Source: a bacterium
GTDB taxonomy: Bacteria; UBA8248
NCBI GenBank assembly: GCA_965221165.1
Contig: CBDCRP010000003.1
Location: 1,408,001-1,472,000 of the forward strand
Reading direction: 5' to 3'
Length of the DNA: 64,000 nt
Part shown: one piece after another, positions 1 to 64,000 of the stretch
Layout: each line of letters starts with the position of its first letter
Position numbering within the stretch: the stretch's first letter is position 1
Position numbers and translations under genes: made by a program
Notes under the pieces: generated by a model
Told to the model about the DNA's origin: nothing
Seen by the model: only the letters and a program-made list of their open reading frames with translations
Databases searched by the model: none

Positions 1-295
1 CCATTTCGGCCAGAATCTTGCGGTTCACTTCCACACCCGCCTGATTCAGACCCCAGATGAAGCGGCTGTAATTCAGGCCGTGCAGCCGGGCCGCCGCATT
101 GATGCGGACGTTCCAAAGACGCCTGAACTCGCGCTTGCGCACCCGGCGATCACGATAGGCGTAAGCGAGGGCGCGATGCACGGACTCCCGGGCGGAGCGA
201 AACCTCTTCGAGCGCGCGCCCCGATAGCCCTTCGCTTCCTTGAGAAGCCTGCGATGTCTCTCCCTGCCGGCCGGTTTTCCTGTCGAACGCGACAT
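1..295 (-). CDS. rplT: 50S ribosomal protein L20 (3' end runs off window)
   Basis: Manual translation [32 protein letters not shown]...[25 protein letters not shown]...VNRKILAEM; downstream of rpmI. Not in the ORF track because it is truncated. Confidence 0.97.
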
Positions 296-441
296 GATTC
301 GGATACTCCCTCAATCGATGCTTTTCGTCCATTCCCTCGGGGGCCGCCTCGGATTCCCTCAATCTCCCGACCGCCGACCGAGGGGAATATACCCGCACGG
401 CCGGATGACCGCAAGCCCAAGGCGTCAGAAAAAAGAGCGCG

Positions 442-591
442 TTACCTTCGCGCGCGCTTGATAGTGCGCCTGAGGACTATGACCAAAAAAAGGGCTAACC
501 CTGCAGCGTAAGGATATTCAACTACAAATGACCCAATCCCGGCGAAGATCGACTTGATAAAGTCATTCACACCACCCACCGAATTGCTCAT
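442..591 (-). CDS. small (49 aa) putative single-pass membrane protein
   Basis: MSNSVGGVNDFIKSIFAGIGSFVVEYPYAAGLALFLVIVLRRTIKRARR; purine-rich stretch (GGAGTAGAGAAGAG) before the ATG; hydrophobic helix followed by a basic tail. Confidence 0.5.
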   Translation of the reverse strand: MSNSVGGVNDFIKSIFAGIGSFVVEYPYAAGLALFLVIVLRRTIKRARR

Positions 592-672
592 CTCTTCTCT
601 ACTCCGGCGAAATGATGGCGCGCGCTCCATCTACGCGCTCATGGCAAAACCCGCACCATAGATACGAAAAGA

Positions 673-870
673 CTACAAATAAGGTATCAGCCGCTTGATC
701 ATCTTGGCATCCGTGGGATTCGCGATGATGCTGTGGCGGAGTTCTCTCTTTCTTTTCGTCGTCTTCTTGGTCAGGATATGACGGTGATGGGAGCGGTAGC
801 GCTTCACCTTGCCCGTGGCCGTTAATTTGAAACGCTTGGCCGCTCCGCGGTTCGTCTTCATCTTAGGCAT
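673..870 (-). CDS. rpmI: 50S ribosomal protein L35
   Basis: [24 protein letters not shown]...HILTKK; infC-rpmI-rplT synteny. Confidence 0.98.
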
Positions 871-1594
871 CTTCTGTCACTTCTCCTTCGGGTTTTTCAT
901 CCCCCGCCCCGTCGGCAGGGGCGACTTCGATTTCCGCCTTGCGCAACGCGTCCGCGAGAGGACTCGTCAGTTTTTCCTCGTCTGTCGAGACGTCATCCGT
1001 TTTTCTCGGCGATTTCTTACGCGGCGTTGTATCTTTTCTGGGCGGTTTTGTCGATTTCGGCGCGAGAACCATCGTCATGTTGCGGCCCTCGAGGTTGGGG
1101 AACTGCTCCACCGTGCCGATTTCGATGAGTTCGGTCGCCATGCGCTCGAGGAGTTTTCGGCCCAGGTCGGGGTGCGTCACCTCGCGTCCGCGAAACATGA
1201 TGGTGACCTTCGCCTTGTTCCCGTCGTTCAGAAACCGCTGCGCGTGCTTTCTCTTGATCGCGTAGTCATGCTCCTCAATCTTGATGCGCAGCTTGACTTC
1301 CTTCACCTCGACCACGCGCTGTTTCTTCTTGGCTTCCTGCGCCTTTTTCTGCTGCGTATATTTGTAGCGTCCCAGGTCCATGATCTTGCAGACGGGCGGA
1401 TCCGCGTTGGGAGAAACTTCGACGAGGTCCAGATCCCTGTCCTCTGCGGCCTCCACCGCCTCTTCCACGGGAAGAACACCGAGCTGCTGGCCCTCCTCGT
1501 CGATGACCCGCACCATCGGAACGCGGATGTCCCGGTTGGCTCTGGGGCCTGTGGCCGTGGGATGGATGTCCCGCCCTCTGAATCGCGACGCCAT
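863..1594 (-). CDS. infC: translation initiation factor IF-3 with charged C-terminal extension
   Basis: [42 protein letters not shown] motifs; exact start uncertain. Confidence 0.96.
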
Positions 1595-1595
1595 A

Positions 1596-3473
1596 TCAGA
1601 CCGTCCCTGCGGTGAGTGATTTGTTCTCGATGTCGCTTCGCATCTTCTCCATAAATTCCTCCAATGAGATGGACCCTACGTCGCCTTGCTCACGCAGCCT
1701 CAGGGAGACTTCGCCCGCCTCCGCCTCACGGGCGCCGACGATGAGCATGTACGGTATCTTGTCTCGCTGGGCTTCCCTGATTTTATACCCAATCTTCTCG
1801 TTTCGGAAATCCCCCTCCGCCCGGAAACCGGCGGCGAGCAGCTTCTTCTCCACCTCGCGGCCGTAGGGGATGTGATTGTCGGTGATCGTCATGATGCGCG
1901 CCTGCTCGGGCGCGAGCCATGTGGGAAACGCGCCCGCGTAGTGCTCGATCAGCCCGCCCACGAATCGCTCCATCGAACCCATGACGGTCCTGTGAATCAT
2001 GACGACCTTGTGGCGCGCACCGTCCGCGCCGACGTAGTTCAAATCGAAGCGCTTGGGCAGGTTGAAGTCGAACTGAATGGTGGGCCCCTGCCAGCCGCGG
2101 CCCAGGGCGTCGCGCATCTTGATGTCTATTTTCGGCCCGTAGAACGCCGCCTCGCCCTCGATGCGCTTATAGGAGATGCCGCGCTTTTCGAGCGCCCTCG
2201 TCAGCGCCTCCGCCGCCGCCTCCCAATCCTCGAGTACGCCGGCGTACTTGCTGAAATCAGAAGCGTCGTGCACGGAGAGTTCGGTCTCGAAATCCTCGTA
2301 GCCAAACGTCCTGAGCATGAAGTGCGCCAGATCGATGACGCCCAGCACCTCTTCCTCCGCCTGCTCGGGCGTACAGAAGATGTGCGCGTCGTCCTGGGTG
2401 AAGCCCCGCACCCGGAGCATCCCGTGCAGCGCGCCGCTGCGCTCGTAGCGATAGACCGTACCCAGTTCCGCCAGGCGGTAGGGCAGATCGCGGTAGCTGT
2501 GGATTTTCTGCTGGTACACCAGGATATGGCCCGGGCAGTTCATGGGTTTCAGGACGTATTCGTCCTCGTCGATGTTCAGGACATACATGTTTTCCCGATA
2601 AAAATCATAATGCCCGGAAGTCTTGAAGAGAACGTCGCGCGCGATGTGGGGGATGGAGACGAGCTGGTAGCCCCGCTTGACGTGCTCATCCTCCCAGAAG
2701 CGCTCGATCACCTTTTTGAGCGTAGTGCCCCTGGGCTGCCAATAGATAAGCCCGCCGCCCGCGTCCTCATCGACCAGGAAGATGCCGAGTTGCTTGCCGA
2801 TGACGCGATGGTCTCTCTTCCGGGCATCCTCGAGCCTCTGGATGTGGGCCGCCAGGTCTTCTTTGGTAGCGAAGGCGGTGCCGTAGATGCGCTGGAGCAT
2901 CTTGTTCTTCTCGTCGCCGCGCCAGTAGGCGCCCGCCACGCTCAGGAGCTTGAAATTGCGCAACACCCCCGTGCCGGGCACGTGCGGCCCCCGGCACAGG
3001 TCCACGAAATCGCCCTGGCGGTAGATGGAAAGCGCCTCGCCTTCGGGCAAATCATGGATCATCTCTATCTTGTAACTCTCGCCTCTTTCCCCGAATAGGG
3101 CCAAAGCGTCCGCGCGGGATATGTCCTCGCGCTCGATGGCGTATTTCTTCTTGGCGAGCTTTTTCATTCTCGCCTCGATTTTCTTCAAATCCTCGGGGGT
3201 GAAGGTGACGTCGACGTCGATGTCGTAATAAAACCCGTTTTCGATCGGGGGGCCGATGGTGAGTTGCGCGCCCGGGTAGAGCTCCTGCACCGCCTGGGCC
3301 ATGAGGTGCGCCGTGCTGTGGCGCAGAATTTCGAGGCCCTCCTCGGAGTCGAGGAGGATAACTTCCGGCTCGGCGTCGTCGGGAAGATCGCGATTCAAAT
3401 CAACGGGCGCGCCGCCAATCTTCAGCGCGATGACATCTTTGGGCAAGTCTTTTTGCTTGGTTTGTTGAGACAT
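1596..3473 (-). CDS. thrS: threonine--tRNA ligase
   Basis: RHSTAHLMAQA, DLCRGPH, KPMNCPGH, RVRGFTQDDAH, AFYGPKID motifs. Confidence 0.99.
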   Translation of the reverse strand: MSQQTKQKDLPKDVIALKIGGAPVDLNRDLPDDAEPEVILLDSEEGLEILRHSTAHLMAQAVQELYPGAQLTIGPPIENGFYYDIDVDVTFTPEDLKKIEARMKKLAKKKYAIEREDISRADALALFGERGESYKIEMIHDLPEGEALSIYRQGDFVDLCRGPHVPGTGVLRNFKLLSVAGAYWRGDEKNKMLQRIYGTAFATKEDLAAHIQRLEDARKRDHRVIGKQLGIFLVDEDAGGGLIYWQPRGTTLKKVIERFWEDEHVKRGYQLVSIPHIARDVLFKTSGHYDFYRENMYVLNIDEDEYVLKPMNCPGHILVYQQKIHSYRDLPYRLAELGTVYRYERSGALHGMLRVRGFTQDDAHIFCTPEQAEEEVLGVIDLAHFMLRTFGYEDFETELSVHDASDFSKYAGVLEDWEAAAEALTRALEKRGISYKRIEGEAAFYGPKIDIKMRDALGRGWQGPTIQFDFNLPKRFDLNYVGADGARHKVVMIHRTVMGSMERFVGGLIEHYAGAFPTWLAPEQARIMTITDNHIPYGREVEKKLLAAGFRAEGDFRNEKIGYKIREAQRDKIPYMLIVGAREAEAGEVSLRLREQGDVGSISLEEFMEKMRSDIENKSLTAGTV

Positions 3474-3571
3474 AGACGGGCGTTGGCCGGCGCCGCAAGC
3501 TCCTCTTGAAAGTTCCTCGAATCATCATCCCCATGACGTGGCGGCGATTCGCCACATCGTCAATTCCATCA

Positions 3572-3646
3572 TGGTAGGCGCGGGCGGTTTTGAACCGCCG
3601 ACCTCTTGCGTGTCAAGCAAGCGCTCTCCCCCTGAGCTACGCGCCT
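3572..3646 (-). tRNA. tRNA-Val(GAC)
   Basis: Reverse complement forms a cloverleaf; anticodon arm CTTGC-TTGACAC-GCAAG; T-loop GGTTCAA; encoded CCA. Confidence 0.95.
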
Positions 3647-3852
3647 TCGTTCGGTATATCGAAATGATAGGGAAGCGCCGCGCGCATTGTCAACGCGCGT
3701 GTGCTCCACCCGAATGAAAAATAACGCCTTTGGTGAAAAAAACCAACCCTTCTTCGTCGACAAGGCGGACTCCCCCGAAACGGTGCGAGGCGGACGATGG
3801 AACCCGGACCCTCGAAACGCTCAACCGACGAAGAAATAGTGCGGAAGACGGC

Positions 3853-5094
<1,242 letters not shown>

Positions 5095-5146
5095 CGATCA
5101 TTCCCCCTCGGTGAAGAACGCTTCCCGAAACGAAACCGGCTCCCGG

Positions 5147-5797
5147 CTAGGAGCCGTTGTTCTCCTGGTTCAGGCCGTCATCACCGCCGACGTCCGGCCT
5201 CTCGTTCGATCCTTCCACACGCGCGATGATAACGTCGTCGAGCAGGCCGTAGTCCCTCGCCTGTTTGGCCGTCATGAAATTATCGCGATCGGTGTCTTGC
5301 TCGATTCTCTTGAGCGACTGGCCAGTGTGTTTCGAGAGAATCTCGTTGAGTTCCTCGCGCATGCGGAGAATCTCGCGCGCCTGGATGTCGATGTCGCTCG
5401 CCTGCCCCTGCACGCCGCCCAGGGGCTGGTGAATCAGGATGCGCGAGTTGGGCAGGGCGTAGCGCTTGCCTTTTGCGCCCGCCGCCAGCAAGAGCGCGCC
5501 CATGCTCGCCGCCTGGCCGATGCAGATGGTCGACACGTCGGGCCTGATGTACTGCATCGTGTCGTAAATGGCCAGACCCGCCGTGACGGTGCCGCCCGGG
5601 CTGTTCACGTACATGGCGATATCCCTGTCGGGCTCTTCCGCCTCCAGAAAAAGAAGCTGGGCCGTCACGAGGTTTGCGATGGTGTCGTCTATCGCCGTCC
5701 CCAGAAAGATGATTCTCTCCTTGAGCAGGCGGCTGTAGATGTCATACGCCCGCTCGCCTCGATTCGTCTGTTCCACCACCATGGGTACGAGAGCCAC
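5147..5797 (-). CDS. clpP: ATP-dependent Clp protease proteolytic subunit
   Basis: [30 protein letters not shown]. Confidence 0.99.
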
Positions 5798-5800
5798 TGT

Positions 5801-7171
5801 TTATCCATCCTCTTTCGAATCGCCGTCCGGGGAGCGCTCCCCACCCTCTTCATGGTCGTGGGAATGCGCTTCATGTTCGGCGGCGTCGTGAACGTCGAAT
5901 TCCACGTCGGCCCGATCGTAGAGCCAACTCACCGTTTTGTTGTAGTTGATGTTCGAAACGAGCGAGGACATCGCCCCGGTCGTCGTCATTCTCTCGCGAA
6001 GTTTGTCGGGCGTCATGCCGTAGCGCGCGGCCGACATGTTGATTTGCGCCTGAATCTCCTCGGCGCTCGCCTCGATTTCCTCGGCCTCGCGGATGCGCTC
6101 CACGATGATGAGCTGGCGCACCCGCTCCTCGGCCCGGGGCTTCAACTCCTCGCGCAACTTCTCGATTTTGGCTTCCGAGAGTTGAACGTCGGGGTTCTCC
6201 TGACGCATCCGCCGCTCGTATTCTCGAATCTGCTCATCCGCCTCCCCCTTCACCAGGGTGGAAGGCACCTCGAAGGGATGCGCCTCCAGCAGCGCGCCGA
6301 GAAGCTCGGAGATTCCGTGGCCGCGCGCATTCGCATCCTCCATGGATTCCATCTCCTTGGCGACGTCCGCCCGCAAATCCTCCGTGCTCGTATAGCCTCT
6401 TCCTAAGGATTTGACGAATTCCTCATCCACCTCGGGAGGATGCGCCTCTTTCACCTCCTTCAAGTGAAGCCGGAACTGGAGGCTCTTGCCCGCGATGTTG
6501 GGCGAGGCGTTCTCGGGAACGTCGATGTCGACCTCTTTTGACTCGCCGCCCTTCATGCCGAGGAGCGCATCGCTCAACTCCTTTTCGCCCTCATCGCCTC
6601 CTATCATGAGGGCCTGGTTCTCCCCCCGGGTGCCGGGTACGGCTTCGCCGTCCTCGAACCCCTCGATGTCGAAGAGAACATAGTCTCCCGCCCGGGCCTC
6701 CCTGTCCACGTCCTCGAACGCGGCGGCCCGCTGCCGGAGGGCCTCGATCTGCTTATCGACCATCTCGTCCGTCACCGTATGGCGATGGGCCTTCACCTGA
6801 AGCCCCGTATACCCGCCGAGTTCGAAGGGAGGGATGACCTCCACCGTCGCCTTATACGTCAACTCCGGCGCGTCGTCCTCCATATTGATGTCGGTCACGT
6901 TCGGCTCACCCACCGGGCGCATGCCCCTATCCTCCAGCAAACTGCGGTAGGAAGTCGATATCAGATGGTTCAGAACCTCCGCCTGCACCTCCTCGCCGTA
7001 GTAGCGCTCGAGCACGCTGCGCGGGATTTTCCCCTTCCTGAAGCCCTTGATCTTCACGCGCCCCGAGAGGCGCCTGTAGGCGCGCTCCATCTCGTCGGCG
7101 ACCTCGGCGCGCGGGACGGCGACTTCCAGACGCTTCGTGCAGGCGTCGATGTCGTTCACTGTACCGGCCAT
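5801..7171 (-). CDS. tig: trigger factor
   Basis: GFRKGKIP ribosome-binding motif; tig-clpP-clpX synteny. Confidence 0.97.
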   Translation of the reverse strand: MAGTVNDIDACTKRLEVAVPRAEVADEMERAYRRLSGRVKIKGFRKGKIPRSVLERYYGEEVQAEVLNHLISTSYRSLLEDRGMRPVGEPNVTDINMEDDAPELTYKATVEVIPPFELGGYTGLQVKAHRHTVTDEMVDKQIEALRQRAAAFEDVDREARAGDYVLFDIEGFEDGEAVPGTRGENQALMIGGDEGEKELSDALLGMKGGESKEVDIDVPENASPNIAGKSLQFRLHLKEVKEAHPPEVDEEFVKSLGRGYTSTEDLRADVAKEMESMEDANARGHGISELLGALLEAHPFEVPSTLVKGEADEQIREYERRMRQENPDVQLSEAKIEKLREELKPRAEERVRQLIIVERIREAEEIEASAEEIQAQINMSAARYGMTPDKLRERMTTTGAMSSLVSNINYNKTVSWLYDRADVEFDVHDAAEHEAHSHDHEEGGERSPDGDSKEDG

Positions 7172-7231
7172 TCCTCACTCTCCAGAATCAAAACGAAAAC
7201 AAAATCCAAAAAATAAAAAAGACTTGAACCC

Positions 7232-7316
7232 TGGTGCGAAGGGGGGGACTCGAACCCCCACGCCCGAAGGCACTGGAACCTAAATCCAGCGCGTCTACCA
7301 GTTCCGCCACCCTCGC
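7232..7316 (-). tRNA. tRNA-Leu(TAG)
   Basis: 85-nt cloverleaf with long variable arm; anticodon arm CTGGA-TTTAGGT-TCCAG; CCA end; upstream of tig. Confidence 0.95.
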
Positions 7317-7494
7317 ATCCCCTTGGCGAACAAAGGCTTATACTCCAAAACCACATGCGAATCCACCGCCCACCCAGAGCCCCTCGGGCCAGGATTTCGC
7401 GCCTCACAATCTAGTCGCACGAAGGCGGGCCGTCAATGGCGGGAATCGAACGCGGCCACCCGCTCGGGCGGAATGCGCGATGTGGAAACGAAAA

Positions 7495-11268
<3,774 letters not shown>

Positions 11269-11397
11269 AAGCCGCCCCGAATCAAATGCTTAAAGGTTCA
11301 AACCCAAACCAAAGGGTGGTTATAAGTGATTTTCAAGCGCGAGAAAAGCGCAAGATTTAGATGAGAGGATTTGGGGAACGCGAAAACCCGAAACGAA

Positions 11398-12207
11398 CTA
11401 CTCCTTGCGGCGCACCTCTTCCTCGATGAAGGCGTAGGCGTTGTGGTCGTGGATGGATTCGAAATTCTCCACCTCCACCTGGAACCACCTGATGCGCTTG
11501 TCGGTCCGGAGCAAAAGGGCCGCCTCGCGCACCACGTCCTCCACGAAGCGGGGATTGTCGAAAGCCGTCTCGGTGACGAACTTCTCATCCTCGCGCTTCA
11601 AGATCGGATACAGAGCGCAACTGCCCGCACTCTCGGCGACCTCGACGAGTTCCTCTATCCAGAACTCGCCGTCGAAGCGCACCTTGATGCGCACGTGCCC
11701 CCGCTGGTTGTGCGCGCCGCGCAGGCTGATCTCCTTCGAGCACGGGCACAGCGTGGCGATGCGCACCATGATGCTCAGGACGAAGTCGTCCACCGCGCCG
11801 GCCGAAGCGTCGAAGCCGCACTCGAGCGCCATCAGGCCCTCGGCGCCCGTCACCGGAGCGGCCTTGTGCATGAAGTAGGGAAAGGTTACGGAAAAATGCG
11901 CCGTCTGCGCGTCCAGGCGCTCGCGAATCGTCTGCAACAGCATGGGCACGCTGTCCACGCCGATGGCGTCGGTATGCTCGTTCAGCACTTCCAGGAAACG
12001 GCTCATGTGGGTGCCCTTGAAGTGGTGCGGCAAATCCACGTACATGTTGACGTTGCCGATGGTGTGCTGGGCTTCTTTGGCCCTGTCCTTCACCACGATG
12101 GGATAGCGGATGTTCTTGACACCCACCTTGTCTATCTTGACGTTGCGCTGATCGGAACCCGCCTGCACGTCGGCGAGGTCGGCAGGCTCGGTCGGGAGGC
12201 CTGACAT
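11398..12207 (-). CDS. folE2: GTP cyclohydrolase IB
   Basis: KGTHMSRF, TLCPCSKEIS, GAHNQR, NPRFVED, ESIHDHNAYA. Confidence 0.96.
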   Translation of the reverse strand: MSGLPTEPADLADVQAGSDQRNVKIDKVGVKNIRYPIVVKDRAKEAQHTIGNVNMYVDLPHHFKGTHMSRFLEVLNEHTDAIGVDSVPMLLQTIRERLDAQTAHFSVTFPYFMHKAAPVTGAEGLMALECGFDASAGAVDDFVLSIMVRIATLCPCSKEISLRGAHNQRGHVRIKVRFDGEFWIEELVEVAESAGSCALYPILKREDEKFVTETAFDNPRFVEDVVREAALLLRTDKRIRWFQVEVENFESIHDHNAYAFIEEEVRRKE

Positions 12208-12325
12208 CGAATCTCATCCTTTCCGCTCTGGTTTAGAGAACATTCATCCGGCGGCTTGTTTTGCTGTTCCCGCCCTTTTCGATACCGCCCAGACGCGGAA
12301 TCGAAAAATTACGAGGTTTCCCGGC

Positions 12326-12661
12326 TTATTTCTCCGGCGCTCGCCTTCTGATGCGCTCGATCCGGGCCATTTTCTCAGAAACCGCTTCGCCCAAATCTAT
12401 TCCCCGCGCATTGGCGTAGTTCATCACGGCGATCATGACATCCGCCGCCTCGTCTGTATAGGCCGCCATGTCGATTTCGCGGCCCTTCCATTCCTTTTTC
12501 TCCAGATTCGCGAGTTCGCCCGTCTCGCCCGCGAGTTCCAGGGCGAAAAACCGGGGCTCCCGCTCCGGAAACGCTTCTTCCTGATACCGCGCGAATTCGA
12601 CTTGTAAGGCGCGCAGGCCCTCATAGGAGCGCGGCAACCGTGGAGCGTCCTCGTGATCCAC
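12326..12661 (-). CDS. MazG-like nucleotide pyrophosphohydrolase
   Basis: ELAGETGELAN...DEAADV acidic helix pattern; GTG start after GGAG. Confidence 0.75.
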   Translation of the reverse strand: MDHEDAPRLPRSYEGLRALQVEFARYQEEAFPEREPRFFALELAGETGELANLEKKEWKGREIDMAAYTDEAADVMIAVMNYANARGIDLGEAVSEKMARIERIRRRAPEK

Positions 12662-12928
12662 CCGAACCACTCCTTTCGCGGAAGCCCGGGAGCCGGAAAA
12701 GTTCCCGCCGCCGAACCGGACGTAGCACCAGAACGAGTCAGCGCACTTCCGTGAAGCGCGCTGGTGCTTCAAGTTTCTCACTCAGAAACGAGGGCGTCAA
12801 TCGGCGGGCGCAAACCCGGATTGACGCCGAAAGCGCCAGATTCTACTCTCTCTCCAAGGTCATCATCATTTCGAGGACCAAACAGGCGCGAAGACGCCGC
12901 AAGAGAACCCAAACGGAGGGAAGTACCC

Positions 12929-13924
12929 TTGCCCAACATCGATTTGCACCACCACATCTACATCCCCGAGGCGGAAGCGCTCGCCGCCAAAGAGCGCGAA
13001 AGCCGCCCCCAGCACGCCGATAGCTTCGAGGGATTCTTCCCGCCGGAATCCTCCCGGTACAACGCGAAGATGACGGAGGAGAACTGGGCGGTGCAACTCG
13101 CCGACGCCGAGCGCAAGCTGAGCGACATGAAAGAGGATCGTCTCGACATGGCGCTGGCCTCCCCGCCGCCGCCCACTTTTTATTACTGGATAGGCGGGCG
13201 AGCGGGTGATGAGATCATCAGGGTCCAAAACGACGGCGTCGTCGATTTCTGCAACCAAAACGCCGCGCACTTCCGGGGCCTTTGCAACCTGCCCATGCAA
13301 AACGGAGGCGAGGCCGCCGCAGCCGAACTCGAACGCGCGATGGGCAAGGGGCTGCTCGGCTGCATCATCTCCGATCGCATCGGCGCGAACGCGCTGGACG
13401 AGCCCCAGTACGAGGAATTCTGGGCGGCGGCGGAGCGGCTCGGCGCCCTGGTGTTCATCCATCCCGATTTCGCGGACCTAAAAGCGCTGTTCCCCTACTA
13501 CATGGCGAACTGCATCGGCAACCCGCTGTCCACCACCGTGGCCGCCACAAGGCTCATCTTCTCGGGCCATTTCGAGCGCTACCCGAACCTCCAGCTACTA
13601 CTCGCCCACGCGGGCGGAAACCTCCCCTGGGCTATCGGACGCATCCAGCACTGCTGGGAGGCGCGGCCCGAGACGAAGGTGCACACGCCGCATCCCCCCC
13701 GGCACTATTTCAAGAATCTCTATTTCGACGTCATCACCTTCAACCCCTCCGCTCTCAAGTGGATGGTCGAGGAAGTGGGCGCCGATCGCGTCGTGTGCGG
13801 CACGGACTATCCCTACGACATGATGCAGCAGCGCGTCGTCGACTTCGTGGAGGGAGCGGGCCTCACCGAAGACGCACAGGATAAAATCCTGCGCGAGACG
13901 CCGGCGAGGCTCATGAAGATTTAG
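12929..13924 (+). CDS. amidohydrolase_2 family (ACMSD-like) metalloenzyme
   Basis: IDLHHHIY, VFIHP, AHAGG, GTDYPY; TTG start after GGAGG. Confidence 0.88.
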   Translation: MPNIDLHHHIYIPEAEALAAKERESRPQHADSFEGFFPPESSRYNAKMTEENWAVQLADAERKLSDMKEDRLDMALASPPPPTFYYWIGGRAGDEIIRVQNDGVVDFCNQNAAHFRGLCNLPMQNGGEAAAAELERAMGKGLLGCIISDRIGANALDEPQYEEFWAAAERLGALVFIHPDFADLKALFPYYMANCIGNPLSTTVAATRLIFSGHFERYPNLQLLLAHAGGNLPWAIGRIQHCWEARPETKVHTPHPPRHYFKNLYFDVITFNPSALKWMVEEVGADRVVCGTDYPYDMMQQRVVDFVEGAGLTEDAQDKILRETPARLMKI

Positions 13925-14018
13925 GCGCTCGCAGCGATGAGGAGGTAGTGATAGCAACATAGGCAGCCGTATCCGAACAAAACGATTCGCCGAAACCATT
14001 TCGAACGGAGGAATCGAC

Positions 14019-15191
14019 ATGTATATCGCCACGAAGGACGCCATACTTCCCACCACCATCACGGGCTCCCTGCCCCGGCCCGCCTGGTTTCGCCAGAACA
14101 TCGGGCGAAGGTCGTTTCGCGAAGCGATGATCGACGCGGAATTCCGCGAGCAGTATCTCGACAACGTCTCCTGCGTCATCCGGGATCAGGAACGCGCGGG
14201 GCTCGACATCGTGACGGACGGGGACGCGCGCTTCGACACCAACGTGGGCGGACGCGACTGGGTGGGCTACATCGTCGACAGGCTCGAGGGTTTTTCGGGC
14301 TATGAAACCTCGAGGAGCCACGCCACCTGGGGAGGGTCCGTGCCCGGCGAGATCATGTACGAGGTCCTGGAAGCCAGAATGCTCCCCAAGGTCACGGCCA
14401 AGGTGGGTGAAGGCCCCCTCGAATACGCACAGATGTGGCGCAGCGCGCAGGCGATGACCGATAAACCCCTCAAGTTCGGCTCCATCAGCGCTGATTGCGT
14501 GGAATCCATCATCTCGAACGAGTTTTATGACGACAGGCGCGAGCTTTGCCTCGATTTGTGCCGCATCATGGGCGCGGAATTTCACCGCCTCGCCGATGCG
14601 GGGTGCCAGATTTTCCAGGTGGAAGAACCCTGGGTGCACCGCTTTGATTTTCATTCGGAAGACTCCGAAATGTCGATGGAGTTCTACGTGGAAGCGTTCA
14701 ACAAGAGCGTGGCGGGCCTGCGGGACAAGCTCGAGCTTTGGTGCCACACCTGCTGGGGCAACCCGGCCCAGCAGAGATTCTATGAATCATCCAAAAGCTA
14801 CGCGCCCGCCCTCGAGTACATGAACGAACTGGACGTGGACGTGCTCACCTTCGAGTGCGCGAGCACGGGGGGCATGGACCTCGATGAAATCGGAAAGCGC
14901 ATCACCAAACCCAAGGTGGCTATCGGCGTCATCAACCACCGGGGGCTTCAGGTGGAGCGCCCCGAAGAAGTGGCCGCCCTCATCAGAAAGGCGCTCACGA
15001 CGATTCCCGCCGAGCGGCTTTGCATCTCCACGGACTGTGGTTTCGGCCGCGAGGGCATGAGCCGCCGCCATGCGTTCTACAAGATGGTGGCCCTCTCTCG
15101 GGGGACGAATCTGGTGAAAAAAGAACTCGGCCTGCCGGAAACCTACATACCGGCCAGCGACGGCGCGTTCACGCTGAGTGACGAGGATTAG
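14019..15191 (+). CDS. single-barrel cobalamin-independent methionine synthase II family (MetE-like) Zn thiol-alkyltransferase
   Basis: TTITGSLPRP, QERAGLDIVTDG, HTCWGN and TDCGFG Zn ligands. Confidence 0.88.
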   Translation: MYIATKDAILPTTITGSLPRPAWFRQNIGRRSFREAMIDAEFREQYLDNVSCVIRDQERAGLDIVTDGDARFDTNVGGRDWVGYIVDRLEGFSGYETSRSHATWGGSVPGEIMYEVLEARMLPKVTAKVGEGPLEYAQMWRSAQAMTDKPLKFGSISADCVESIISNEFYDDRRELCLDLCRIMGAEFHRLADAGCQIFQVEEPWVHRFDFHSEDSEMSMEFYVEAFNKSVAGLRDKLELWCHTCWGNPAQQRFYESSKSYAPALEYMNELDVDVLTFECASTGGMDLDEIGKRITKPKVAIGVINHRGLQVERPEEVAALIRKALTTIPAERLCISTDCGFGREGMSRRHAFYKMVALSRGTNLVKKELGLPETYIPASDGAFTLSDED

Positions 15192-15287
15192 AAGCCGGGA
15201 CCCCTTGACGAACGAGCCTGAGCGAGAGTTCAGAACCATGTGCATCGGCCAAAAGCGGCTGCTTTAAGGGAAAATCCGCTTCGCGCG

Positions 15288-17123
15288 TCATCCCTCGTTT
15301 CGCGCTTCCGCCACGCCCAAGGCCGTGCGCAACTCATCCCCGCCGAGGGTTTCCTGCTCGAGCAGGCGCGCGGTGAGCGCCTCGAGGTCGTCGCGCCTCT
15401 CGGTCAATATCCCCATCGCGCGCGCATAGGCGCCGCCCAGGATTTTTTCCACCTCCTCGTCCACCTCGCGCTGGGTCGCCTCGCTGATGTCCAACCCCGC
15501 CGCCGCGCCGTTCATCCCGTCGCCCAGAAACAGCGAGCGCGGCGCGCGGCCCAGGGCGTGCGGGCCGAAGCGATCGCTCATGCCGTACTCGGTCACCATG
15601 GAGCGCGCCATGTCGGTGGCGCGCTGCAAGTCGTTCTGCGCCCCGGTGGAGACTTCCTCGAAAACCACTTCTTCCGCCGCGCGGCCCGCGAGGAGCACGG
15701 CGATTCTTTCTTCGAGTTCTTTTTTCGAGAGTAGATACCGATCTTCCGTCGGGCGCTGCAGGGTATAGCCCAGGGCGGCCAGACCCCTGGGGATGATCGA
15801 GACCTTCTGCACCGGGTCCGCCGTGCCCACGAGTTCGGCCACCATGGCGTGGCCCAGTTCGTGATAGGCCACGCGGCGGCGCTCTTCGCTCGTCATGACG
15901 CGGGATTTCTTCTCGAGACCCGCCGCCACCCGCTCGAAGGCTTCCTCGAAATCGGCCATCGTCACCGCGTCCCTGTCATGGCGCGCCGCCAAGAGCGCGG
16001 CCTCGTTCGCCAGGTTGGCGAGGTCCGCCCCCGAGAGGCCGGGCGTCATCGCCGCGAGCCTGTCGACGTCCACGTCCTGGCCCAGCACCAGCACCTTCGT
16101 ATGCACTTCCAGGATGCGCCTTCTGCCGCTCAAGTCCGGCTTGTCCACCAGCACCTGCCTGTCGAAGCGTCCGGGGCGCAGCAGGGCCGCGTCGAGAATC
16201 TCCGGCCGGTTGGTCGCCGCCATGATGATGACCCCCTTGCGGGTGTCGAAGCCGTCCATCTCGACCAAGAGCTGGTTGAGCGTCTGCTCGCGCTCGTCGT
16301 GGCCGCCCGCGAGGTTCCCCATGCCGCGCGCCTTGCCCAGCGCGTCCAGCTCATCCACGAAGACGATGCAGGGGGCCTTCTCCATCGCCTGTTCGAACAA
16401 ATCGCGCACGCGCGCGGCGCCCAGACCCACGAACATCTCGACGAACTCGGACCCGCTGATGCTGAAGAAAAAGACCCCCGCCTCTCCCGCCACGGCCTTC
16501 GCCATGAGCGTCTTCCCGCAGCCGGGTGGACCCACCAGCAGTACGCCGCGCGGAATCTTGCCGCCCAGGCGCATGTAGCGATCCGGATTTTTGAGATAAT
16601 CCACCACCTCGGCGAGTTCTTCCTTGGCCTCGTCCACGCCCGCCACGTCGGAGAAGCGAACGCCTACCTCTTTTTCCGCATAAATCTTCGCCTTGTTCTT
16701 GCCGAAGGCCATCACCCCCTGGCCCGGCCCCATGCGCCGCAGCACGAAAGCGTAGATGGCGAAGAGAATCCCCAGGGGCAGCACCCAGCTCGTGAACACC
16801 TGCACCAGCCAGGGCGGCTCGAACTGGCCCTGAAAGATGACGCCCGCACCCTCCAGGAGCTTGATGAGTTCGGGGTCGGCCACCTTCGCGGTCTCGAAGA
16901 ATCTCTGCTGCCCGTTCTCGTCGCGTCTTTTGAGAATTCCCTGGAGGCGGTCTCCGCGAATATCGACCCGCTCCACGTCGCCTTCTTTCAACATGGCGCG
17001 AAACTGGTTGTAGGGGATGCGCTGGTAGCGCGCGCCCTGGAAGAACAGGGTGTGGATCAAGGACATGATAACGAATATGAAGAGAAAATAACCGATGGAA
17101 AACTGTGTTTTCTTGTTCATCAT
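15288..17123 (-). CDS. ftsH: ATP-dependent zinc metalloprotease FtsH
   Basis: Two TM helices, [36 protein letters not shown]. Confidence 0.96.
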
Positions 17124-17303
17124 CCCCTCCTTCGGGGAGAAAAGCGGCTGGTTCGCTCATCCGGCGGGCGCCGCGCGGAACTCCAAGGGCGCCACGGCCC
17201 GAGCATACCAAATTCGAAGCCGTACGGAAATTTCATTTATCCGAGAGGCGCGGGCCGGCGCTCCCGGGCCGGGGAATCCTGAAACCCCGCGAATCGGCGC
17301 ATA

Positions 17304-17852
17304 TCAGGAAGCCACGCCGTTTTCACTCAACAAGCGTGGATTCGCGGTCAGAATGGATAATTCCGCATGCTTGAAATCGGCGTCATGCGTCACGAGCGTG
17401 AGGCCCTCTCTCTCGCACAACTGCGCGATCACCTGGTCGTTGAAATCGGAATGGCCCGCGCCGTAGGCGTTCAGCATGTCATCCACTTTCAGCGTATCGA
17501 AGCCGCTCGCCACCTGTGCGCACTGGCTCGTCACCAGCTTGACGTCATGGGCGATTTCCAAGGCGATCGACTCGAAATCCTCGCTCCTGCGGAAAAATTT
17601 AAAGTCCTTGATGTCGGGCCTGCGGTTTTTCCATTCCCGTCTGGCGTATGCGTTGATGAATTCCGAAACGACGAGCACGTCGATGTGGATGCGGCTCCTC
17701 GCCTCATGGATATCGCGAAGGGCTTGCGAATACACGTTCACCTGGCGGGTTGCCTTCGGTTTTTGCGGAACGTAGATGTACCACCAGACGTTGGTGTCCA
17801 GGAACAGGCGATCCTCAGGCGTGAATGTGTAGCCGCGCACGTCACGCGTCAT
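17304..17852 (-). CDS. PIN-domain (VapC-like) ribonuclease
   Basis: FLDTNVW...SEF...DFND...VTHDADF acidic PIN pattern. Confidence 0.88.
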   Translation of the reverse strand: MTRDVRGYTFTPEDRLFLDTNVWWYIYVPQKPKATRQVNVYSQALRDIHEARSRIHIDVLVVSEFINAYARREWKNRRPDIKDFKFFRRSEDFESIALEIAHDVKLVTSQCAQVASGFDTLKVDDMLNAYGAGHSDFNDQVIAQLCEREGLTLVTHDADFKHAELSILTANPRLLSENGVAS

Positions 17853-18207
17853 CGTCTTCGCCCTCCAGCGCCTCGCGGCTCGCCTGCTCGAATCTCTCCG
17901 GGTCCTTGAAGTAGCGCTTGGCCGTCTCGACGACGCGCTTCAAGAGCGCGATATCGTCGGGCTCCATGTCCGCCACGTTCAAGGAGCGGCGAATGCGCTC
18001 CTCATCGAATTTCCCGTACAACTGGCCGATCGCGGTGTTCAGGAAGGCCGAGGTCAGCATCGTGACGTTGTGGAACGAGAGCACCGCGCCGTGGCCCTGC
18101 GCGAGCACGGAGGCGAGGCGCTCATACACCTTCTGCCCATCGCCGGAAGCGACGCAAAGAGGACTGCCCACCACTTCAAAGATGGATATGGCGATATCTT
18201 TGCGCAT
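17842..18207 (-). CDS. STAS-like (DUF4325-type) protein
   Basis: GQKVYERL...VLSFHNVTMLTSAFLNTAIGQLY; Ser at the position phosphorylated in anti-anti-sigma STAS proteins; overlaps the PIN start. Confidence 0.8.
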   Translation of the reverse strand: MRKDIAISIFEVVGSPLCVASGDGQKVYERLASVLAQGHGAVLSFHNVTMLTSAFLNTAIGQLYGKFDEERIRRSLNVADMEPDDIALLKRVVETAKRYFKDPERFEQASREALEGEDDDA

Positions 18208-18221
18208 CCGCGTCCCCTTTC

Positions 18222-19094
18222 TCAAAAAATATCATCGGCGCTCACCTCGGAAGCAAGGCTGTAGGAACTCGCATCCGAAATGTTGACTTCGAGGCTGACC
18301 ACGGTGCCCGGAAAAGGGTGGCCCAAAGTCCCGGTGGAGAGGTCGCTTTTTTTCTTCTCCCAATACCCGCCGTCCGACACGATGCGAAGGCAGCCGCCGT
18401 TGAGCTCGATGAACTCGCCGAGCAATTTCAAACCCAATCCGCCCGGCACGCCGGCGCGCTTGGTGGTATTGTGCGCCTCCGTGGCCCAGATGATCGCATC
18501 CACCGACCCCAGATTGTGCCCCGTGCGATCCCTGATGTTCCGGCGCATGCCGACGCCCAAGTCGACCACCGTGAAATCGAGCCTGTCCTGCGCGGGAAAG
18601 AATTGCCCGCAACTGAATATCCCCAGGCGGGTGTCCGAATGCAGCACGGCGTTGCTGAATATCTCAAAGATGCTTTCGCGGAATTTTTTCGCCAATCCCG
18701 GCGACATCCCGGGCAGGTCGGAGCGGTGGATGAACTCCCTCTCGATATAGCCGGAAAAATAGTGGTCGTCCCGCACGTCGAACCGCCGGTAGGAAATGGC
18801 CGCTCCCCAAGAATCGGGAATCTTCTCCCGCCCGTAATGACTCAGAAAACCGTTTTTCGAGAGAATTTCCGCCACCTCGTCGGTGGCACCCAGCAGGCGC
18901 ACCGTGTTCAACTGGCGTCCCAGACGATAGAGAATCGCGCCGAGGGCCGCGCACATATCGGCCTGGAAGCGTTTCGTTTCGCTCAAGTCGATCTCTATTT
19001 CTTCCAGGAAACAATCCTTCGTCTGCGCATGGAGCAGCGTCAGCGCGTCGAAGCTCTCCTGGTCGTGGCGAATCTCCGGCAGGGGGTATCTCAC
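18222..19094 (-). CDS. GHKL/HATPase_c anti-sigma-factor-like kinase with N-terminal STAS-like region
   Basis: N-box EIFSNAVLHS, G1 VDLGVG, G2 GGLGL, terminal PGT; no HisKA His-box. Confidence 0.82.
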   Translation of the reverse strand: MRYPLPEIRHDQESFDALTLLHAQTKDCFLEEIEIDLSETKRFQADMCAALGAILYRLGRQLNTVRLLGATDEVAEILSKNGFLSHYGREKIPDSWGAAISYRRFDVRDDHYFSGYIEREFIHRSDLPGMSPGLAKKFRESIFEIFSNAVLHSDTRLGIFSCGQFFPAQDRLDFTVVDLGVGMRRNIRDRTGHNLGSVDAIIWATEAHNTTKRAGVPGGLGLKLLGEFIELNGGCLRIVSDGGYWEKKKSDLSTGTLGHPFPGTVVSLEVNISDASSYSLASEVSADDIF

Positions 19095-19288
19095 ACCATC
19101 ACCTCGGCATCACGAATGCGTCGCCAAACGAAAGGCGCGAACAGCCCGACTCTATGGGCCCTGCACCGCCTTTCCCATGCGTTTTTCTTCTCAGGTGAAG
19201 GTAAAACACGGCTTTGCGTTTGTCCATGGTGTGTGGAGGGGGTGTGGCGGGAAAAATATAAGCAAAATCGTTTACATGCAAAAAAGAA

Positions 19289-19318
19289 ATTGTAACCCGA
19301 GAGGTGATAGGTTACAAT
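19289..19318 (+). promoter_or_regulatory. higBA promoter overlapped by palindromic operator
   Basis: ATTGTAACC-N12-GGTTACAAT perfect inverted repeat; it contains TTGTAA-N17-TACAAT. Confidence 0.75.
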
Positions 19319-19324
19319 CTGCGA

Positions 19325-19603
19325 ATGATCGTCCACTTCCGACACAACGGTCTCAGGCGTCTCTATGAGAGGGGGGAGCGACGGCGGATGCCGGCAGTAT
19401 ATGCCGCCAAAATCGAGCGGATACTCTCCCGTCTCGATGAGGCCACGATGCCGGCGCACATGGACTTGCCAGGCTACCGGTTGCACCCTTTGAGAGGAGA
19501 ACTCGCCGGGTTCTGGGCGGTGAGCGTCTCCCGTAACTGGAGGATCGTGTTTCGCTTCGATGGCGAGAACGTCACTGATGTGGATTTAACGGATTATCAC
19601 TAG
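19325..19603 (+). CDS. higB: HigB/RelE-family toxin
   Basis: MIVHFRHNGLRRLYE...PGYRLHPLRGELAGFWAVSVSRNWRIVFRF...DYH. Confidence 0.93.
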   Translation: MIVHFRHNGLRRLYERGERRRMPAVYAAKIERILSRLDEATMPAHMDLPGYRLHPLRGELAGFWAVSVSRNWRIVFRFDGENVTDVDLTDYH

Positions 19604-19617
19604 AGGAGGATTAAGAC

Positions 19618-19902
19618 ATGGCCATGAAGAACCCGCCCCATCCGGGTCTTTCCGTCCGTTACGATTGCCTGGAACCGCTGGATTTGAGCGTCACCGAAGC
19701 CGCGCGGAAGCTCGGCGTGAGCCGCAAGCACCTCTCTAGCCTCGTCAATTGCCGATCGGGAATCTCGCCCGAAATGGCGATTCGCCTGGACAAAGCCTTC
19801 GGCGGGGGCGCCGAGGTGTGGTATCGCCTCCAGACGGCCTACGACTTCGCCCAAGCGATGAAGCGCGCCGACGAGATCGAGGTCGAGCGGGTGGGGGGGT
19901 GA
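19618..19902 (+). CDS. higA: HigA-family antitoxin (HTH)
   Basis: MKNPPHPG...[14 protein letters not shown]...ISPEMAIRL...WYRLQTAYD; follows the toxin. Confidence 0.93.
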
Positions 19903-20012
19903 GTTGCAACCATGTGCGGATTACGTCGTCTTGAATCCATCATGCGGGTATCGTAGGCTGTGGACGCCGCGTCAGAAGTAGTGTCCGTTTACCGGGATGG
20001 AGAAGTAAGTAT

Positions 20013-21560
20013 ATGAGCGATTCACCCGCGCAAAATCCTCTCGAGCTTGAAGTAAAAAATTTTGGGCCTATCAACGAGGCCAAGATCGATCTGCGCCCTT
20101 TGACCGTGTTCGTGGGACCGAGCAACACGGGCAAATCCTATCTGGCGGTCCTGATCTATGCGCTGCATCAGTATTTCAGTGACCGCTTTAGTATCGACGC
20201 GCTTTCTGGCTACCAACCTTACCCGATAGATTACAACATCTTCTGGAACGACAAAGAGAATCCATTTCACGAAGAAATCCTCAATGAACTTGTTGAATGG
20301 GCAGAGCAAACATTTGTGGATAAAGAAGAGTCGTCGGACGAGAGAAGCATTCTAATACCCGAATCCGTTTCAAGTTTGGTTCGTTCCGCGTTTTGCCAGT
20401 TTGACGCGCAGGGCGGCAATCTCGACGCTGAAATTAGCAGGTGCTTCGGCCTTAGTAAAACGAAAGCGTTGATTCGTAAGAGAAGCCAAGGAGGCGCAAA
20501 GGTCATTTTAAGAAAGCATGTCTCTGAAGATTCAGAACCTATTGTGCACAAGCTGACGATCGATACTCGAAAAACTGTACCTACTACCTCTGTTCCCCTG
20601 AAGATTCCTACACGGACCAATTCACAAATTCATAGCACATATAGAGAATTACTTCGCTGGAAAGCAGAAACAAAATCCGAATATGAGCTAATTGTGGCTA
20701 AGAATTTAATAGGAGCTTTAGTCGCTAGTATCTTGTCTTCTCTCGTCGAGCCCTTGTATTTGCCCGCGTTCTATCTCCCCGCCGACCGCACAGGCATCAT
20801 GCACGCGCACACTGCGGTCACCAGCGCCTTAATCCGTAGGGCCCCAATGACGGGTCAGCGTCAGGCTCCCCCCACTCCGATGCTTTCGGGTGTTCTGGCG
20901 GATTTTCTCGAACAATTGATCAACCTTGACAGTCATACTTATCAAGGGCACTGGCCACACCGATGGAATGATCTTGGGGATCAGATCGAAAAATCCGTTC
21001 TCGATGGGACAGTTCATATCCAGAGATCAGAAACCGGTTACCCGCGCTTCACGTATCGACCGGAAGGATGGAAGGACGACCTCCCCTTGATGAACGCCTC
21101 CTCCATGGTGTCGGAACTCGCACCGGTGGTGCTGTATCTGCGGCATGTGGTAAGACCCGGCAACGTATTGATCGTCGAAGAGCCGGAATCGCACTTACAC
21201 CCAGCCATGCAAGTCGAGTTCACACGGCAGCTTGCGGTGCTCGTTCGTGCGGGCGTTCGAGTGATCATCACGACGCACAGCGAGTGGATTCTGGAGGAAC
21301 TCGCCAACATCGTGCGGCTATCCGGTCTGCCTAAGGCCAAAAGAAAGGGGATTGAAGGCGGCGACATCGCCCTGCGGCCAGACGAGGTGGGGGCATGGCT
21401 GTTCCAGCCGAAAAACCGCCCCAGGGGGTCGGTCGTCAAGGAAATCCCACTCGATGATGATTCGGGGCTTTTCCCGTCCGGTTTCGATGAGGTAGCCGTT
21501 GCGCTACACAACAACTGGGCCGAGATATCCAGCCGAGACCGAGGTGGTGCGAACGGGTGA
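20013..21560 (+). CDS. ABC-type (AAA_15/AAA_21-like) ATPase, putative defence sensor
   Basis: VKNFGPI, Walker A GPSNTGKS, Walker B IVEEPESHLHP, H-loop ITTHS. Confidence 0.88.
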   Translation: MSDSPAQNPLELEVKNFGPINEAKIDLRPLTVFVGPSNTGKSYLAVLIYALHQYFSDRFSIDALSGYQPYPIDYNIFWNDKENPFHEEILNELVEWAEQTFVDKEESSDERSILIPESVSSLVRSAFCQFDAQGGNLDAEISRCFGLSKTKALIRKRSQGGAKVILRKHVSEDSEPIVHKLTIDTRKTVPTTSVPLKIPTRTNSQIHSTYRELLRWKAETKSEYELIVAKNLIGALVASILSSLVEPLYLPAFYLPADRTGIMHAHTAVTSALIRRAPMTGQRQAPPTPMLSGVLADFLEQLINLDSHTYQGHWPHRWNDLGDQIEKSVLDGTVHIQRSETGYPRFTYRPEGWKDDLPLMNASSMVSELAPVVLYLRHVVRPGNVLIVEEPESHLHPAMQVEFTRQLAVLVRAGVRVIITTHSEWILEELANIVRLSGLPKAKRKGIEGGDIALRPDEVGAWLFQPKNRPRGSVVKEIPLDDDSGLFPSGFDEVAVALHNNWAEISSRDRGGANG

Positions 21561-22021
21561 CGGGATTAGTGGATGCGGTCCGTGAAAAAGTTTCTCCCAA
21601 ATGCCTCTCAAGGAAATGTAGCAGGCCCGGGTGTAGTGTTCCCCTGAAAGATGCGCCTAACCCACGTTTGATTATCGACTTCGACAAACCGGACTCGCCG
21701 CTCGGCGAGCGTGATACGAGTTGCGACTTCCTGTTTATCGCCGAAGGAGATGACGAATCAGCCTGGGTCGCGCCGCTGGAGTTGAAAAGCGGTGGGATAG
21801 ACGCCAGCGAAGTCATCAAACAACTTCAAGCGGGCGCACGCGCCGCCGAGAAACTTGTTTGCAGAAACCTTCCGGTCAATTTCCGCCCAATTGTCGCCAG
21901 TGGAAACCTACCTAAAGCAGAAAGGACGGCGATAAAGCGGACGATAAGGTTTCATAGAGATTCCATGCCAGTCCGCCGAATCCGTTGCGGCGCTCCGCTA
22001 ACCCAAGCGCTTCGCCAATGA
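21557..22021 (+). CDS. hypothetical protein, possible PD-(D/E)XK-like nuclease partner of the ATPase
   Basis: GTGA overlap with the ATPase stop; CDFLFI...PLELKSG...QLQAG pattern. Confidence 0.6.
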   Translation: MTGLVDAVREKVSPKCLSRKCSRPGCSVPLKDAPNPRLIIDFDKPDSPLGERDTSCDFLFIAEGDDESAWVAPLELKSGGIDASEVIKQLQAGARAAEKLVCRNLPVNFRPIVASGNLPKAERTAIKRTIRFHRDSMPVRRIRCGAPLTQALRQ

Positions 22022-22100
22022 ATACCTAGAACTCGAAAAACGCTACCCTCTTCTCCCCTTCATCCCCTGAACCCCCATTCCCCCCCCACCCCCCTCCCCC

Positions 22101-22129
22101 TTGCGCTTCGCGTCTCGTTCGTCTTTAAT
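22101..22129 (+). promoter_or_regulatory. putative sigma70 promoter of the deiodinase-like gene
   Basis: TTGCGC-N17-TTTAAT about 50 nt upstream of the ATG. Confidence 0.4.
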
Positions 22130-22176
22130 GGAACGGCATTTTTTCATACCCCCCGACACCGGATATAGGAGCGCAC

Positions 22177-22824
22177 ATGCGAGAAACGGACGAATTCGAC
22201 AGGCCGCCGGGCCCGTTGTTCGGGCTTTGGAGCGCGTTTTACATCGACAAGTGGAAATTTCTGAAACGAAACCTCATGGGAGCTCGAAAAGAGCGCAAAC
22301 AGGCGTTCCGCGACACCCTGCAGCCGGGCGACCCGATGCCGGACGTCCGCCTCAAGGCCACCGAGGACACCGCGTTCGACCTCGCAGATTTTTTCGGCAA
22401 AAAGAACATCGTCATCGAATTCGGGGCCATCACCTGACCCCCCTATCGCCGGCAGGTGGCCGGCGTCGAGAGTTTGCAGGAGAAATACCAGGGTGAGGAC
22501 GTGGTCTTCTTCGTCGTCTACTCGAAAGAACCCCACGCGGGCGAAACCCGCCATTTCAAGAAATACGCGCAGCACGAGACGTATGAGCACAAGAAAAAAT
22601 ATGCCGAAGAACTCGTGGCGGAATTCGGCATGAAGGCGCCCGTCCTGATCGACGACCTGGACGAGAGCGTCGTGCACGCATTCGGCCGCATGCCGAACAT
22701 GACGTTCATCGTCGATAAGGAAGGGAAGATCGCCTACAAGTCCGACTGGATGGAGGCTGCGCGCATCGAGGAGTTGCTCGACAAGTTGCTGGCCGAACAG
22801 ACGGCAGAGGCGGCGACCGCCTGA
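22177..22824 (+). CDS. iodothyronine-deiodinase-like thioredoxin-fold selenoprotein (Sec at UGA 22435-22437)
   Basis: ORFs 22177-22437 and 22456-22824 are in frame; read-through gives IEFGAIT-U-PPY...FFVVYSKEPH, matching deiodinase FGSxTUPPF and vY.xEAH motifs; hairpin 3' of the UGA. Confidence 0.85.
22447..22465 (+). promoter_or_regulatory. putative bacterial SECIS hairpin
   Basis: CGCCGGC-AGGTG-GCCGGCG, 7-bp perfect stem starting 9 nt after the UGA, with a G-containing loop. Confidence 0.7.
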
Positions 22825-22890
22825 CCGGAGGAGCCTGAGGATCAACTCCCGCAAGCAAGGGGCGCGCAGGAGTTCAAACGGAAACACACG

Positions 22891-22919
22891 GGGCGGCCCA
22901 CGCGGCGGGCCGCCCTTTT
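22891..22919 (+). terminator. intrinsic terminator
   Basis: GGGCGGCCC-N7-GGGCCGCCC-TTTT. Confidence 0.7.
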
Positions 22920-22968
22920 CCGTCCGCATCGCGTATGAGCACCGACCGCTTGGAATGGTGAAAGAAGA

Positions 22969-23718
22969 ATGAATCGAACCGGAGAAAAGAATTCGCGGGG
23001 GCGGCATTGGACCAGGGACGAAGAAATACTGGCAATGGATGCCTATGTTTCTGGAGTGAAAGACAAAGAGAGCGATCCAAGATTCAAGGAATTGTGTGAA
23101 CTTCTGGATAAACCGTTTGATAGCGTCCGGATGAGGTTCGCGAATTATAACTACCTTAATCCTGAGCATCCCCGCAAAGGTCTTTCAGGCGGCAAAACTC
23201 CGAAGATTCAAAAGGTGTGGGATGAGTTTGCCGATGACCCGGACAGGCTAAACTCCACGGCCAACACCATAAAACAGCATATCGAAACGGATCAGAAGCC
23301 GGGAGAGTCGCAGAACACAGAATCGCTGGGGCCCATTGCTGAGGCTTCCGAAGGGGAAATTCTTACCAAATCTCATATAGTCCGTGAACGAAACCGTAAA
23401 CTCATCCAAAAGAAGAAAAAAAGCGTCCTTCAAAAAACTGGTCGGCTGGTTTGCGAGGCGTGCGGGTTCGACTTTACAAAAAAGTATGGTGAAAGAGGCG
23501 AGGGCTTCATCGAGTGCCATCACACCAAGCCGTTGCGCGACTTGAAGCCTGGAAGCGCGACTCGCTTGACTGACTTGGTTTTGCTGTGTTCGAACTGCCA
23601 CAGTATGGTACATGCGAAGGAGCCGTGGTTGGAGATGAAAGAACTCGTTCGTTTGATCAATTCGGCCAAGCGCGGGGGCCGCGCGCGTAAGAACGCCCCA
23701 AAGCGCCGTCAGGGATAG
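22969..23718 (+). CDS. HNH endonuclease (McrA-like, putative modification-dependent restriction)
   Basis: CEACGFDF...IECHH...LCSNCHSMVH; N-terminal WTRDEEILA domain; lower GC than flanks. Confidence 0.85.
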   Translation: MNRTGEKNSRGRHWTRDEEILAMDAYVSGVKDKESDPRFKELCELLDKPFDSVRMRFANYNYLNPEHPRKGLSGGKTPKIQKVWDEFADDPDRLNSTANTIKQHIETDQKPGESQNTESLGPIAEASEGEILTKSHIVRERNRKLIQKKKKSVLQKTGRLVCEACGFDFTKKYGERGEGFIECHHTKPLRDLKPGSATRLTDLVLLCSNCHSMVHAKEPWLEMKELVRLINSAKRGGRARKNAPKRRQG

Positions 23719-23726
23719 AAAACCCC

Positions 23727-24851
23727 ATGAGCACCGAATACGCATGGTTTCTGCCGACGGGAAGATACGGCGACGGCCACACCATCAACGCCAAGACTCC
23801 CGAGCGTCCCCCGACCGTGGAATATATCTCGGAAGTAGCGCGCGCGGCGGAGGAGGCGGGCTTCGTGAACCTGCTCGTGCCTACGGGCTCTCATTGCCTG
23901 GACGCATGGATGATCACGCTCGCCGTCGCGGGGCGCACAGAGCGCATCAAGTTCTGCGTGGCCTTCCGGCCCGGGCTTAGCAGTCCCGTGCTCACCGCCC
24001 AGCAGGCGAACACGTACGACGCCGTGACGGGCGGGCGGCTGACGGTGAACGTCGTGACGGGCTCGACGCCGCTTGATCAGAAACGATACGGCGATCATTT
24101 GGCCCATGCGGAGCGCTACGCGAGGACGGATGAGTTCCTGGACGTCGTGAAGGCGCTCTGGACGAGCGAGGAGCCCGTGAGTTATTCGGGGAAATACTAC
24201 AAGATAGAAAATGCATCGCTCTACGCAAAGCCTGTCTCGAAGCCCCACCCCACGATATTTCTGGGCGGCAGTTCGGAAGCGGGCCGTCGCGTGGGCGCGA
24301 AACACGCCGACGTGCACATGATGTGGGCGGTGGCGCCCGATCAGGTGGCCGAAGACGCCGCGGACATGCGCCGCCGCGCGGAGGAAGCGGGGCGTGATGA
24401 TCTGCGCTTCGGCCTCAGGCTCCACGTGATGTGCCGCGAGAGCAAAAAAGAGGCCCGCCGCGCCGCCGAGGCGCTTTTAGAAGACAGCGCGCTCGAGAAC
24501 ACGAGGATGTGGGCCGATCAGCGGAATCATTCGGAGAGCGAGGGCCAGCGCCGCATGAACGAACTCTACGAGGGCGGCTCCCCCTGGCTCACCGATACCC
24601 TCTGGATGGGGGTGAACAAGGTGCGCTCGGGCGCAGCCGCCATGCTCGTGGGCACGCCCGACATGCTGGCCGCAGCCTTAAGGGAATATGTGGACTTGGG
24701 CGTTCGCAACTTCATCCTCTCGGGCTGGCCGCATCTGGAAGAAGCCGAGATTTTCGGCCGCGAAGTCATGCCGCTCTTGGGAGACACCCACCCCGCGCGG
24801 CTCGAATCCCCGAATTTTACCGGTCAAGAAGGCCCGGCCCCCACCCTTTGA
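23727..24851 (+). CDS. LLM-class flavin-dependent monooxygenase (SsuD/alkanesulfonate monooxygenase-like)
   Basis: WFLPT, LVPTGSHCLDAW, AFRPG, RYARTDEFL, ILSGWPHLEEA. Confidence 0.88.
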   Translation: MSTEYAWFLPTGRYGDGHTINAKTPERPPTVEYISEVARAAEEAGFVNLLVPTGSHCLDAWMITLAVAGRTERIKFCVAFRPGLSSPVLTAQQANTYDAVTGGRLTVNVVTGSTPLDQKRYGDHLAHAERYARTDEFLDVVKALWTSEEPVSYSGKYYKIENASLYAKPVSKPHPTIFLGGSSEAGRRVGAKHADVHMMWAVAPDQVAEDAADMRRRAEEAGRDDLRFGLRLHVMCRESKKEARRAAEALLEDSALENTRMWADQRNHSESEGQRRMNELYEGGSPWLTDTLWMGVNKVRSGAAAMLVGTPDMLAAALREYVDLGVRNFILSGWPHLEEAEIFGREVMPLLGDTHPARLESPNFTGQEGPAPTL

Positions 24852-24865
24852 GTGAAAGGTGAACG

Positions 24866-25555
24866 ATGAACTACCACGTTTTCGATACCAGTGAGATGGA
24901 CCACCAGCAAACCTATCGCCTGCTCATCGGCTCCGTCGTCCCCCGGCCCATCGCCTGGGTGAGCACGATGAGCGCGCAGGGCGTGGCGAACCTCGCGCCT
25001 TTCAGCTTCTTCACCATGGTCTCCCACTATCCGCCCATGGCGGCGATTTCCGTCGGCGAACGCGAGAAGGCTCCCAAGGACACCGCGCGCAACATTCTGG
25101 ATACCAAGGGCTACGTCATCCACACGGTGGTGAACGGCTGGGAGGAGTCGATGAACGTATGCGCGGGAAATTTCGCGCCCGAGGAGAGCGAGTTCGAGGC
25201 GGCGGGCCTCGAAACCACACCCTCGGACCTCGTGGACGCCCCGCGCATCAAGGACGCGCCGGTGGCGATGGAGTGCCGCTTCGAGCGTATGATTCCCTTC
25301 GGGGATGAATGGGTGACGCACCTCGTCATCGGCGAGGTGCTGCGCTGGCACGTGCGCGAGGATATAATACTGAGCGATGGCGGCAAAATCTACATCGATC
25401 CGGCGAAACTCCAGCCCGTGGGCAGGCTGGGCGGCCCGAGATACTGCCGCACGCAGGACATCTTCGAGATGCAGGCCCCCTACATCCAGCCCGACAGGGT
25501 GCACCCCAACGACCCCGCGCAGAACGACGTCCAGCCGGTGAAAACGGATTCCTGA
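24866..25555 (+). CDS. flavin reductase family protein
   Basis: VVPRPIAWVST, NLAPFSFF, KDTARNI, GRLGGPRY. Confidence 0.9.
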   Translation: MNYHVFDTSEMDHQQTYRLLIGSVVPRPIAWVSTMSAQGVANLAPFSFFTMVSHYPPMAAISVGEREKAPKDTARNILDTKGYVIHTVVNGWEESMNVCAGNFAPEESEFEAAGLETTPSDLVDAPRIKDAPVAMECRFERMIPFGDEWVTHLVIGEVLRWHVREDIILSDGGKIYIDPAKLQPVGRLGGPRYCRTQDIFEMQAPYIQPDRVHPNDPAQNDVQPVKTDS

Positions 25556-25661
25556 GGGCGGAGCGGCGGCGCAGATTCACCCCCTTGCGCGGTCGTTTAC
25601 CGGCTTAGTATCATCTCGCGGAAAAACCCGCAGCGTTTGCGATGAATCATGGGGAGAACAG

Positions 25662-25962
25662 ATGAAGAAAACCATTTTGGCCGCCGTGGCCTTAAGTCTT
25701 TGCCTTATGTCGAACGGCGTGGCCCGAGCCGAGAAAAAAATGATGACTGCCGACGCCGTCTCGAAGCACATGGTCGCCCAAGCGACCCTGACGGCGCACC
25801 TCATCGCCGCGGCGATCAGGGCGGGAATGAGCAAAAAAGAGATCAACGCCGTCCTCGCCAGGGTGGCCGCGCAAACTGGACGGCAAGTCATTCAAATACG
25901 TGGGCGGGGCGGGCGTGGACGGCCCCCGGATCGTTCAGGTCGGCGTATCCGGGGCGAAATAA
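25662..25962 (+). pseudogene. internally deleted secreted/sensor-domain protein
   Basis: Signal peptide plus helical N-terminus in one frame; a protein-like tail FKYVGGAGVDGPRIVQVGVSGAK* in another frame; the listed ORF's C-terminal half looks non-coding. Confidence 0.45.
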
Positions 25963-26065
25963 CCATATCCCCACTCTGCCGCCGGAAAGAGTGTAATAAT
26001 ATGGGCAGGTTGAACGAAAATTTCTTAGAGGCCGACGCCCGCGATGATTCGGAGCCGCCAAGCCC

Positions 26066-26725
26066 ATGAGCGCAATGGATGAGAATTTAATCCAGGAGAT
26101 GGCGGCGGAAGCGCTCGATCCCAAGAGTGTCGCGGCCGATCCCATCACCCAGTTCCGCCGCTGGTACGCGCAGGCCCGGAGCGCTGCGATTCTGCGCGAG
26201 GACGCGATGACGCTCGCCACCGTGGGGCCGGACGGCGCGCCCGCAGCGCGGATTGTGCTTTACAAGGACCTCACGGACCTGGGCTATGCGGAGGCGGATT
26301 TTCCCTTTTTTACGAACTATGAGAGCGACAAGGGCGAGCAGCTTGCGCACGACGCGAGAGCCGCCCTCGTCTTCCACTGGAAGCCCCCCGCCCGGCAGGT
26401 GCGCGCGGAAGGCGTGGTGGAAAAACTACCCGAGCGCGTATCCGACGCCTATTTCGCCTCCCGCCCGCGCGCCAGCCAGATAGGCGCATGGGCCTCGCCC
26501 CAGAGCCGGGTGATTCCCTCCCGCGCTTTTATGGAGGAAAAAGAAAGAGCCCTGGAAGATGAATACAAAGGTTGCGACGTGCCGAGACCTCCCCACTGGG
26601 GCGGCTACGTCCTGAAACCCCGCTCGGTTGAATTCTGGCAGCACCGCGACAGCCGCCTACACGACCGCGTGCGCTACACGCTGGAAGCGGACGGTGCGTG
26701 GCGGGTGGAACTCCTGGGGCCGTAA
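26066..26725 (+). CDS. pdxH: pyridoxine/pyridoxamine 5'-phosphate oxidase
   Basis: [41 protein letters not shown]...RLHDR. Confidence 0.95.
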   Translation: MSAMDENLIQEMAAEALDPKSVAADPITQFRRWYAQARSAAILREDAMTLATVGPDGAPAARIVLYKDLTDLGYAEADFPFFTNYESDKGEQLAHDARAALVFHWKPPARQVRAEGVVEKLPERVSDAYFASRPRASQIGAWASPQSRVIPSRAFMEEKERALEDEYKGCDVPRPPHWGGYVLKPRSVEFWQHRDSRLHDRVRYTLEADGAWRVELLGP

Positions 26726-26736
26726 AAACATCCCGC

Positions 26737-27779
26737 TCAATCGTAGCGATAGGGCCTCCCCGCCTTCTTCATGGCCGCGTTGTAGGCGCGCAGAATCTCG
26801 ACCACGCGCGCGTTGCGCGGGCTTAAGCCCGAGACTTCGTCCCAGAACCTCGCCGCCTCGGCCTCGACTCGCGCCCACTGCGCATCCGGGATGGAGGTCA
26901 ATTTCAGCTTTTTACCCTCCACGCGCAGCTTCGCCTCGCCCGCCCAGTACCAGTGCTGCCGATAGTAGTGCGAGCCGTCCATCGAGAGCCGGAAGAGTTC
27001 CTGGAGATGACCGGGCAGGGCGTTCCATTTATCGGAGTTGGCGAAGTAGGACCCGCACCACGCGCCCGAGATGTTGTTGGTGAGAAAGTATTTGGCCGCG
27101 TCCGCCCAGCCGACCGCATACGCCTCGGTGATGCCCGACCACGCGACGCCGTCCAGCTTGCCGCTCCTGAGCGCGGGGACACCTCCTCGAAAGAAAGCGT
27201 CACCGGCAAGACGCCGAAGCGCGACAAGAACCGCCCCGCCGTGGGAAACGTGAACACTTTCATACCTCTCAGATCATCGAGGCTGCGAATGGGTTTGACG
27301 GTGGTGAAATGGCAGGGGTCCCACGCGCCGGCGCCCAGCCAGGCGACGCCCCCGGCCTCGGCGTAGGCTTCCGCCCATATCTCGTTCAGCCCCCACTGGT
27401 GGAACAGCGCGGGCACGTCGAGGCCGTAGCGGGTGGCGAACGGGAAGTAGCCCCCGAATACGGCGACGTCCACCGGAGACCCCATCGACTCGTCATCCGA
27501 CTGAACGGCGTCCACGACGCCTCGCTGCACCGCGCGGAACAATTCCCCGCCAGGCGCCAACTGATCCGCGAAGTAGAGCGCGATCTCCATCTCGCCGTTC
27601 GCCGCCTTGTTGAACGAATCGACCTGGGGCTTCACGACGTGCTCGGCGAGTGCGGGACTCGCATAGGTCTGGAGCCGCCATTTGATCCTGGTCTTCGATT
27701 CCGCCCGGACGGCAGGAGCCGCCATCGCCACAGCACCCGCCGCCACCGCCGTTTTCAGGAACTTGCGTCTGCTCGCCAT
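26737..27779 (-). pseudogene. frameshifted TRAP transporter substrate-binding protein (DctP family, Tat signal)
   Basis: SRRKFLK signal, WRLQT; frame breaks near 27180; the other frame resumes PALRSGKLDGVAWSGITEAY... and runs into ORF 26737-26982. Confidence 0.8.
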
Positions 27780-27925
27780 TTTCCGGCTCCCTTCTTAGTC
27801 GCGTAATCAACGTCAATGTCGAACGCCCGAGATCTCGGGCCTCCAGAACGATGGGGATTATACGTGATCTCGCTCTCGACTGAAGAGGGTCAATCCCGAC
27901 TGAGGAAGGAGGGATTGTTGCGCCT

Positions 27926-28057
27926 TCACGAAGTGCCGATCTTCTCGGTCAACTGCGCACGCGCGTCCTTCCCGTCCACCATCTTCTCCACGATGATGAA
28001 CAGGCCGCCGGTTTCCCTCTCCCACAGCGTGCCGATGACGCGCTTCTCGGCGGTGTC
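27926..28057 (-). pseudogene. C-terminal remnant resembling a type III restriction (Res) helicase/nuclease
   Basis: DTAEKRVIGTLWERETGGLFIIVEK...*; GC-rich fragment abutting the AT-richer DGQHR gene; recognised from memory of the family tail only. Confidence 0.4.
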
Positions 28058-29344
28058 AGGGCAATTCGGGCAACTTTATAGTTTCGCGTTCCGATTCGGG
28101 GAATTGCCTGCGGTAGTCCTCCAGCAATTTACTCTTTTCTTCGTCGGTGATTTTTTCGCCGGCGAAGTAGGCGATAATGCTAGTCGGCAACTTGCGGTTT
28201 TTGGTGATAATTCTGCCGTCCGAAGCCCCGCCCGCCCAAAGAATGCCTTGCCACACCTTCTTGATATTTTCTCCGGTGATGCCCTAAGGCAGGGCGTTCA
28301 GCCTTTCGCACGCTTCTCGGTTGCTCATATTGGTGGGAGCACCCGTCAGGCGCAAAAAAGCGAGAACCAGACATTCTTGGGGCACTGGCTTGCCCAGCAG
28401 ATTCGTTTTACGTATTTCGCAGCGTTTTTCGTCACCCGATTCCTCGGGGTCGCTAAGCGCATCAGCGAATACATCGATCTGCTCCAGTAATATTTCCCAC
28501 ACTTCCCGTATTTTATGGCGATAGATTTTTTGCTTGTCGTCATCGGGCAGTTGGTTCGTGTCTAGTCTTCCATTAGGAAATGTCTCGATAATCGCCTTGT
28601 TGCAGTTGTAGATGGTGGAAAGAGTAGTGGATTCTGGGTTGCTCTGGCTCAAGGTGTTGCTTCTGTATCTGGCTAGTCGCCCGCCAATCAGTTCGTTGGC
28701 GATTTCACGCGACAGCACGGCGGCTATATCGTCATCGTCGGTAACGTAATTTTGCCCGGCCGTGGTCGGTTTGGCATATCGATTAACGCGCGTGAATATC
28801 TTGTGCGCCTTTTGCGGTTCGTAGGCAACTAGAATAACAGTGACATCTTCTTGGCCGAGTTTGATGCAGGGGCTGATGTTGGGAATGTCACGCTGTTTTT
28901 CATCACGTCCGGTAAAGGCAAACTCAATCGCTTTCAGTCGATGTTGACCATCCAACGGGACGAGTACTTCTCCACCAGTGAAAGTCAGAAAACCCATGCC
29001 GGAAGCCGCCGCGCGACACAAGTTGGGCAAGCCTCTCGTCGTCACGTCGGACAAAGGCTCTAATAAAACCTCGTCTTCATCTCCAAAATTTATCGCCGCG
29101 ACAATAATCGCGCCGAAAAAACGCGAATCATCGTTAGCTAAATATGGTGCGATTTGTTTTCTGAGGCGGTTGTAATTGATGTCTCGCTGGTAGCGTTCTT
29201 CAACGGATAGGTTTTCGTCCCATTCCTTGATTTTTCGCGGAAAGCGGAATTGATTGGCTAAATCCCATGCCTTCATTTTAAGAATAAAATAATTTTTCCT
29301 CCCATACGAGAGCGCATCGCTGGATAGAGGGAGGGGGTTCTCAT
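28056..29344 (-). pseudogene. DGQHR-domain (DndB-like, ParB superfamily) gene with frameshift and nonsense codon
   Basis: VPLDGQHRLKA; in-frame TAG at 28284-28286 followed by same-frame ORF 28056-28256; N-terminus MRTPSLYPAMRSRMG is out of frame near 29295. Confidence 0.8.
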
Positions 29345-29496
29345 GGCGTCAGGGGGGATATTTTTGAGGTTCAATCATGAGCCAATTGCTTTCAAACGAA
29401 TTGTTTTTCGCGGTTTCAATTAGTGGCGCTATTGTGCGGATAAGCGCCTCCTTTTGTCTGTTTGGGTCAGTCAATTGTTCAGATGTGAGTTGCAAG

Positions 29497-30047
29497 TCAA
29501 CACGGTAAGCCTCTGTGATCTCTAAAACAACGCTGAAAATATCGATTCCAAGTCATTAGCGCCGTATGTTGCAACGCGACAAAACGCTGAAAGTATTGTT
29601 CGTGGGGGAGGCGGTCACGCTTTTGTGCATTTGCATCCTCAGTTGAGGGAATGACATTCCAAGATCGATTGTGCCCGATGAAACTCCACGGCACATAATG
29701 GTCGAGATGGAAGTCCCGTGGGTGAAGTGGATCGCCGCTGTAAATGCAACGAATGCCGCCTAGCGTTTTCTCCATAATCTCTCGCCAAAACTCCCGCTCT
29801 CCTTTCCATTGTCCGCGAGATTCTGGAAAACCGATCTTGTTGGCGACCGCAGGAATGTTTGGGTTCCGTGCTTGTAGATAGTTCGTCCAGTGCATAAAGC
29901 CCAACACCAGACGATTTTCATATTACGCTTAAAATAATCGCGCCAAAGCGGATGCAGGATAATGGTTTTATCTGTCAATTTATATGGTGGTGGGTTTTGA
30001 GTATAAAAAGATTCTTCGGCGAATCGCATCAATGCCTCGCGAGCCAC
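29497..30047 (-). pseudogene. fragmented HNH endonuclease domain protein
   Basis: CIYSG...LDHYVPWS...HNRSWN...ANAQKRD split over two frames (29760-30047 and 29497-29907). Confidence 0.7.
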
Positions 30048-30888
30048 TTTTTCCGCGCGCGTTGGGTTATGAACCCAACGGCCCCCTTGAATCTCTTTAT
30101 TTCCAACCTAATTCTCTGCTCTGTCCGTGAATTGTCCGCCTTCAAATCCAGGGGAAGGCACTCGGGGAGAGAGGGTGCGCAGGGGGGAGCGCTAGCACCG
30201 GTATCAGAAAACGAGTGTCGCGCCCCCTGCCCCTGTGCCCATGGGGGCCAGTATACGGATTATGTGACATGGGCCCGAGAAAAATATTGGGGAGAATAAT
30301 TCAAATGCCGAGAAACATTGCCTTGTAAGGGCAATGCAAGGGGTATGAGCCTGATTGAGCTTGTAGTGACCTGGAGCGATACGTTTCAAGGAGTTGAGCA
30401 ATTCCCGAAGTGAACCTGAGTGACTCCGGTTGGTACTGATACGCACCGGTTGTAGTCACCTATAAGGACACCACCCAGATGGTTCCGGTGGGTTCCTCAG
30501 GCCTGTGCAAATGCCCTCCCGGAAGTGGATCGGGTTTTAGGTCGTTTTTTCCTACTCCACGAATCCTGTGCATGGCGATTTACTAATTTGCCATGCACGG
30601 GGCAATCAGAACATGAAAAATGGCTTTGGCTTTGACCATAAGATGGATCATGGCACGCCTAAACCTGATCTGGCGACCTCGGCAAAGTATTCTTTTTATG
30701 GAGGATCCAATTTTTGCGGAGCACAGGAGTGGTACAACAACTGAGGGCAGGTCAACTGCCCATACTTCTGTTCAAAAGCTGCGTGCAATCCTCACATGAA
30801 AAGATTAGAATTGAGCTTTAAGCTTAGGTTATCTATCAATCCGTAGTCTCGTATTCAGGCTCCCCGGGCGGGATGACCCCACGTGGGA

Positions 30889-32388
30889 CTAAACGAATGG
30901 CTCAGCTGTGCGCTCTACTCGCTGTTTCAGCCACCTAATTGAGAGAAGCCCTAGGACAAGAAAAGCCCAAAGCACTAAATCGAGAGGCCTTTGGAAGAAT
31001 ATGAGGGGGTTCCCGTCTGAGCGTTGCAACGATAATACAATTCCTTGCTCAATCATCCCACCAAGAATAAACGGAAATACGATGGCCAGCCGCTCATACC
31101 CAGATTTTGCCATGAAATAGCCAAGCACCCCAAGGACTATCATCGTCACAATGTCGACTGCTGAATTGCGCGCAGCATAACTCCCGATGATCATGAACAG
31201 GACTAGAAATGGGACTAGATATGATATGGGAAGGCTCACCAAGCGGCCGAAATAATTGCACAATGTCAAGCCCACAATGCAAACTACGACAGCGCCCAAA
31301 AGAATTGACCACATCACAGCCCACACGAGCTCGCCTTTAAGTGTGAAAACATCAGGCCCCGGTACAATGCCGTGAATCATAAGCGCTGCAAGAACTACAG
31401 CAGCCATCCCGCTACCGGGGATACCAACTGTAAGCGCGAGAATCAACGAGCTGCCTTCCACTGCGCTGTTTGCGGCCTCTGGTCCGATAACGCCATCGAC
31501 TGTCCCTCTGCCAAATTGATCGGGGTTCTTGGATAAGGCATTCCCCGCGACGTATCCCAGAAAGTTGGCTATGCCAGTGCCAGCTCCAGGAATTGCGCCA
31601 ACTATGATACCCGCGATAGTGCCGGCAAGCACATGGATTGGTTTGTGTAAAACATCGGATATACCTAAATATACTTCTCTTATTCCCCTTCGGGTTTCCA
31701 CATCCCTCCTAACTACGCTCTGCCTCTCACAAAGGATCAGAACCTCAGAAAAGCAGAGGAAGCCAATAAGGGCTACAATAATCGATGGGCCCTCATATAA
31801 CGCGACTACGCCCAGAATCATCCTGGGGTATCCAAAGAAAGGGTCTGTCCCGATAGTAGCCAATAAAAGTCCTAAAAGAGCGGCCAGGAGTCCTTTAGTC
31901 ATCGACTTTTTGAAGGCTGCGAGGAAGATAAGGGCAAAGCAAGCAATAAGCACCAACTCCGGAAAGCTGAATGTGAGAGCGAAAACAGCGAGGAGGGGAG
32001 CAAGTACCATTAAGGAAATGCCGCTCAGGAAAGCTCCTATGGAAGAGGCGAGAGCTGATATGGAAAGAGCTCTAATGCCTTCGCCATTGCGGGTCATTGC
32101 ATAGCCCTCAATGGCGGTTACGCTAGATCCTGGTGTTCCAGGCATTCCAAAAAGAATCGCTGGAATTGCTCCACCGTAAATTGAGGCACCAGCAATAGCC
32201 ATCAAAAATATGACGGCCTGTTCTGGCTTCATCCAGAAAGTGAAGGGAAGCATTAATGCCATGGCAGTGGTCGAGTTTATTCCTGGTAAAGCGCCAAAAA
32301 TAATTCCTATTGGTACACCGATAAACAGAAAAATCAAATTTTCGAATTTAAAAAGCAAATAAAGCCCGGGCCACATCGCGTCATACAT
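30889..32388 (-). CDS. tripartite tricarboxylate transporter large permease (TctA family)
   Basis: GALPGI, YGGAIPAILFGMPGTPGS, PEAANSA, GIPGS, HGIVPGP. Confidence 0.93.
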   Translation of the reverse strand: MYDAMWPGLYLLFKFENLIFLFIGVPIGIIFGALPGINSTTAMALMLPFTFWMKPEQAVIFLMAIAGASIYGGAIPAILFGMPGTPGSSVTAIEGYAMTRNGEGIRALSISALASSIGAFLSGISLMVLAPLLAVFALTFSFPELVLIACFALIFLAAFKKSMTKGLLAALLGLLLATIGTDPFFGYPRMILGVVALYEGPSIIVALIGFLCFSEVLILCERQSVVRRDVETRRGIREVYLGISDVLHKPIHVLAGTIAGIIVGAIPGAGTGIANFLGYVAGNALSKNPDQFGRGTVDGVIGPEAANSAVEGSSLILALTVGIPGSGMAAVVLAALMIHGIVPGPDVFTLKGELVWAVMWSILLGAVVVCIVGLTLCNYFGRLVSLPISYLVPFLVLFMIIGSYAARNSAVDIVTMIVLGVLGYFMAKSGYERLAIVFPFILGGMIEQGIVLSLQRSDGNPLIFFQRPLDLVLWAFLVLGLLSIRWLKQRVERTAEPFV

Positions 32389-32400
32389 GGTGACGCTCCC

Positions 32401-32817
32401 TTAAAGCGGAAGAAGAAGAAACTTTACGAATACAGTATAAAATGCCGCTGTCGTACAAATTGCCATGAGTATCGATTTCCAGGCCGTCACACGCCACACG
32501 AGAAGCATAAAAAATACTAATACGGGAGTCGCCAGTAGGAAGCCCATGCGCTCGACCGTGAGGGCATAGGCAACAGAAAGAATGATCACAGCACCAATCT
32601 TTGACAAGATTTGGCGATTTGGCATTTTCTCTTCTTCTGTTTCGGGGCTGGCATCGTGGAGTTCTTTCCAAAGCTCATAGACGGACAAGCCAAGAAGAAG
32701 AACTATGAGGATTCGCGGATACAAAGTCGAGGAAAATGGAAGAGAGTAGGTGTCAAAGAAATAACCGATTGAGAATACAACCGCAAAAGTTGGCAAGAAT
32801 AAGCGATGTAAGCGCAT
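32401..32817 (-). CDS. tripartite tricarboxylate transporter small subunit (TctB family)
   Basis: About four TM helices, YP and GF motifs; lies between the tctC-like and tctA-like genes. Confidence 0.85.
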   Translation of the reverse strand: MRLHRLFLPTFAVVFSIGYFFDTYSLPFSSTLYPRILIVLLLGLSVYELWKELHDASPETEEEKMPNRQILSKIGAVIILSVAYALTVERMGFLLATPVLVFFMLLVWRVTAWKSILMAICTTAAFYTVFVKFLLLPL

Positions 32818-32903
32818 AAGTGCTCTTCTTCCTGAGGGTACTCAGGATTGAACGTTTCCCCCTCATCCCTGTCTTTGATCCAGCTTCACCCTACAAATTT
32901 GTT

Positions 32904-33956
32904 CTACCTTCGCGCGAAAATGTCTTTGTGCTCCGTCAAAATCTTGTCGAACTTCTTCATCTCTCTGTCAGCCTCATCGAGTCCCTTATATCGAATAACT
33001 GTTGTCGCCCTAAGTTTAGCAACGGCATCCTTAAATGCCTTCGTGGTCATCGTTTGTCGCCATGTTTCATCTAGCACTTTCCAACGGTCTGGATACTGCT
33101 CTTTGACTGCACTCGGAAACACGAAACCCTTGTAAACAGTCGGGTAGATTTCATCCTCTGTGACATGCTGCTCTGGAGGCAGGACCTCGTTCCACGTAGG
33201 AACATTTGGCCACAAGGGAGTTCTCTTCAAGGCACACGTCCCCAAGCCGCGTGCAAATGTTGGAACTCTGCGAGCCCAGGAGACCCAACTACCATGAGTC
33301 GCGAGCAGCTGATGGCCGCCTCGGATTTCACGAGTCAAACTGGCTCCCTTTCCGCTTTCGAACGGGAGTATCTTGCCGAACTTAAGGCCCGTCTTCTTTT
33401 CGAGAAGGCGGGGAAAGTAGTAATGCCAGCCTCTTGAGGTGGTTCCGACACTAATCTCTCCCGGGCGGCGCTTCATATCTCCAACCAGGTCTCCCAGGTC
33501 TTTCCACGGCGCTTGCTTGGCGCAGTAGAAAATCTGCTGGTCATCGTGAACCAGCGCCAGCCATGACCAGCTCTCCGCCTTGTAGGGGGGTTTCTGGAAG
33601 AGATATGTGATATTCAAATTCGGCAGCTGGCCGAAGACCATGTTATAGCCATCAGGTTCCTTACCGTAGACATATTCGTAGCCGACCTGGTTGTTGCCCC
33701 CAGGCTTGTTAATGACGACAATCGGAACTCCTAGAACTTTCTCCCAGGCAGGCGTAATGCCCCGTGTAAAAATATCCGTCCCGCCACCCGGTCTCCAGGG
33801 CACTGTCACGTGTATTGGCTTGCTTGGGAAGCTAGCAGCGTACCCCTTCCTTGGCTTGGCAAGGACGCCAGGTGCTGCAGTTAATGCTCCCAGAGTAAAG
33901 GCAGATTTCTTCAGAAAACTTCTCCGTGTCACCATCTTTTTGTTACGTGGCATCAC
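32904..33956 (-). CDS. tripartite tricarboxylate transporter substrate-binding protein (TctC/Bug family), Tat signal
   Basis: TRRSFLK; FPSKPI.VTVPWRPGGGTD, NKPGG, PDGY. Confidence 0.92.
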   Translation of the reverse strand: MMPRNKKMVTRRSFLKKSAFTLGALTAAPGVLAKPRKGYAASFPSKPIHVTVPWRPGGGTDIFTRGITPAWEKVLGVPIVVINKPGGNNQVGYEYVYGKEPDGYNMVFGQLPNLNITYLFQKPPYKAESWSWLALVHDDQQIFYCAKQAPWKDLGDLVGDMKRRPGEISVGTTSRGWHYYFPRLLEKKTGLKFGKILPFESGKGASLTREIRGGHQLLATHGSWVSWARRVPTFARGLGTCALKRTPLWPNVPTWNEVLPPEQHVTEDEIYPTVYKGFVFPSAVKEQYPDRWKVLDETWRQTMTTKAFKDAVAKLRATTVIRYKGLDEADREMKKFDKILTEHKDIFARR

Positions 33957-34163
33957 TCTCCCTCCTCAGTTAAGAGCCTCGCTTTATAACTCATTGAAGC
34001 GTTGTGTGTAGCGTGCATGAGATGTTCTCCGCGGAACTCCGGACGTAGTGTGCTCCCCCCTCCCGGACGCCGAGCGCGATGAGCTTTTGGAGAAATCCCC
34101 GGCGATTCATCAGAAATCCTTTTTTTTCATCGTCGTTTCTCCTCAAGAGTTCACCCGGACATT

Positions 34164-35498
34164 TCAATTCACGCTGCTCGCATCTAGCAGCGCGCCCGCG
34201 TCGAAGACCGTTTGCTTGTCTATCGAAATGGTGAGCGTCTGAAGAGCCGCGCGCACCAGATCCTTCCGAAGGGTGCGCTCTCTCTCCTCGGTCAGTTCCG
34301 GATCCCCGAACGGGTAATGGAATCGGACGCCCCGCACAATGCGGTTGCAGCCCATAGATAAGGCAACGGTGAAGAAGCAGGTTACCAAGACGGTGGGAAT
34401 CCCCGCCGCCTCGAGTTGTTTCGCCAGCGTAGCTCCGCTACGCGTCCCCGACCCTCACGTAGCCGGCACCAAGACCCCGTGAATCCCAGCCTCTTTCAGT
34501 TCAGCGGCGATGACCTTACCGATCTGGCTCATCACGCCGACATTGCCCCAGTTCCCGCAGGTCACGTAGTAGGTATCGTGAAGCCTTCCGAAGAACCCCT
34601 CCCTTTCCAACGACCGAAGCGCATCCAGCGGCACGCCTCTGTTGGGGTCCTCGTTGATCCGCGTGTTGTCGTATCCTCCGTGAATGGATTCGTGGGTCTC
34701 GGCGGAAAGCGCCTTAAGACCATCGAGGCTGTACTTTTCCCATTTCTGCGTTCGGACACCTTCGACTCGACCGGGATTTCCCTTGGGGACGACCCCACAC
34801 TCGGTCACCACGGCGATGGTGGATTCGGTCAGGTTGGCCAGGGGTGAGGGAGGCGGAACGACCTCGACCGCGCTGAGGCGAAGTTCGGTCCGCGGGCTCT
34901 CCATCCGGATTTTCTCGAGGAGAAGATCCAGCGCCCTCCCTTCCGCCGAGCGGCGATGGCGGGCGTTCCTTCGGATGCCGCGAGGGAAGTAGCCTTCCTC
35001 CTCCGGGCTTCCGACGGATTCCCTCCTCCCCAAGCGCACTGCGAGGTGGGCCATCCGCTGCAGAGAGGCCGGCATTTCCACGACGGAATCCCCTGAGGGG
35101 ACCACATAAGCATGCGCGCGATATAACTCCAGGGCGGGATTCTCCTCCGACATTCCGACGACCGCCGGGACTCCGCAGTCGCTCATGGCACAGGCCGCCA
35201 CCGCCCCGCAGGCCAGTCCGTATCTTCCGGACGCGAACGCTGGCCCCGCGATGAGCACATGGGGCGATGCCCCCCGGATGGCCCGCCGAATTTCTTCGAG
35301 GGTCTGGCCTTCGGCCTTCTCGAAGGTACCGTCGCCGCAAATAATGGTCGTCACAAAAGCGTCGTCGCCCAACTCCCGCTGGAGTAGCTTCCCGGGCCCC
35401 ACGGGGCCTTCTATGATCTCCAATGGGCAATCCGCCTTTTCTTCACCCCCCTTGCCGCCAAAATATTGATTGAGATAATGGACCACTCGAATGGACAT
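34164..35498 (-). CDS. glycine/sarcosine/betaine reductase selenoprotein B family subunit (Sec at UGA 34455-34457)
   Basis: VHYLNQYFGGKGGEEKAD, GPAFASGRYG, HGGYD; read-through VLVPAT-U-GSGTRSGATLAKQLEAAGIP joins in-frame ORF 34164-34388. Confidence 0.92.
34427..34443 (-). promoter_or_regulatory. putative bacterial SECIS hairpin of the grdB-like gene
   Basis: GCGTAGC-GGA-GCTACGC, 7-bp perfect stem 11 nt after the UGA. Confidence 0.72.
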
Positions 35499-35508
35499 GA
35501 ATTCTCTC

Positions 35509-36792
35509 CTAGAAGGAGACGCAGGAAATCCCCGATATCCCCATCTGCCACTGGCTTGCGTAAAGCTCGTGTCCCGTCACTTCCCCGCCCGCCAATGGAT
35601 CGATGGGTGGGCGCTCGTAGAATTCGAGCGGTTGGGGCCCGAGGACCTTTTCCACTGGCGGCAGGACCAACGGCTCGTCCAGATTCCCCGTGCTCACGAT
35701 GACATCCGCTTCCGGGACGAAATCCGCGACCGGAAAGTCGCGCCCGTCTTGCCCTGCGTGCTCATGGATTTTCAGCACCGTCTTGATGCCTGCCGACTCG
35801 CAGGCCCGCACCGTCAGCATTGCATCGATGATGGTGTTGCCGGTCCCCTCGATACTGATGATCGCGCCATCGGCTTGAAGCAGCCGCGCCAGGTTCGCCG
35901 CAAAATAGGCGCTCCGCTCCTTCAGCAAGTGGTTGTCGTTGTGACCCCGCGTCAGAATCACCCCCGCGAACAGCAGATCTCTGTCGTGCCGGTCTAGCAA
36001 TTCCATGATTGCCGGGTTGCGGCAATGCATGAACGTGGGAATTTTCATCGCACTCTTGTAATTGCCGCTCACCACCGCGCCATCCAGCATTTCCGTCGGG
36101 TATAGAGCGGTAGGGGTATGGATTCGCGTGCTCTGCCCGTAAAGGAAGGTTTGGACGAGTTCCCCTTGGTCCTGGACTTGGCCGATATAGACGACGCGTG
36201 GCTTCTGGCCGTCCGATGACGCTGCTATGTCGAACACTTCCACGTCGTCCACCTCCTGCTCGAAGCCGAGGCGCCCGAGATGATGGGCGAACTGCAGAGT
36301 CACTGTTCGAATGGCCACATCAAACTCGTGGTTCGTCGCGTCCGGACAAGGCCAAAACGTGAGGACGAGGTTGAAACTGCCCGAGCAGGCGCAGAGGGGG
36401 GCGGCCGGGCCAGCCATGTCGATCACTGCCGGGCGGACGGTCAGGACGCCGGTGGACTTTTGGGGGAAGATTCCGCACTGCACCACGCGCAGATTGCTTA
36501 ACCGGTGTGTGACGCCGCCGCCGACCGTTTGGGATGGGCCGATGAAACCGGGGAAGGCGTCCAGGGGCGCGGGCCCCGCCTTGGCGATGGGCTCGACGGC
36601 GTCGAGCGGATTGACGATGCGCACGGATTCGTTCGGCCGCGCAATCTCAACGGCCACCCGCTGGATGGCCGGATGCGGACGTGCGAACTTTTCCAAGTAC
36701 GAGGGATCGATGCATAAGTTGCCATCTTTCATCTGATTTTTCGATCCGAGCTCTATTTCGCGGACGGTATGATTATGAACTTCCAGGCGCAT
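35509..36792 (-). CDS. glycine/sarcosine/betaine reductase component B proprotein family (GrdE/GrdG/GrdI-like)
   Basis: MRLE start, IARPNESVRI..DAVEP, IDMAGP, PTEMLDGAVVSGN, KERSA, ADGAIISIEG.GN, VSTGN. Confidence 0.9.
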   Translation of the reverse strand: MRLEVHNHTVREIELGSKNQMKDGNLCIDPSYLEKFARPHPAIQRVAVEIARPNESVRIVNPLDAVEPIAKAGPAPLDAFPGFIGPSQTVGGGVTHRLSNLRVVQCGIFPQKSTGVLTVRPAVIDMAGPAAPLCACSGSFNLVLTFWPCPDATNHEFDVAIRTVTLQFAHHLGRLGFEQEVDDVEVFDIAASSDGQKPRVVYIGQVQDQGELVQTFLYGQSTRIHTPTALYPTEMLDGAVVSGNYKSAMKIPTFMHCRNPAIMELLDRHDRDLLFAGVILTRGHNDNHLLKERSAYFAANLARLLQADGAIISIEGTGNTIIDAMLTVRACESAGIKTVLKIHEHAGQDGRDFPVADFVPEADVIVSTGNLDEPLVLPPVEKVLGPQPLEFYERPPIDPLAGGEVTGHELYASQWQMGISGISCVSF

Positions 36793-36818
36793 GGCATCTC
36801 CCAGTCAAAGCGTAGACC

Positions 36819-38237
36819 TCATTCCGGCCGTGACAAGACGAACGAGATCCCGTCCATCAGCTGGGTCATCCGTCCGAGGAAGAGGCTTCCCTTGGCGACG
36901 AACATCACGTGGTCCAAGCTTCCCTGCCGAAGTCGGGACAGAGCGTGGCCGACATAGGGGACGGCGGCCGGTATGTGGCCCTGCGTCGGGGAAAATCCCA
37001 CCATCCCCCGGGAAGTCACGAACTCCGGGATCTCGGTGGCGAGTATTTCTTTCCGCAGAACGGCGAACGCCCCCAACGAGCGGTAGTTGTTGCGCGGGAC
37101 ATCTCCGCTACCCGCTGGCTCGGTGATTTCCGGATTGTGGAGCTCCACGGCGAAACGGGAGATGTCCAGCATTTTCATCCCAAGAGCCCGGAGCGGCTCG
37201 CCCACCAGCGTCTCGAGCAGCGCCTGCTCGGAGATCCCCGCCTTGACCCGATGCTGCCCAATCGCCTCCATGCGGATGAAGGGAGCTTCCCCCGTACGTC
37301 CGGTCATCAGGAAGGCCATGCTGGCGAGGACATCCTCCAGGATGGGCATGTCGTTCTTGAGATGTCCCAGAAACTTCATCCCGAGCTTGGGGAGGGAGCC
37401 GCCGCCCACCACCGCCACCTGGCGTGCAATTCCGGCCGAGATGAGGGCCGCACCGTGGACGATGGCGTAACCCGGCGAGGCACAGAAGGATTTGATGTCT
37501 ACCCCGCTCGCATTGGAGCAGCCCGCCATCTCCGCAATCGCCTTGGCTAGATTCCCCCCTCCCCTGTTGTACCGATCGCCCACCGCATCCTCAGAGCATG
37601 AGAGGACCACATCGACCGTTTCGGGATCCATCCGTTGTTGAGTCAGCAGGTGACGCAGCGCGAAAGCACCGGTGGCCTTCGCGGCAAAATTCTCCAGAAG
37701 CACCGTCGGTTCGAGATTTGGATCTTGCTCGTGGGCTTGGCGCACGCATCCCACCGTCTTCCCCTCGTGGAAGAGCGGCAAAGCGCCTTCTCGGTCTATC
37801 TCGTCATTGATGTCCCCCAAGAGTTTCCCCTCCAGGGGTCCGAGGCCCTCCTGACTCCACCCTCGGCGCCTCCAGGGGTCTTCCTGACCGGATAGCCACT
37901 CGTATTCAAGCCAGACCAAGTCAAACTGGTCCGCTTCCTTCATGAGGAGAAAGAAATCCGGCTGGGTAAGGATCTCCCCGAACTTCCCGATTACCGGCGC
38001 GGACCCATTTGTGCGGCAAAACCAAGGCCTCGGCTCCCGATTCAGATCTTCCGGCCCCTGGTTTCCGATGAACACCTGATGAGGGAGGTAATCGACCGCC
38101 GATTGGAACGTCCGCAGGCGATTGGCGAATTCGGAGCGAAGGGCAGGTCGGACTGACAGTTCCCACAGAGGCTTGGAGCCGTACCGCACGAGGTCGGAAA
38201 CGTGGAAGAGATGATATCCTGCCGCCATCAATTCCAT
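36819..38237 (-). CDS. glycine reductase component C beta subunit-like (GrdC, FabH fold)
   Basis: YLPHQVFIGN, CSEDAVGDRYNRGGGNLAKAIAE, FCA, HNPEIT, GSLFLGRMTQLMDGISF. Confidence 0.92.
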   Translation of the reverse strand: MELMAAGYHLFHVSDLVRYGSKPLWELSVRPALRSEFANRLRTFQSAVDYLPHQVFIGNQGPEDLNREPRPWFCRTNGSAPVIGKFGEILTQPDFFLLMKEADQFDLVWLEYEWLSGQEDPWRRRGWSQEGLGPLEGKLLGDINDEIDREGALPLFHEGKTVGCVRQAHEQDPNLEPTVLLENFAAKATGAFALRHLLTQQRMDPETVDVVLSCSEDAVGDRYNRGGGNLAKAIAEMAGCSNASGVDIKSFCASPGYAIVHGAALISAGIARQVAVVGGGSLPKLGMKFLGHLKNDMPILEDVLASMAFLMTGRTGEAPFIRMEAIGQHRVKAGISEQALLETLVGEPLRALGMKMLDISRFAVELHNPEITEPAGSGDVPRNNYRSLGAFAVLRKEILATEIPEFVTSRGMVGFSPTQGHIPAAVPYVGHALSRLRQGSLDHVMFVAKGSLFLGRMTQLMDGISFVLSRPE

Positions 38238-38278
38238 CGGGAACCTCCCATTATATTTTGCCGAGCCGATGTGCCCCG

Positions 38279-38746
38279 CTAGCCGGCGCTCAAGCTGCGC
38301 ACCTTCTCGATGGCTCCGAACAGAGAGTCCAAGTCAGTCGACAGCTTGGGGAACTCCAATTTCTCCTGGTAAAGCGCTTCCGGGATGATCGCTTCGAAGG
38401 CGGGCTCGAATATGTGGTAGAAGGGGAGGTCGAGCTCCACCCCTCCCAGCGGTCCCGCGTAGCTGGGGTCACCCTTGGTGAGGGTAACCCCCATTGTTTC
38501 GATGGTGCTCGGATCCTTGGCGCCCAGGACTGCGATTAGGTTCTCTTTGCCGTGCGCCTCGACGAGGCGCTTGATGGAGGCTTGGTTTTCAAAGTCCATG
38601 CCTCCCGCCGCGGTTCAGACGAAGCACTGGGTCAGTTCGAGGACCACTTCTAGTCCCCCGCCACGCAGGCATTCGCCGATCAGGCGCCCCTGGACGCCGT
38701 CTCGCTCGCCGAAAGCGATGAATTTTCCCCCTTCAAATTCTCTCAT
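38279..38746 (-). CDS. grdA: glycine reductase selenoprotein A (Sec at codon 44, UGA 38615-38617)
   Basis: Manual translation MREFEGGKFIAFGERDGVQG...TQCFV-U-TAAGGMDFENQ...GDPSYAGPL; canonical CxxU; ATGA overlap with the iclR stop. Confidence 0.95.
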
Positions 38747-39528
38747 GCCAATCTCCCATACGACAGATTTGACGAAAGCAAATCTATTCGAAATCCCAAA
38801 TCCTTGCTGATATCAGATACCGCTATTCGGAGTTCCCGTGTGAGATTCGATTTCGCTTTACGGGAAAATCTCAAATCAGGCACGTAGAGGCTGATGCAAT
38901 AGTCCACACAGCCGTTCGCCGTATAGATTGGCGCCGCGATGCCCACGCCGCCCACGGTCCGCTCTTGAACCCCAATGGATACCCCCTTGGCCTTGATGCG
39001 CGGAAGTTCGCGCCGCAGTTCTTCTTCGCGCACGACTGTCGAAGGGCCGACGGGCTTGAGCAGGACCTGTCGGAAATATTGGTCGGTCTCCTCCTGGCTC
39101 AAGTGCGCCAGCAGAATTTTCCCCGCCCCTCCGCAATAGAGGGGAACAAGTTTGCCGAGCTCGGCGGCCATCCGCAATTCGTGTGAGCTTTCGAACTGCA
39201 TGACACACGCACGCGCATTGCCCATCTTTCTCCATAGGCACACCGTTTCTTGCGTTCGATCACGGAGATGGCGCATATGATAGGAGCTGCTGGCCACCAC
39301 GTCCTGATGGACCAGGCTTCTCAGCATTCCGATGAGCCTTAGGCCCAAGACCCAACCCCGTCCGGTGCTCGTTCGCTGAATGAGACCCGACTCCTCCAAG
39401 GTTCGCGTGAGTCGGAGTGCGGTGCTCTTGGGGAATCCCGAAAGCTTGACCACTTCCGGGAATGTCAGGACCGGCCGCTGGGAGGTAAAAAGGTCCAAGA
39501 TGGACAACAACTTTTCGAGTAGTTTCAT
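38743..39528 (-). CDS. IclR-family transcriptional regulator
   Basis: N-terminal wHTH (PKSTALRLTRTL), PLYCGGAGKILLA, GIAAPI. Confidence 0.93.
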   Translation of the reverse strand: MKLLEKLLSILDLFTSQRPVLTFPEVVKLSGFPKSTALRLTRTLEESGLIQRTSTGRGWVLGLRLIGMLRSLVHQDVVASSSYHMRHLRDRTQETVCLWRKMGNARACVMQFESSHELRMAAELGKLVPLYCGGAGKILLAHLSQEETDQYFRQVLLKPVGPSTVVREEELRRELPRIKAKGVSIGVQERTVGGVGIAAPIYTANGCVDYCISLYVPDLRFSRKAKSNLTRELRIAVSDISKDLGFRIDLLSSNLSYGRLA

Positions 39529-39894
39529 TTTCCGGACCTCTTATGCTAATTTATGGAACTTTCTCATTAACTCGGATAGGTGTCAAGAGGGCATTTTCCC
39601 CGTTTGAAGCTCGGGAAATGGGATGCGGACGGCGAACCTAGGCAGTTGAACTTGACATCGCTAGATGAAAAACGAACAAGAATTTGATTATGGCTCAGTC
39701 GTCGAATCTGACCTTGTCTTGCAGTGAGGCGGAACCATGAGCGTCTGCAGTCCCAGAATTCCTCCATGCCATTGTTCTTGCTTCCTTGCTTCAAATGTTG
39801 TGGCATGACGATAGGGGTTTCGCCGACTGGGATTTATTGGGCACGCCATATGGTTGACTCCGACAAGACATCTGTTTCCATTGAAGAGGGCGAG

Positions 39895-41007
39895 ATGCTT
39901 CCAAAGAAATTACTTTCTCGGCATCCCATCCTGCGGGAGTTTCTGCTGGATCAGGCTCCCTTCGTGATTTCTCTGTTTGTCCTCGGGATTGCCGCTAACT
40001 ACTTGCAGCATGGTTTCATGCCGGGAGGAGATCGACCGTATCCCCTCGCCGAAGTGGCGGTCCCATTGTGGCATCTTCTCTGGCTGGGCTTCTGGACCGG
40101 CTACATCATGGCGCTGGTGGGTGAGGCCAGCGGTCTTCTCGCGCTCCCTTACTCGATGTCTGTGCTGAATTTTCAGACGCTCGCCGTAACCCCCACCCAC
40201 CTTCTCATTACATTCCTCAATCCCTATGGCGCGCTCATAGGCTTCTGGCGAGAGAGGCGCTGGAACCTGGACATTGCTCTGTGGCTTTGCCTCGGCACGC
40301 TGGTGGGGTCGCAGGCTGGCCCCTTCATTCGGGTGTACTTCCTGTCTCAGCCGGCTCCCATCAAGGCATTGATCGGCGCAGGGCTTTTCTATTTGGGGGG
40401 TCATCTGATGTACGAGGTCACACCGCGGTATCTGGCCCGGAGGCGCGACCTCACAACATTCAAGGCGAAGTTCGACGCCCATGTGAAGAAAATGCTCCGA
40501 GAAGGTAAGAATCCCTCTGGCATCCCGGAGAAGGCGATGATTCATACGCTGGAGCGTTCGTGGCGGAGAATCACCATTTCCTTTTGGGATGAGAGCTATA
40601 CTTTGTGCCCGCCCCTGCTGCTGCTTCTGGGGACAGGGGTCGGCCTAGTATCCTCTACGATAGGCGTGGGCGGAGGGTTCTTAATGACCCCGCTCTTGGT
40701 GAAGATTTACCGGCTCCCGATGTTTGTGGTCGTGGCCGCCTCCATCCCGTTCGTCGTGGTGCAGTCGCTCGTCGGGTTCTTCGCCTACAACGTCACTCTC
40801 CCCCTGCTCACTGGCGGTTATGTAAATTCGGAGTGGGGATGGGGCTTCCTGGTCGCTTCCTCCGCTGTAATGGGGGCATGGTGTGCATCCAAAACGCAGA
40901 AATTCGTGCCCGAACACTACCTCAAGCTGATGCTGGGGATCCTGAGCGGCCTGGGTGGCTTGGTGTATCTATTGAACTACTTGATTGGACTTCCCTTCGA
41001 GATATGA
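39895..41007 (+). CDS. TauE/SafE (TSUP) family sulfite-exporter-like membrane protein
   Basis: Repeated Gly-rich TM motifs (VGEASGLLALP, IGVGGGFLMTP); divergent from iclR; start uncertain. Confidence 0.8.
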   Translation: MLPKKLLSRHPILREFLLDQAPFVISLFVLGIAANYLQHGFMPGGDRPYPLAEVAVPLWHLLWLGFWTGYIMALVGEASGLLALPYSMSVLNFQTLAVTPTHLLITFLNPYGALIGFWRERRWNLDIALWLCLGTLVGSQAGPFIRVYFLSQPAPIKALIGAGLFYLGGHLMYEVTPRYLARRRDLTTFKAKFDAHVKKMLREGKNPSGIPEKAMIHTLERSWRRITISFWDESYTLCPPLLLLLGTGVGLVSSTIGVGGGFLMTPLLVKIYRLPMFVVVAASIPFVVVQSLVGFFAYNVTLPLLTGGYVNSEWGWGFLVASSAVMGAWCASKTQKFVPEHYLKLMLGILSGLGGLVYLLNYLIGLPFEI

Positions 41008-41471
41008 AAACACCGCCGTTCTTCCGAAAAATGAGAACTCTTCTCCTTCCCTTATTGCCGTTTGCGGTTCTCTTTCTGGCGATATTGATAGCTGCCTATC
41101 ATATTGCAGTGTATCGCTGAATTCTTCCTGACGTTCCCCCCTTCTATGAAAGCCCGTTGCGCGTTAAGGTATTTTCTCAACCAGGCAGCCGCGAGTCCTA
41201 TTCTTCTATCCGAGCGTTGGCTTGTGAGTCTTGCCCATCTGGGTGCTTTGAGAGGGCGACGGCTGACCTATCTTAGACCGAGCTTTGAAGCCCAAGGGGG
41301 CTCGATTTCGCCGTCGCAAGCGCGGGAAGGCGACCGTGTCTCCCTCTCACTCATGCGGCCTGCCGCTGCATCTGATGATAGAGTCACCTTATCCACCGAT
41401 TGCAGACAGCCGCCACAATCACGCTGGTGGGTTTTCCGGCCTCATGTATCTTGAGGGCAAGCCGGCTCTCT

Positions 41472-41800
41472 TGACTTGCCCCCGATAGTGGTACCACTCC
41501 CTATAAGAGTCCTAGAACCATGGCCGAAGGGCGAAGCGGAGCGATGCCCGGAGGCCATGGTTCTTTTGTTTCAGGTGCCGGAGGCCGGTAATCCAATGAA
41601 CTATGCGGCCTAATTCTGTTGTACACATGCCTCCAGCGTTCCACCAGCACTTTCGCTTCGTGTAGCGTATCGAATCTCTCCAGATTCAAGAGTTCATCCC
41701 GCATCTTTCCGATAAAAGATTCGACATATCCATTCTCCCAAGGGCTTCCAGGCTCGATGAAGAGCGTCTTCACGCCCAGGCGGGAGAGCCACTCTCTGGC
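41472..41800 (-). mobile_element. IS3-family remnant (3' end of transposase plus right end)
   Basis: [16 protein letters not shown]...[12 protein letters not shown]; terminus TGACTTGCCCCCGATAGTGGTACCA fits the IS3 TG...CA rule. Confidence 0.85.
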
Positions 41801-42195
41801 GCGTGCAGTCGCTGCGCGAGGAGGGCCGCTCGAGCCGCGCCTAGCTGTGGACCTCGGTCAGCGAGGACGTGGTCTACTTCCACGTCGACTCCTCACGCGG
41901 CGCAGAGGTCGCGAAGAAGTTGTTCGCCACGACCGGCCGACATACGGTCATCGTCTGCGACCGCTACGGCGCCTACAAGAAGCTGGCGCGCATTCCCGGG
42001 GGTCTGGTAACCCTCGCATGGTGTTGGGTCCACGTACGCAGGGATTTCATCCACTGCGCCGCCGGTCAGGTGCGGCTGACGCGGTGGCGCCGGAGATGGA
42101 TCGAGCGGATTGCGCTGCTCTATCGCCTGAACGAGGCGCGCCTGGCCCGTTACGACCCAGGGATCGAACGGCAGGGCGCGGCGTTCGACGCGGCG
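41797..42195 (+). mobile_element. IS66-family transposase (TnpC) internal fragment
   Basis: VCDRYGAY...[12 protein letters not shown]; in-frame TAG upstream; both ends missing. Confidence 0.8.
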
Positions 42196-42434
42196 CGTGG
42201 GCCTCGCCCCAGAGCCGCGTGGTCCTCTCCCGCGCTTCTTTGGAAGCGCAAGAGCGCGCCTACGAGGCCGCGTTCGCTGGCCGAGACGTGCCGCGTCCCC
42301 CCCACTGGGGCGGTTACGTCCTGAAACCTCATACTGTCGAGTTCTGGCAGCACAGGGACAGCCGTCTCCACGACCGTGTGCGCTACACGCTGGAGACGGA
42401 TGGAGAATGGAGCGTCGAGAGACTGGGGCCGTAG
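42192..42434 (+). pseudogene. second, divergent copy of the pdxH 3' end
   Basis: [10 protein letters not shown]...[30 protein letters not shown]...LGP*; first 26 nt match 26483-26508 at 25/26. Confidence 0.9.
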
Positions 42435-42469
42435 TACCTAACGGATTATTACCAAAGGAAAACCACGCC

Positions 42470-42710
42470 ATGCCCATGAAGAATCCGCCCCATCCGGGCC
42501 TTTCCGTCGCCCAAGATTGCCTGGAGCCGCTACGTTTAAGCGTAACGGAAGCCGCCCGGAAGCTCGGCGTGAGCCGCAAAGGATTATCCCGCCTCGTCAA
42601 CTGCCGTTCGGGCATCTCTCCCGAGATGGCGATTCGCCTGGATAAAGCCTTCGGCGGGGGTGCGGAAGTGTGGTATCGCCTCCAGACGGCCTACGACTTC
42701 GAACAAGCGA
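42470..42710 (+). pseudogene. truncated second higA copy, preceded by a few bases of higB tail
   Basis: [10 protein letters not shown]...YDFEQA near-identical to 19618-19902; TAACGGATTAT upstream matches the higB end; broken at about 42710. Confidence 0.88.
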
Positions 42711-43332
42711 CCAGATACCACAAAGCGAGCACAACGAGCACCGGATACGAAGAGCTCGCAGTTGGCTCAGCCAGAGCAGAAAAGTCACCTCGGAAGAGGA
42801 GAAATTCATTTGTCTGTGGATCGCCTTCAACGCGGCCTACGGCGGTGAACCGACCGGCCAAAACGGGGCTCCCGACTCCGAGAGATTCACGAACTTTTTG
42901 GAAGATATAATCAACTGCGACACACGGAAAGAAATAGAGAACATTCTCTGGGAAACATATTCCGGGCCAATCCGGGTTCTTTTGCAAAACCAGTATGTAT
43001 TCGCTCCATTCTGGGAATGGGTGCGGGAACCGTCGACGGACAACGACTGGCGCAGACGATTCGAGCGTATCAACGCCAGAATAAACAGGGCCCTAGGAAA
43101 AAGAGATGTACACGGCGTCTTTACGGAAGTTTTCTGGCGGCTGTATCAATTGCGCAACCAGGTTTTCCACGGCGGCGTGACGTTCGCCGAGGGATGGGGG
43201 CGGACGCAACTCAGGGACGGCAGCCGCATCATGGCGGAGGTCGTTCCGGTGATTCTCGACGTCATGGATGAAAACCCCAAGTCCGATTGGGGAAAGGTCG
43301 CCTACCCCAGGGTCGGCGAGAATCCGGATTAG
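42710..43332 (+). CDS. Apea-like HEPN-domain protein, copy 1 (native start and leader deleted; possibly pseudogene)
   Basis: [13 protein letters not shown] and [11 protein letters not shown] (RxxxxH); fused out of frame to the higA fragment; an in-frame GTG exists at 42670. Confidence 0.75.
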
Positions 43333-43419
43333 GAGCGGGTTGAACGCCTCCGCACTCGCGAACACCCCCGATGGTGTGCGCTCTCCTATCAAACAACCAG
43401 ACATGAGCGACCCCTCCAC

Positions 43420-43670
43420 GACCCGCGTCCTCACCTCTCGCGAATGAGAGCAAAACGCCCTCACATGGAATGTAAAACTTTGGTAAAGATCGCCGAAAAA
43501 TGTTGAAATCCGCAGCGGAACAACCTATACAAACATGGAGTATCCAAGCCCGAACAACAAGGAGAAGGTTCCTCCCCGATGAGGAAACCCCACGAGGGTT
43601 TTATCGCGTCGGAGCAATCGGGGAGTTAATTTCATCGTCGCGTGCCGAGACGGCGGTGAGAGGACTCACG
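43420..43670 (+). repeat. HEPN upstream repeat A (promoter plus structured leader)
   Basis: Near-identical to 44387-44641; TTGAAA-N17-TATACA at 43503-43531; CTCCCCGAT/ATCGGGGAG stem. Confidence 0.85.
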
Positions 43671-44354
43671 ATGACGCGAATCAGTGAATACATGCTCCAA
43701 AGAGAGCACAACCAACACCGGATGCGGCGTGCCTACGGTTGGCTCGAGCGGAGCGAAAAAGCCGATGCCACCGAGGGGAAATTCATCTTTCTGTGGATTG
43801 CCTTCAACGCGGCCTACGGGGCCGAGGAGAGCGCCATCCTGGAAAACCAACTCACCGAGAACCTGAAGATCAGGAACTTCTTGCGCGAAATCCTGAAACG
43901 CGATGTGCACAAAAAGATAGATGCCATCCTGCTCAAGAAGCATTCCGGTGCAGTTCGGGTTCTTCTGGAGAATCAGTACCTGTTCAAACTCTTCTGGCGG
44001 TGGGTGCGGGATCCGTCGAGGACCTATAACTGGCGCAAAGGGTTCGAATCCAACAGAGACAGAATAAGAAGCGCCCTGGAAGAAAGAGACGTACTCGTCG
44101 TTTTCAGCGAAGTCTTCCGGCGGCTGTATGGACTGCGCAACCAGGTCTTCCACGGGGACATGACGTTCACCAAAGGATGGGGCCAGACCCAGTTCAGGGA
44201 CGCCACTCGCATCATGGCCGACGTCGTTCCGGTGATTCTCGAGATCATGAAGGGCGACATCGACGCGAACCCCGCATCCGGAATCTGGGGAAAGGTCGCC
44301 TACCCTCGGATCAGCGACAGCGCGCATCCGAAACCGCAGGAGGGGCGTTCGTGA
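43671..44354 (+). CDS. Apea-like HEPN-domain protein, copy 2
   Basis: [24 protein letters not shown]; ATG after GGTGAGAGG, same position as in the paralogs. Confidence 0.85.
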   Translation: MTRISEYMLQREHNQHRMRRAYGWLERSEKADATEGKFIFLWIAFNAAYGAEESAILENQLTENLKIRNFLREILKRDVHKKIDAILLKKHSGAVRVLLENQYLFKLFWRWVRDPSRTYNWRKGFESNRDRIRSALEERDVLVVFSEVFRRLYGLRNQVFHGDMTFTKGWGQTQFRDATRIMADVVPVILEIMKGDIDANPASGIWGKVAYPRISDSAHPKPQEGRS

Positions 44355-44379
44355 ACGTGGGGGCGTTCACGAACGCCCC
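44342..44379. repeat. perfect 16-bp inverted repeat (REP-like)
   Basis: GGGGCGTTCGTGAACG-TGGGGG-CGTTCACGAACGCCCC, overlapping the copy-2 stop codon. Confidence 0.75.
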
Positions 44380-44386
44380 CCTGCAC

Positions 44387-44641
44387 GACCCGCGTCCTCA
44401 CCCTCTCGCGAATGAGAGCAAAACGCCCTCACATGGAATGTAAAATTTTGGTAAAGATCGCCGAAATATATTGAAATCCGCAGCGGAAAAACCTATACAA
44501 ACATCGAGGGTCCAACTCTCAAAAGAAAACGAGAAGGTACCTCCCCGATGAGGAAAACCCACGGGGGTTATATCGCGTCGGAGCAATCGGGGAGTTCTCT
44601 TCCACCGGCCCGTGTCCAGGCGGCGGTGAGAGGCCCCGAAG
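44387..44641 (+). repeat. HEPN upstream repeat B (promoter plus structured leader)
   Basis: TTGAAA-N17-TATACA starting at 44471; GAGAA..CTCCCCGAT/ATCGGGGAG..TTCTC stem. Confidence 0.85.
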
Positions 44642-45310
44642 ATGACTCGAAACAACGACGATACACCCCAAAGAGAGCACAACGAACACCGGATGCGGCG
44701 TGCCTTCGGTTGGCTCGATCGGAGCGAAAAAGCCGGGGCCAACGAGGGGAAATTCATCTTTCTGTGGATCGCCTTCAACGCGGCCTACGGAGCCGAGTCG
44801 ATCGGCATCGATGAAGACAATCCCAAAGAGAACGGAAGCATCGGGACCTTCCTGCGCAAGATCATCGAACGCGACGAACATAAAAAAATAGATGCCATCC
44901 TCTGGGAGAAGCACCCCGAACCGATCCGGATTCTTCTGAACAATCAGTATATGTTCAGACCCTTCTGGCAGTGGGTGCGCGGCGATCCGGAGGGTGCGGA
45001 CTGGCGCGAGCGATTCGAGGCCGACAATGAACGGACGGAAAGAGCCATCGAGAACCAGGACGTGGGCGGCGTCTTCATGGAAGTTTTCCGGCGGCTGTAT
45101 GAATTGCGCAACCAGATCTTCCACGGGGGCGTGACGTTCGCCGAAGGATGGGGCGAGACCCAGTTCAGGGACGCCACTCGCATCATGGCGGAGCTCGTTC
45201 CGGTGATTCTCGAGATCATGAAAGCCGACATCGACGCGAACCCCGCATCCGAAATCTGGGGAAAGGCCGCCTCCCCCCGGATCAACGACAGCGGGAAGAA
45301 AGAATCGTAA
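44642..45310 (+). CDS. Apea-like HEPN-domain protein, copy 3
   Basis: [24 protein letters not shown]. Confidence 0.88.
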   Translation: MTRNNDDTPQREHNEHRMRRAFGWLDRSEKAGANEGKFIFLWIAFNAAYGAESIGIDEDNPKENGSIGTFLRKIIERDEHKKIDAILWEKHPEPIRILLNNQYMFRPFWQWVRGDPEGADWRERFEADNERTERAIENQDVGGVFMEVFRRLYELRNQIFHGGVTFAEGWGETQFRDATRIMAELVPVILEIMKADIDANPASEIWGKAASPRINDSGKKES

Positions 45311-45388
45311 GCAGCGCGCATGTACGGCCCCTCCAAGACAAACAGAAATGCCCCTGCAAGAGGGGGTGTAATTTTCCGGCCGGGGCGG

Positions 45389-45561
45389 TTGAATTTCGAA
45401 GACCAAAACCCTATCATAAAAAATGGAGGACCCAACTCTAAAAAGAAAAAGAGAAGGTTCCTCCCCGATGAGGGAAACCCACGGGGATTGTATCGCGTCC
45501 GTGCAGTCGGGGAGTTCTCTTCCACCGGCCCATGTCCAGGCGGCGGTGAGAGGCCCCGAAG
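45389..45561 (+). repeat. HEPN upstream repeat C (diverged promoter, conserved leader)
   Basis: TTGAAT-N17-TATCAT at 45389-45417; leader near-identical to repeat B. Confidence 0.82.
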
Positions 45562-46230
45562 ATGATTCGAACCACCATACAGATATCCCAAAGCGAGCAT
45601 AACGAACACCGGATGCGGCGTGCCTTCAGTTGGCTCGATCTAAGCGAAAAAGCCCAGACCAACGAGGGGAAATTCATCTTTCTGTGGATCGCCTTCAACG
45701 CGGCCTACGGGGCCGAGCCGACCGTCATGGATGACCCCCCCCTCACCGAGAACCGACTGATCAGGAACTTCCTGCACGAAATCCTGAAACGCGATGAACA
45801 TAAAAAGATAGATGCCATCCTGCTGGAGAAGCATTCCGGACCGATCCGGGTTATTCTGGAGAATCCCTACGTGTTCAAACTCTTCTGGCGATGGGCCTGG
45901 CATTCGTCGAGCGCCTATAACTGGCGCAGAGGATTCGACTCCAACAGAGAGAAAATAAGAAACGCCCTGGAAGAAAGAGACGTGCTCGTCGTTTTCAGCG
46001 AAGTCTTCCGGCGGCTGTATGAACTGCGCAACCAGGTCTTCCACGGGGGCATGACGTTCGCCAAAGGATGGGGCCAGACCCAGCTCGGGGACGCCACGCG
46101 CATCATGGCCGACGTCGTTCCGGTGATTCTCGAGATCATGAAGGCCGACATCGACGCGAACCCCGCATCCGAAATCTGGGGAAAGGTCGCCTATCCCCGG
46201 ATCGGCAAAAACGAATTTCAGGAACCATAA
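45562..46230 (+). CDS. Apea-like HEPN-domain protein, copy 4
   Basis: [24 protein letters not shown]. Confidence 0.88.
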   Translation: MIRTTIQISQSEHNEHRMRRAFSWLDLSEKAQTNEGKFIFLWIAFNAAYGAEPTVMDDPPLTENRLIRNFLHEILKRDEHKKIDAILLEKHSGPIRVILENPYVFKLFWRWAWHSSSAYNWRRGFDSNREKIRNALEERDVLVVFSEVFRRLYELRNQVFHGGMTFAKGWGQTQLGDATRIMADVVPVILEIMKADIDANPASEIWGKVAYPRIGKNEFQEP

Positions 46231-46744
46231 GGGCCGCGCGCCTGCGGCCCGGGTACGCGGCACGCGCCGGACGAGGGGCCGAGAATCGGCATTTTTACCC
46301 GATAAACATGGCGACCACCGCGAAACGATTGGGCCGTGGGACGACGACTCACGCCATTTTCAGGCTATTTTGGACGCACGATGGTCAGGCCGGGAGCAAC
46401 CCGGCCTCTTGAATATGGGATGGCGCGAACCGCCTCCTCATACTCACATGTGAATGAAAAACGCCCGCGCGGGGTGGGGCGTCTCACAAGGGAGATGACA
46501 CAGAATGCCTTGCGCGCCCCCTCCTGGATGGTTGCCCCCTCTGCGCAGCCGGGATTGATCCGCATTTGCCCGCATTTGCGGCCCCTCGGCTCCAGGCTTT
46601 CCGCGCTATGCCGCATGGCCGCGAGAGGTCGATTCCCGGACGGTTCCATATCTGAAAAAATGGTAAAAAATAGCGAAAAACAGGGAAAATAACGGATAAT
46701 AAGTGAAAATTTATATAGCTGAATTTGAAGGGGTTATGTCTTTT

Positions 46745-47992
46745 TCAGCCGATGACGACGTGCTCGCGGACCGGCTCGCCCAAGTGCTCCATCCCCGTCT
46801 CGGTAACCAGCACGGTGTACTCCGCATGCACGCCGCCCTCACCGAACCTGCCGGAGGGCAATTCCACCGAGAGCACCGCTCCCGCGGGCAGCGGGATGTC
46901 TGAATTCTCGGGCAGGAAGGGGTCGTCGAGCTTCACGGGCTCGCTCAGCGTATAGGGCAACTCGCGCGCCTCGATGCCTATCGTGTGCCCGCAGAAGGCG
47001 CCGTTATAGCGCGGCAGACCCGATTTTTTCGCCGCCGCCACCGCCGCGCGAAAAATATCGGACGGCCGCACCCCCGCCCTGATCACTCCGAAGGCGGCCT
47101 CGAGCCCCGCCTGAACGGCGTTCCACTGCGACTTGCGCTCCGCATCCGGCTCGCCGAACGAACCGCAACAGCCCACATCCGCGCAGTAGTGATTCAACCG
47201 CATTCCAGCGTCAAAGAAAAAACCGTCGCCGGGTTCGAATTTCCTTTCAGAGGGCGGAAAAATGGAGGCCGAACGCCTCCCGCCACCCAGATGAAACCAG
47301 CTCCATTTGCCGCCTCCGGCGGCCACGGTTCGGTAATAATGACTCGCCACTTCGCGCTCGGTTCGCCCCGCGGCCATCTCCTGGTGGAAGGCGACGACGG
47401 CCTGTTCGTTCAAAAGCGCCGCGGCGCGCATGCGCTCAATCTCTTCTTCCGTCTTCTGAAGGCGAATCAGCCGAAACAGATTCGAGGCATCCAGAAAAGA
47501 TATGCCCGGTAAATCCGCCTCCAGAGCGCGGCGCGTGCCCGGGCGGATTCCCTCGCTATCGAGCGCCACTTTCCCGCTCGACAAGCCCCGCTCCCGCAAA
47601 ATCCTGAGCATGGCATCGGTAGAATTCGCCTCGCGCGGGGCGTCTTCGGCGATTAAGGATATGTAATTCTTCTCCTCTTCGGTCTCTCCCGTCTCGCCGG
47701 GCGCCATATCGAGCGCCGAGCGGGGGCCATAGCCCCTCACGTCCTCGATCCATGAGCCCGTCGCCGCGTAGTAGGTCTCGTCCTGCCGGGAGAGTATCAA
47801 CCCGGGCGGAGAGGCAGGATCCCGAAAAAACAGCGCGAAGGTCTCCGTCGTGGCGTCGCCGTATGTATATTGGGCCCAGCCCTGAAAACCCGAGAGATAC
47901 AAGACGTTGTGCCGTGTCGTCGCTACCAGCGCGTCGAGATCGAACCTCTCCATGAACTCGAGAGCGCGTTGTTTGTGAAAAAGCATTAACAC
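46745..47992 (-). CDS. M24 family (Xaa-Pro peptidase-like) metallopeptidase
   Basis: Creatinase-N domain; KTEEEIERMR; D..D, GHTIG, E and E metal ligands. Confidence 0.88.
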   Translation of the reverse strand: MLMLFHKQRALEFMERFDLDALVATTRHNVLYLSGFQGWAQYTYGDATTETFALFFRDPASPPGLILSRQDETYYAATGSWIEDVRGYGPRSALDMAPGETGETEEEKNYISLIAEDAPREANSTDAMLRILRERGLSSGKVALDSEGIRPGTRRALEADLPGISFLDASNLFRLIRLQKTEEEIERMRAAALLNEQAVVAFHQEMAAGRTEREVASHYYRTVAAGGGKWSWFHLGGGRRSASIFPPSERKFEPGDGFFFDAGMRLNHYCADVGCCGSFGEPDAERKSQWNAVQAGLEAAFGVIRAGVRPSDIFRAAVAAAKKSGLPRYNGAFCGHTIGIEARELPYTLSEPVKLDDPFLPENSDIPLPAGAVLSVELPSGRFGEGGVHAEYTVLVTETGMEHLGEPVREHVVIG

Positions 47993-48022
47993 CTCAAAGA
48001 AACGGATATTTATCGTTGAATA

Positions 48023-51000
48023 TTAGCTTTTTTTGTAATCCTTGATTTGCCGGATAAGCGGAATCCCGCCGCAAACCAGGCCCGCTATCAGCATGGTGAT
48101 GCTGAAGAAAATAACGAACAGGATGAACGCGACGAAGCAAACGAACAAGAGTATCCGCTCGTATTTATAGAGCCTTTCCAGAAGCCAGCCTTGTGTTCCC
48201 GCCGAGAAGGCGATGAAGCCCAGGAGCGTCATGGAAGCTGACAGAGCGACGCGCAATGGATGCGCGAACGTGAGCAGGGCCGGGTCGAACATGAACAAAA
48301 AGGGTACGATAAAGCCCACGATGGCGAAGCGAAGAGACATCATGGACGTCTTGAAATAGGGCGCGCCCGCCAGTTTGGCCGCCACGAGCGAGGCTATCGC
48401 CACGGGCGGCGTAATGGCGGAGAGTATCGCGAAATAGAAGATGAACATATGGGCGGCTACACGGTCTCCTTTGGCGGCCACGAACTCCTTGGCCCATTCC
48501 GCTCCATAGACATGGGCGAGTTCAGGACCAACGAGTTTAATCAGTACGGGTCCACCCAAAATAGCGAGCAGCACGTATGCCGCCGTCGTCGGCATGCCCA
48601 TTCCCAATATCGCACAGCAAATCGCCGTGAGCAGCAACGCGACGAAGAAACCATCAAGACCGATATAATATGCGCACCCCCCGCCCACAGCGGCGCCGAA
48701 CAGGCATATATCATTAGCGAGGGTTTCTATCATGTAAGCAAACTTGTTACCCACGCCCGTGATGCTCAGAACCTGAACGACGACTTCGATGGTGGCCAGC
48801 GTCACGGCGAATTCAGCCCCTTGCCTGCCCCCTACCCTCAAAGCATTGCGAATGCTGAAAATCCAGTTGGAAGCACTCTGCGCGGCTTGTACGCCTGCGC
48901 CCGTCTCGCCCGTATTCTTTGCCCGCTGCAGATAGGTAAACGGATTACAAGATACGGCCAATACTTGTTTCACGCTCGGCGTCGCGCTATCGGCGTCAGA
49001 TTCTTGCGAGCCGAACGAGAAAATGACCTTCTGCACGATAATGGCCAATCCAAAAAAGATCAGGGCATCATAGATGAACCCGAAGGGAACGAACCATTCG
49101 CCGAAATTCGCTATTGGGGGGGCAAGAGCGTAAATCCCTTTTTGCACGTAATATGCGCCCACCCAAATCATGACGAAATACCAGGGTATGGTCGTGGTGG
49201 GTTGCGCCCGGTTTCCCCTGAAAACAGACCATCCACTGAGCAAAGCCAGCACAATGGCGGCCCCGGCCACGCCGGAAGACCAGCCGAAAGCATTCCATAA
49301 GGCCAGCAAAGTGAGGGGAAAGACGGCAAGCCAGTTGCGCTCTATCTCGTTCCAGAATTCACCCACCCAGGAGAAGATGCGGGTGAAAACACTTATCAGA
49401 ACGAACCCGGTGACGCCCAATGCCAGAGCGGCCCGTATGGCACCGCCCCAGGCTGGTTTTCCGTAGACGCCCAACGGCGCCCCGAAACCCAATTCGAGAA
49501 TCGAGAGGAAGGCGAACAAGAAGAAGGTAAAAACCCAAAACGTAACCGGCACAAAAACGAATACTTCATCGGCGATTGTCCTATCGCCCCTCCTCATCGT
49601 ACCCAAGAATTCCGTCACGTTTCGGTAAAACCAAATGCCCACCATGATGAAAACCGACATGACACCCGCAAACACGGGCGTTCTGCCCTCAAAGAGGAAA
49701 TAGACCAAAAACGCCAGGGGCACGAGATAGAACCACCCATTCTTGAGTTCCGCTTTCCAACTCGGAATCTCGGAAGCAGGCAATGGCTTGATATTCAGCG
49801 CACCAGCGGCGAAATGGATGTTAATCCCCACAATGGTGAAATACAAAATGGCCGGTATGGTGGCATATCCGATAATCTGGAAATATGGCACTTCGATGAG
49901 CTCACTCATGATGAAGGCGCCCGCCCCCATGACAGGCGGCATGATCTGCCCCCCGCTGCTGGCCGCCGCTTCCGCCGCTCCTGCAATGTGTGGGCTTAGC
50001 CCGATTCGCTTCATCAGGGGAATCGTGAATGTGCCGGTGGTCACGACGTTACCGGATGCGCTGCCCGACACCGTACCCATGAGCGCACTTGAACCCACTG
50101 CGGCGAGACCTGCGCCCGCGCGCATCTTTCCAAACAGGCCCAAGGCGAAATTCACGAAAAAGCGGCCCGCACCCGATTCATGCAAGAACGCTCCTAAAAT
50201 CAAAAACATGATGATGAAGGTAGCCGAGATGACGACCAAAAAGCCCAATACCCCACCGATGAAATCGGTCGAGAGTTTCGCCTGAAGTTCTATCCACGTA
50301 TGGCCGCCATGGCCAAAAGGAGGCGCGAACAGATTGCCCCAGATCCCGTAGGCCAAGGAAATCATCGCCAATGTCGGAAGCGGAGGGCCGAAACAACGCC
50401 TTGTTAATTCGATAGCGACGACAATCATGACGAAGCCGACGCGCGCATCACCGATTGTCGGAGCGCCGGGGCGATCAACCATCTCTTCATGGTAGTAGAA
50501 TAAGTACAGGCAGGCCGTCGCTACGAAAAAAAGCATGCCGGCATTCAAGCCAATGGTGAACCCGGCCGGAAAAGGGTGAGCCGGATACTCTTCAAATACC
50601 TCTTTGATGCGCCTTTTGGCCCAAAAAAGAGGAAAAGCGAATACAACCACCGGCCAAAGGGACAAGACACTTCTCACCTCATCGCTTTGCCCGGCCCATA
50701 AACCTACCCGCCATCCGATTAGAACAAGCGCTACGAAAAATACAACGAGAAAAACACCCGCTTTTTTCACCCCCTCGGAAGGCCTGAAGAAAACCGCGAA
50801 CAAGGTCCACATCGTGGGTATGGCGGAGCATGCAATTAACAACCACCAAAAGGTGGGCTCATGCGTGCTTTCTGGCAAAGAATCCCAATACCAGAACAGT
50901 ATAGGCGCAGGAACTAAGCCCAAAAACCAGAGAAAAAGCGCGAGCCAAGATTTCTCGACGACCATCATCGCTATCCAAATAGCGAACGGGAGCGCATAAA

Positions 51001-51337
51001 CCCACCAGACACTCCAGTCAGACCAGCCTTCTCCCATCTCATAGACGAAATAGAAGAAAATGACGGCGGGAACCAGGGACAAAAGATACAAAACGGGAAG
51101 AAAGTTCAACTTGCGAATCTTATCCCCGTAGATCTGAGGCATAGCACCGGCGCCGCCTATGAGAAGAATGGTATAGGCAAGAAGCATATGCATGTTGGGG
51201 TGCATTTCGCCCGGCAATGGCCGCAGATAGACTGCTGAAATGTGATACAAACCCGAGAGCACGCACAGCCATGAAGTGATGAAAACCAGAGCCCTTACGA
51301 GAGGAGCCGACTGGGCGGGGTCTGATTCAGTACTCAT
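48023..51337 (-). CDS. TAXI-type TRAP transporter fused (4TM/12TM) permease with large extra membrane insertions
   Basis: GTVSGSASGNVVTTGTFTIPLMK, ASSGGQIMPPVMGAGAF, GMGMPTTAAY, AITPPVA; about 1100 aa. Confidence 0.92.
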   Translation of the reverse strand: MSTESDPAQSAPLVRALVFITSWLCVLSGLYHISAVYLRPLPGEMHPNMHMLLAYTILLIGGAGAMPQIYGDKIRKLNFLPVLYLLSLVPAVIFFYFVYEMGEGWSDWSVWWVYALPFAIWIAMMVVEKSWLALFLWFLGLVPAPILFWYWDSLPESTHEPTFWWLLIACSAIPTMWTLFAVFFRPSEGVKKAGVFLVVFFVALVLIGWRVGLWAGQSDEVRSVLSLWPVVVFAFPLFWAKRRIKEVFEEYPAHPFPAGFTIGLNAGMLFFVATACLYLFYYHEEMVDRPGAPTIGDARVGFVMIVVAIELTRRCFGPPLPTLAMISLAYGIWGNLFAPPFGHGGHTWIELQAKLSTDFIGGVLGFLVVISATFIIMFLILGAFLHESGAGRFFVNFALGLFGKMRAGAGLAAVGSSALMGTVSGSASGNVVTTGTFTIPLMKRIGLSPHIAGAAEAAASSGGQIMPPVMGAGAFIMSELIEVPYFQIIGYATIPAILYFTIVGINIHFAAGALNIKPLPASEIPSWKAELKNGWFYLVPLAFLVYFLFEGRTPVFAGVMSVFIMVGIWFYRNVTEFLGTMRRGDRTIADEVFVFVPVTFWVFTFFLFAFLSILELGFGAPLGVYGKPAWGGAIRAALALGVTGFVLISVFTRIFSWVGEFWNEIERNWLAVFPLTLLALWNAFGWSSGVAGAAIVLALLSGWSVFRGNRAQPTTTIPWYFVMIWVGAYYVQKGIYALAPPIANFGEWFVPFGFIYDALIFFGLAIIVQKVIFSFGSQESDADSATPSVKQVLAVSCNPFTYLQRAKNTGETGAGVQAAQSASNWIFSIRNALRVGGRQGAEFAVTLATIEVVVQVLSITGVGNKFAYMIETLANDICLFGAAVGGGCAYYIGLDGFFVALLLTAICCAILGMGMPTTAAYVLLAILGGPVLIKLVGPELAHVYGAEWAKEFVAAKGDRVAAHMFIFYFAILSAITPPVAIASLVAAKLAGAPYFKTSMMSLRFAIVGFIVPFLFMFDPALLTFAHPLRVALSASMTLLGFIAFSAGTQGWLLERLYKYERILLFVCFVAFILFVIFFSITMLIAGLVCGGIPLIRQIKDYKKS

Positions 51338-51646
51338 ATTTCTCCTTCTTTCTCCACCGTGGTGGTTCATCATGGTGAAACGAAGCTATTGATGTGAAAA
51401 ATTTCATTCTAGCGGATAGGCTCATCGTTTTGCCAGCGACTCAGCGACTCATGATAATTCTCATGAACATTCCGAATTCCGTATTTCTCCATCTCCATGA
51501 GCCTTCCAATCTTCGTACTTGACCAAACCATATGGTTTTGCTTTAGAATAGCCGCCTCAGCATACATTCATGAGTTTCGATATGATGAATCGAAGCGAGA
51601 GTTGGTCTAACCAGTTTCATTACCCTACCTCAAAAAGGAGATACGA

Positions 51647-52615
51647 ATGAGGAAATCTACACTTAGGCTGATTACGCTGGCGGCAGGCCTTGCCTTGGTT
51701 ATCGGCACGGCCCCGGCGGCAAACGCAGCCAAAATACTTCTGGGTACGTCTCAGCCCGGCGGCGCCACCTTCGAGATTGGAACCGCGATGGGCAAAGTCA
51801 TCACCGATAACTCGGGCGGAAAGATTTCGGTATCTGCATCCATTACCGGCGGTTCCACCGCAAACGTCCGCACCCTTCAGAAAAAGAACAAAATGCAGCC
51901 TTTCCGCATAGGCATGGCCACTGCGCCGGCCGTTTCGTGGGGGCAAACGGGTAGAAAACCATTCAAGAAACCTCAAGACGTGCTGGCGTTAGGGGCCCTA
52001 TACCCATTGACGACTGTCTATACAACTTTTAAAACCTCCGGAATTAAAAAATGGTCCGACCTCACAGGAAGAAGATTTGTCGTCGGCGGTCGCGGGGGTT
52101 CCATTTATATCGTGACGCAGCTTGCGCTTAAACACAGTGGCGTGAATGCGAAAAAAGAGTTCTTCAACAATCCCCAGAATGCAGCCGCCATCAGAGACGA
52201 AAGAGTGGACGCGGGATTTTTCTTTCTGAACGCGAACGTTCCCGCACCCGTGTATATGGAACTCGCGCGCACGCTTTCCGGCAAACTTCATTTCTTTGGT
52301 CCGGATGAAGCCACCATCAAAGCACTGGCTACGAACGAAGCGGGCATCGTGCGCGATGTCGTGACCGCCGGCTCCATTCCCGGATACAAAAAAGACGTCG
52401 TAAGCTGGGGTCAGATGTGGACTTTGATGACCAACAGCGTAATGAGCAACGACAACGCATACGGGATCGTCAAAGCCCTGTACGACAATCACAAGCAAAT
52501 TACCAAATACCACCCAACCGGAAAGTTCGTCACCAAAAAGACCGGCCTTCGCGGCATGAAGAAACTCAAAATTCACCCGGGTGCCGCTCGTTACTGGAAA
52601 GAATCGGGCATGTAA
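51647..52615 (+). CDS. TAXI-family TRAP substrate-binding protein
   Basis: Signal peptide, GTSQPGGA, TGGSTANV, IHPGAARYWKE. Confidence 0.92.
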   Translation: MRKSTLRLITLAAGLALVIGTAPAANAAKILLGTSQPGGATFEIGTAMGKVITDNSGGKISVSASITGGSTANVRTLQKKNKMQPFRIGMATAPAVSWGQTGRKPFKKPQDVLALGALYPLTTVYTTFKTSGIKKWSDLTGRRFVVGGRGGSIYIVTQLALKHSGVNAKKEFFNNPQNAAAIRDERVDAGFFFLNANVPAPVYMELARTLSGKLHFFGPDEATIKALATNEAGIVRDVVTAGSIPGYKKDVVSWGQMWTLMTNSVMSNDNAYGIVKALYDNHKQITKYHPTGKFVTKKTGLRGMKKLKIHPGAARYWKESGM

Positions 52616-52631
52616 GCATCACCGAAACGCT

Positions 52632-52663
52632 AAAAACCCCCTGCCTCGGCGGGGGGTTTTTTT
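52632..52663 (+). terminator. intrinsic terminator
   Basis: AAAAACCCCCTGCC-TC-GGCGGGGGG followed by a T run. Confidence 0.8.
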
Positions 52664-52756
52664 GTTGGCTCGTCATGCTGCTCGCCATCCACGATGAAAA
52701 TGATGTTAGAGTCGAATCTTATCCACATGCCGACAATTCATTCGCAGGAGAAAAAA

Positions 52757-53365
52757 ATGAGCACATCCGGTTTTGAAACCTTCCGCCTGGTTAAGCCCGA
52801 TGAGGCCGAAGGAGAAGTTTCGCAAATTTACGACGAGATATGCCGACTGAAAGACCCGCGCTGGCTGGGGCCTTTGTTCGGGTTCTTCGCCCACGTGCCG
52901 GGTCTCCTCCGAGGGTTCTGGGAACTGCAAAAACGCCTGGAAGTTTTGGACGGCCACATTTCACGCGAGTTGACCAATCGCATCGCGATGGTTTGCGCGG
53001 TCGCTTCAGACTGCCCTCGTTGCGTGAATTTCCACAAAACAGACCTCATCCACCGCATGGCACTCGACGAGATCGAAGTGGAAAAACTGCATGACTTTGA
53101 AAATGCCGAATTGCCCGAGGCGGAAAAAGCGGTTTTCCGCGTGGCCAGAAAACTCACGCTCAACGAACAACTAAGCGATGAAGAGTTCCAGGCATTACGC
53201 GCGCACGGCTTTGACGAGCTAGCGATCGTGGAGATCGTCTCGGTCGCCCTGCTGGAGAGTGGCTTTGCGCGTCACGCGAGCGTTTTGGCGCGTTTCGAAG
53301 ACGGGATGGACTGGCCGGCGCAACACACGCCATCCGCCGAATACCGAAACGTCATCGACCGGTGA
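52757..53365 (+). CDS. carboxymuconolactone decarboxylase/AhpD-like protein
   Basis: EVSQIYDEI, ELTNRIAMVCAVASDCPRCVNFH (CxxC...H). Confidence 0.8.
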   Translation: MSTSGFETFRLVKPDEAEGEVSQIYDEICRLKDPRWLGPLFGFFAHVPGLLRGFWELQKRLEVLDGHISRELTNRIAMVCAVASDCPRCVNFHKTDLIHRMALDEIEVEKLHDFENAELPEAEKAVFRVARKLTLNEQLSDEEFQALRAHGFDELAIVEIVSVALLESGFARHASVLARFEDGMDWPAQHTPSAEYRNVIDR

Positions 53366-53403
53366 AGACGTATGACCATGGATTTGAATTTCTGAGAACA
53401 GGT

Positions 53404-53664
53404 TTATTTTGAGGTATGAGATTGAGACGGAACGCTCATCTGCGAATGCGCATTCTCATCGGCTCGGCTTGCCCGTAGGTTCTTTTTCAACCGCAAAAGC
53501 GATTTTGACGACACCTTTTCCGAAACATCCCGGGGCGTTTCGGCAGGATAGTTGTATAGGGTTACCAAACAGGCATCCGTCTTCCCGCGTGATTCACCGG
53601 CGGCTACGCTTGCCATACCCCCAAGAATGATAACAACAAACCCCATCATTTGAAGACAGCGCAT
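53404..53664 (-). CDS. hypothetical small secreted protein
   Basis: Signal-peptide-like N-terminus MRCLQMMGFVVIILGGMASVAA after GAGG. Confidence 0.35.
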   Translation of the reverse strand: MRCLQMMGFVVIILGGMASVAAGESRGKTDACLVTLYNYPAETPRDVSEKVSSKSLLRLKKNLRASRADENAHSQMSVPSQSHTSK

Positions 53665-53904
53665 GAAAAATCCCTCATGAAAATTCCGTCGAAACACATA
53701 CTTGGACATCATACCACGATTCTTGATGAAATGATTATTCAACTTAATCCTCTTAAAATTGCCTTGTTGAAAAACAATTCCAAGCCCTATAGAGTATGCC
53801 AAGTCTCCAAAAATCGGCGCTTTACAAATATGGCGCGTAATGGTACGCATTCGTGCGCCAATTTATGCTGAATCTATCAAACCTTATTTTGGAAGTGACC
53901 CTTC

Positions 53905-55863
53905 GTGTCAGAATCCAAGAATTTGCTGAAAATGGAGAAAATCGACAAGTCCTTTCCGGGCGTTCATGCGCTCAAAGAGGTCGATTTTGATCTCATAGAA
54001 GGCGAAGTGCACATTCTTTTGGGCGAGAACGGGGCCGGGAAATCCACGCTCATCAAAATTCTGGCCGGCATCTACCACGCCGATTCAGGCGGAATCGAGA
54101 TCAGCGAAACACCCACCGTTATTCCCGACGCCAGAACCGGACGCGATTTGGGAATCAGCGTCATATACCAGGAACTGAACCTGGTGCCCGATTTGAGCGT
54201 GGCGAAAAACATCTTCCTGGGCCGAGAACCGGTCTTGCCCGGCATCATGAAGCGCGTGGATTGGGCCAGAGTCGAACAGGAATCCCAAGCGATCATGGAG
54301 CGCCTGGATGTGAGAATCGACGTCAACGCGCCGATCCGCTCTTTAAGCGTGGCGGATCAGCAAATGGTGGAGATCGCTCGCGCCCTTGCCTTTGACTGCA
54401 AGATTCTGGTGATGGATGAGCCCACGTCTTCTTTGAGCGGACATGAAATCGAGGAGCTCTTCAAGGCGGTCAAGCTGTTGCGCGAACAAGGCGTCGGCGT
54501 CATCTACATTTCCCACCGACTCGAAGAAGTCCATGAGATCGGAGATCGCGTCACCGTCCTGCGCGATGGGGAATACATGGGCACATGGGAAGTGAAGGAC
54601 GTGGAACTTGATTTCCTGATCACGCAGATGGTGGGACGCACACTCGATGAGAAATTCCCCTGGACACCCCGCGAGCACGGGGAGGTGGCGCTGCGCGTGC
54701 GTGGACTCACCCGAAACGGCGTATTCGAAGACATCGATTTCGACCTGCACTATGGTGAAATCGTCGGCCTTTCGGGTCTCGTCGGCGCGGGGAGAACCGA
54801 GGTGGCGCGGGCCGTCATGGGCGCGGACCCCGTGGATAGCGGCACCGTAGAGATGACCCGTGCGACAAAAGAGAAAGAAGAGATACAAAAACTCCCCCAC
54901 TATCCGCTTTGGATGGCAATCGTGGACGTGGCTGTCTTTATGCTGGCCTTGCCTTTGTTCACCGTCATTTTCCAGGGAATCTACGATCCGGTCACGCTGA
55001 ACATGAACTCACCGCCACCGCTGTTCAGCGGCAAGTGGTTTTATGAATGGATCATCGGCGGGCCATTATACAACATCCCAAATGGACCCATCCCCTACAT
55101 CGTCGCCACCGGGTTGGTCGTCATACGGCAAGCGGGTCTCTGGTTCATGGAGCGGCAGTACCATTGGCGCACCTTGGGCATCGACTTCGCAAAATGGTAC
55201 GCCCTGGCGATAGGCGCGATGGTCGTGACGAGTTTGTTCACTCAAAATTTCGTTCTCGAATGGGTCATGATCTGGGGTGGCGTCGCCATGGTTCTTCTTC
55301 GATTTTTGAAAACCCTCACCCATGAGCGCAAGTGGACTCCAAGCCTGGCCATACAACGAGGGCTCGGGCTATTGCCCGAGGATAGAAAAACCCAAGGCCT
55401 CACCCAGGTTCTCTCGGTCGCCTTTAACACCACAAGCGCGAACCTGCGCCGCCTCATTAAACGCTGGCTGCTCAATCTGAGCTTGGAAAAAAACCTCGTG
55501 GATGTGCACATCAATCAGCTGAAAATCATGACGCCGGACCAGGAGACGCAACTACGCTTCCTATCAGGCGGCAATCAGCAAAAAGTCGTTCTCGCCAAGT
55601 GGCTCTTCAGACGCGCCAATGTGCTCATCTTTGACGAGCCGACTCGCGGGATCGACATAGGCGCAAAATTCGAAGTCCACACGCAGATGCTGCAACTCGC
55701 CAAAGACGGCGCCGCGGTAATGATGATCTCAAGCGAACTGCCCGAGATTCTCGGGATGAGTGACCGCATTTTGGTGATGCGCGAGGGACGGCTCACCGCA
55801 GATATCGACAGGGATGAGGCAACGCAAGAACAAATTCTGCGTTACGCCATGACGGCGGAGTAA
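53905..55863 (+). CDS. sugar (CUT2/RbsA-like) ABC transporter tandem ATP-binding protein with internal membrane insertion
   Basis: GENGAGKST, DEPTSSL, GLVGAGRTE, PEDRK, LSGGNQQK, DEPTRGID; 652 aa. Confidence 0.93.
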   Translation: MSESKNLLKMEKIDKSFPGVHALKEVDFDLIEGEVHILLGENGAGKSTLIKILAGIYHADSGGIEISETPTVIPDARTGRDLGISVIYQELNLVPDLSVAKNIFLGREPVLPGIMKRVDWARVEQESQAIMERLDVRIDVNAPIRSLSVADQQMVEIARALAFDCKILVMDEPTSSLSGHEIEELFKAVKLLREQGVGVIYISHRLEEVHEIGDRVTVLRDGEYMGTWEVKDVELDFLITQMVGRTLDEKFPWTPREHGEVALRVRGLTRNGVFEDIDFDLHYGEIVGLSGLVGAGRTEVARAVMGADPVDSGTVEMTRATKEKEEIQKLPHYPLWMAIVDVAVFMLALPLFTVIFQGIYDPVTLNMNSPPPLFSGKWFYEWIIGGPLYNIPNGPIPYIVATGLVVIRQAGLWFMERQYHWRTLGIDFAKWYALAIGAMVVTSLFTQNFVLEWVMIWGGVAMVLLRFLKTLTHERKWTPSLAIQRGLGLLPEDRKTQGLTQVLSVAFNTTSANLRRLIKRWLLNLSLEKNLVDVHINQLKIMTPDQETQLRFLSGGNQQKVVLAKWLFRRANVLIFDEPTRGIDIGAKFEVHTQMLQLAKDGAAVMMISSELPEILGMSDRILVMREGRLTADIDRDEATQEQILRYAMTAE

Positions 55864-55885
55864 TCCGTATCTGGAGACATATTTA

Positions 55886-56899
55886 ATGAGTGCAGCAGTT
55901 TCTACCGAGAATGAAAAATTAATTCTAGGATATCCTGTCAAGGATATGCCTTGGGAGCGTATACTCCTCATTTGCGCGTTTGCCGTCTTGATGCTCTTCT
56001 ACACTTTTGCGACCGAGAATTTTCTCACGCTCGAAAACTTCGTAAACGTCGTGCGCCGCGACGCTTGGCTCTTCTTCATCGCCTATGCGCAAACGTTGGT
56101 CATCGTCTCGGGAGGGTTCGATCTTTCACAGGGTTCGATCATGAGCGTGGTGAGCGTGATGGCCTGGAGCGCGATGCTGCACTTCGGGTTTTTCGTCGGC
56201 CTTATCGCCGGCCTCGGCGTCGGCCTGTTGTGCGGCGTCATCAACGGATTCTTCGTCGGCGTGATGAGGGTGCAGCCGTTCATCGCCACATTGGGGATGC
56301 TCTTCATAGGCAGCGGCGCGGCCCAGCTTTGGACCGGCGGCCTTCAAATGGGAGGCGCGCGCGAGGGCGCAACGCTGCAAAAGCACGTGGAAGAAGCATA
56401 TGTCTTTTTGGCGAAAGGAAACCTGGGCCCCATTCCCTTTACATTCATCTGGATACTCATCGCACTGGGCGCCATGTGGTATCTGCTCAAATACACCCGC
56501 TTCGGCACCTATGTGTATGCCTTGGGCGGAAACGAGCAAACGGCGATTTCCGCAGGCATCAACTTTCCCGCCATGAAGATTGCCATTTTCGGTATAGGCG
56601 GACTTCTGTGCGGCTTTGCAGGGCTTCTGCTTTCAGCGAATATCAGTGCGGCGGGCGAGCCGAGGCTGGGCGGCGGCGATCAATTGCTCCAATCCATCGG
56701 AGCCACCATTATCGGCGGCACCCATATTTTCGGCGGCCGAGGCGGCGTGCTGGGCACGACGCTGGGCGTTTTCCTGATCATATTCCTGGTAAACGGTTTG
56801 AACATCATGGGAATCGACACCTACCGGCAACAGATCATCGTCGGTCTGGTGATTCTCTCATCCATTTGGGTCAGCACCCTGCGCGAGCAGAAAAACTAA
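55886..56899 (+). CDS. sugar ABC transporter permease (RbsC-like)
   Basis: GGFDLSQGS, PFIATLG, GGNEQTAISAGI, IGGT..FGGRG. Confidence 0.92.
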   Translation: MSAAVSTENEKLILGYPVKDMPWERILLICAFAVLMLFYTFATENFLTLENFVNVVRRDAWLFFIAYAQTLVIVSGGFDLSQGSIMSVVSVMAWSAMLHFGFFVGLIAGLGVGLLCGVINGFFVGVMRVQPFIATLGMLFIGSGAAQLWTGGLQMGGAREGATLQKHVEEAYVFLAKGNLGPIPFTFIWILIALGAMWYLLKYTRFGTYVYALGGNEQTAISAGINFPAMKIAIFGIGGLLCGFAGLLLSANISAAGEPRLGGGDQLLQSIGATIIGGTHIFGGRGGVLGTTLGVFLIIFLVNGLNIMGIDTYRQQIIVGLVILSSIWVSTLREQKN

Positions 56900-56914
56900 G
56901 GGAGATTCTACATA

Positions 56915-57910
56915 ATGGCGAATGTAGCGGAGGCTCCGGCCAGACCGTCCGCCTCCTTGTTGGCCACGTTCAATTACGAGAAATACGGCTTGCTGGCCGT
57001 ATTCATCTTGATGATGGTCATTTTTTACATCCTTCAGTTGATGGGCTACGTGAACAACTTCATCGAAGCCCATAATCTGACCAATCAACTCAGAAACGCT
57101 TCCCTGCTGTTCTTTATCGTCGCCGGGCAAAGCATGGTGCTTCTGGTCTCGGGCATCGATTTGAGCCAAGGCTCCTTGCTGAGCCTCTCGAGCGTGGTGA
57201 TGGCGCAGGGCATCCTGGACTTTGGCCTTGCCGTGGGCGTGTTGATGGGTATCGGGATGGCGACGATGTTCGGCTTCATCAACGGCTACCTCGTGGGCCG
57301 CGTAAAGATACAACCCTTCATCGTCACCTTGAGCATGCTTTTCATCTGCGCCGGCATCGCCCTGGTATTCACGGGTGGGCGCACGATCCACCAATTTACG
57401 GGCGAGCAAAAAGATATCTTGCAAACCATCGGTCTCACGGACTTCTTCCATATCCCCGGCACGCTGTTCATCGCCATTGTCGCTTTCGTCGCTCTCTACC
57501 TGCTGACGAAACGCACGGCGCTGGGCCGGGCGATCTACTTGACCGGCGGTAATGAAGAGGCCGCGCGCCTTTCGGGCATCGATACCGGCAAGGTGAAACT
57601 CATTTGCTACTTGATCAGCGGCATCTGCGTGGGCATCACTTCGTTCCTCTATTTGGCGAGACTCCCGGCCACGAACGGCCTCGCGGGATTTCAACTCGAA
57701 TTCCAATCCTTGGCGGCCACCGTGGTGGGAGGCACGACGTTCCACGGTGGCGAAGGCGGTGTGGCGCAAGCTGCTATCGGGACGCTGTTCCTGACATTTT
57801 TGCTCAATGGCCTCATTCTCCTGGGTGTGGGCACATTCGCCCGGGAGGTAGTGGTAGGCGTTTTGCTCATTACGGCTGTGGTGTTGAGTTCACGTAAAAG
57901 GCAGGAGTAA
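56915..57910 (+). CDS. sugar ABC transporter permease (RbsC-like)
   Basis: GIDLSQGS, PFIVTL, GGNEEAARLSGI, VVGGT. Confidence 0.92.
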   Translation: MANVAEAPARPSASLLATFNYEKYGLLAVFILMMVIFYILQLMGYVNNFIEAHNLTNQLRNASLLFFIVAGQSMVLLVSGIDLSQGSLLSLSSVVMAQGILDFGLAVGVLMGIGMATMFGFINGYLVGRVKIQPFIVTLSMLFICAGIALVFTGGRTIHQFTGEQKDILQTIGLTDFFHIPGTLFIAIVAFVALYLLTKRTALGRAIYLTGGNEEAARLSGIDTGKVKLICYLISGICVGITSFLYLARLPATNGLAGFQLEFQSLAATVVGGTTFHGGEGGVAQAAIGTLFLTFLLNGLILLGVGTFAREVVVGVLLITAVVLSSRKRQE

Positions 57911-57999
57911 AAAATAATCTCAGGTGCAAGCTATTTTTCCCTTTCGCGGAGGAGAGCGCTTCCGTCCGTGAAACCCATTCTGCGAGGAGGAGATTCAAG

Positions 58000-59058
58000 A
58001 TGAATAAACTGTTTCGCTCTTTCATGATTCTCGCTTCTGTCGTCACATTCCTGTTCGTGTCGATGGCAGCAGCACCGGACGCCGATGCCCGGGTGAAGGC
58101 GAAGAAGAAATACAAGATCGCCGTGGTCGTGCCGAACGGCGTCGACCCCTATTTCTTCTCGAAATGGTACGGCAGCGTACTGGCGGCCAAAGACGCCGGC
58201 GTAACCGTGAAGATGTTCGATGCGGGTGGCTACGAATTCCTGCCCAAGCAGGTGGCCCACGTTGAGGACATCATCGCGGCGAAGTACGACGGTATGATCA
58301 TCTGCCCCATCAGCACCAAGGGCATGGTGAACGCCGTACACAAGGCGATGGACAAGGGCCTCAAGGTCGTCGTGGACAATATCGACCTCGACAGCAATCG
58401 CGTCAAAAACCGCGTCATGAAAAACAGCTACGAGTTGGGCCTTCTCATCGGCTCCACACTGGCGCACGCCATCGGGTACCAGGGCAAAGTGATGCTGCTG
58501 CCCGGACCCAGCGGCATCGAGATGGTGACCTCCATGGCCAAAGGTTTTGAGGATTACATGAGCCACTATCCCAAAATCAAGGTCGTGGCCAAGGAATTCA
58601 CCAAGTCCAACGTGCAGGCCGCCTACCAGACGGCGGAGGATCTGCTCAAGAAACACCCGGACGTGAAAGGCATCTACCCATGGGCGACGCTCATCGCCCG
58701 CGGCACGGTGGATGCCGTGAAAGCGGCCGGCTATAAGCCCGGCCAGATCAAGATCGTGACGCACAACCTCCTCGTCGGAATCGAAAAGGACATTCGTGAC
58801 GGGTGGGTGCATGCGGCCGTTTTGGCCGAGCAGATCGCCATGGCGAAAGAAGCCGTTTACAACGTGATCGATCTGATTGAAGGGCGGCTACCTCCCGGCG
58901 CGCCTAGCCGCGGCGGCACACTCACCTACATCCAGAATTACATGGCCTTCAAGCACAACCTCGACATTCTGGACCGAAGCGGCATCGAGGCGCCCAAAGA
59001 GTGGATGATCAAGCGCCAAAAGCGCGCGGCGAACATCGTGGGCGGCAAACGCCGTTAA
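58000..59058 (+). CDS. sugar ABC transporter periplasmic binding protein (type 1 fold)
   Basis: Signal peptide; IAVVVPNGVDPYF, FDAGGY, DGMIICP. Confidence 0.88.
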   Translation: MNKLFRSFMILASVVTFLFVSMAAAPDADARVKAKKKYKIAVVVPNGVDPYFFSKWYGSVLAAKDAGVTVKMFDAGGYEFLPKQVAHVEDIIAAKYDGMIICPISTKGMVNAVHKAMDKGLKVVVDNIDLDSNRVKNRVMKNSYELGLLIGSTLAHAIGYQGKVMLLPGPSGIEMVTSMAKGFEDYMSHYPKIKVVAKEFTKSNVQAAYQTAEDLLKKHPDVKGIYPWATLIARGTVDAVKAAGYKPGQIKIVTHNLLVGIEKDIRDGWVHAAVLAEQIAMAKEAVYNVIDLIEGRLPPGAPSRGGTLTYIQNYMAFKHNLDILDRSGIEAPKEWMIKRQKRAANIVGGKRR

Positions 59059-59080
59059 GCGTCACGCTCTCAGAAAGACC

Positions 59081-59111
59081 AAAACCCCGCCGGTTACCCG
59101 GCGGGGTTTTT
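59081..59111. terminator. bidirectional intrinsic terminator
   Basis: AAAACCCCGCCGG-TTAC-CCGGCGGGGTTTTT between convergent genes. Confidence 0.88.
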
Positions 59112-59132
59112 CTGTAAATCGCCTCGATTCGC

Positions 59133-60215
59133 CTACAAATCTTTTACATACACGCTGAGCCCCATCCGCCCGGTCGAGCCACCGGGCTGCGGGTCGGAAA
59201 TCTCATCCGTCTGCAATTCTCCTGCGCCATCCACGGCCCGCACCGTCGCCGGATAGAACCCGTTTTCCCTAAAACGCATGGGAAACGCCCAGACACGCCA
59301 CGCAAGAGGCCCGAGAGGCTTTTTGAGTAAAGCAGACGCCCAGGGGCGCAAGCCCTTTCCCTGGCCATACGTGACTTCCACCTTGCGGATTCCCCGCTCT
59401 CCGGCAAAAGCGGAGCCCACGAGCCAGACTTCGGGCGTGCGAACCTGAACGCGCCTTCTGGGAGCCTCGAAACGGCTGAGCGTCTCGACGATAGCCTCAT
59501 CCGACCAGCCGCGCTTTTGCCAATAGCCGCCATGCCCCTTGGTGGAGATTTCGACCGATTCGATCCACTTCACGTTCTTGAGGCCATAGGCGCCCGGCAC
59601 CAGGAGCCTGAGCGGAGCGCCATGATCCCGAGGAAGATATTCCCCGTTCATCCGGATGCAAAGAAGCGTTCTCGGATCCAGGGCCCGATCGAGAGATATG
59701 GAATCATGATACCCATCCGCTGCGCGAAAGATGACCCTGGCGGAGACCGAGCGGCGAACATTTTCCGCCACGCCTGCGCGCTCGATGAGAGTTTTGAGCG
59801 GCACTCCTCCCCACAAGGCGTTCCCTATCTGCCCCCCGCCCACCGGATTTCCGATACAAGTCATCGTCGCCCAGGTTTTCTCCCGTCTCAGCGCATTCAT
59901 ATCGGATAAAGAGGCGGAGAACGGCGCGGCCACCTCGCCCTTTATTTCAAGCCGCCATTCCCGACGAGATATCCTCGGTGATGAATGGCCGATGCTCTGC
60001 ACGTAGAATTTCTCATTCGCCGTGATTTCAGGAAGAACGCGCGCGGCGAATTCCAGGACTCCCTCCCCGGGTTCGGGGGTCTCGACGGGGCGGCTGTTCA
60101 GCCAATCGAACAGATGGCCCATCATCGAGGCTTGCGCGTCGCGAGGAACCCCGATGACGGCCAGAGGCGCAACCCTGACCGCAACCTGCAATACACTCCG
60201 CCTGGAAATGTTCAT
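59133..60215 (-). CDS. sulfite oxidase-family molybdopterin oxidoreductase, Tat-exported
   Basis: SRRSVL signal; TMTCIGN Mo-ligand Cys; DHGAPLRLLVPGAYGLKNVKW; C-terminal dimerisation domain. Confidence 0.88.
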   Translation of the reverse strand: MNISRRSVLQVAVRVAPLAVIGVPRDAQASMMGHLFDWLNSRPVETPEPGEGVLEFAARVLPEITANEKFYVQSIGHSSPRISRREWRLEIKGEVAAPFSASLSDMNALRREKTWATMTCIGNPVGGGQIGNALWGGVPLKTLIERAGVAENVRRSVSARVIFRAADGYHDSISLDRALDPRTLLCIRMNGEYLPRDHGAPLRLLVPGAYGLKNVKWIESVEISTKGHGGYWQKRGWSDEAIVETLSRFEAPRRRVQVRTPEVWLVGSAFAGERGIRKVEVTYGQGKGLRPWASALLKKPLGPLAWRVWAFPMRFRENGFYPATVRAVDGAGELQTDEISDPQPGGSTGRMGLSVYVKDL

Positions 60216-60544
60216 GGAGCCCCTCCGCTTGGTGAGCAAACGCCTCTCATTTTACTATAGCTCCTTCGATTCCTGAAATTTCCACATTTCAACTCCTTGG
60301 AAAAGACATTCTCGAACTCGCGCCATTTTATCCGGTCGAAGATCATTGCGCACGATGATGCCTTGCCAGTGGAGGCATATACAATGGCCCATATACAAAT
60401 GATTTGGTCTCATTGCGGCGTTATGATAGATTGATGCAATCGATCCTGAAATGAATACTTCGGTACGAAAATAGAATTCCGGCGGATGATGCGCAAATTG
60501 ACGTCACCTCGAACGATGCCGACTGAGGAATCACGAGGTTTTCC

Positions 60545-61447
60545 ATGGACAGAATCGACGCCCCAAAATCCATTGACGCCCAAGAAGTGAAGCGATTCGC
60601 CCGCGAGTTGGGAGCGGATTTGGTGGGGGTCGCATCCGCGGAGGATTTCGCCGAGGCGTCGCCGGGCTGCCGCCCCAGAGACCTTTTCGGCATGGCGAAC
60701 AGCGTGATCGTGATGGCCAAACGCATCCCCTTCGCCGCGGCCACGCCTTACCCCAGCATCGGCGCGATGGAATTCGGCGAGTACATTCCCGAAAATTTTC
60801 TGAACGAAGCCTGCTACCGCCTGTCTCTTTTTCTGGAAGATGGGGGCTATCTCTCCTCGGCCACGCCGTCGGGGCGCGACATCACGAACTTTCGCGTGGA
60901 AGAAGAGGGCCGGGAACCAAAGGTTTTCCTCCAGGGCTCCTTTGATTTAAGGCTTTCTGCGGTGAAGGCGGGACTCGGCGAGATAGGAGCCAACAACTGC
61001 CTGATCACGCCGAAGTACGGCTCTCGCGTCCGCCTGGGCGCGGTGCTCACCGAGGCGAGCCTGGAGACCGACACGCCCAACCAATATGGCGTGGTGCCCG
61101 AGTTCTGTCATGAGTGCGGCTTTCGTTGCGTAGAGGCCTGCCCCGCGAACGCGCTGTCGGGCGAGGGCGCGGTGGACCACTACCGCTGCATGGTCATACG
61201 GCCGGATTTGGTCGCGCCGGAGAAGGCCCTCACCCATTTCAAAAAACTTTTCAGGGGCAAACCCCTCATCATGGCGGCCAAAGGACTCTCCTACACCGAT
61301 AGCCCGCCGCATCCATGCAGCACCTGCATCGCCCTGTGCCCGATGGACCAGGGCCGCGAGTTCGCAACAGAACCTTTTCACCGCGAATCATGGTCCGAGG
61401 AAGACGCGCTCAAGGTCATAGACCCAAGTCTATTGGAGAACAAATAG
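60545..61447 (+). CDS. epoxyqueuosine reductase/reductive dehalogenase-like Fe-S (putative cobalamin) protein, paralog 1
   Basis: GADLVGVA, AVKAGLGEIG, TPKYGSRVRL, CHECGFRCVEACP, C...CSTCIALCP. Confidence 0.82.
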   Translation: MDRIDAPKSIDAQEVKRFARELGADLVGVASAEDFAEASPGCRPRDLFGMANSVIVMAKRIPFAAATPYPSIGAMEFGEYIPENFLNEACYRLSLFLEDGGYLSSATPSGRDITNFRVEEEGREPKVFLQGSFDLRLSAVKAGLGEIGANNCLITPKYGSRVRLGAVLTEASLETDTPNQYGVVPEFCHECGFRCVEACPANALSGEGAVDHYRCMVIRPDLVAPEKALTHFKKLFRGKPLIMAAKGLSYTDSPPHPCSTCIALCPMDQGREFATEPFHRESWSEEDALKVIDPSLLENK

Positions 61448-61448
61448 C

Positions 61449-62318
61449 ATGGAAACGACCATGGGAGGCGGGATTCGCTCCGGCGACGTCAAGGCGCAGG
61501 CCCGTGAATACGGCGCGGACCTGGTGGGAATTTCTTCATGCGAGGGTTTCGAGAAAGCCCTTCCGGGCTGCAGACCCGAAGACCTGGTAAAGGACGCCAA
61601 GAGCGTGGTCGTCTTCGCGCGCCGGATGCCCTTTGGAAACGCCACCTCCCGGCCTACGGTGGGTTATCTGGAATTCGGCTATTACGGGCACGAGGCCTGG
61701 ATCAACAAGCTTTCATACCGGCTGGCGCTCTGGCTCGAGGACAAGGGACACATGGCGCTGCCCACGCCCGCAGGAAGAGACATTCCCTCGCTCCGCATTC
61801 TGCGCGAAGGCCCCGAGCCCGAGGTGTTCATGCAAGGCTCCTTCGACCTCAGGCTCGCGGCGGTGAATGCGGGGATGGGCGAAATCGGGGTGAACAACAA
61901 CCTGATCACCGCCGAATACGGCTCGCGCATTCGGTTGGGGGCGGTCATCACGACGGCTGCGCTCGAAGCCGACCCGCCCAAACGATACGGCGTGGTGCCC
62001 GATTTTTGCGTGGAGTGCGGCTACAAGTGCATCAAACCTTGTCCGGCGGGCGCGCTCCCCGGAGACGGCGCGGTGGACCACTACAAATGCATGGTGATGT
62101 ATCCCCAAAAAGTCTCGCCGGAGAAGGCCGTCGACGTCTTCAAGAAACGCTATGGCTACCCCGAACTCCAGCTCGCCGGGCGAATGATGGCCTTTACCGA
62201 AAACGCGCCGCACATCTGCGCCACCTGCATCACCCTGTGCCCCATGGACGAAGCGCGCCGCGTCAAGGAGAAGGTGAACGGCGGCGCCAACGGTCAATCA
62301 CTTCCTGAAATGCCATAA
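61449..62318 (+). CDS. epoxyqueuosine reductase/reductive dehalogenase-like Fe-S protein, paralog 2
   Basis: GADLVGIS, AAVNAGMGEIG, YGSRIRL, CVECGYKCIKPCP, CATCITLCP. Confidence 0.82.
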   Translation: METTMGGGIRSGDVKAQAREYGADLVGISSCEGFEKALPGCRPEDLVKDAKSVVVFARRMPFGNATSRPTVGYLEFGYYGHEAWINKLSYRLALWLEDKGHMALPTPAGRDIPSLRILREGPEPEVFMQGSFDLRLAAVNAGMGEIGVNNNLITAEYGSRIRLGAVITTAALEADPPKRYGVVPDFCVECGYKCIKPCPAGALPGDGAVDHYKCMVMYPQKVSPEKAVDVFKKRYGYPELQLAGRMMAFTENAPHICATCITLCPMDEARRVKEKVNGGANGQSLPEMP

Positions 62319-62411
62319 CCAGGCGAAAAACAACGGCGAACCGCATGTAAATTACCTTCACCGGTATGAAAAAAGAGGGTGCGCTTCGTTTTCTTTTCCG
62401 AGGAGTCTGCG

Positions 62412-63644
62412 ATGCCGAAACCGCTCGAAGGGATGCGGGTGCTGGACTTGACCCAGTTCTACTCGGGGCCCTGGGCCACGCTCCTGCTCGCCGGTCTGGG
62501 GGCGGAAGTCATCAAGGTGAACCATCCGGCCACGGGCGACGTGGTGGCCATGGGGCCTCCCTTCGCCGGACCCGAAGGCGTGTCTTTTCACCGGCAAAGC
62601 GAGGACGACTTGGGGATAGCCTACTTAAAGAGAACACGCAACAAAAAATCCTTGACTCTCAATCTCAAGGAGCCGCGCGGACTGGATTTGTTCTATCGTC
62701 TGGTGGAGGAGGCCGACGTGCTCGTCGAGAATTTCTCGGTAGGCGTAACCGGGCGGCTCAAAATCGATTACGAGACGCTCGAAAAACGAAACGCGAGGCT
62801 CGTCTACTGCTCCATCACCAGCTACGGGCAGAGCGGCCCCGATGCGCGGCTCAAGGGCTACGACGCCGTCACCCAGGCGGTTTCGGGCCTGATGAACCTC
62901 ACCGGCTTCCCCGACGGTCCCCCCACCAAGGCGGGTTCCGCCATCGCGGACAGCATCGGGGGCACGTTCGCCTTCGGCGCCATCACCACGGCGCTCTTGC
63001 ATCGCGAGCGCACAGGCCAAGGCCAGTGGCTAGACGTCTCCATGGTGGATTGTCTGTTGTCCCTGGTATTCGATGAGCCGATGGACTGCTACGAGGCGCT
63101 GGGGCTGCCAGAGAGGCTGGGGAACCGCATCATGCGCCTTTCTCCTTTCAACGCATATCCGGCCAAAGACGGCTGGCTGGTCATCGGCTCCGGCACCGAC
63201 GCCCACTGGAACAACATCCTGCGCGCCCTCGGGCGCGAGGAATTGATTGGCGATGCGCGCTACTCTGATTTAAGCGGCCGCATTACGCGAAACGACGAGG
63301 TGGACGCCGTCATTACCGAATGGACGGAAAAACACACCGTGGAGGAGGCGCTCACGGAACTGCGCCGCTTCGACGTCATCTGCGGGCCCGTGCACACCAT
63401 CAGGGACATCCTCGCGTGGCCGCACCTGAAAGCCCGGAACATGCTCGAAGACCTCCCCCATCCCGCGCTGGGCCCTCTGAACGAAGTCAAAACGGCCGCA
63501 TTTCCCCTCAAGTTCAGCAAAACCCCCGGCGGCTACGACGCCCCCGCCCCCTTGAGCGGCCAGCACAACGAGGAGATTCTGGGCGAACGGCTCGGTCTTA
63601 AGAAAGAAGAGATCGAAAGGCTCAAGGAAGACGGCGTTATCTGA
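62412..63644 (+). CDS. CaiB/BaiF family (class III) CoA transferase
   Basis: PLEGMRVLDL, LGAEVIKV, RNKKS, ADVLVENF, catalytic Asp in AIADSIGG, GQHNEEIL. Confidence 0.93.
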   Translation: MPKPLEGMRVLDLTQFYSGPWATLLLAGLGAEVIKVNHPATGDVVAMGPPFAGPEGVSFHRQSEDDLGIAYLKRTRNKKSLTLNLKEPRGLDLFYRLVEEADVLVENFSVGVTGRLKIDYETLEKRNARLVYCSITSYGQSGPDARLKGYDAVTQAVSGLMNLTGFPDGPPTKAGSAIADSIGGTFAFGAITTALLHRERTGQGQWLDVSMVDCLLSLVFDEPMDCYEALGLPERLGNRIMRLSPFNAYPAKDGWLVIGSGTDAHWNNILRALGREELIGDARYSDLSGRITRNDEVDAVITEWTEKHTVEEALTELRRFDVICGPVHTIRDILAWPHLKARNMLEDLPHPALGPLNEVKTAAFPLKFSKTPGGYDAPAPLSGQHNEEILGERLGLKKEEIERLKEDGVI

Positions 63645-63817
63645 GGCACCGCCTCGTTGACGCTCACCTGTGCCGATAAATTCCTTATCTAGGAATCCCA
63701 CCAAGCTCTAAGCCATGATAAAGTGCTTGAACTCGGCTTAGTCCTTATAGCTTCACTCCTCCCCAGTCTGCTTTTATTGCTGATGATACATAGAGTTAGA
63801 ACCTGAAGGAGAACGGA

Positions 63818-64000
63818 TTGAAACGCCAAACATTGCTAAAACAATTCCCAAAATTTATTAGCGCGTTTGGCGCTTCGGTTTTAAGTCTGTCCGTTGTTTA
63901 TGATTATGGTTTTTTCAAAATCCTAGGAACTAGTTTTTCGGAAATCCCAACTACATTGTCGGACCATTTGAGAAGTTCTTTAACATGGATTCCAGAAACA
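63818..64000 (+). CDS. AT-rich hypothetical membrane protein (partial)
   Basis: TTG after AAGGAG; open to the window end: MKRQTLLKQFPKFISAFGASVLSLSVVYDYGFF... Confidence 0.45.
   Translation, partial: MKRQTLLKQFPKFISAFGASVLSLSVVYDYGFFKILGTSFSEIPTTLSDHLRSSLTWIPET

Follow-up and report, generated by a model that had tools for sequence, protein, structure and literature searches.

A putatively mobile gene island encoding a glycine reductase-related selenoenzyme predicted to lack three textbook parts of glycine reductase

Which substrate would be handled, and by what chemistry, in a glycine reductase-related operon that by its sequence is without three textbook parts of glycine reductase, namely the pyruvoyl-forming cysteine, the UxxCxxC cysteines and GrdD? 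This question is raised by a locus in the window, which is the whole 64,000-nucleotide stretch of bacterial (UBA8248) DNA analysed here. Open reading frame (ORF) and profile searches recovered all nine genes where a sequence-only reading of the window had placed them. Eight lie on the minus strand in the order iclR-grdA(Sec44)-grdC-grdE-like-grdB-like(Sec348)-tctC-tctB-tctA, and the gene of a TauE-family permease is divergent on the plus strand. The features are as follows.

30889-32388, minus strand: tctA, TTT large membrane subunit, 499 aa (PF01970, 407.7 bits)
32401-32817, minus strand: tctB, TTT small membrane subunit, 138 aa (PF07331, 64.7 bits)
32904-33956, minus strand: tctC-like periplasmic binding protein, 350 aa (PF03401, 43 bits, cut-off 27; TAT signal TIGR01409)
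33991-34110, minus strand: 39-codon remnant ORF with a TAT-signal-like start (MNRRGFLQKL...), inside the 207 nt that separate grdB-like from tctC
34164-35498, minus strand: grdB-like selenoprotein B, 444 aa (PF07355, 382 bits), with Sec348 in PATUGSGTRSGAT
34455-34457, minus strand: Sec348 UGA codon of grdB-like, with a hairpin after the codon at about 34422-34444
35509-36792, minus strand: grdE-like subunit, 427 aa (PF09338, 325 bits), with the Tyr245 codon at 36058-36060
36819-38237, minus strand: grdC, thiolase-fold subunit of protein C, 472 aa (NF040746, 558 bits, cut-off 450; PF19364), with Cys252 in SFCASPG
38279-38746, minus strand: grdA, selenoprotein A, 155 aa (NF040748, 145.8 bits, cut-off 130), with Cys41-x-x-Sec44 (CFVU)
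38615-38617, minus strand: Sec44 UGA codon of grdA, with a hairpin at about 38576-38605
38743-39528, minus strand: iclR, IclR-family regulator, 261 aa (PF01614, 129 bits; PF09339, 49 bits)
39895-41007, plus strand: TauE/SafE-family permease (PF01925, 101.6 bits); the ORF opens at 39724 and 39895 is the likely start

The first gene of the operon is iclR, whose stop overlaps the start of grdA by 4 nt. The 427-aa ORF of the permease is probably over-extended, with a start near 39895, because its relatives have about 370-383 aa and 370 aa is the length of a database form that is 99% identical; in the atlas it neighbours TauE clusters with lengths of 317-359 aa. As the earlier reading had said, the cluster contained no grdD, trxA/trxB or BCCT gene.

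Hairpins were found directly 3' of both UGA codons. The one in grdA had a fold z-score of -2.27, and the one in grdB-like was kept in a second grd cluster of the same genome (paralogue 2), relative to which it carries a compensatory U-A to C-G change. The genome encodes tRNA-Sec and SelB. In an alignment of the window with 81 other loci (the second cluster and 80 fetched loci), Sec348 aligned with the Sec of all 81. The operon genes are intact and belong to the glycine reductase family, and Sec decoding is predicted to be intact. RNA-library contigs from four runs of two studies were placed on 32849-39372 (tctC to iclR), and three of them (records 2, 10 and 11) spanned the 3' end of grdB-like, the gap and tctC. 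The operon is apparently expressed, with the reservation that RNA libraries can contain DNA and that contigs cannot show a single transcript. None of the contigs fell on tauE, and nothing can be concluded from this.

The B module was compared with the known enzymes of the family. The grdB-like protein passed the subfamily model TIGR01918 (409 bits, cut-off 65), and did not reach the GrdB equivalog TIGR01917 (377 bits, cut-off 602; 757 bits for the control GrdB of locus L087), sarcosine reductase GrdF (NF040794; 412 bits, cut-off 800) or betaine reductase GrdH (NF040795; 367 bits, cut-off 775). Similarly, the models of GrdG (236 bits for the grdE-like protein, cut-off 780) and of fluoroacetate reductase FarE (NF053623; 107 bits, cut-off 675) were not reached. 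UxxCxxC around Sec is described as the motif of glycine reductase protein B in a review (PMC13188914). Its canonical form, UGTCTRCG, was present in 57 of the 82 rows of our alignment; the window has UGSGTRSG, with neither Cys. In the tree, which was built without GrdF as the five genomes searched held no over-cut-off GrdF reference, the grdB-like protein fell outside both the GrdB/GrdH clade and the FarB clade, and the approximately unbiased (AU) test rejected joining it to the GrdB+GrdH clade (p 0.016). The FarB orthologues, picked beside FarE matches of 882-937 bits, formed their own long-branched clade with a support of 100. The window protein was an outlier of a GrdD-less, Cys-poor branch, with a branch length of 0.9 and a nearest relative 48% identical, and GrdB of the window type is rare (only three clusters, at 61-67% identity).

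The grdE-like subunit showed a corresponding loss. The Cys at the cleavage site of the GrdE/GrdG proprotein reportedly becomes the pyruvoyl group, in work attributed to Bednarski in 2001. In the alignment this Cys is replaced by Tyr245 (SGNYKSAM, vs SGNCVSAC in the GrdE of L087). Across the window and the 81 loci, the cleavage Cys was present in 54 of 54 aligned GrdE proteins from loci with the canonical Sec motif and in 0 of 14 from the UG[TS]GTRSG class, which had Tyr (12) or Asn (2). Of 143 cluster representatives (the best 150 less seven shorter than 330 aa), 70 had Tyr at this position, 17 had Phe and 8 had Cys. Close relatives of the subunit are few: among 1.84 billion representatives of 50%-identity clusters, one was 72% identical (listed length 426 aa) and the rest were at most 46% identical. 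Because of the sub-cut-off scores, the UGSGTRSG motif, Tyr245 and the clade position, the B module is predicted to be neither a glycine, sarcosine or betaine reductase nor the fluoroacetate enzyme, and the earlier expectation that the B subunit would not nest in a characterised clade was borne out. These sequence features likewise support a direct displacement that involves no Schiff base; the idea of a substrate that can do without a Schiff base fits Tyr245, which the earlier reading had not noticed.

GrdD was found neither in the cluster nor, in the genome search that had been proposed, in the whole genome: the best match had 20.8 bits (cut-off 350, NF040747) and tblastn gave none, in a genome that is 96% complete with 8.5% contamination, so that this absence and those of AckA and Pta are negative evidence. 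AckA and Pta had no match in this genome, and the controls were positive in 9 and 10 of 14 genomes, respectively. GrdD was over the cut-off in none of 41 genomes (this one and 40 relatives), including 25 that carry a grdB-like gene. It adjoined 46 of the 48 canonical loci that have grdC and was found in 0 of 15 class-3, 0 of 6 class-2 and 0 of 4 other-Sec-motif loci. For protein C, GrdC passed its model and its GrdD partner was missing. Cys252 was invariant in all 26 aligned GrdC proteins. Between the GrdC of GrdD-less loci (n = 15) and GrdD-linked loci (n = 11), eight positions differed in a near-fixed manner (majority residue in 13-15 of 15 vs 10-11 of 11), one of them being His367 for Gln; these differences may reflect phylogeny alone.

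The operon lies in an 11.67-kb island (29791..41461) that two further species of the genus share at 99.4% nucleotide identity, with different flanks. Using blastn against the window, the two loci (L122 of genome G027 and L123 of genome G010) each gave a single block at 29791-41461, with identities of 99.41% and 99.35%. Because the backbone of these species is about 88-91% identical, and the other flanking matches to this genome 87-91%, the island is judged to have been recently exchanged between related species. All nine genes are intact in the three copies. There were 24 synonymous and 22 non-synonymous substitutions relative to G027 and 31 and 25 relative to G010, giving a dN/dS of about 0.3, which rests on about 50 differences. 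The following features lie at the island edges.

28284-29276: DndB-like gene, adjoining the HNH gene (PF14072, 84 bits)
29497-29907, minus strand: HNH-endonuclease gene (PF13395, 39 bits), cut by the left edge of the island at 29791
41501-41773, minus strand: integrase-core (rve_3) transposase fragment (PF13683, 91 bits over 90 aa), 40 nt beyond the right edge

Paralogue 2, a native-type cluster, lies 180 kb from the island, which brings its own grdA and grdC though the host already has a set.

Considering these results together, we think it on balance probable, by a modest degree, that the island is a catabolic cassette, self-contained and mobile by horizontal transfer, which combines IclR-controlled carboxylate import with reductive cleavage of a bond at the alpha-carbon. 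The IclR-type regulator would control an operon with two functions: the TTT transporter with its orphan binding protein would import an anionic carboxylate, and the two-selenoprotein enzyme of the glycine reductase family would reductively cleave a bond at its alpha-carbon. We infer the link to the importer and, from the known chemistry of the family, the chemical steps. Because an uncleaved GrdE-like subunit cannot make pyruvoyl, no Schiff base would form, and the leaving group would be displaced directly by Sec348, a mechanism already proposed for the betaine and fluoroacetate reductases. The carboxymethyl (or acyl-methyl) group would then pass to Sec44 of GrdA, Cys41 of GrdA would resolve the selenoether, and the acyl group would move to Cys252 of GrdC. 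GrdC without GrdD might release acetyl-CoA or the free acid, with no acetyl phosphate for ATP synthesis, and a thioredoxin system encoded elsewhere would re-reduce GrdA.

A close published parallel is the fluoroacetate reductase of Cloacibacillus porcorum MFA1. According to its description (PMC10838667), FarB is without CxxC and FarE is without the pyruvoyl Cys, a GrdE/GrdB-type pair resembling that of the window in this respect; the leaving group is not an amine, and the operon has a dedicated transporter gene. Cleavage of a C-X bond with a non-amine leaving group, which the earlier reading had put forward as a candidate new pathway, was already published for the family. As far as that source describes it, the far operon differs in having a radical-SAM gene and an MFS antiporter where the window cassette has a TTT system, and in relying on host GrdA and protein C, whereas the cassette, which has no GrdD, brings its own grdA and grdC. 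FarB and FarE also stand apart from the window proteins in the tree and scores given above.

Two other explanations are unlikely to about the same extent. The first is a betaine-type reductase, the substrate being glycine betaine or another onium-acetate (quaternary ammonium or sulfonium) which would lose its amine or sulfide in the manner of GrdH/GrdI. GrdI is likewise without the cleavage Cys (SGSFMPA in L094), the uncleaved GrdE-type subunit works with GrdA and GrdC, Sec attacks the alpha-carbon with no Schiff base, the same step as proposed for the window, and an onium leaving group would suit direct displacement. However, both verified GrdH references (L094 and L095; 855 and 849 bits on NF040795) keep UGTCTRCG and lie in the canonical clade, union with which was rejected for the window protein, and this protein scored less than half the GrdH cut-off. 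The cassette moreover has UGSGTRSG, no GrdD, and neither a BCCT nor an Opu-type transporter, its importer being of the TTT type, which carries anionic carboxylates.

The second explanation takes the grd genes as the working module and the TTT and TauE genes as recombination passengers, uninformative on the substrate; this too we consider doubtful. In the window, tctA, tctB and tctC occur together, each above its cut-off (408, 65 and 43 bits). TctC is an orphan within its family: its best relative in the PDB is 25hk_A (70 bits), and among 5.8 billion proteins none other than itself comes closer than 34% identity. The GC3 of tctCBA is 0.48-0.58 (tctA 0.49) vs 0.73-0.76 for the grd genes, and the composition break falls in the 207-nt gap, where the 39-codon ORF with its TAT-signal remnant is probably what remains, as a junction scar, of a former binding-protein gene. 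Because GC3 differs and TctC has no relative above 34%, the importer looks like a later graft. Neither a similar TctC nor a similar TauE could be linked to the three closest GrdB relatives (61-67% identity), and the importer may be a recent, possibly unrelated neighbour. Around the paralogue-2 clusters (six loci), nothing was conserved beyond the four grd genes, which also suits passengers. On the other hand, the whole unit stayed intact through transfer into three genomes, and RNA-library contigs cross from the 3' end of grdB-like over the gap into tctC. The TTT genes are also packed with non-canonical grdE/grdB modules in several unrelated loci (L048, L136, L137, L144 and L160), an independent recurrence that answers the earlier call for a TTT co-occurrence survey in the affirmative.

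The same survey went the other way for the permease. It had been suggested that sulfoacetate or a related sulfonate is split into an acetyl unit and sulfite, which the TauE-family permease exports. TTT transport of sulfolactate is known, the tauE gene is divergent from iclR and accompanies the island in each of the three genomes, and dsrA was not found in the genome, so that released sulfite would need another route. Nevertheless, a TauE-like gene was found near a grdB-family gene in none of 80 genome loci and none of 80 metagenome loci (0/160 related loci), the sole linkage being one island in three genomes. The permease subfamily, with over 150 relatives that are 44-66% identical, is also common, in contrast to the rare window-type GrdB, and no contig carrying one of these permease relatives matched in length the contigs of the close GrdB relatives. 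The guess of a sulfonate substrate with TauE is not supported, and we regard it as very unlikely. The name of PF01925 by itself is no proof of sulfite export.

An ordinary glycine (or sarcosine) reductase, divergent only through an unstudied lineage, is scarcely credible, for although all four core genes are there and GrdA and GrdC are above curated equivalog cut-offs, the pyruvoyl cleavage Cys and both motif Cys are gone, the searches yielded no GrdD, AckA or Pta, the scores are far below the GrdB, GrdF and GrdG cut-offs and the protein is outside the canonical clade.

Compared with the glycine reductase locus L087 (GrdD 605 bits), the window has the same A, B, E and C families, the same Sec positions and hairpins after the UGA codons. 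It differs in the two cysteine losses, in having neither GrdD nor adjacent trxAB, in the gene order A-C-E-B, and in its own importer and regulator. The GrdD-less, Cys-poor branch, derived from the loci compared here, shares its three losses; relative to the rest of that branch, the window is distinguished by an apparently recently exchanged island with TTT, IclR and TauE genes, which coexists with a native-type paralogue.

Searches with Pfam and NCBIfam models bore out the nine-gene layout described in the sequence-only reading, with every gene in place as listed below in window positions.

Genes of the cassette (Pfam and NCBIfam assignments; tctA, tctB and tctC belong to a tripartite tricarboxylate transporter, TTT)
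30889-32388, minus strand, tctA
32401-32817, minus strand, tctB
32904-33956, minus strand, tctC, with a TAT signal
34164-35498, minus strand, GrdB-family gene
35509-36792, minus strand, GrdE-family gene
36819-38237, minus strand, grdC
38279-38746, minus strand, grdA
38743-39528, minus strand, IclR regulator
near 39895 (start) to 41007 (end), plus strand, divergent TauE/SafE-family permease

At 427 aa, the tauE open reading frame (ORF) probably overstates the length of the protein, and its start was placed near 39895 because the 99%-identical database form has 370 aa and relatives have 370-383 aa. UGA codons are read through at codon 44 of grdA (CFVU) and at codon 348 of the grdB-like gene, and hairpins lie directly after both; the grdB-like hairpin is retained in the second, native-type grd cluster of this genome (paralogue 2) via a compensatory U-A to C-G change. 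A tRNA-Sec is present in the genome, as is SelB (384 bits, cut-off 242). The iclR-tauE spacer showed no inverted repeat, Rfam gave no match within 29000-42000, and promoter and terminator scans yielded results at or below chance.

The GrdB-like selenoprotein (B protein; 444 aa, Sec348) matched the broad selenoprotein-B subfamily TIGR01918 at 409 bits and fell far under the curated equivalog cut-offs for the glycine (GrdB, 377/602), sarcosine (GrdF, 412/800) and betaine (GrdH, 367/775) enzymes. The GrdE-like subunit (E protein; 427 aa) scored 236 against a cut-off of 780 for the sarcosine subunit GrdG and 107 against 675 for the fluoroacetate subunit FarE. The control, a Clostridium glycine-reductase locus, passed GrdB at 757 bits, with GrdD (605 bits), TrxB and TrxA also there. 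Upon reading the Sec motif in 82 rows (the window, the second cluster of the genome and 80 loci from species-representative genomes), we found the canonical form UGTCTRCG in 57, the intermediate form UGTGTRCG in 6, UG[TS]GTRSG with neither cysteine in 15, the window and paralogue 2 among them, and other forms in 4.

The E protein differs at the cleavage site. According to Bednarski 2001, as cited in PMC3091704, the Cys of SGN-C in canonical GrdE becomes a pyruvoyl group. This position is Tyr245 in the window protein; the cleavage Cys was present in 54/54 aligned GrdE of canonical loci and in 0/14 of the cysteine-free class (Tyr in 12, Asn in 2), and all four aligned GrdE of the intermediate class carried Tyr. 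The Cys was also missing from GrdI encoded next to two GrdH genes verified by score (855 and 849 bits), and Leong et al. (PMC10838667) report the same two losses, of motif Cys and cleavage Cys, for FarB and FarE of fluoroacetate reductase. PDB sequence searches with the B and E proteins gave no match and, by those searches, the glycine-reductase family has no solved structure; a 2026 review still describes the family through the clostridial enzyme (PMC13188914).

Two PrdB sequences served as the root of a 47-row tree of B subunits, which was built without 41 of the 57 canonical rows; the 16 rows with UGTCTRCG that were kept comprised 13 of the 57, two GrdH references and locus L103. Because none of the five genomes searched had a GrdF that reached the cut-off, the tree has no sarcosine reference. 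The canonical clade with GrdB and GrdH had a support of 97 and the four FarB orthologues formed a separate clade with a support of 100, while the window B protein sat on a long branch (0.9) within an 11-row cysteine-free group (support 93), its best identity in the tree being 48%, to a Thermodesulfobacteriota MAG. Constraining it to the canonical clade cost 46 log-likelihood units (AU p 0.016, for a group named after the tree was seen). The earlier expectation that the B subunits would lie outside the characterised clades thus held, the window protein standing apart from both the GrdB/GrdH and the FarB clades.

The window-type lineage is rare. Close relatives of the B protein amounted to three clusters at 61-67% identity among 5.8 billion proteins, the E protein, searched exhaustively against 1.84 billion representatives, had one match at 72% and the rest at 46% or less, and a metagenome scan with an alignment of the window B protein and its three 61-67% relatives gave none above 47% identity among the matches listed. 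The wider Tyr-type branch is large. At the cleavage position of the 143 nearest GrdE-type cluster representatives, Tyr occurred in 70, Phe in 17 and Cys in 8, which indicates that the textbook Cys form is a minority near the E protein. FarE was not found in five Synergistota genomes; a wider search of 251 genomes of the phylum located it in 13. As a separate observation, three of the five Synergistota loci (L206, L207 and L209 of L206-L210) have an extra ORF upstream of FarE whose similarity to proteins of the GrdB family is limited to their C-terminal half (residues 181-422).

GrdD has a role in acetyl-phosphate formation. It adjoined 46 of the 48 canonical loci having grdC and stood beside none of the 25 non-canonical loci, 16 of which have grdC nearby. 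Its absence from the cluster had been noted at the outset, and the genome search now extended this to the whole 96%-complete genome: the best match of the GrdD profile reached only 20.8 bits, and tblastn with a verified GrdD gave no match. Across 41 genomes sampled at ranks from genus to class, none had GrdD over the cut-off and 25 had a grdB-like gene. Models for acetate kinase and phosphotransacetylase likewise had no match in this genome, with 9 and 10 of 14 control genomes positive, respectively. The GrdC proteins of 15 GrdD-less loci differed from those of 11 GrdD-linked loci at eight near-fixed positions (majority residue in 13-15 of 15 and 10-11 of 11), including His367 for Gln, differences that may reflect phylogeny only; Cys252 was invariant in the sequences aligned. 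Taken together, the missing GrdD, AckA and Pta and the GrdC differences suggest that acetyl phosphate is not the form in which the acyl group leaves GrdC. Elsewhere in the genome there are a TrxB homologue (41% identity) and a weak match to Trx. The branch is defined by three losses, namely the motif Cys, the cleavage Cys and GrdD, and literature searches outside subscription journals gave no paper on this branch or on a TTT-linked grd operon.

Linkage was counted by tblastn with window proteins as queries (E 1e-5 or better, matches near grdB-family genes), and the counts are lower bounds because many loci are short. TctA was near a grdB-family gene in at least 1 of 80 genome loci (L048, from the Thermodesulfobacteriota MAG) and at least 4 of 80 metagenome loci (L136, L137, L144 and L160), a TctC-like protein in at least 1 of 80 and at least 7 of 80, and IclR in at least 1 of 80 genome loci, with none seen in the 80 metagenome loci. 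For TauE, the same tblastn gave none in 80 genome and 80 metagenome loci, many of them short. Among the TctC and TauE relatives listed, none was on a contig matching in length those of the close GrdB relatives (16223, 14044 and 1246 bases), a weak negative sign. Pfam confirmed two of the TTT-linked neighbourhoods, L048 and L137. From these counts and neighbourhoods, the proposed TTT linkage recurs in several sub-branches, and the TauE half of the proposal does not. The idea of a sulfonate substrate with export by TauE gained no support from this result (0/160 loci) and is a low-probability guess.

L048, which holds the nearest genome relative of the window B protein and shares its Sec motif UGSGTRSG, reads grdE-grdB-grdC-grdA-iclR-CoA transferase-acyl-CoA synthetase-tctB-tctA-tctC at 5994-12745, and this gene content hints that the product or substrate may be handled as a CoA ester. 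In L137 (592-11808), tctC-tctB-tctA sits tightly between a pair of grdE-type genes and one of grdB type, and further on come additional copies of tctC, a metallo-beta-lactamase-fold gene and an amidohydrolase. An amidohydrolase is also the last gene of L136, and L144 is flanked by genes for a PLP-dependent enzyme that has an ACT domain and for a fragment of an ABC-transporter ATPase. These three loci have the motif UGTGTRCG and tctC-tctB-tctA with grdE and grdB types, without grdA or grdC nearby. The window TctC is an orphan, with its best non-self relative at 34% identity and its best PDB relative at 70 bits.

We lean slightly towards reading the cassette as a portable, IclR-controlled unit for carboxylate import, displacement by Sec348 and GrdD-less release from GrdC. 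The TTT system would take up the carboxylate and, since formation of a pyruvoyl group is precluded, the alpha-substituent would be displaced by direct attack of Sec348. The resulting group would pass to Sec44 of GrdA, Cys41 of GrdA would resolve the selenoether, and the acyl group would move to Cys252 of GrdC before being released without GrdD; these residue roles were assigned after the published glycine-reductase scheme as summarised in PMC10838667 and PMC13188914. Betaine reductase and fluoroacetate reductase come closest in predicted working, but the cassette is a member of neither. A more specific version, in which an anionic substituted acetate enters through the orphan TTT, a non-amine leaving group is lost to direct Sec348 attack and GrdC alone hands the acetyl group to coenzyme A, would amount to a new kind of selenium-dependent reductive C-X cleavage in a portable unit, and we consider it unlikely. 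If true, it would uncouple glycine-reductase chemistry from the formation of acetyl phosphate and ATP and give it a role in carbon assimilation or detoxification in bacteria without acetate kinase.

The window contributes to the branch a second copy, an outlier, which is carried by an island of recent exchange and has a regulator and an orphan importer attached, together with cover in RNA libraries and a host without AckA and Pta. As a complete mobile unit of regulator, importer and reductase, in a host with neither GrdD nor acetate kinase, it is an unusually testable Tyr-type member, and its soluble binding protein and ligand-sensing regulator are handles for substrate screening. The identity of the ligand would name the substrate class of a widespread environmental selenoenzyme and would also reveal how the pathway ends without acetyl phosphate.

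The window type occurred at 99% identity in only two of the 22 other species of the genus (G010 and G027). Each aligns with the window as a single block (29791-41461; 99.4% nucleotide identity) between unrelated flanks; other flank segments of theirs are 87-91% identical to this genome. In both, the tauE end directly adjoins a segment of 7.2 kb found at 99.7% identity on another contig of this genome (894-8125 of the G027 locus L122, matching G000:C2:1133220-1140451), with genome backbones about 90% identical. This segment encodes an ABC transporter, a protein with three CMD (AhpD-like) repeats, a DsbA-like protein and an IS1595 transposase. In the window, the left edge of the island (29791) cuts an HNH endonuclease gene with a DndB-like gene adjoining, and 40 nt separate its right edge from a transposase fragment. 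Each of the three island copies has all nine genes intact, with 24 synonymous and 22 non-synonymous substitutions against G027 and 31 and 25 against G010.

The island itself is a mosaic, as judged from the split in GC3 (0.73-0.76 in the grd genes, 0.48-0.58 in tctCBA) and a TAT-signal-like remnant between the two parts. The latter is a short ORF with a TAT-signal-like start in the grdB-tctC gap (33991-34110, minus strand), which may be what is left of a former binding-protein gene whose place the low-GC tctCBA block has taken. Around the island, DndB-like (DNA-sulfur-modification-associated) and HNH genes occupy a low-GC stretch at 28284-29907 (minus strand), a 90-aa integrase-core (rve_3) fragment lies just outside at 41501-41773 (minus strand), and an HTH_3-domain ORF follows at 42197-42910 (plus strand); the last two are signs of a variable, mobile-element-rich neighbourhood.

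The second complete cluster, grdC-grdA-grdE-grdB with the motif UGTGTRSG, lies 180 kb away (G000:C3:1621822-1626553; L013 10553-15608), and genes of its type, 46-49% identical to the window protein, were present in 16 of the 22 other species of the genus. Since no gene beyond grdC-A-E-B was conserved in its surroundings across six loci, its neighbours give no hint of a substrate. An IS110 transposase, a DAO-family FAD oxidoreductase and a TAXI-type (NMT1_3) binding protein lie downstream of this cluster.

For the 6.5-kb core of the cassette, a fraction of at least 0.82 of the sampled words was present in DNA runs from 10 or more studies, and four metatranscriptome runs from two studies also contained part of it. 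No RNA-library contig fell on tctA, tctB or tauE, a gap that by itself proves nothing. Such libraries may contain DNA, and their contigs are no proof of a single transcript. The contigs of the four runs, 95-100% alike, covered 32849-39372 from tctC to iclR; some of them bridge the 3' end of the grdB-like gene, the gap and the start of tctC.
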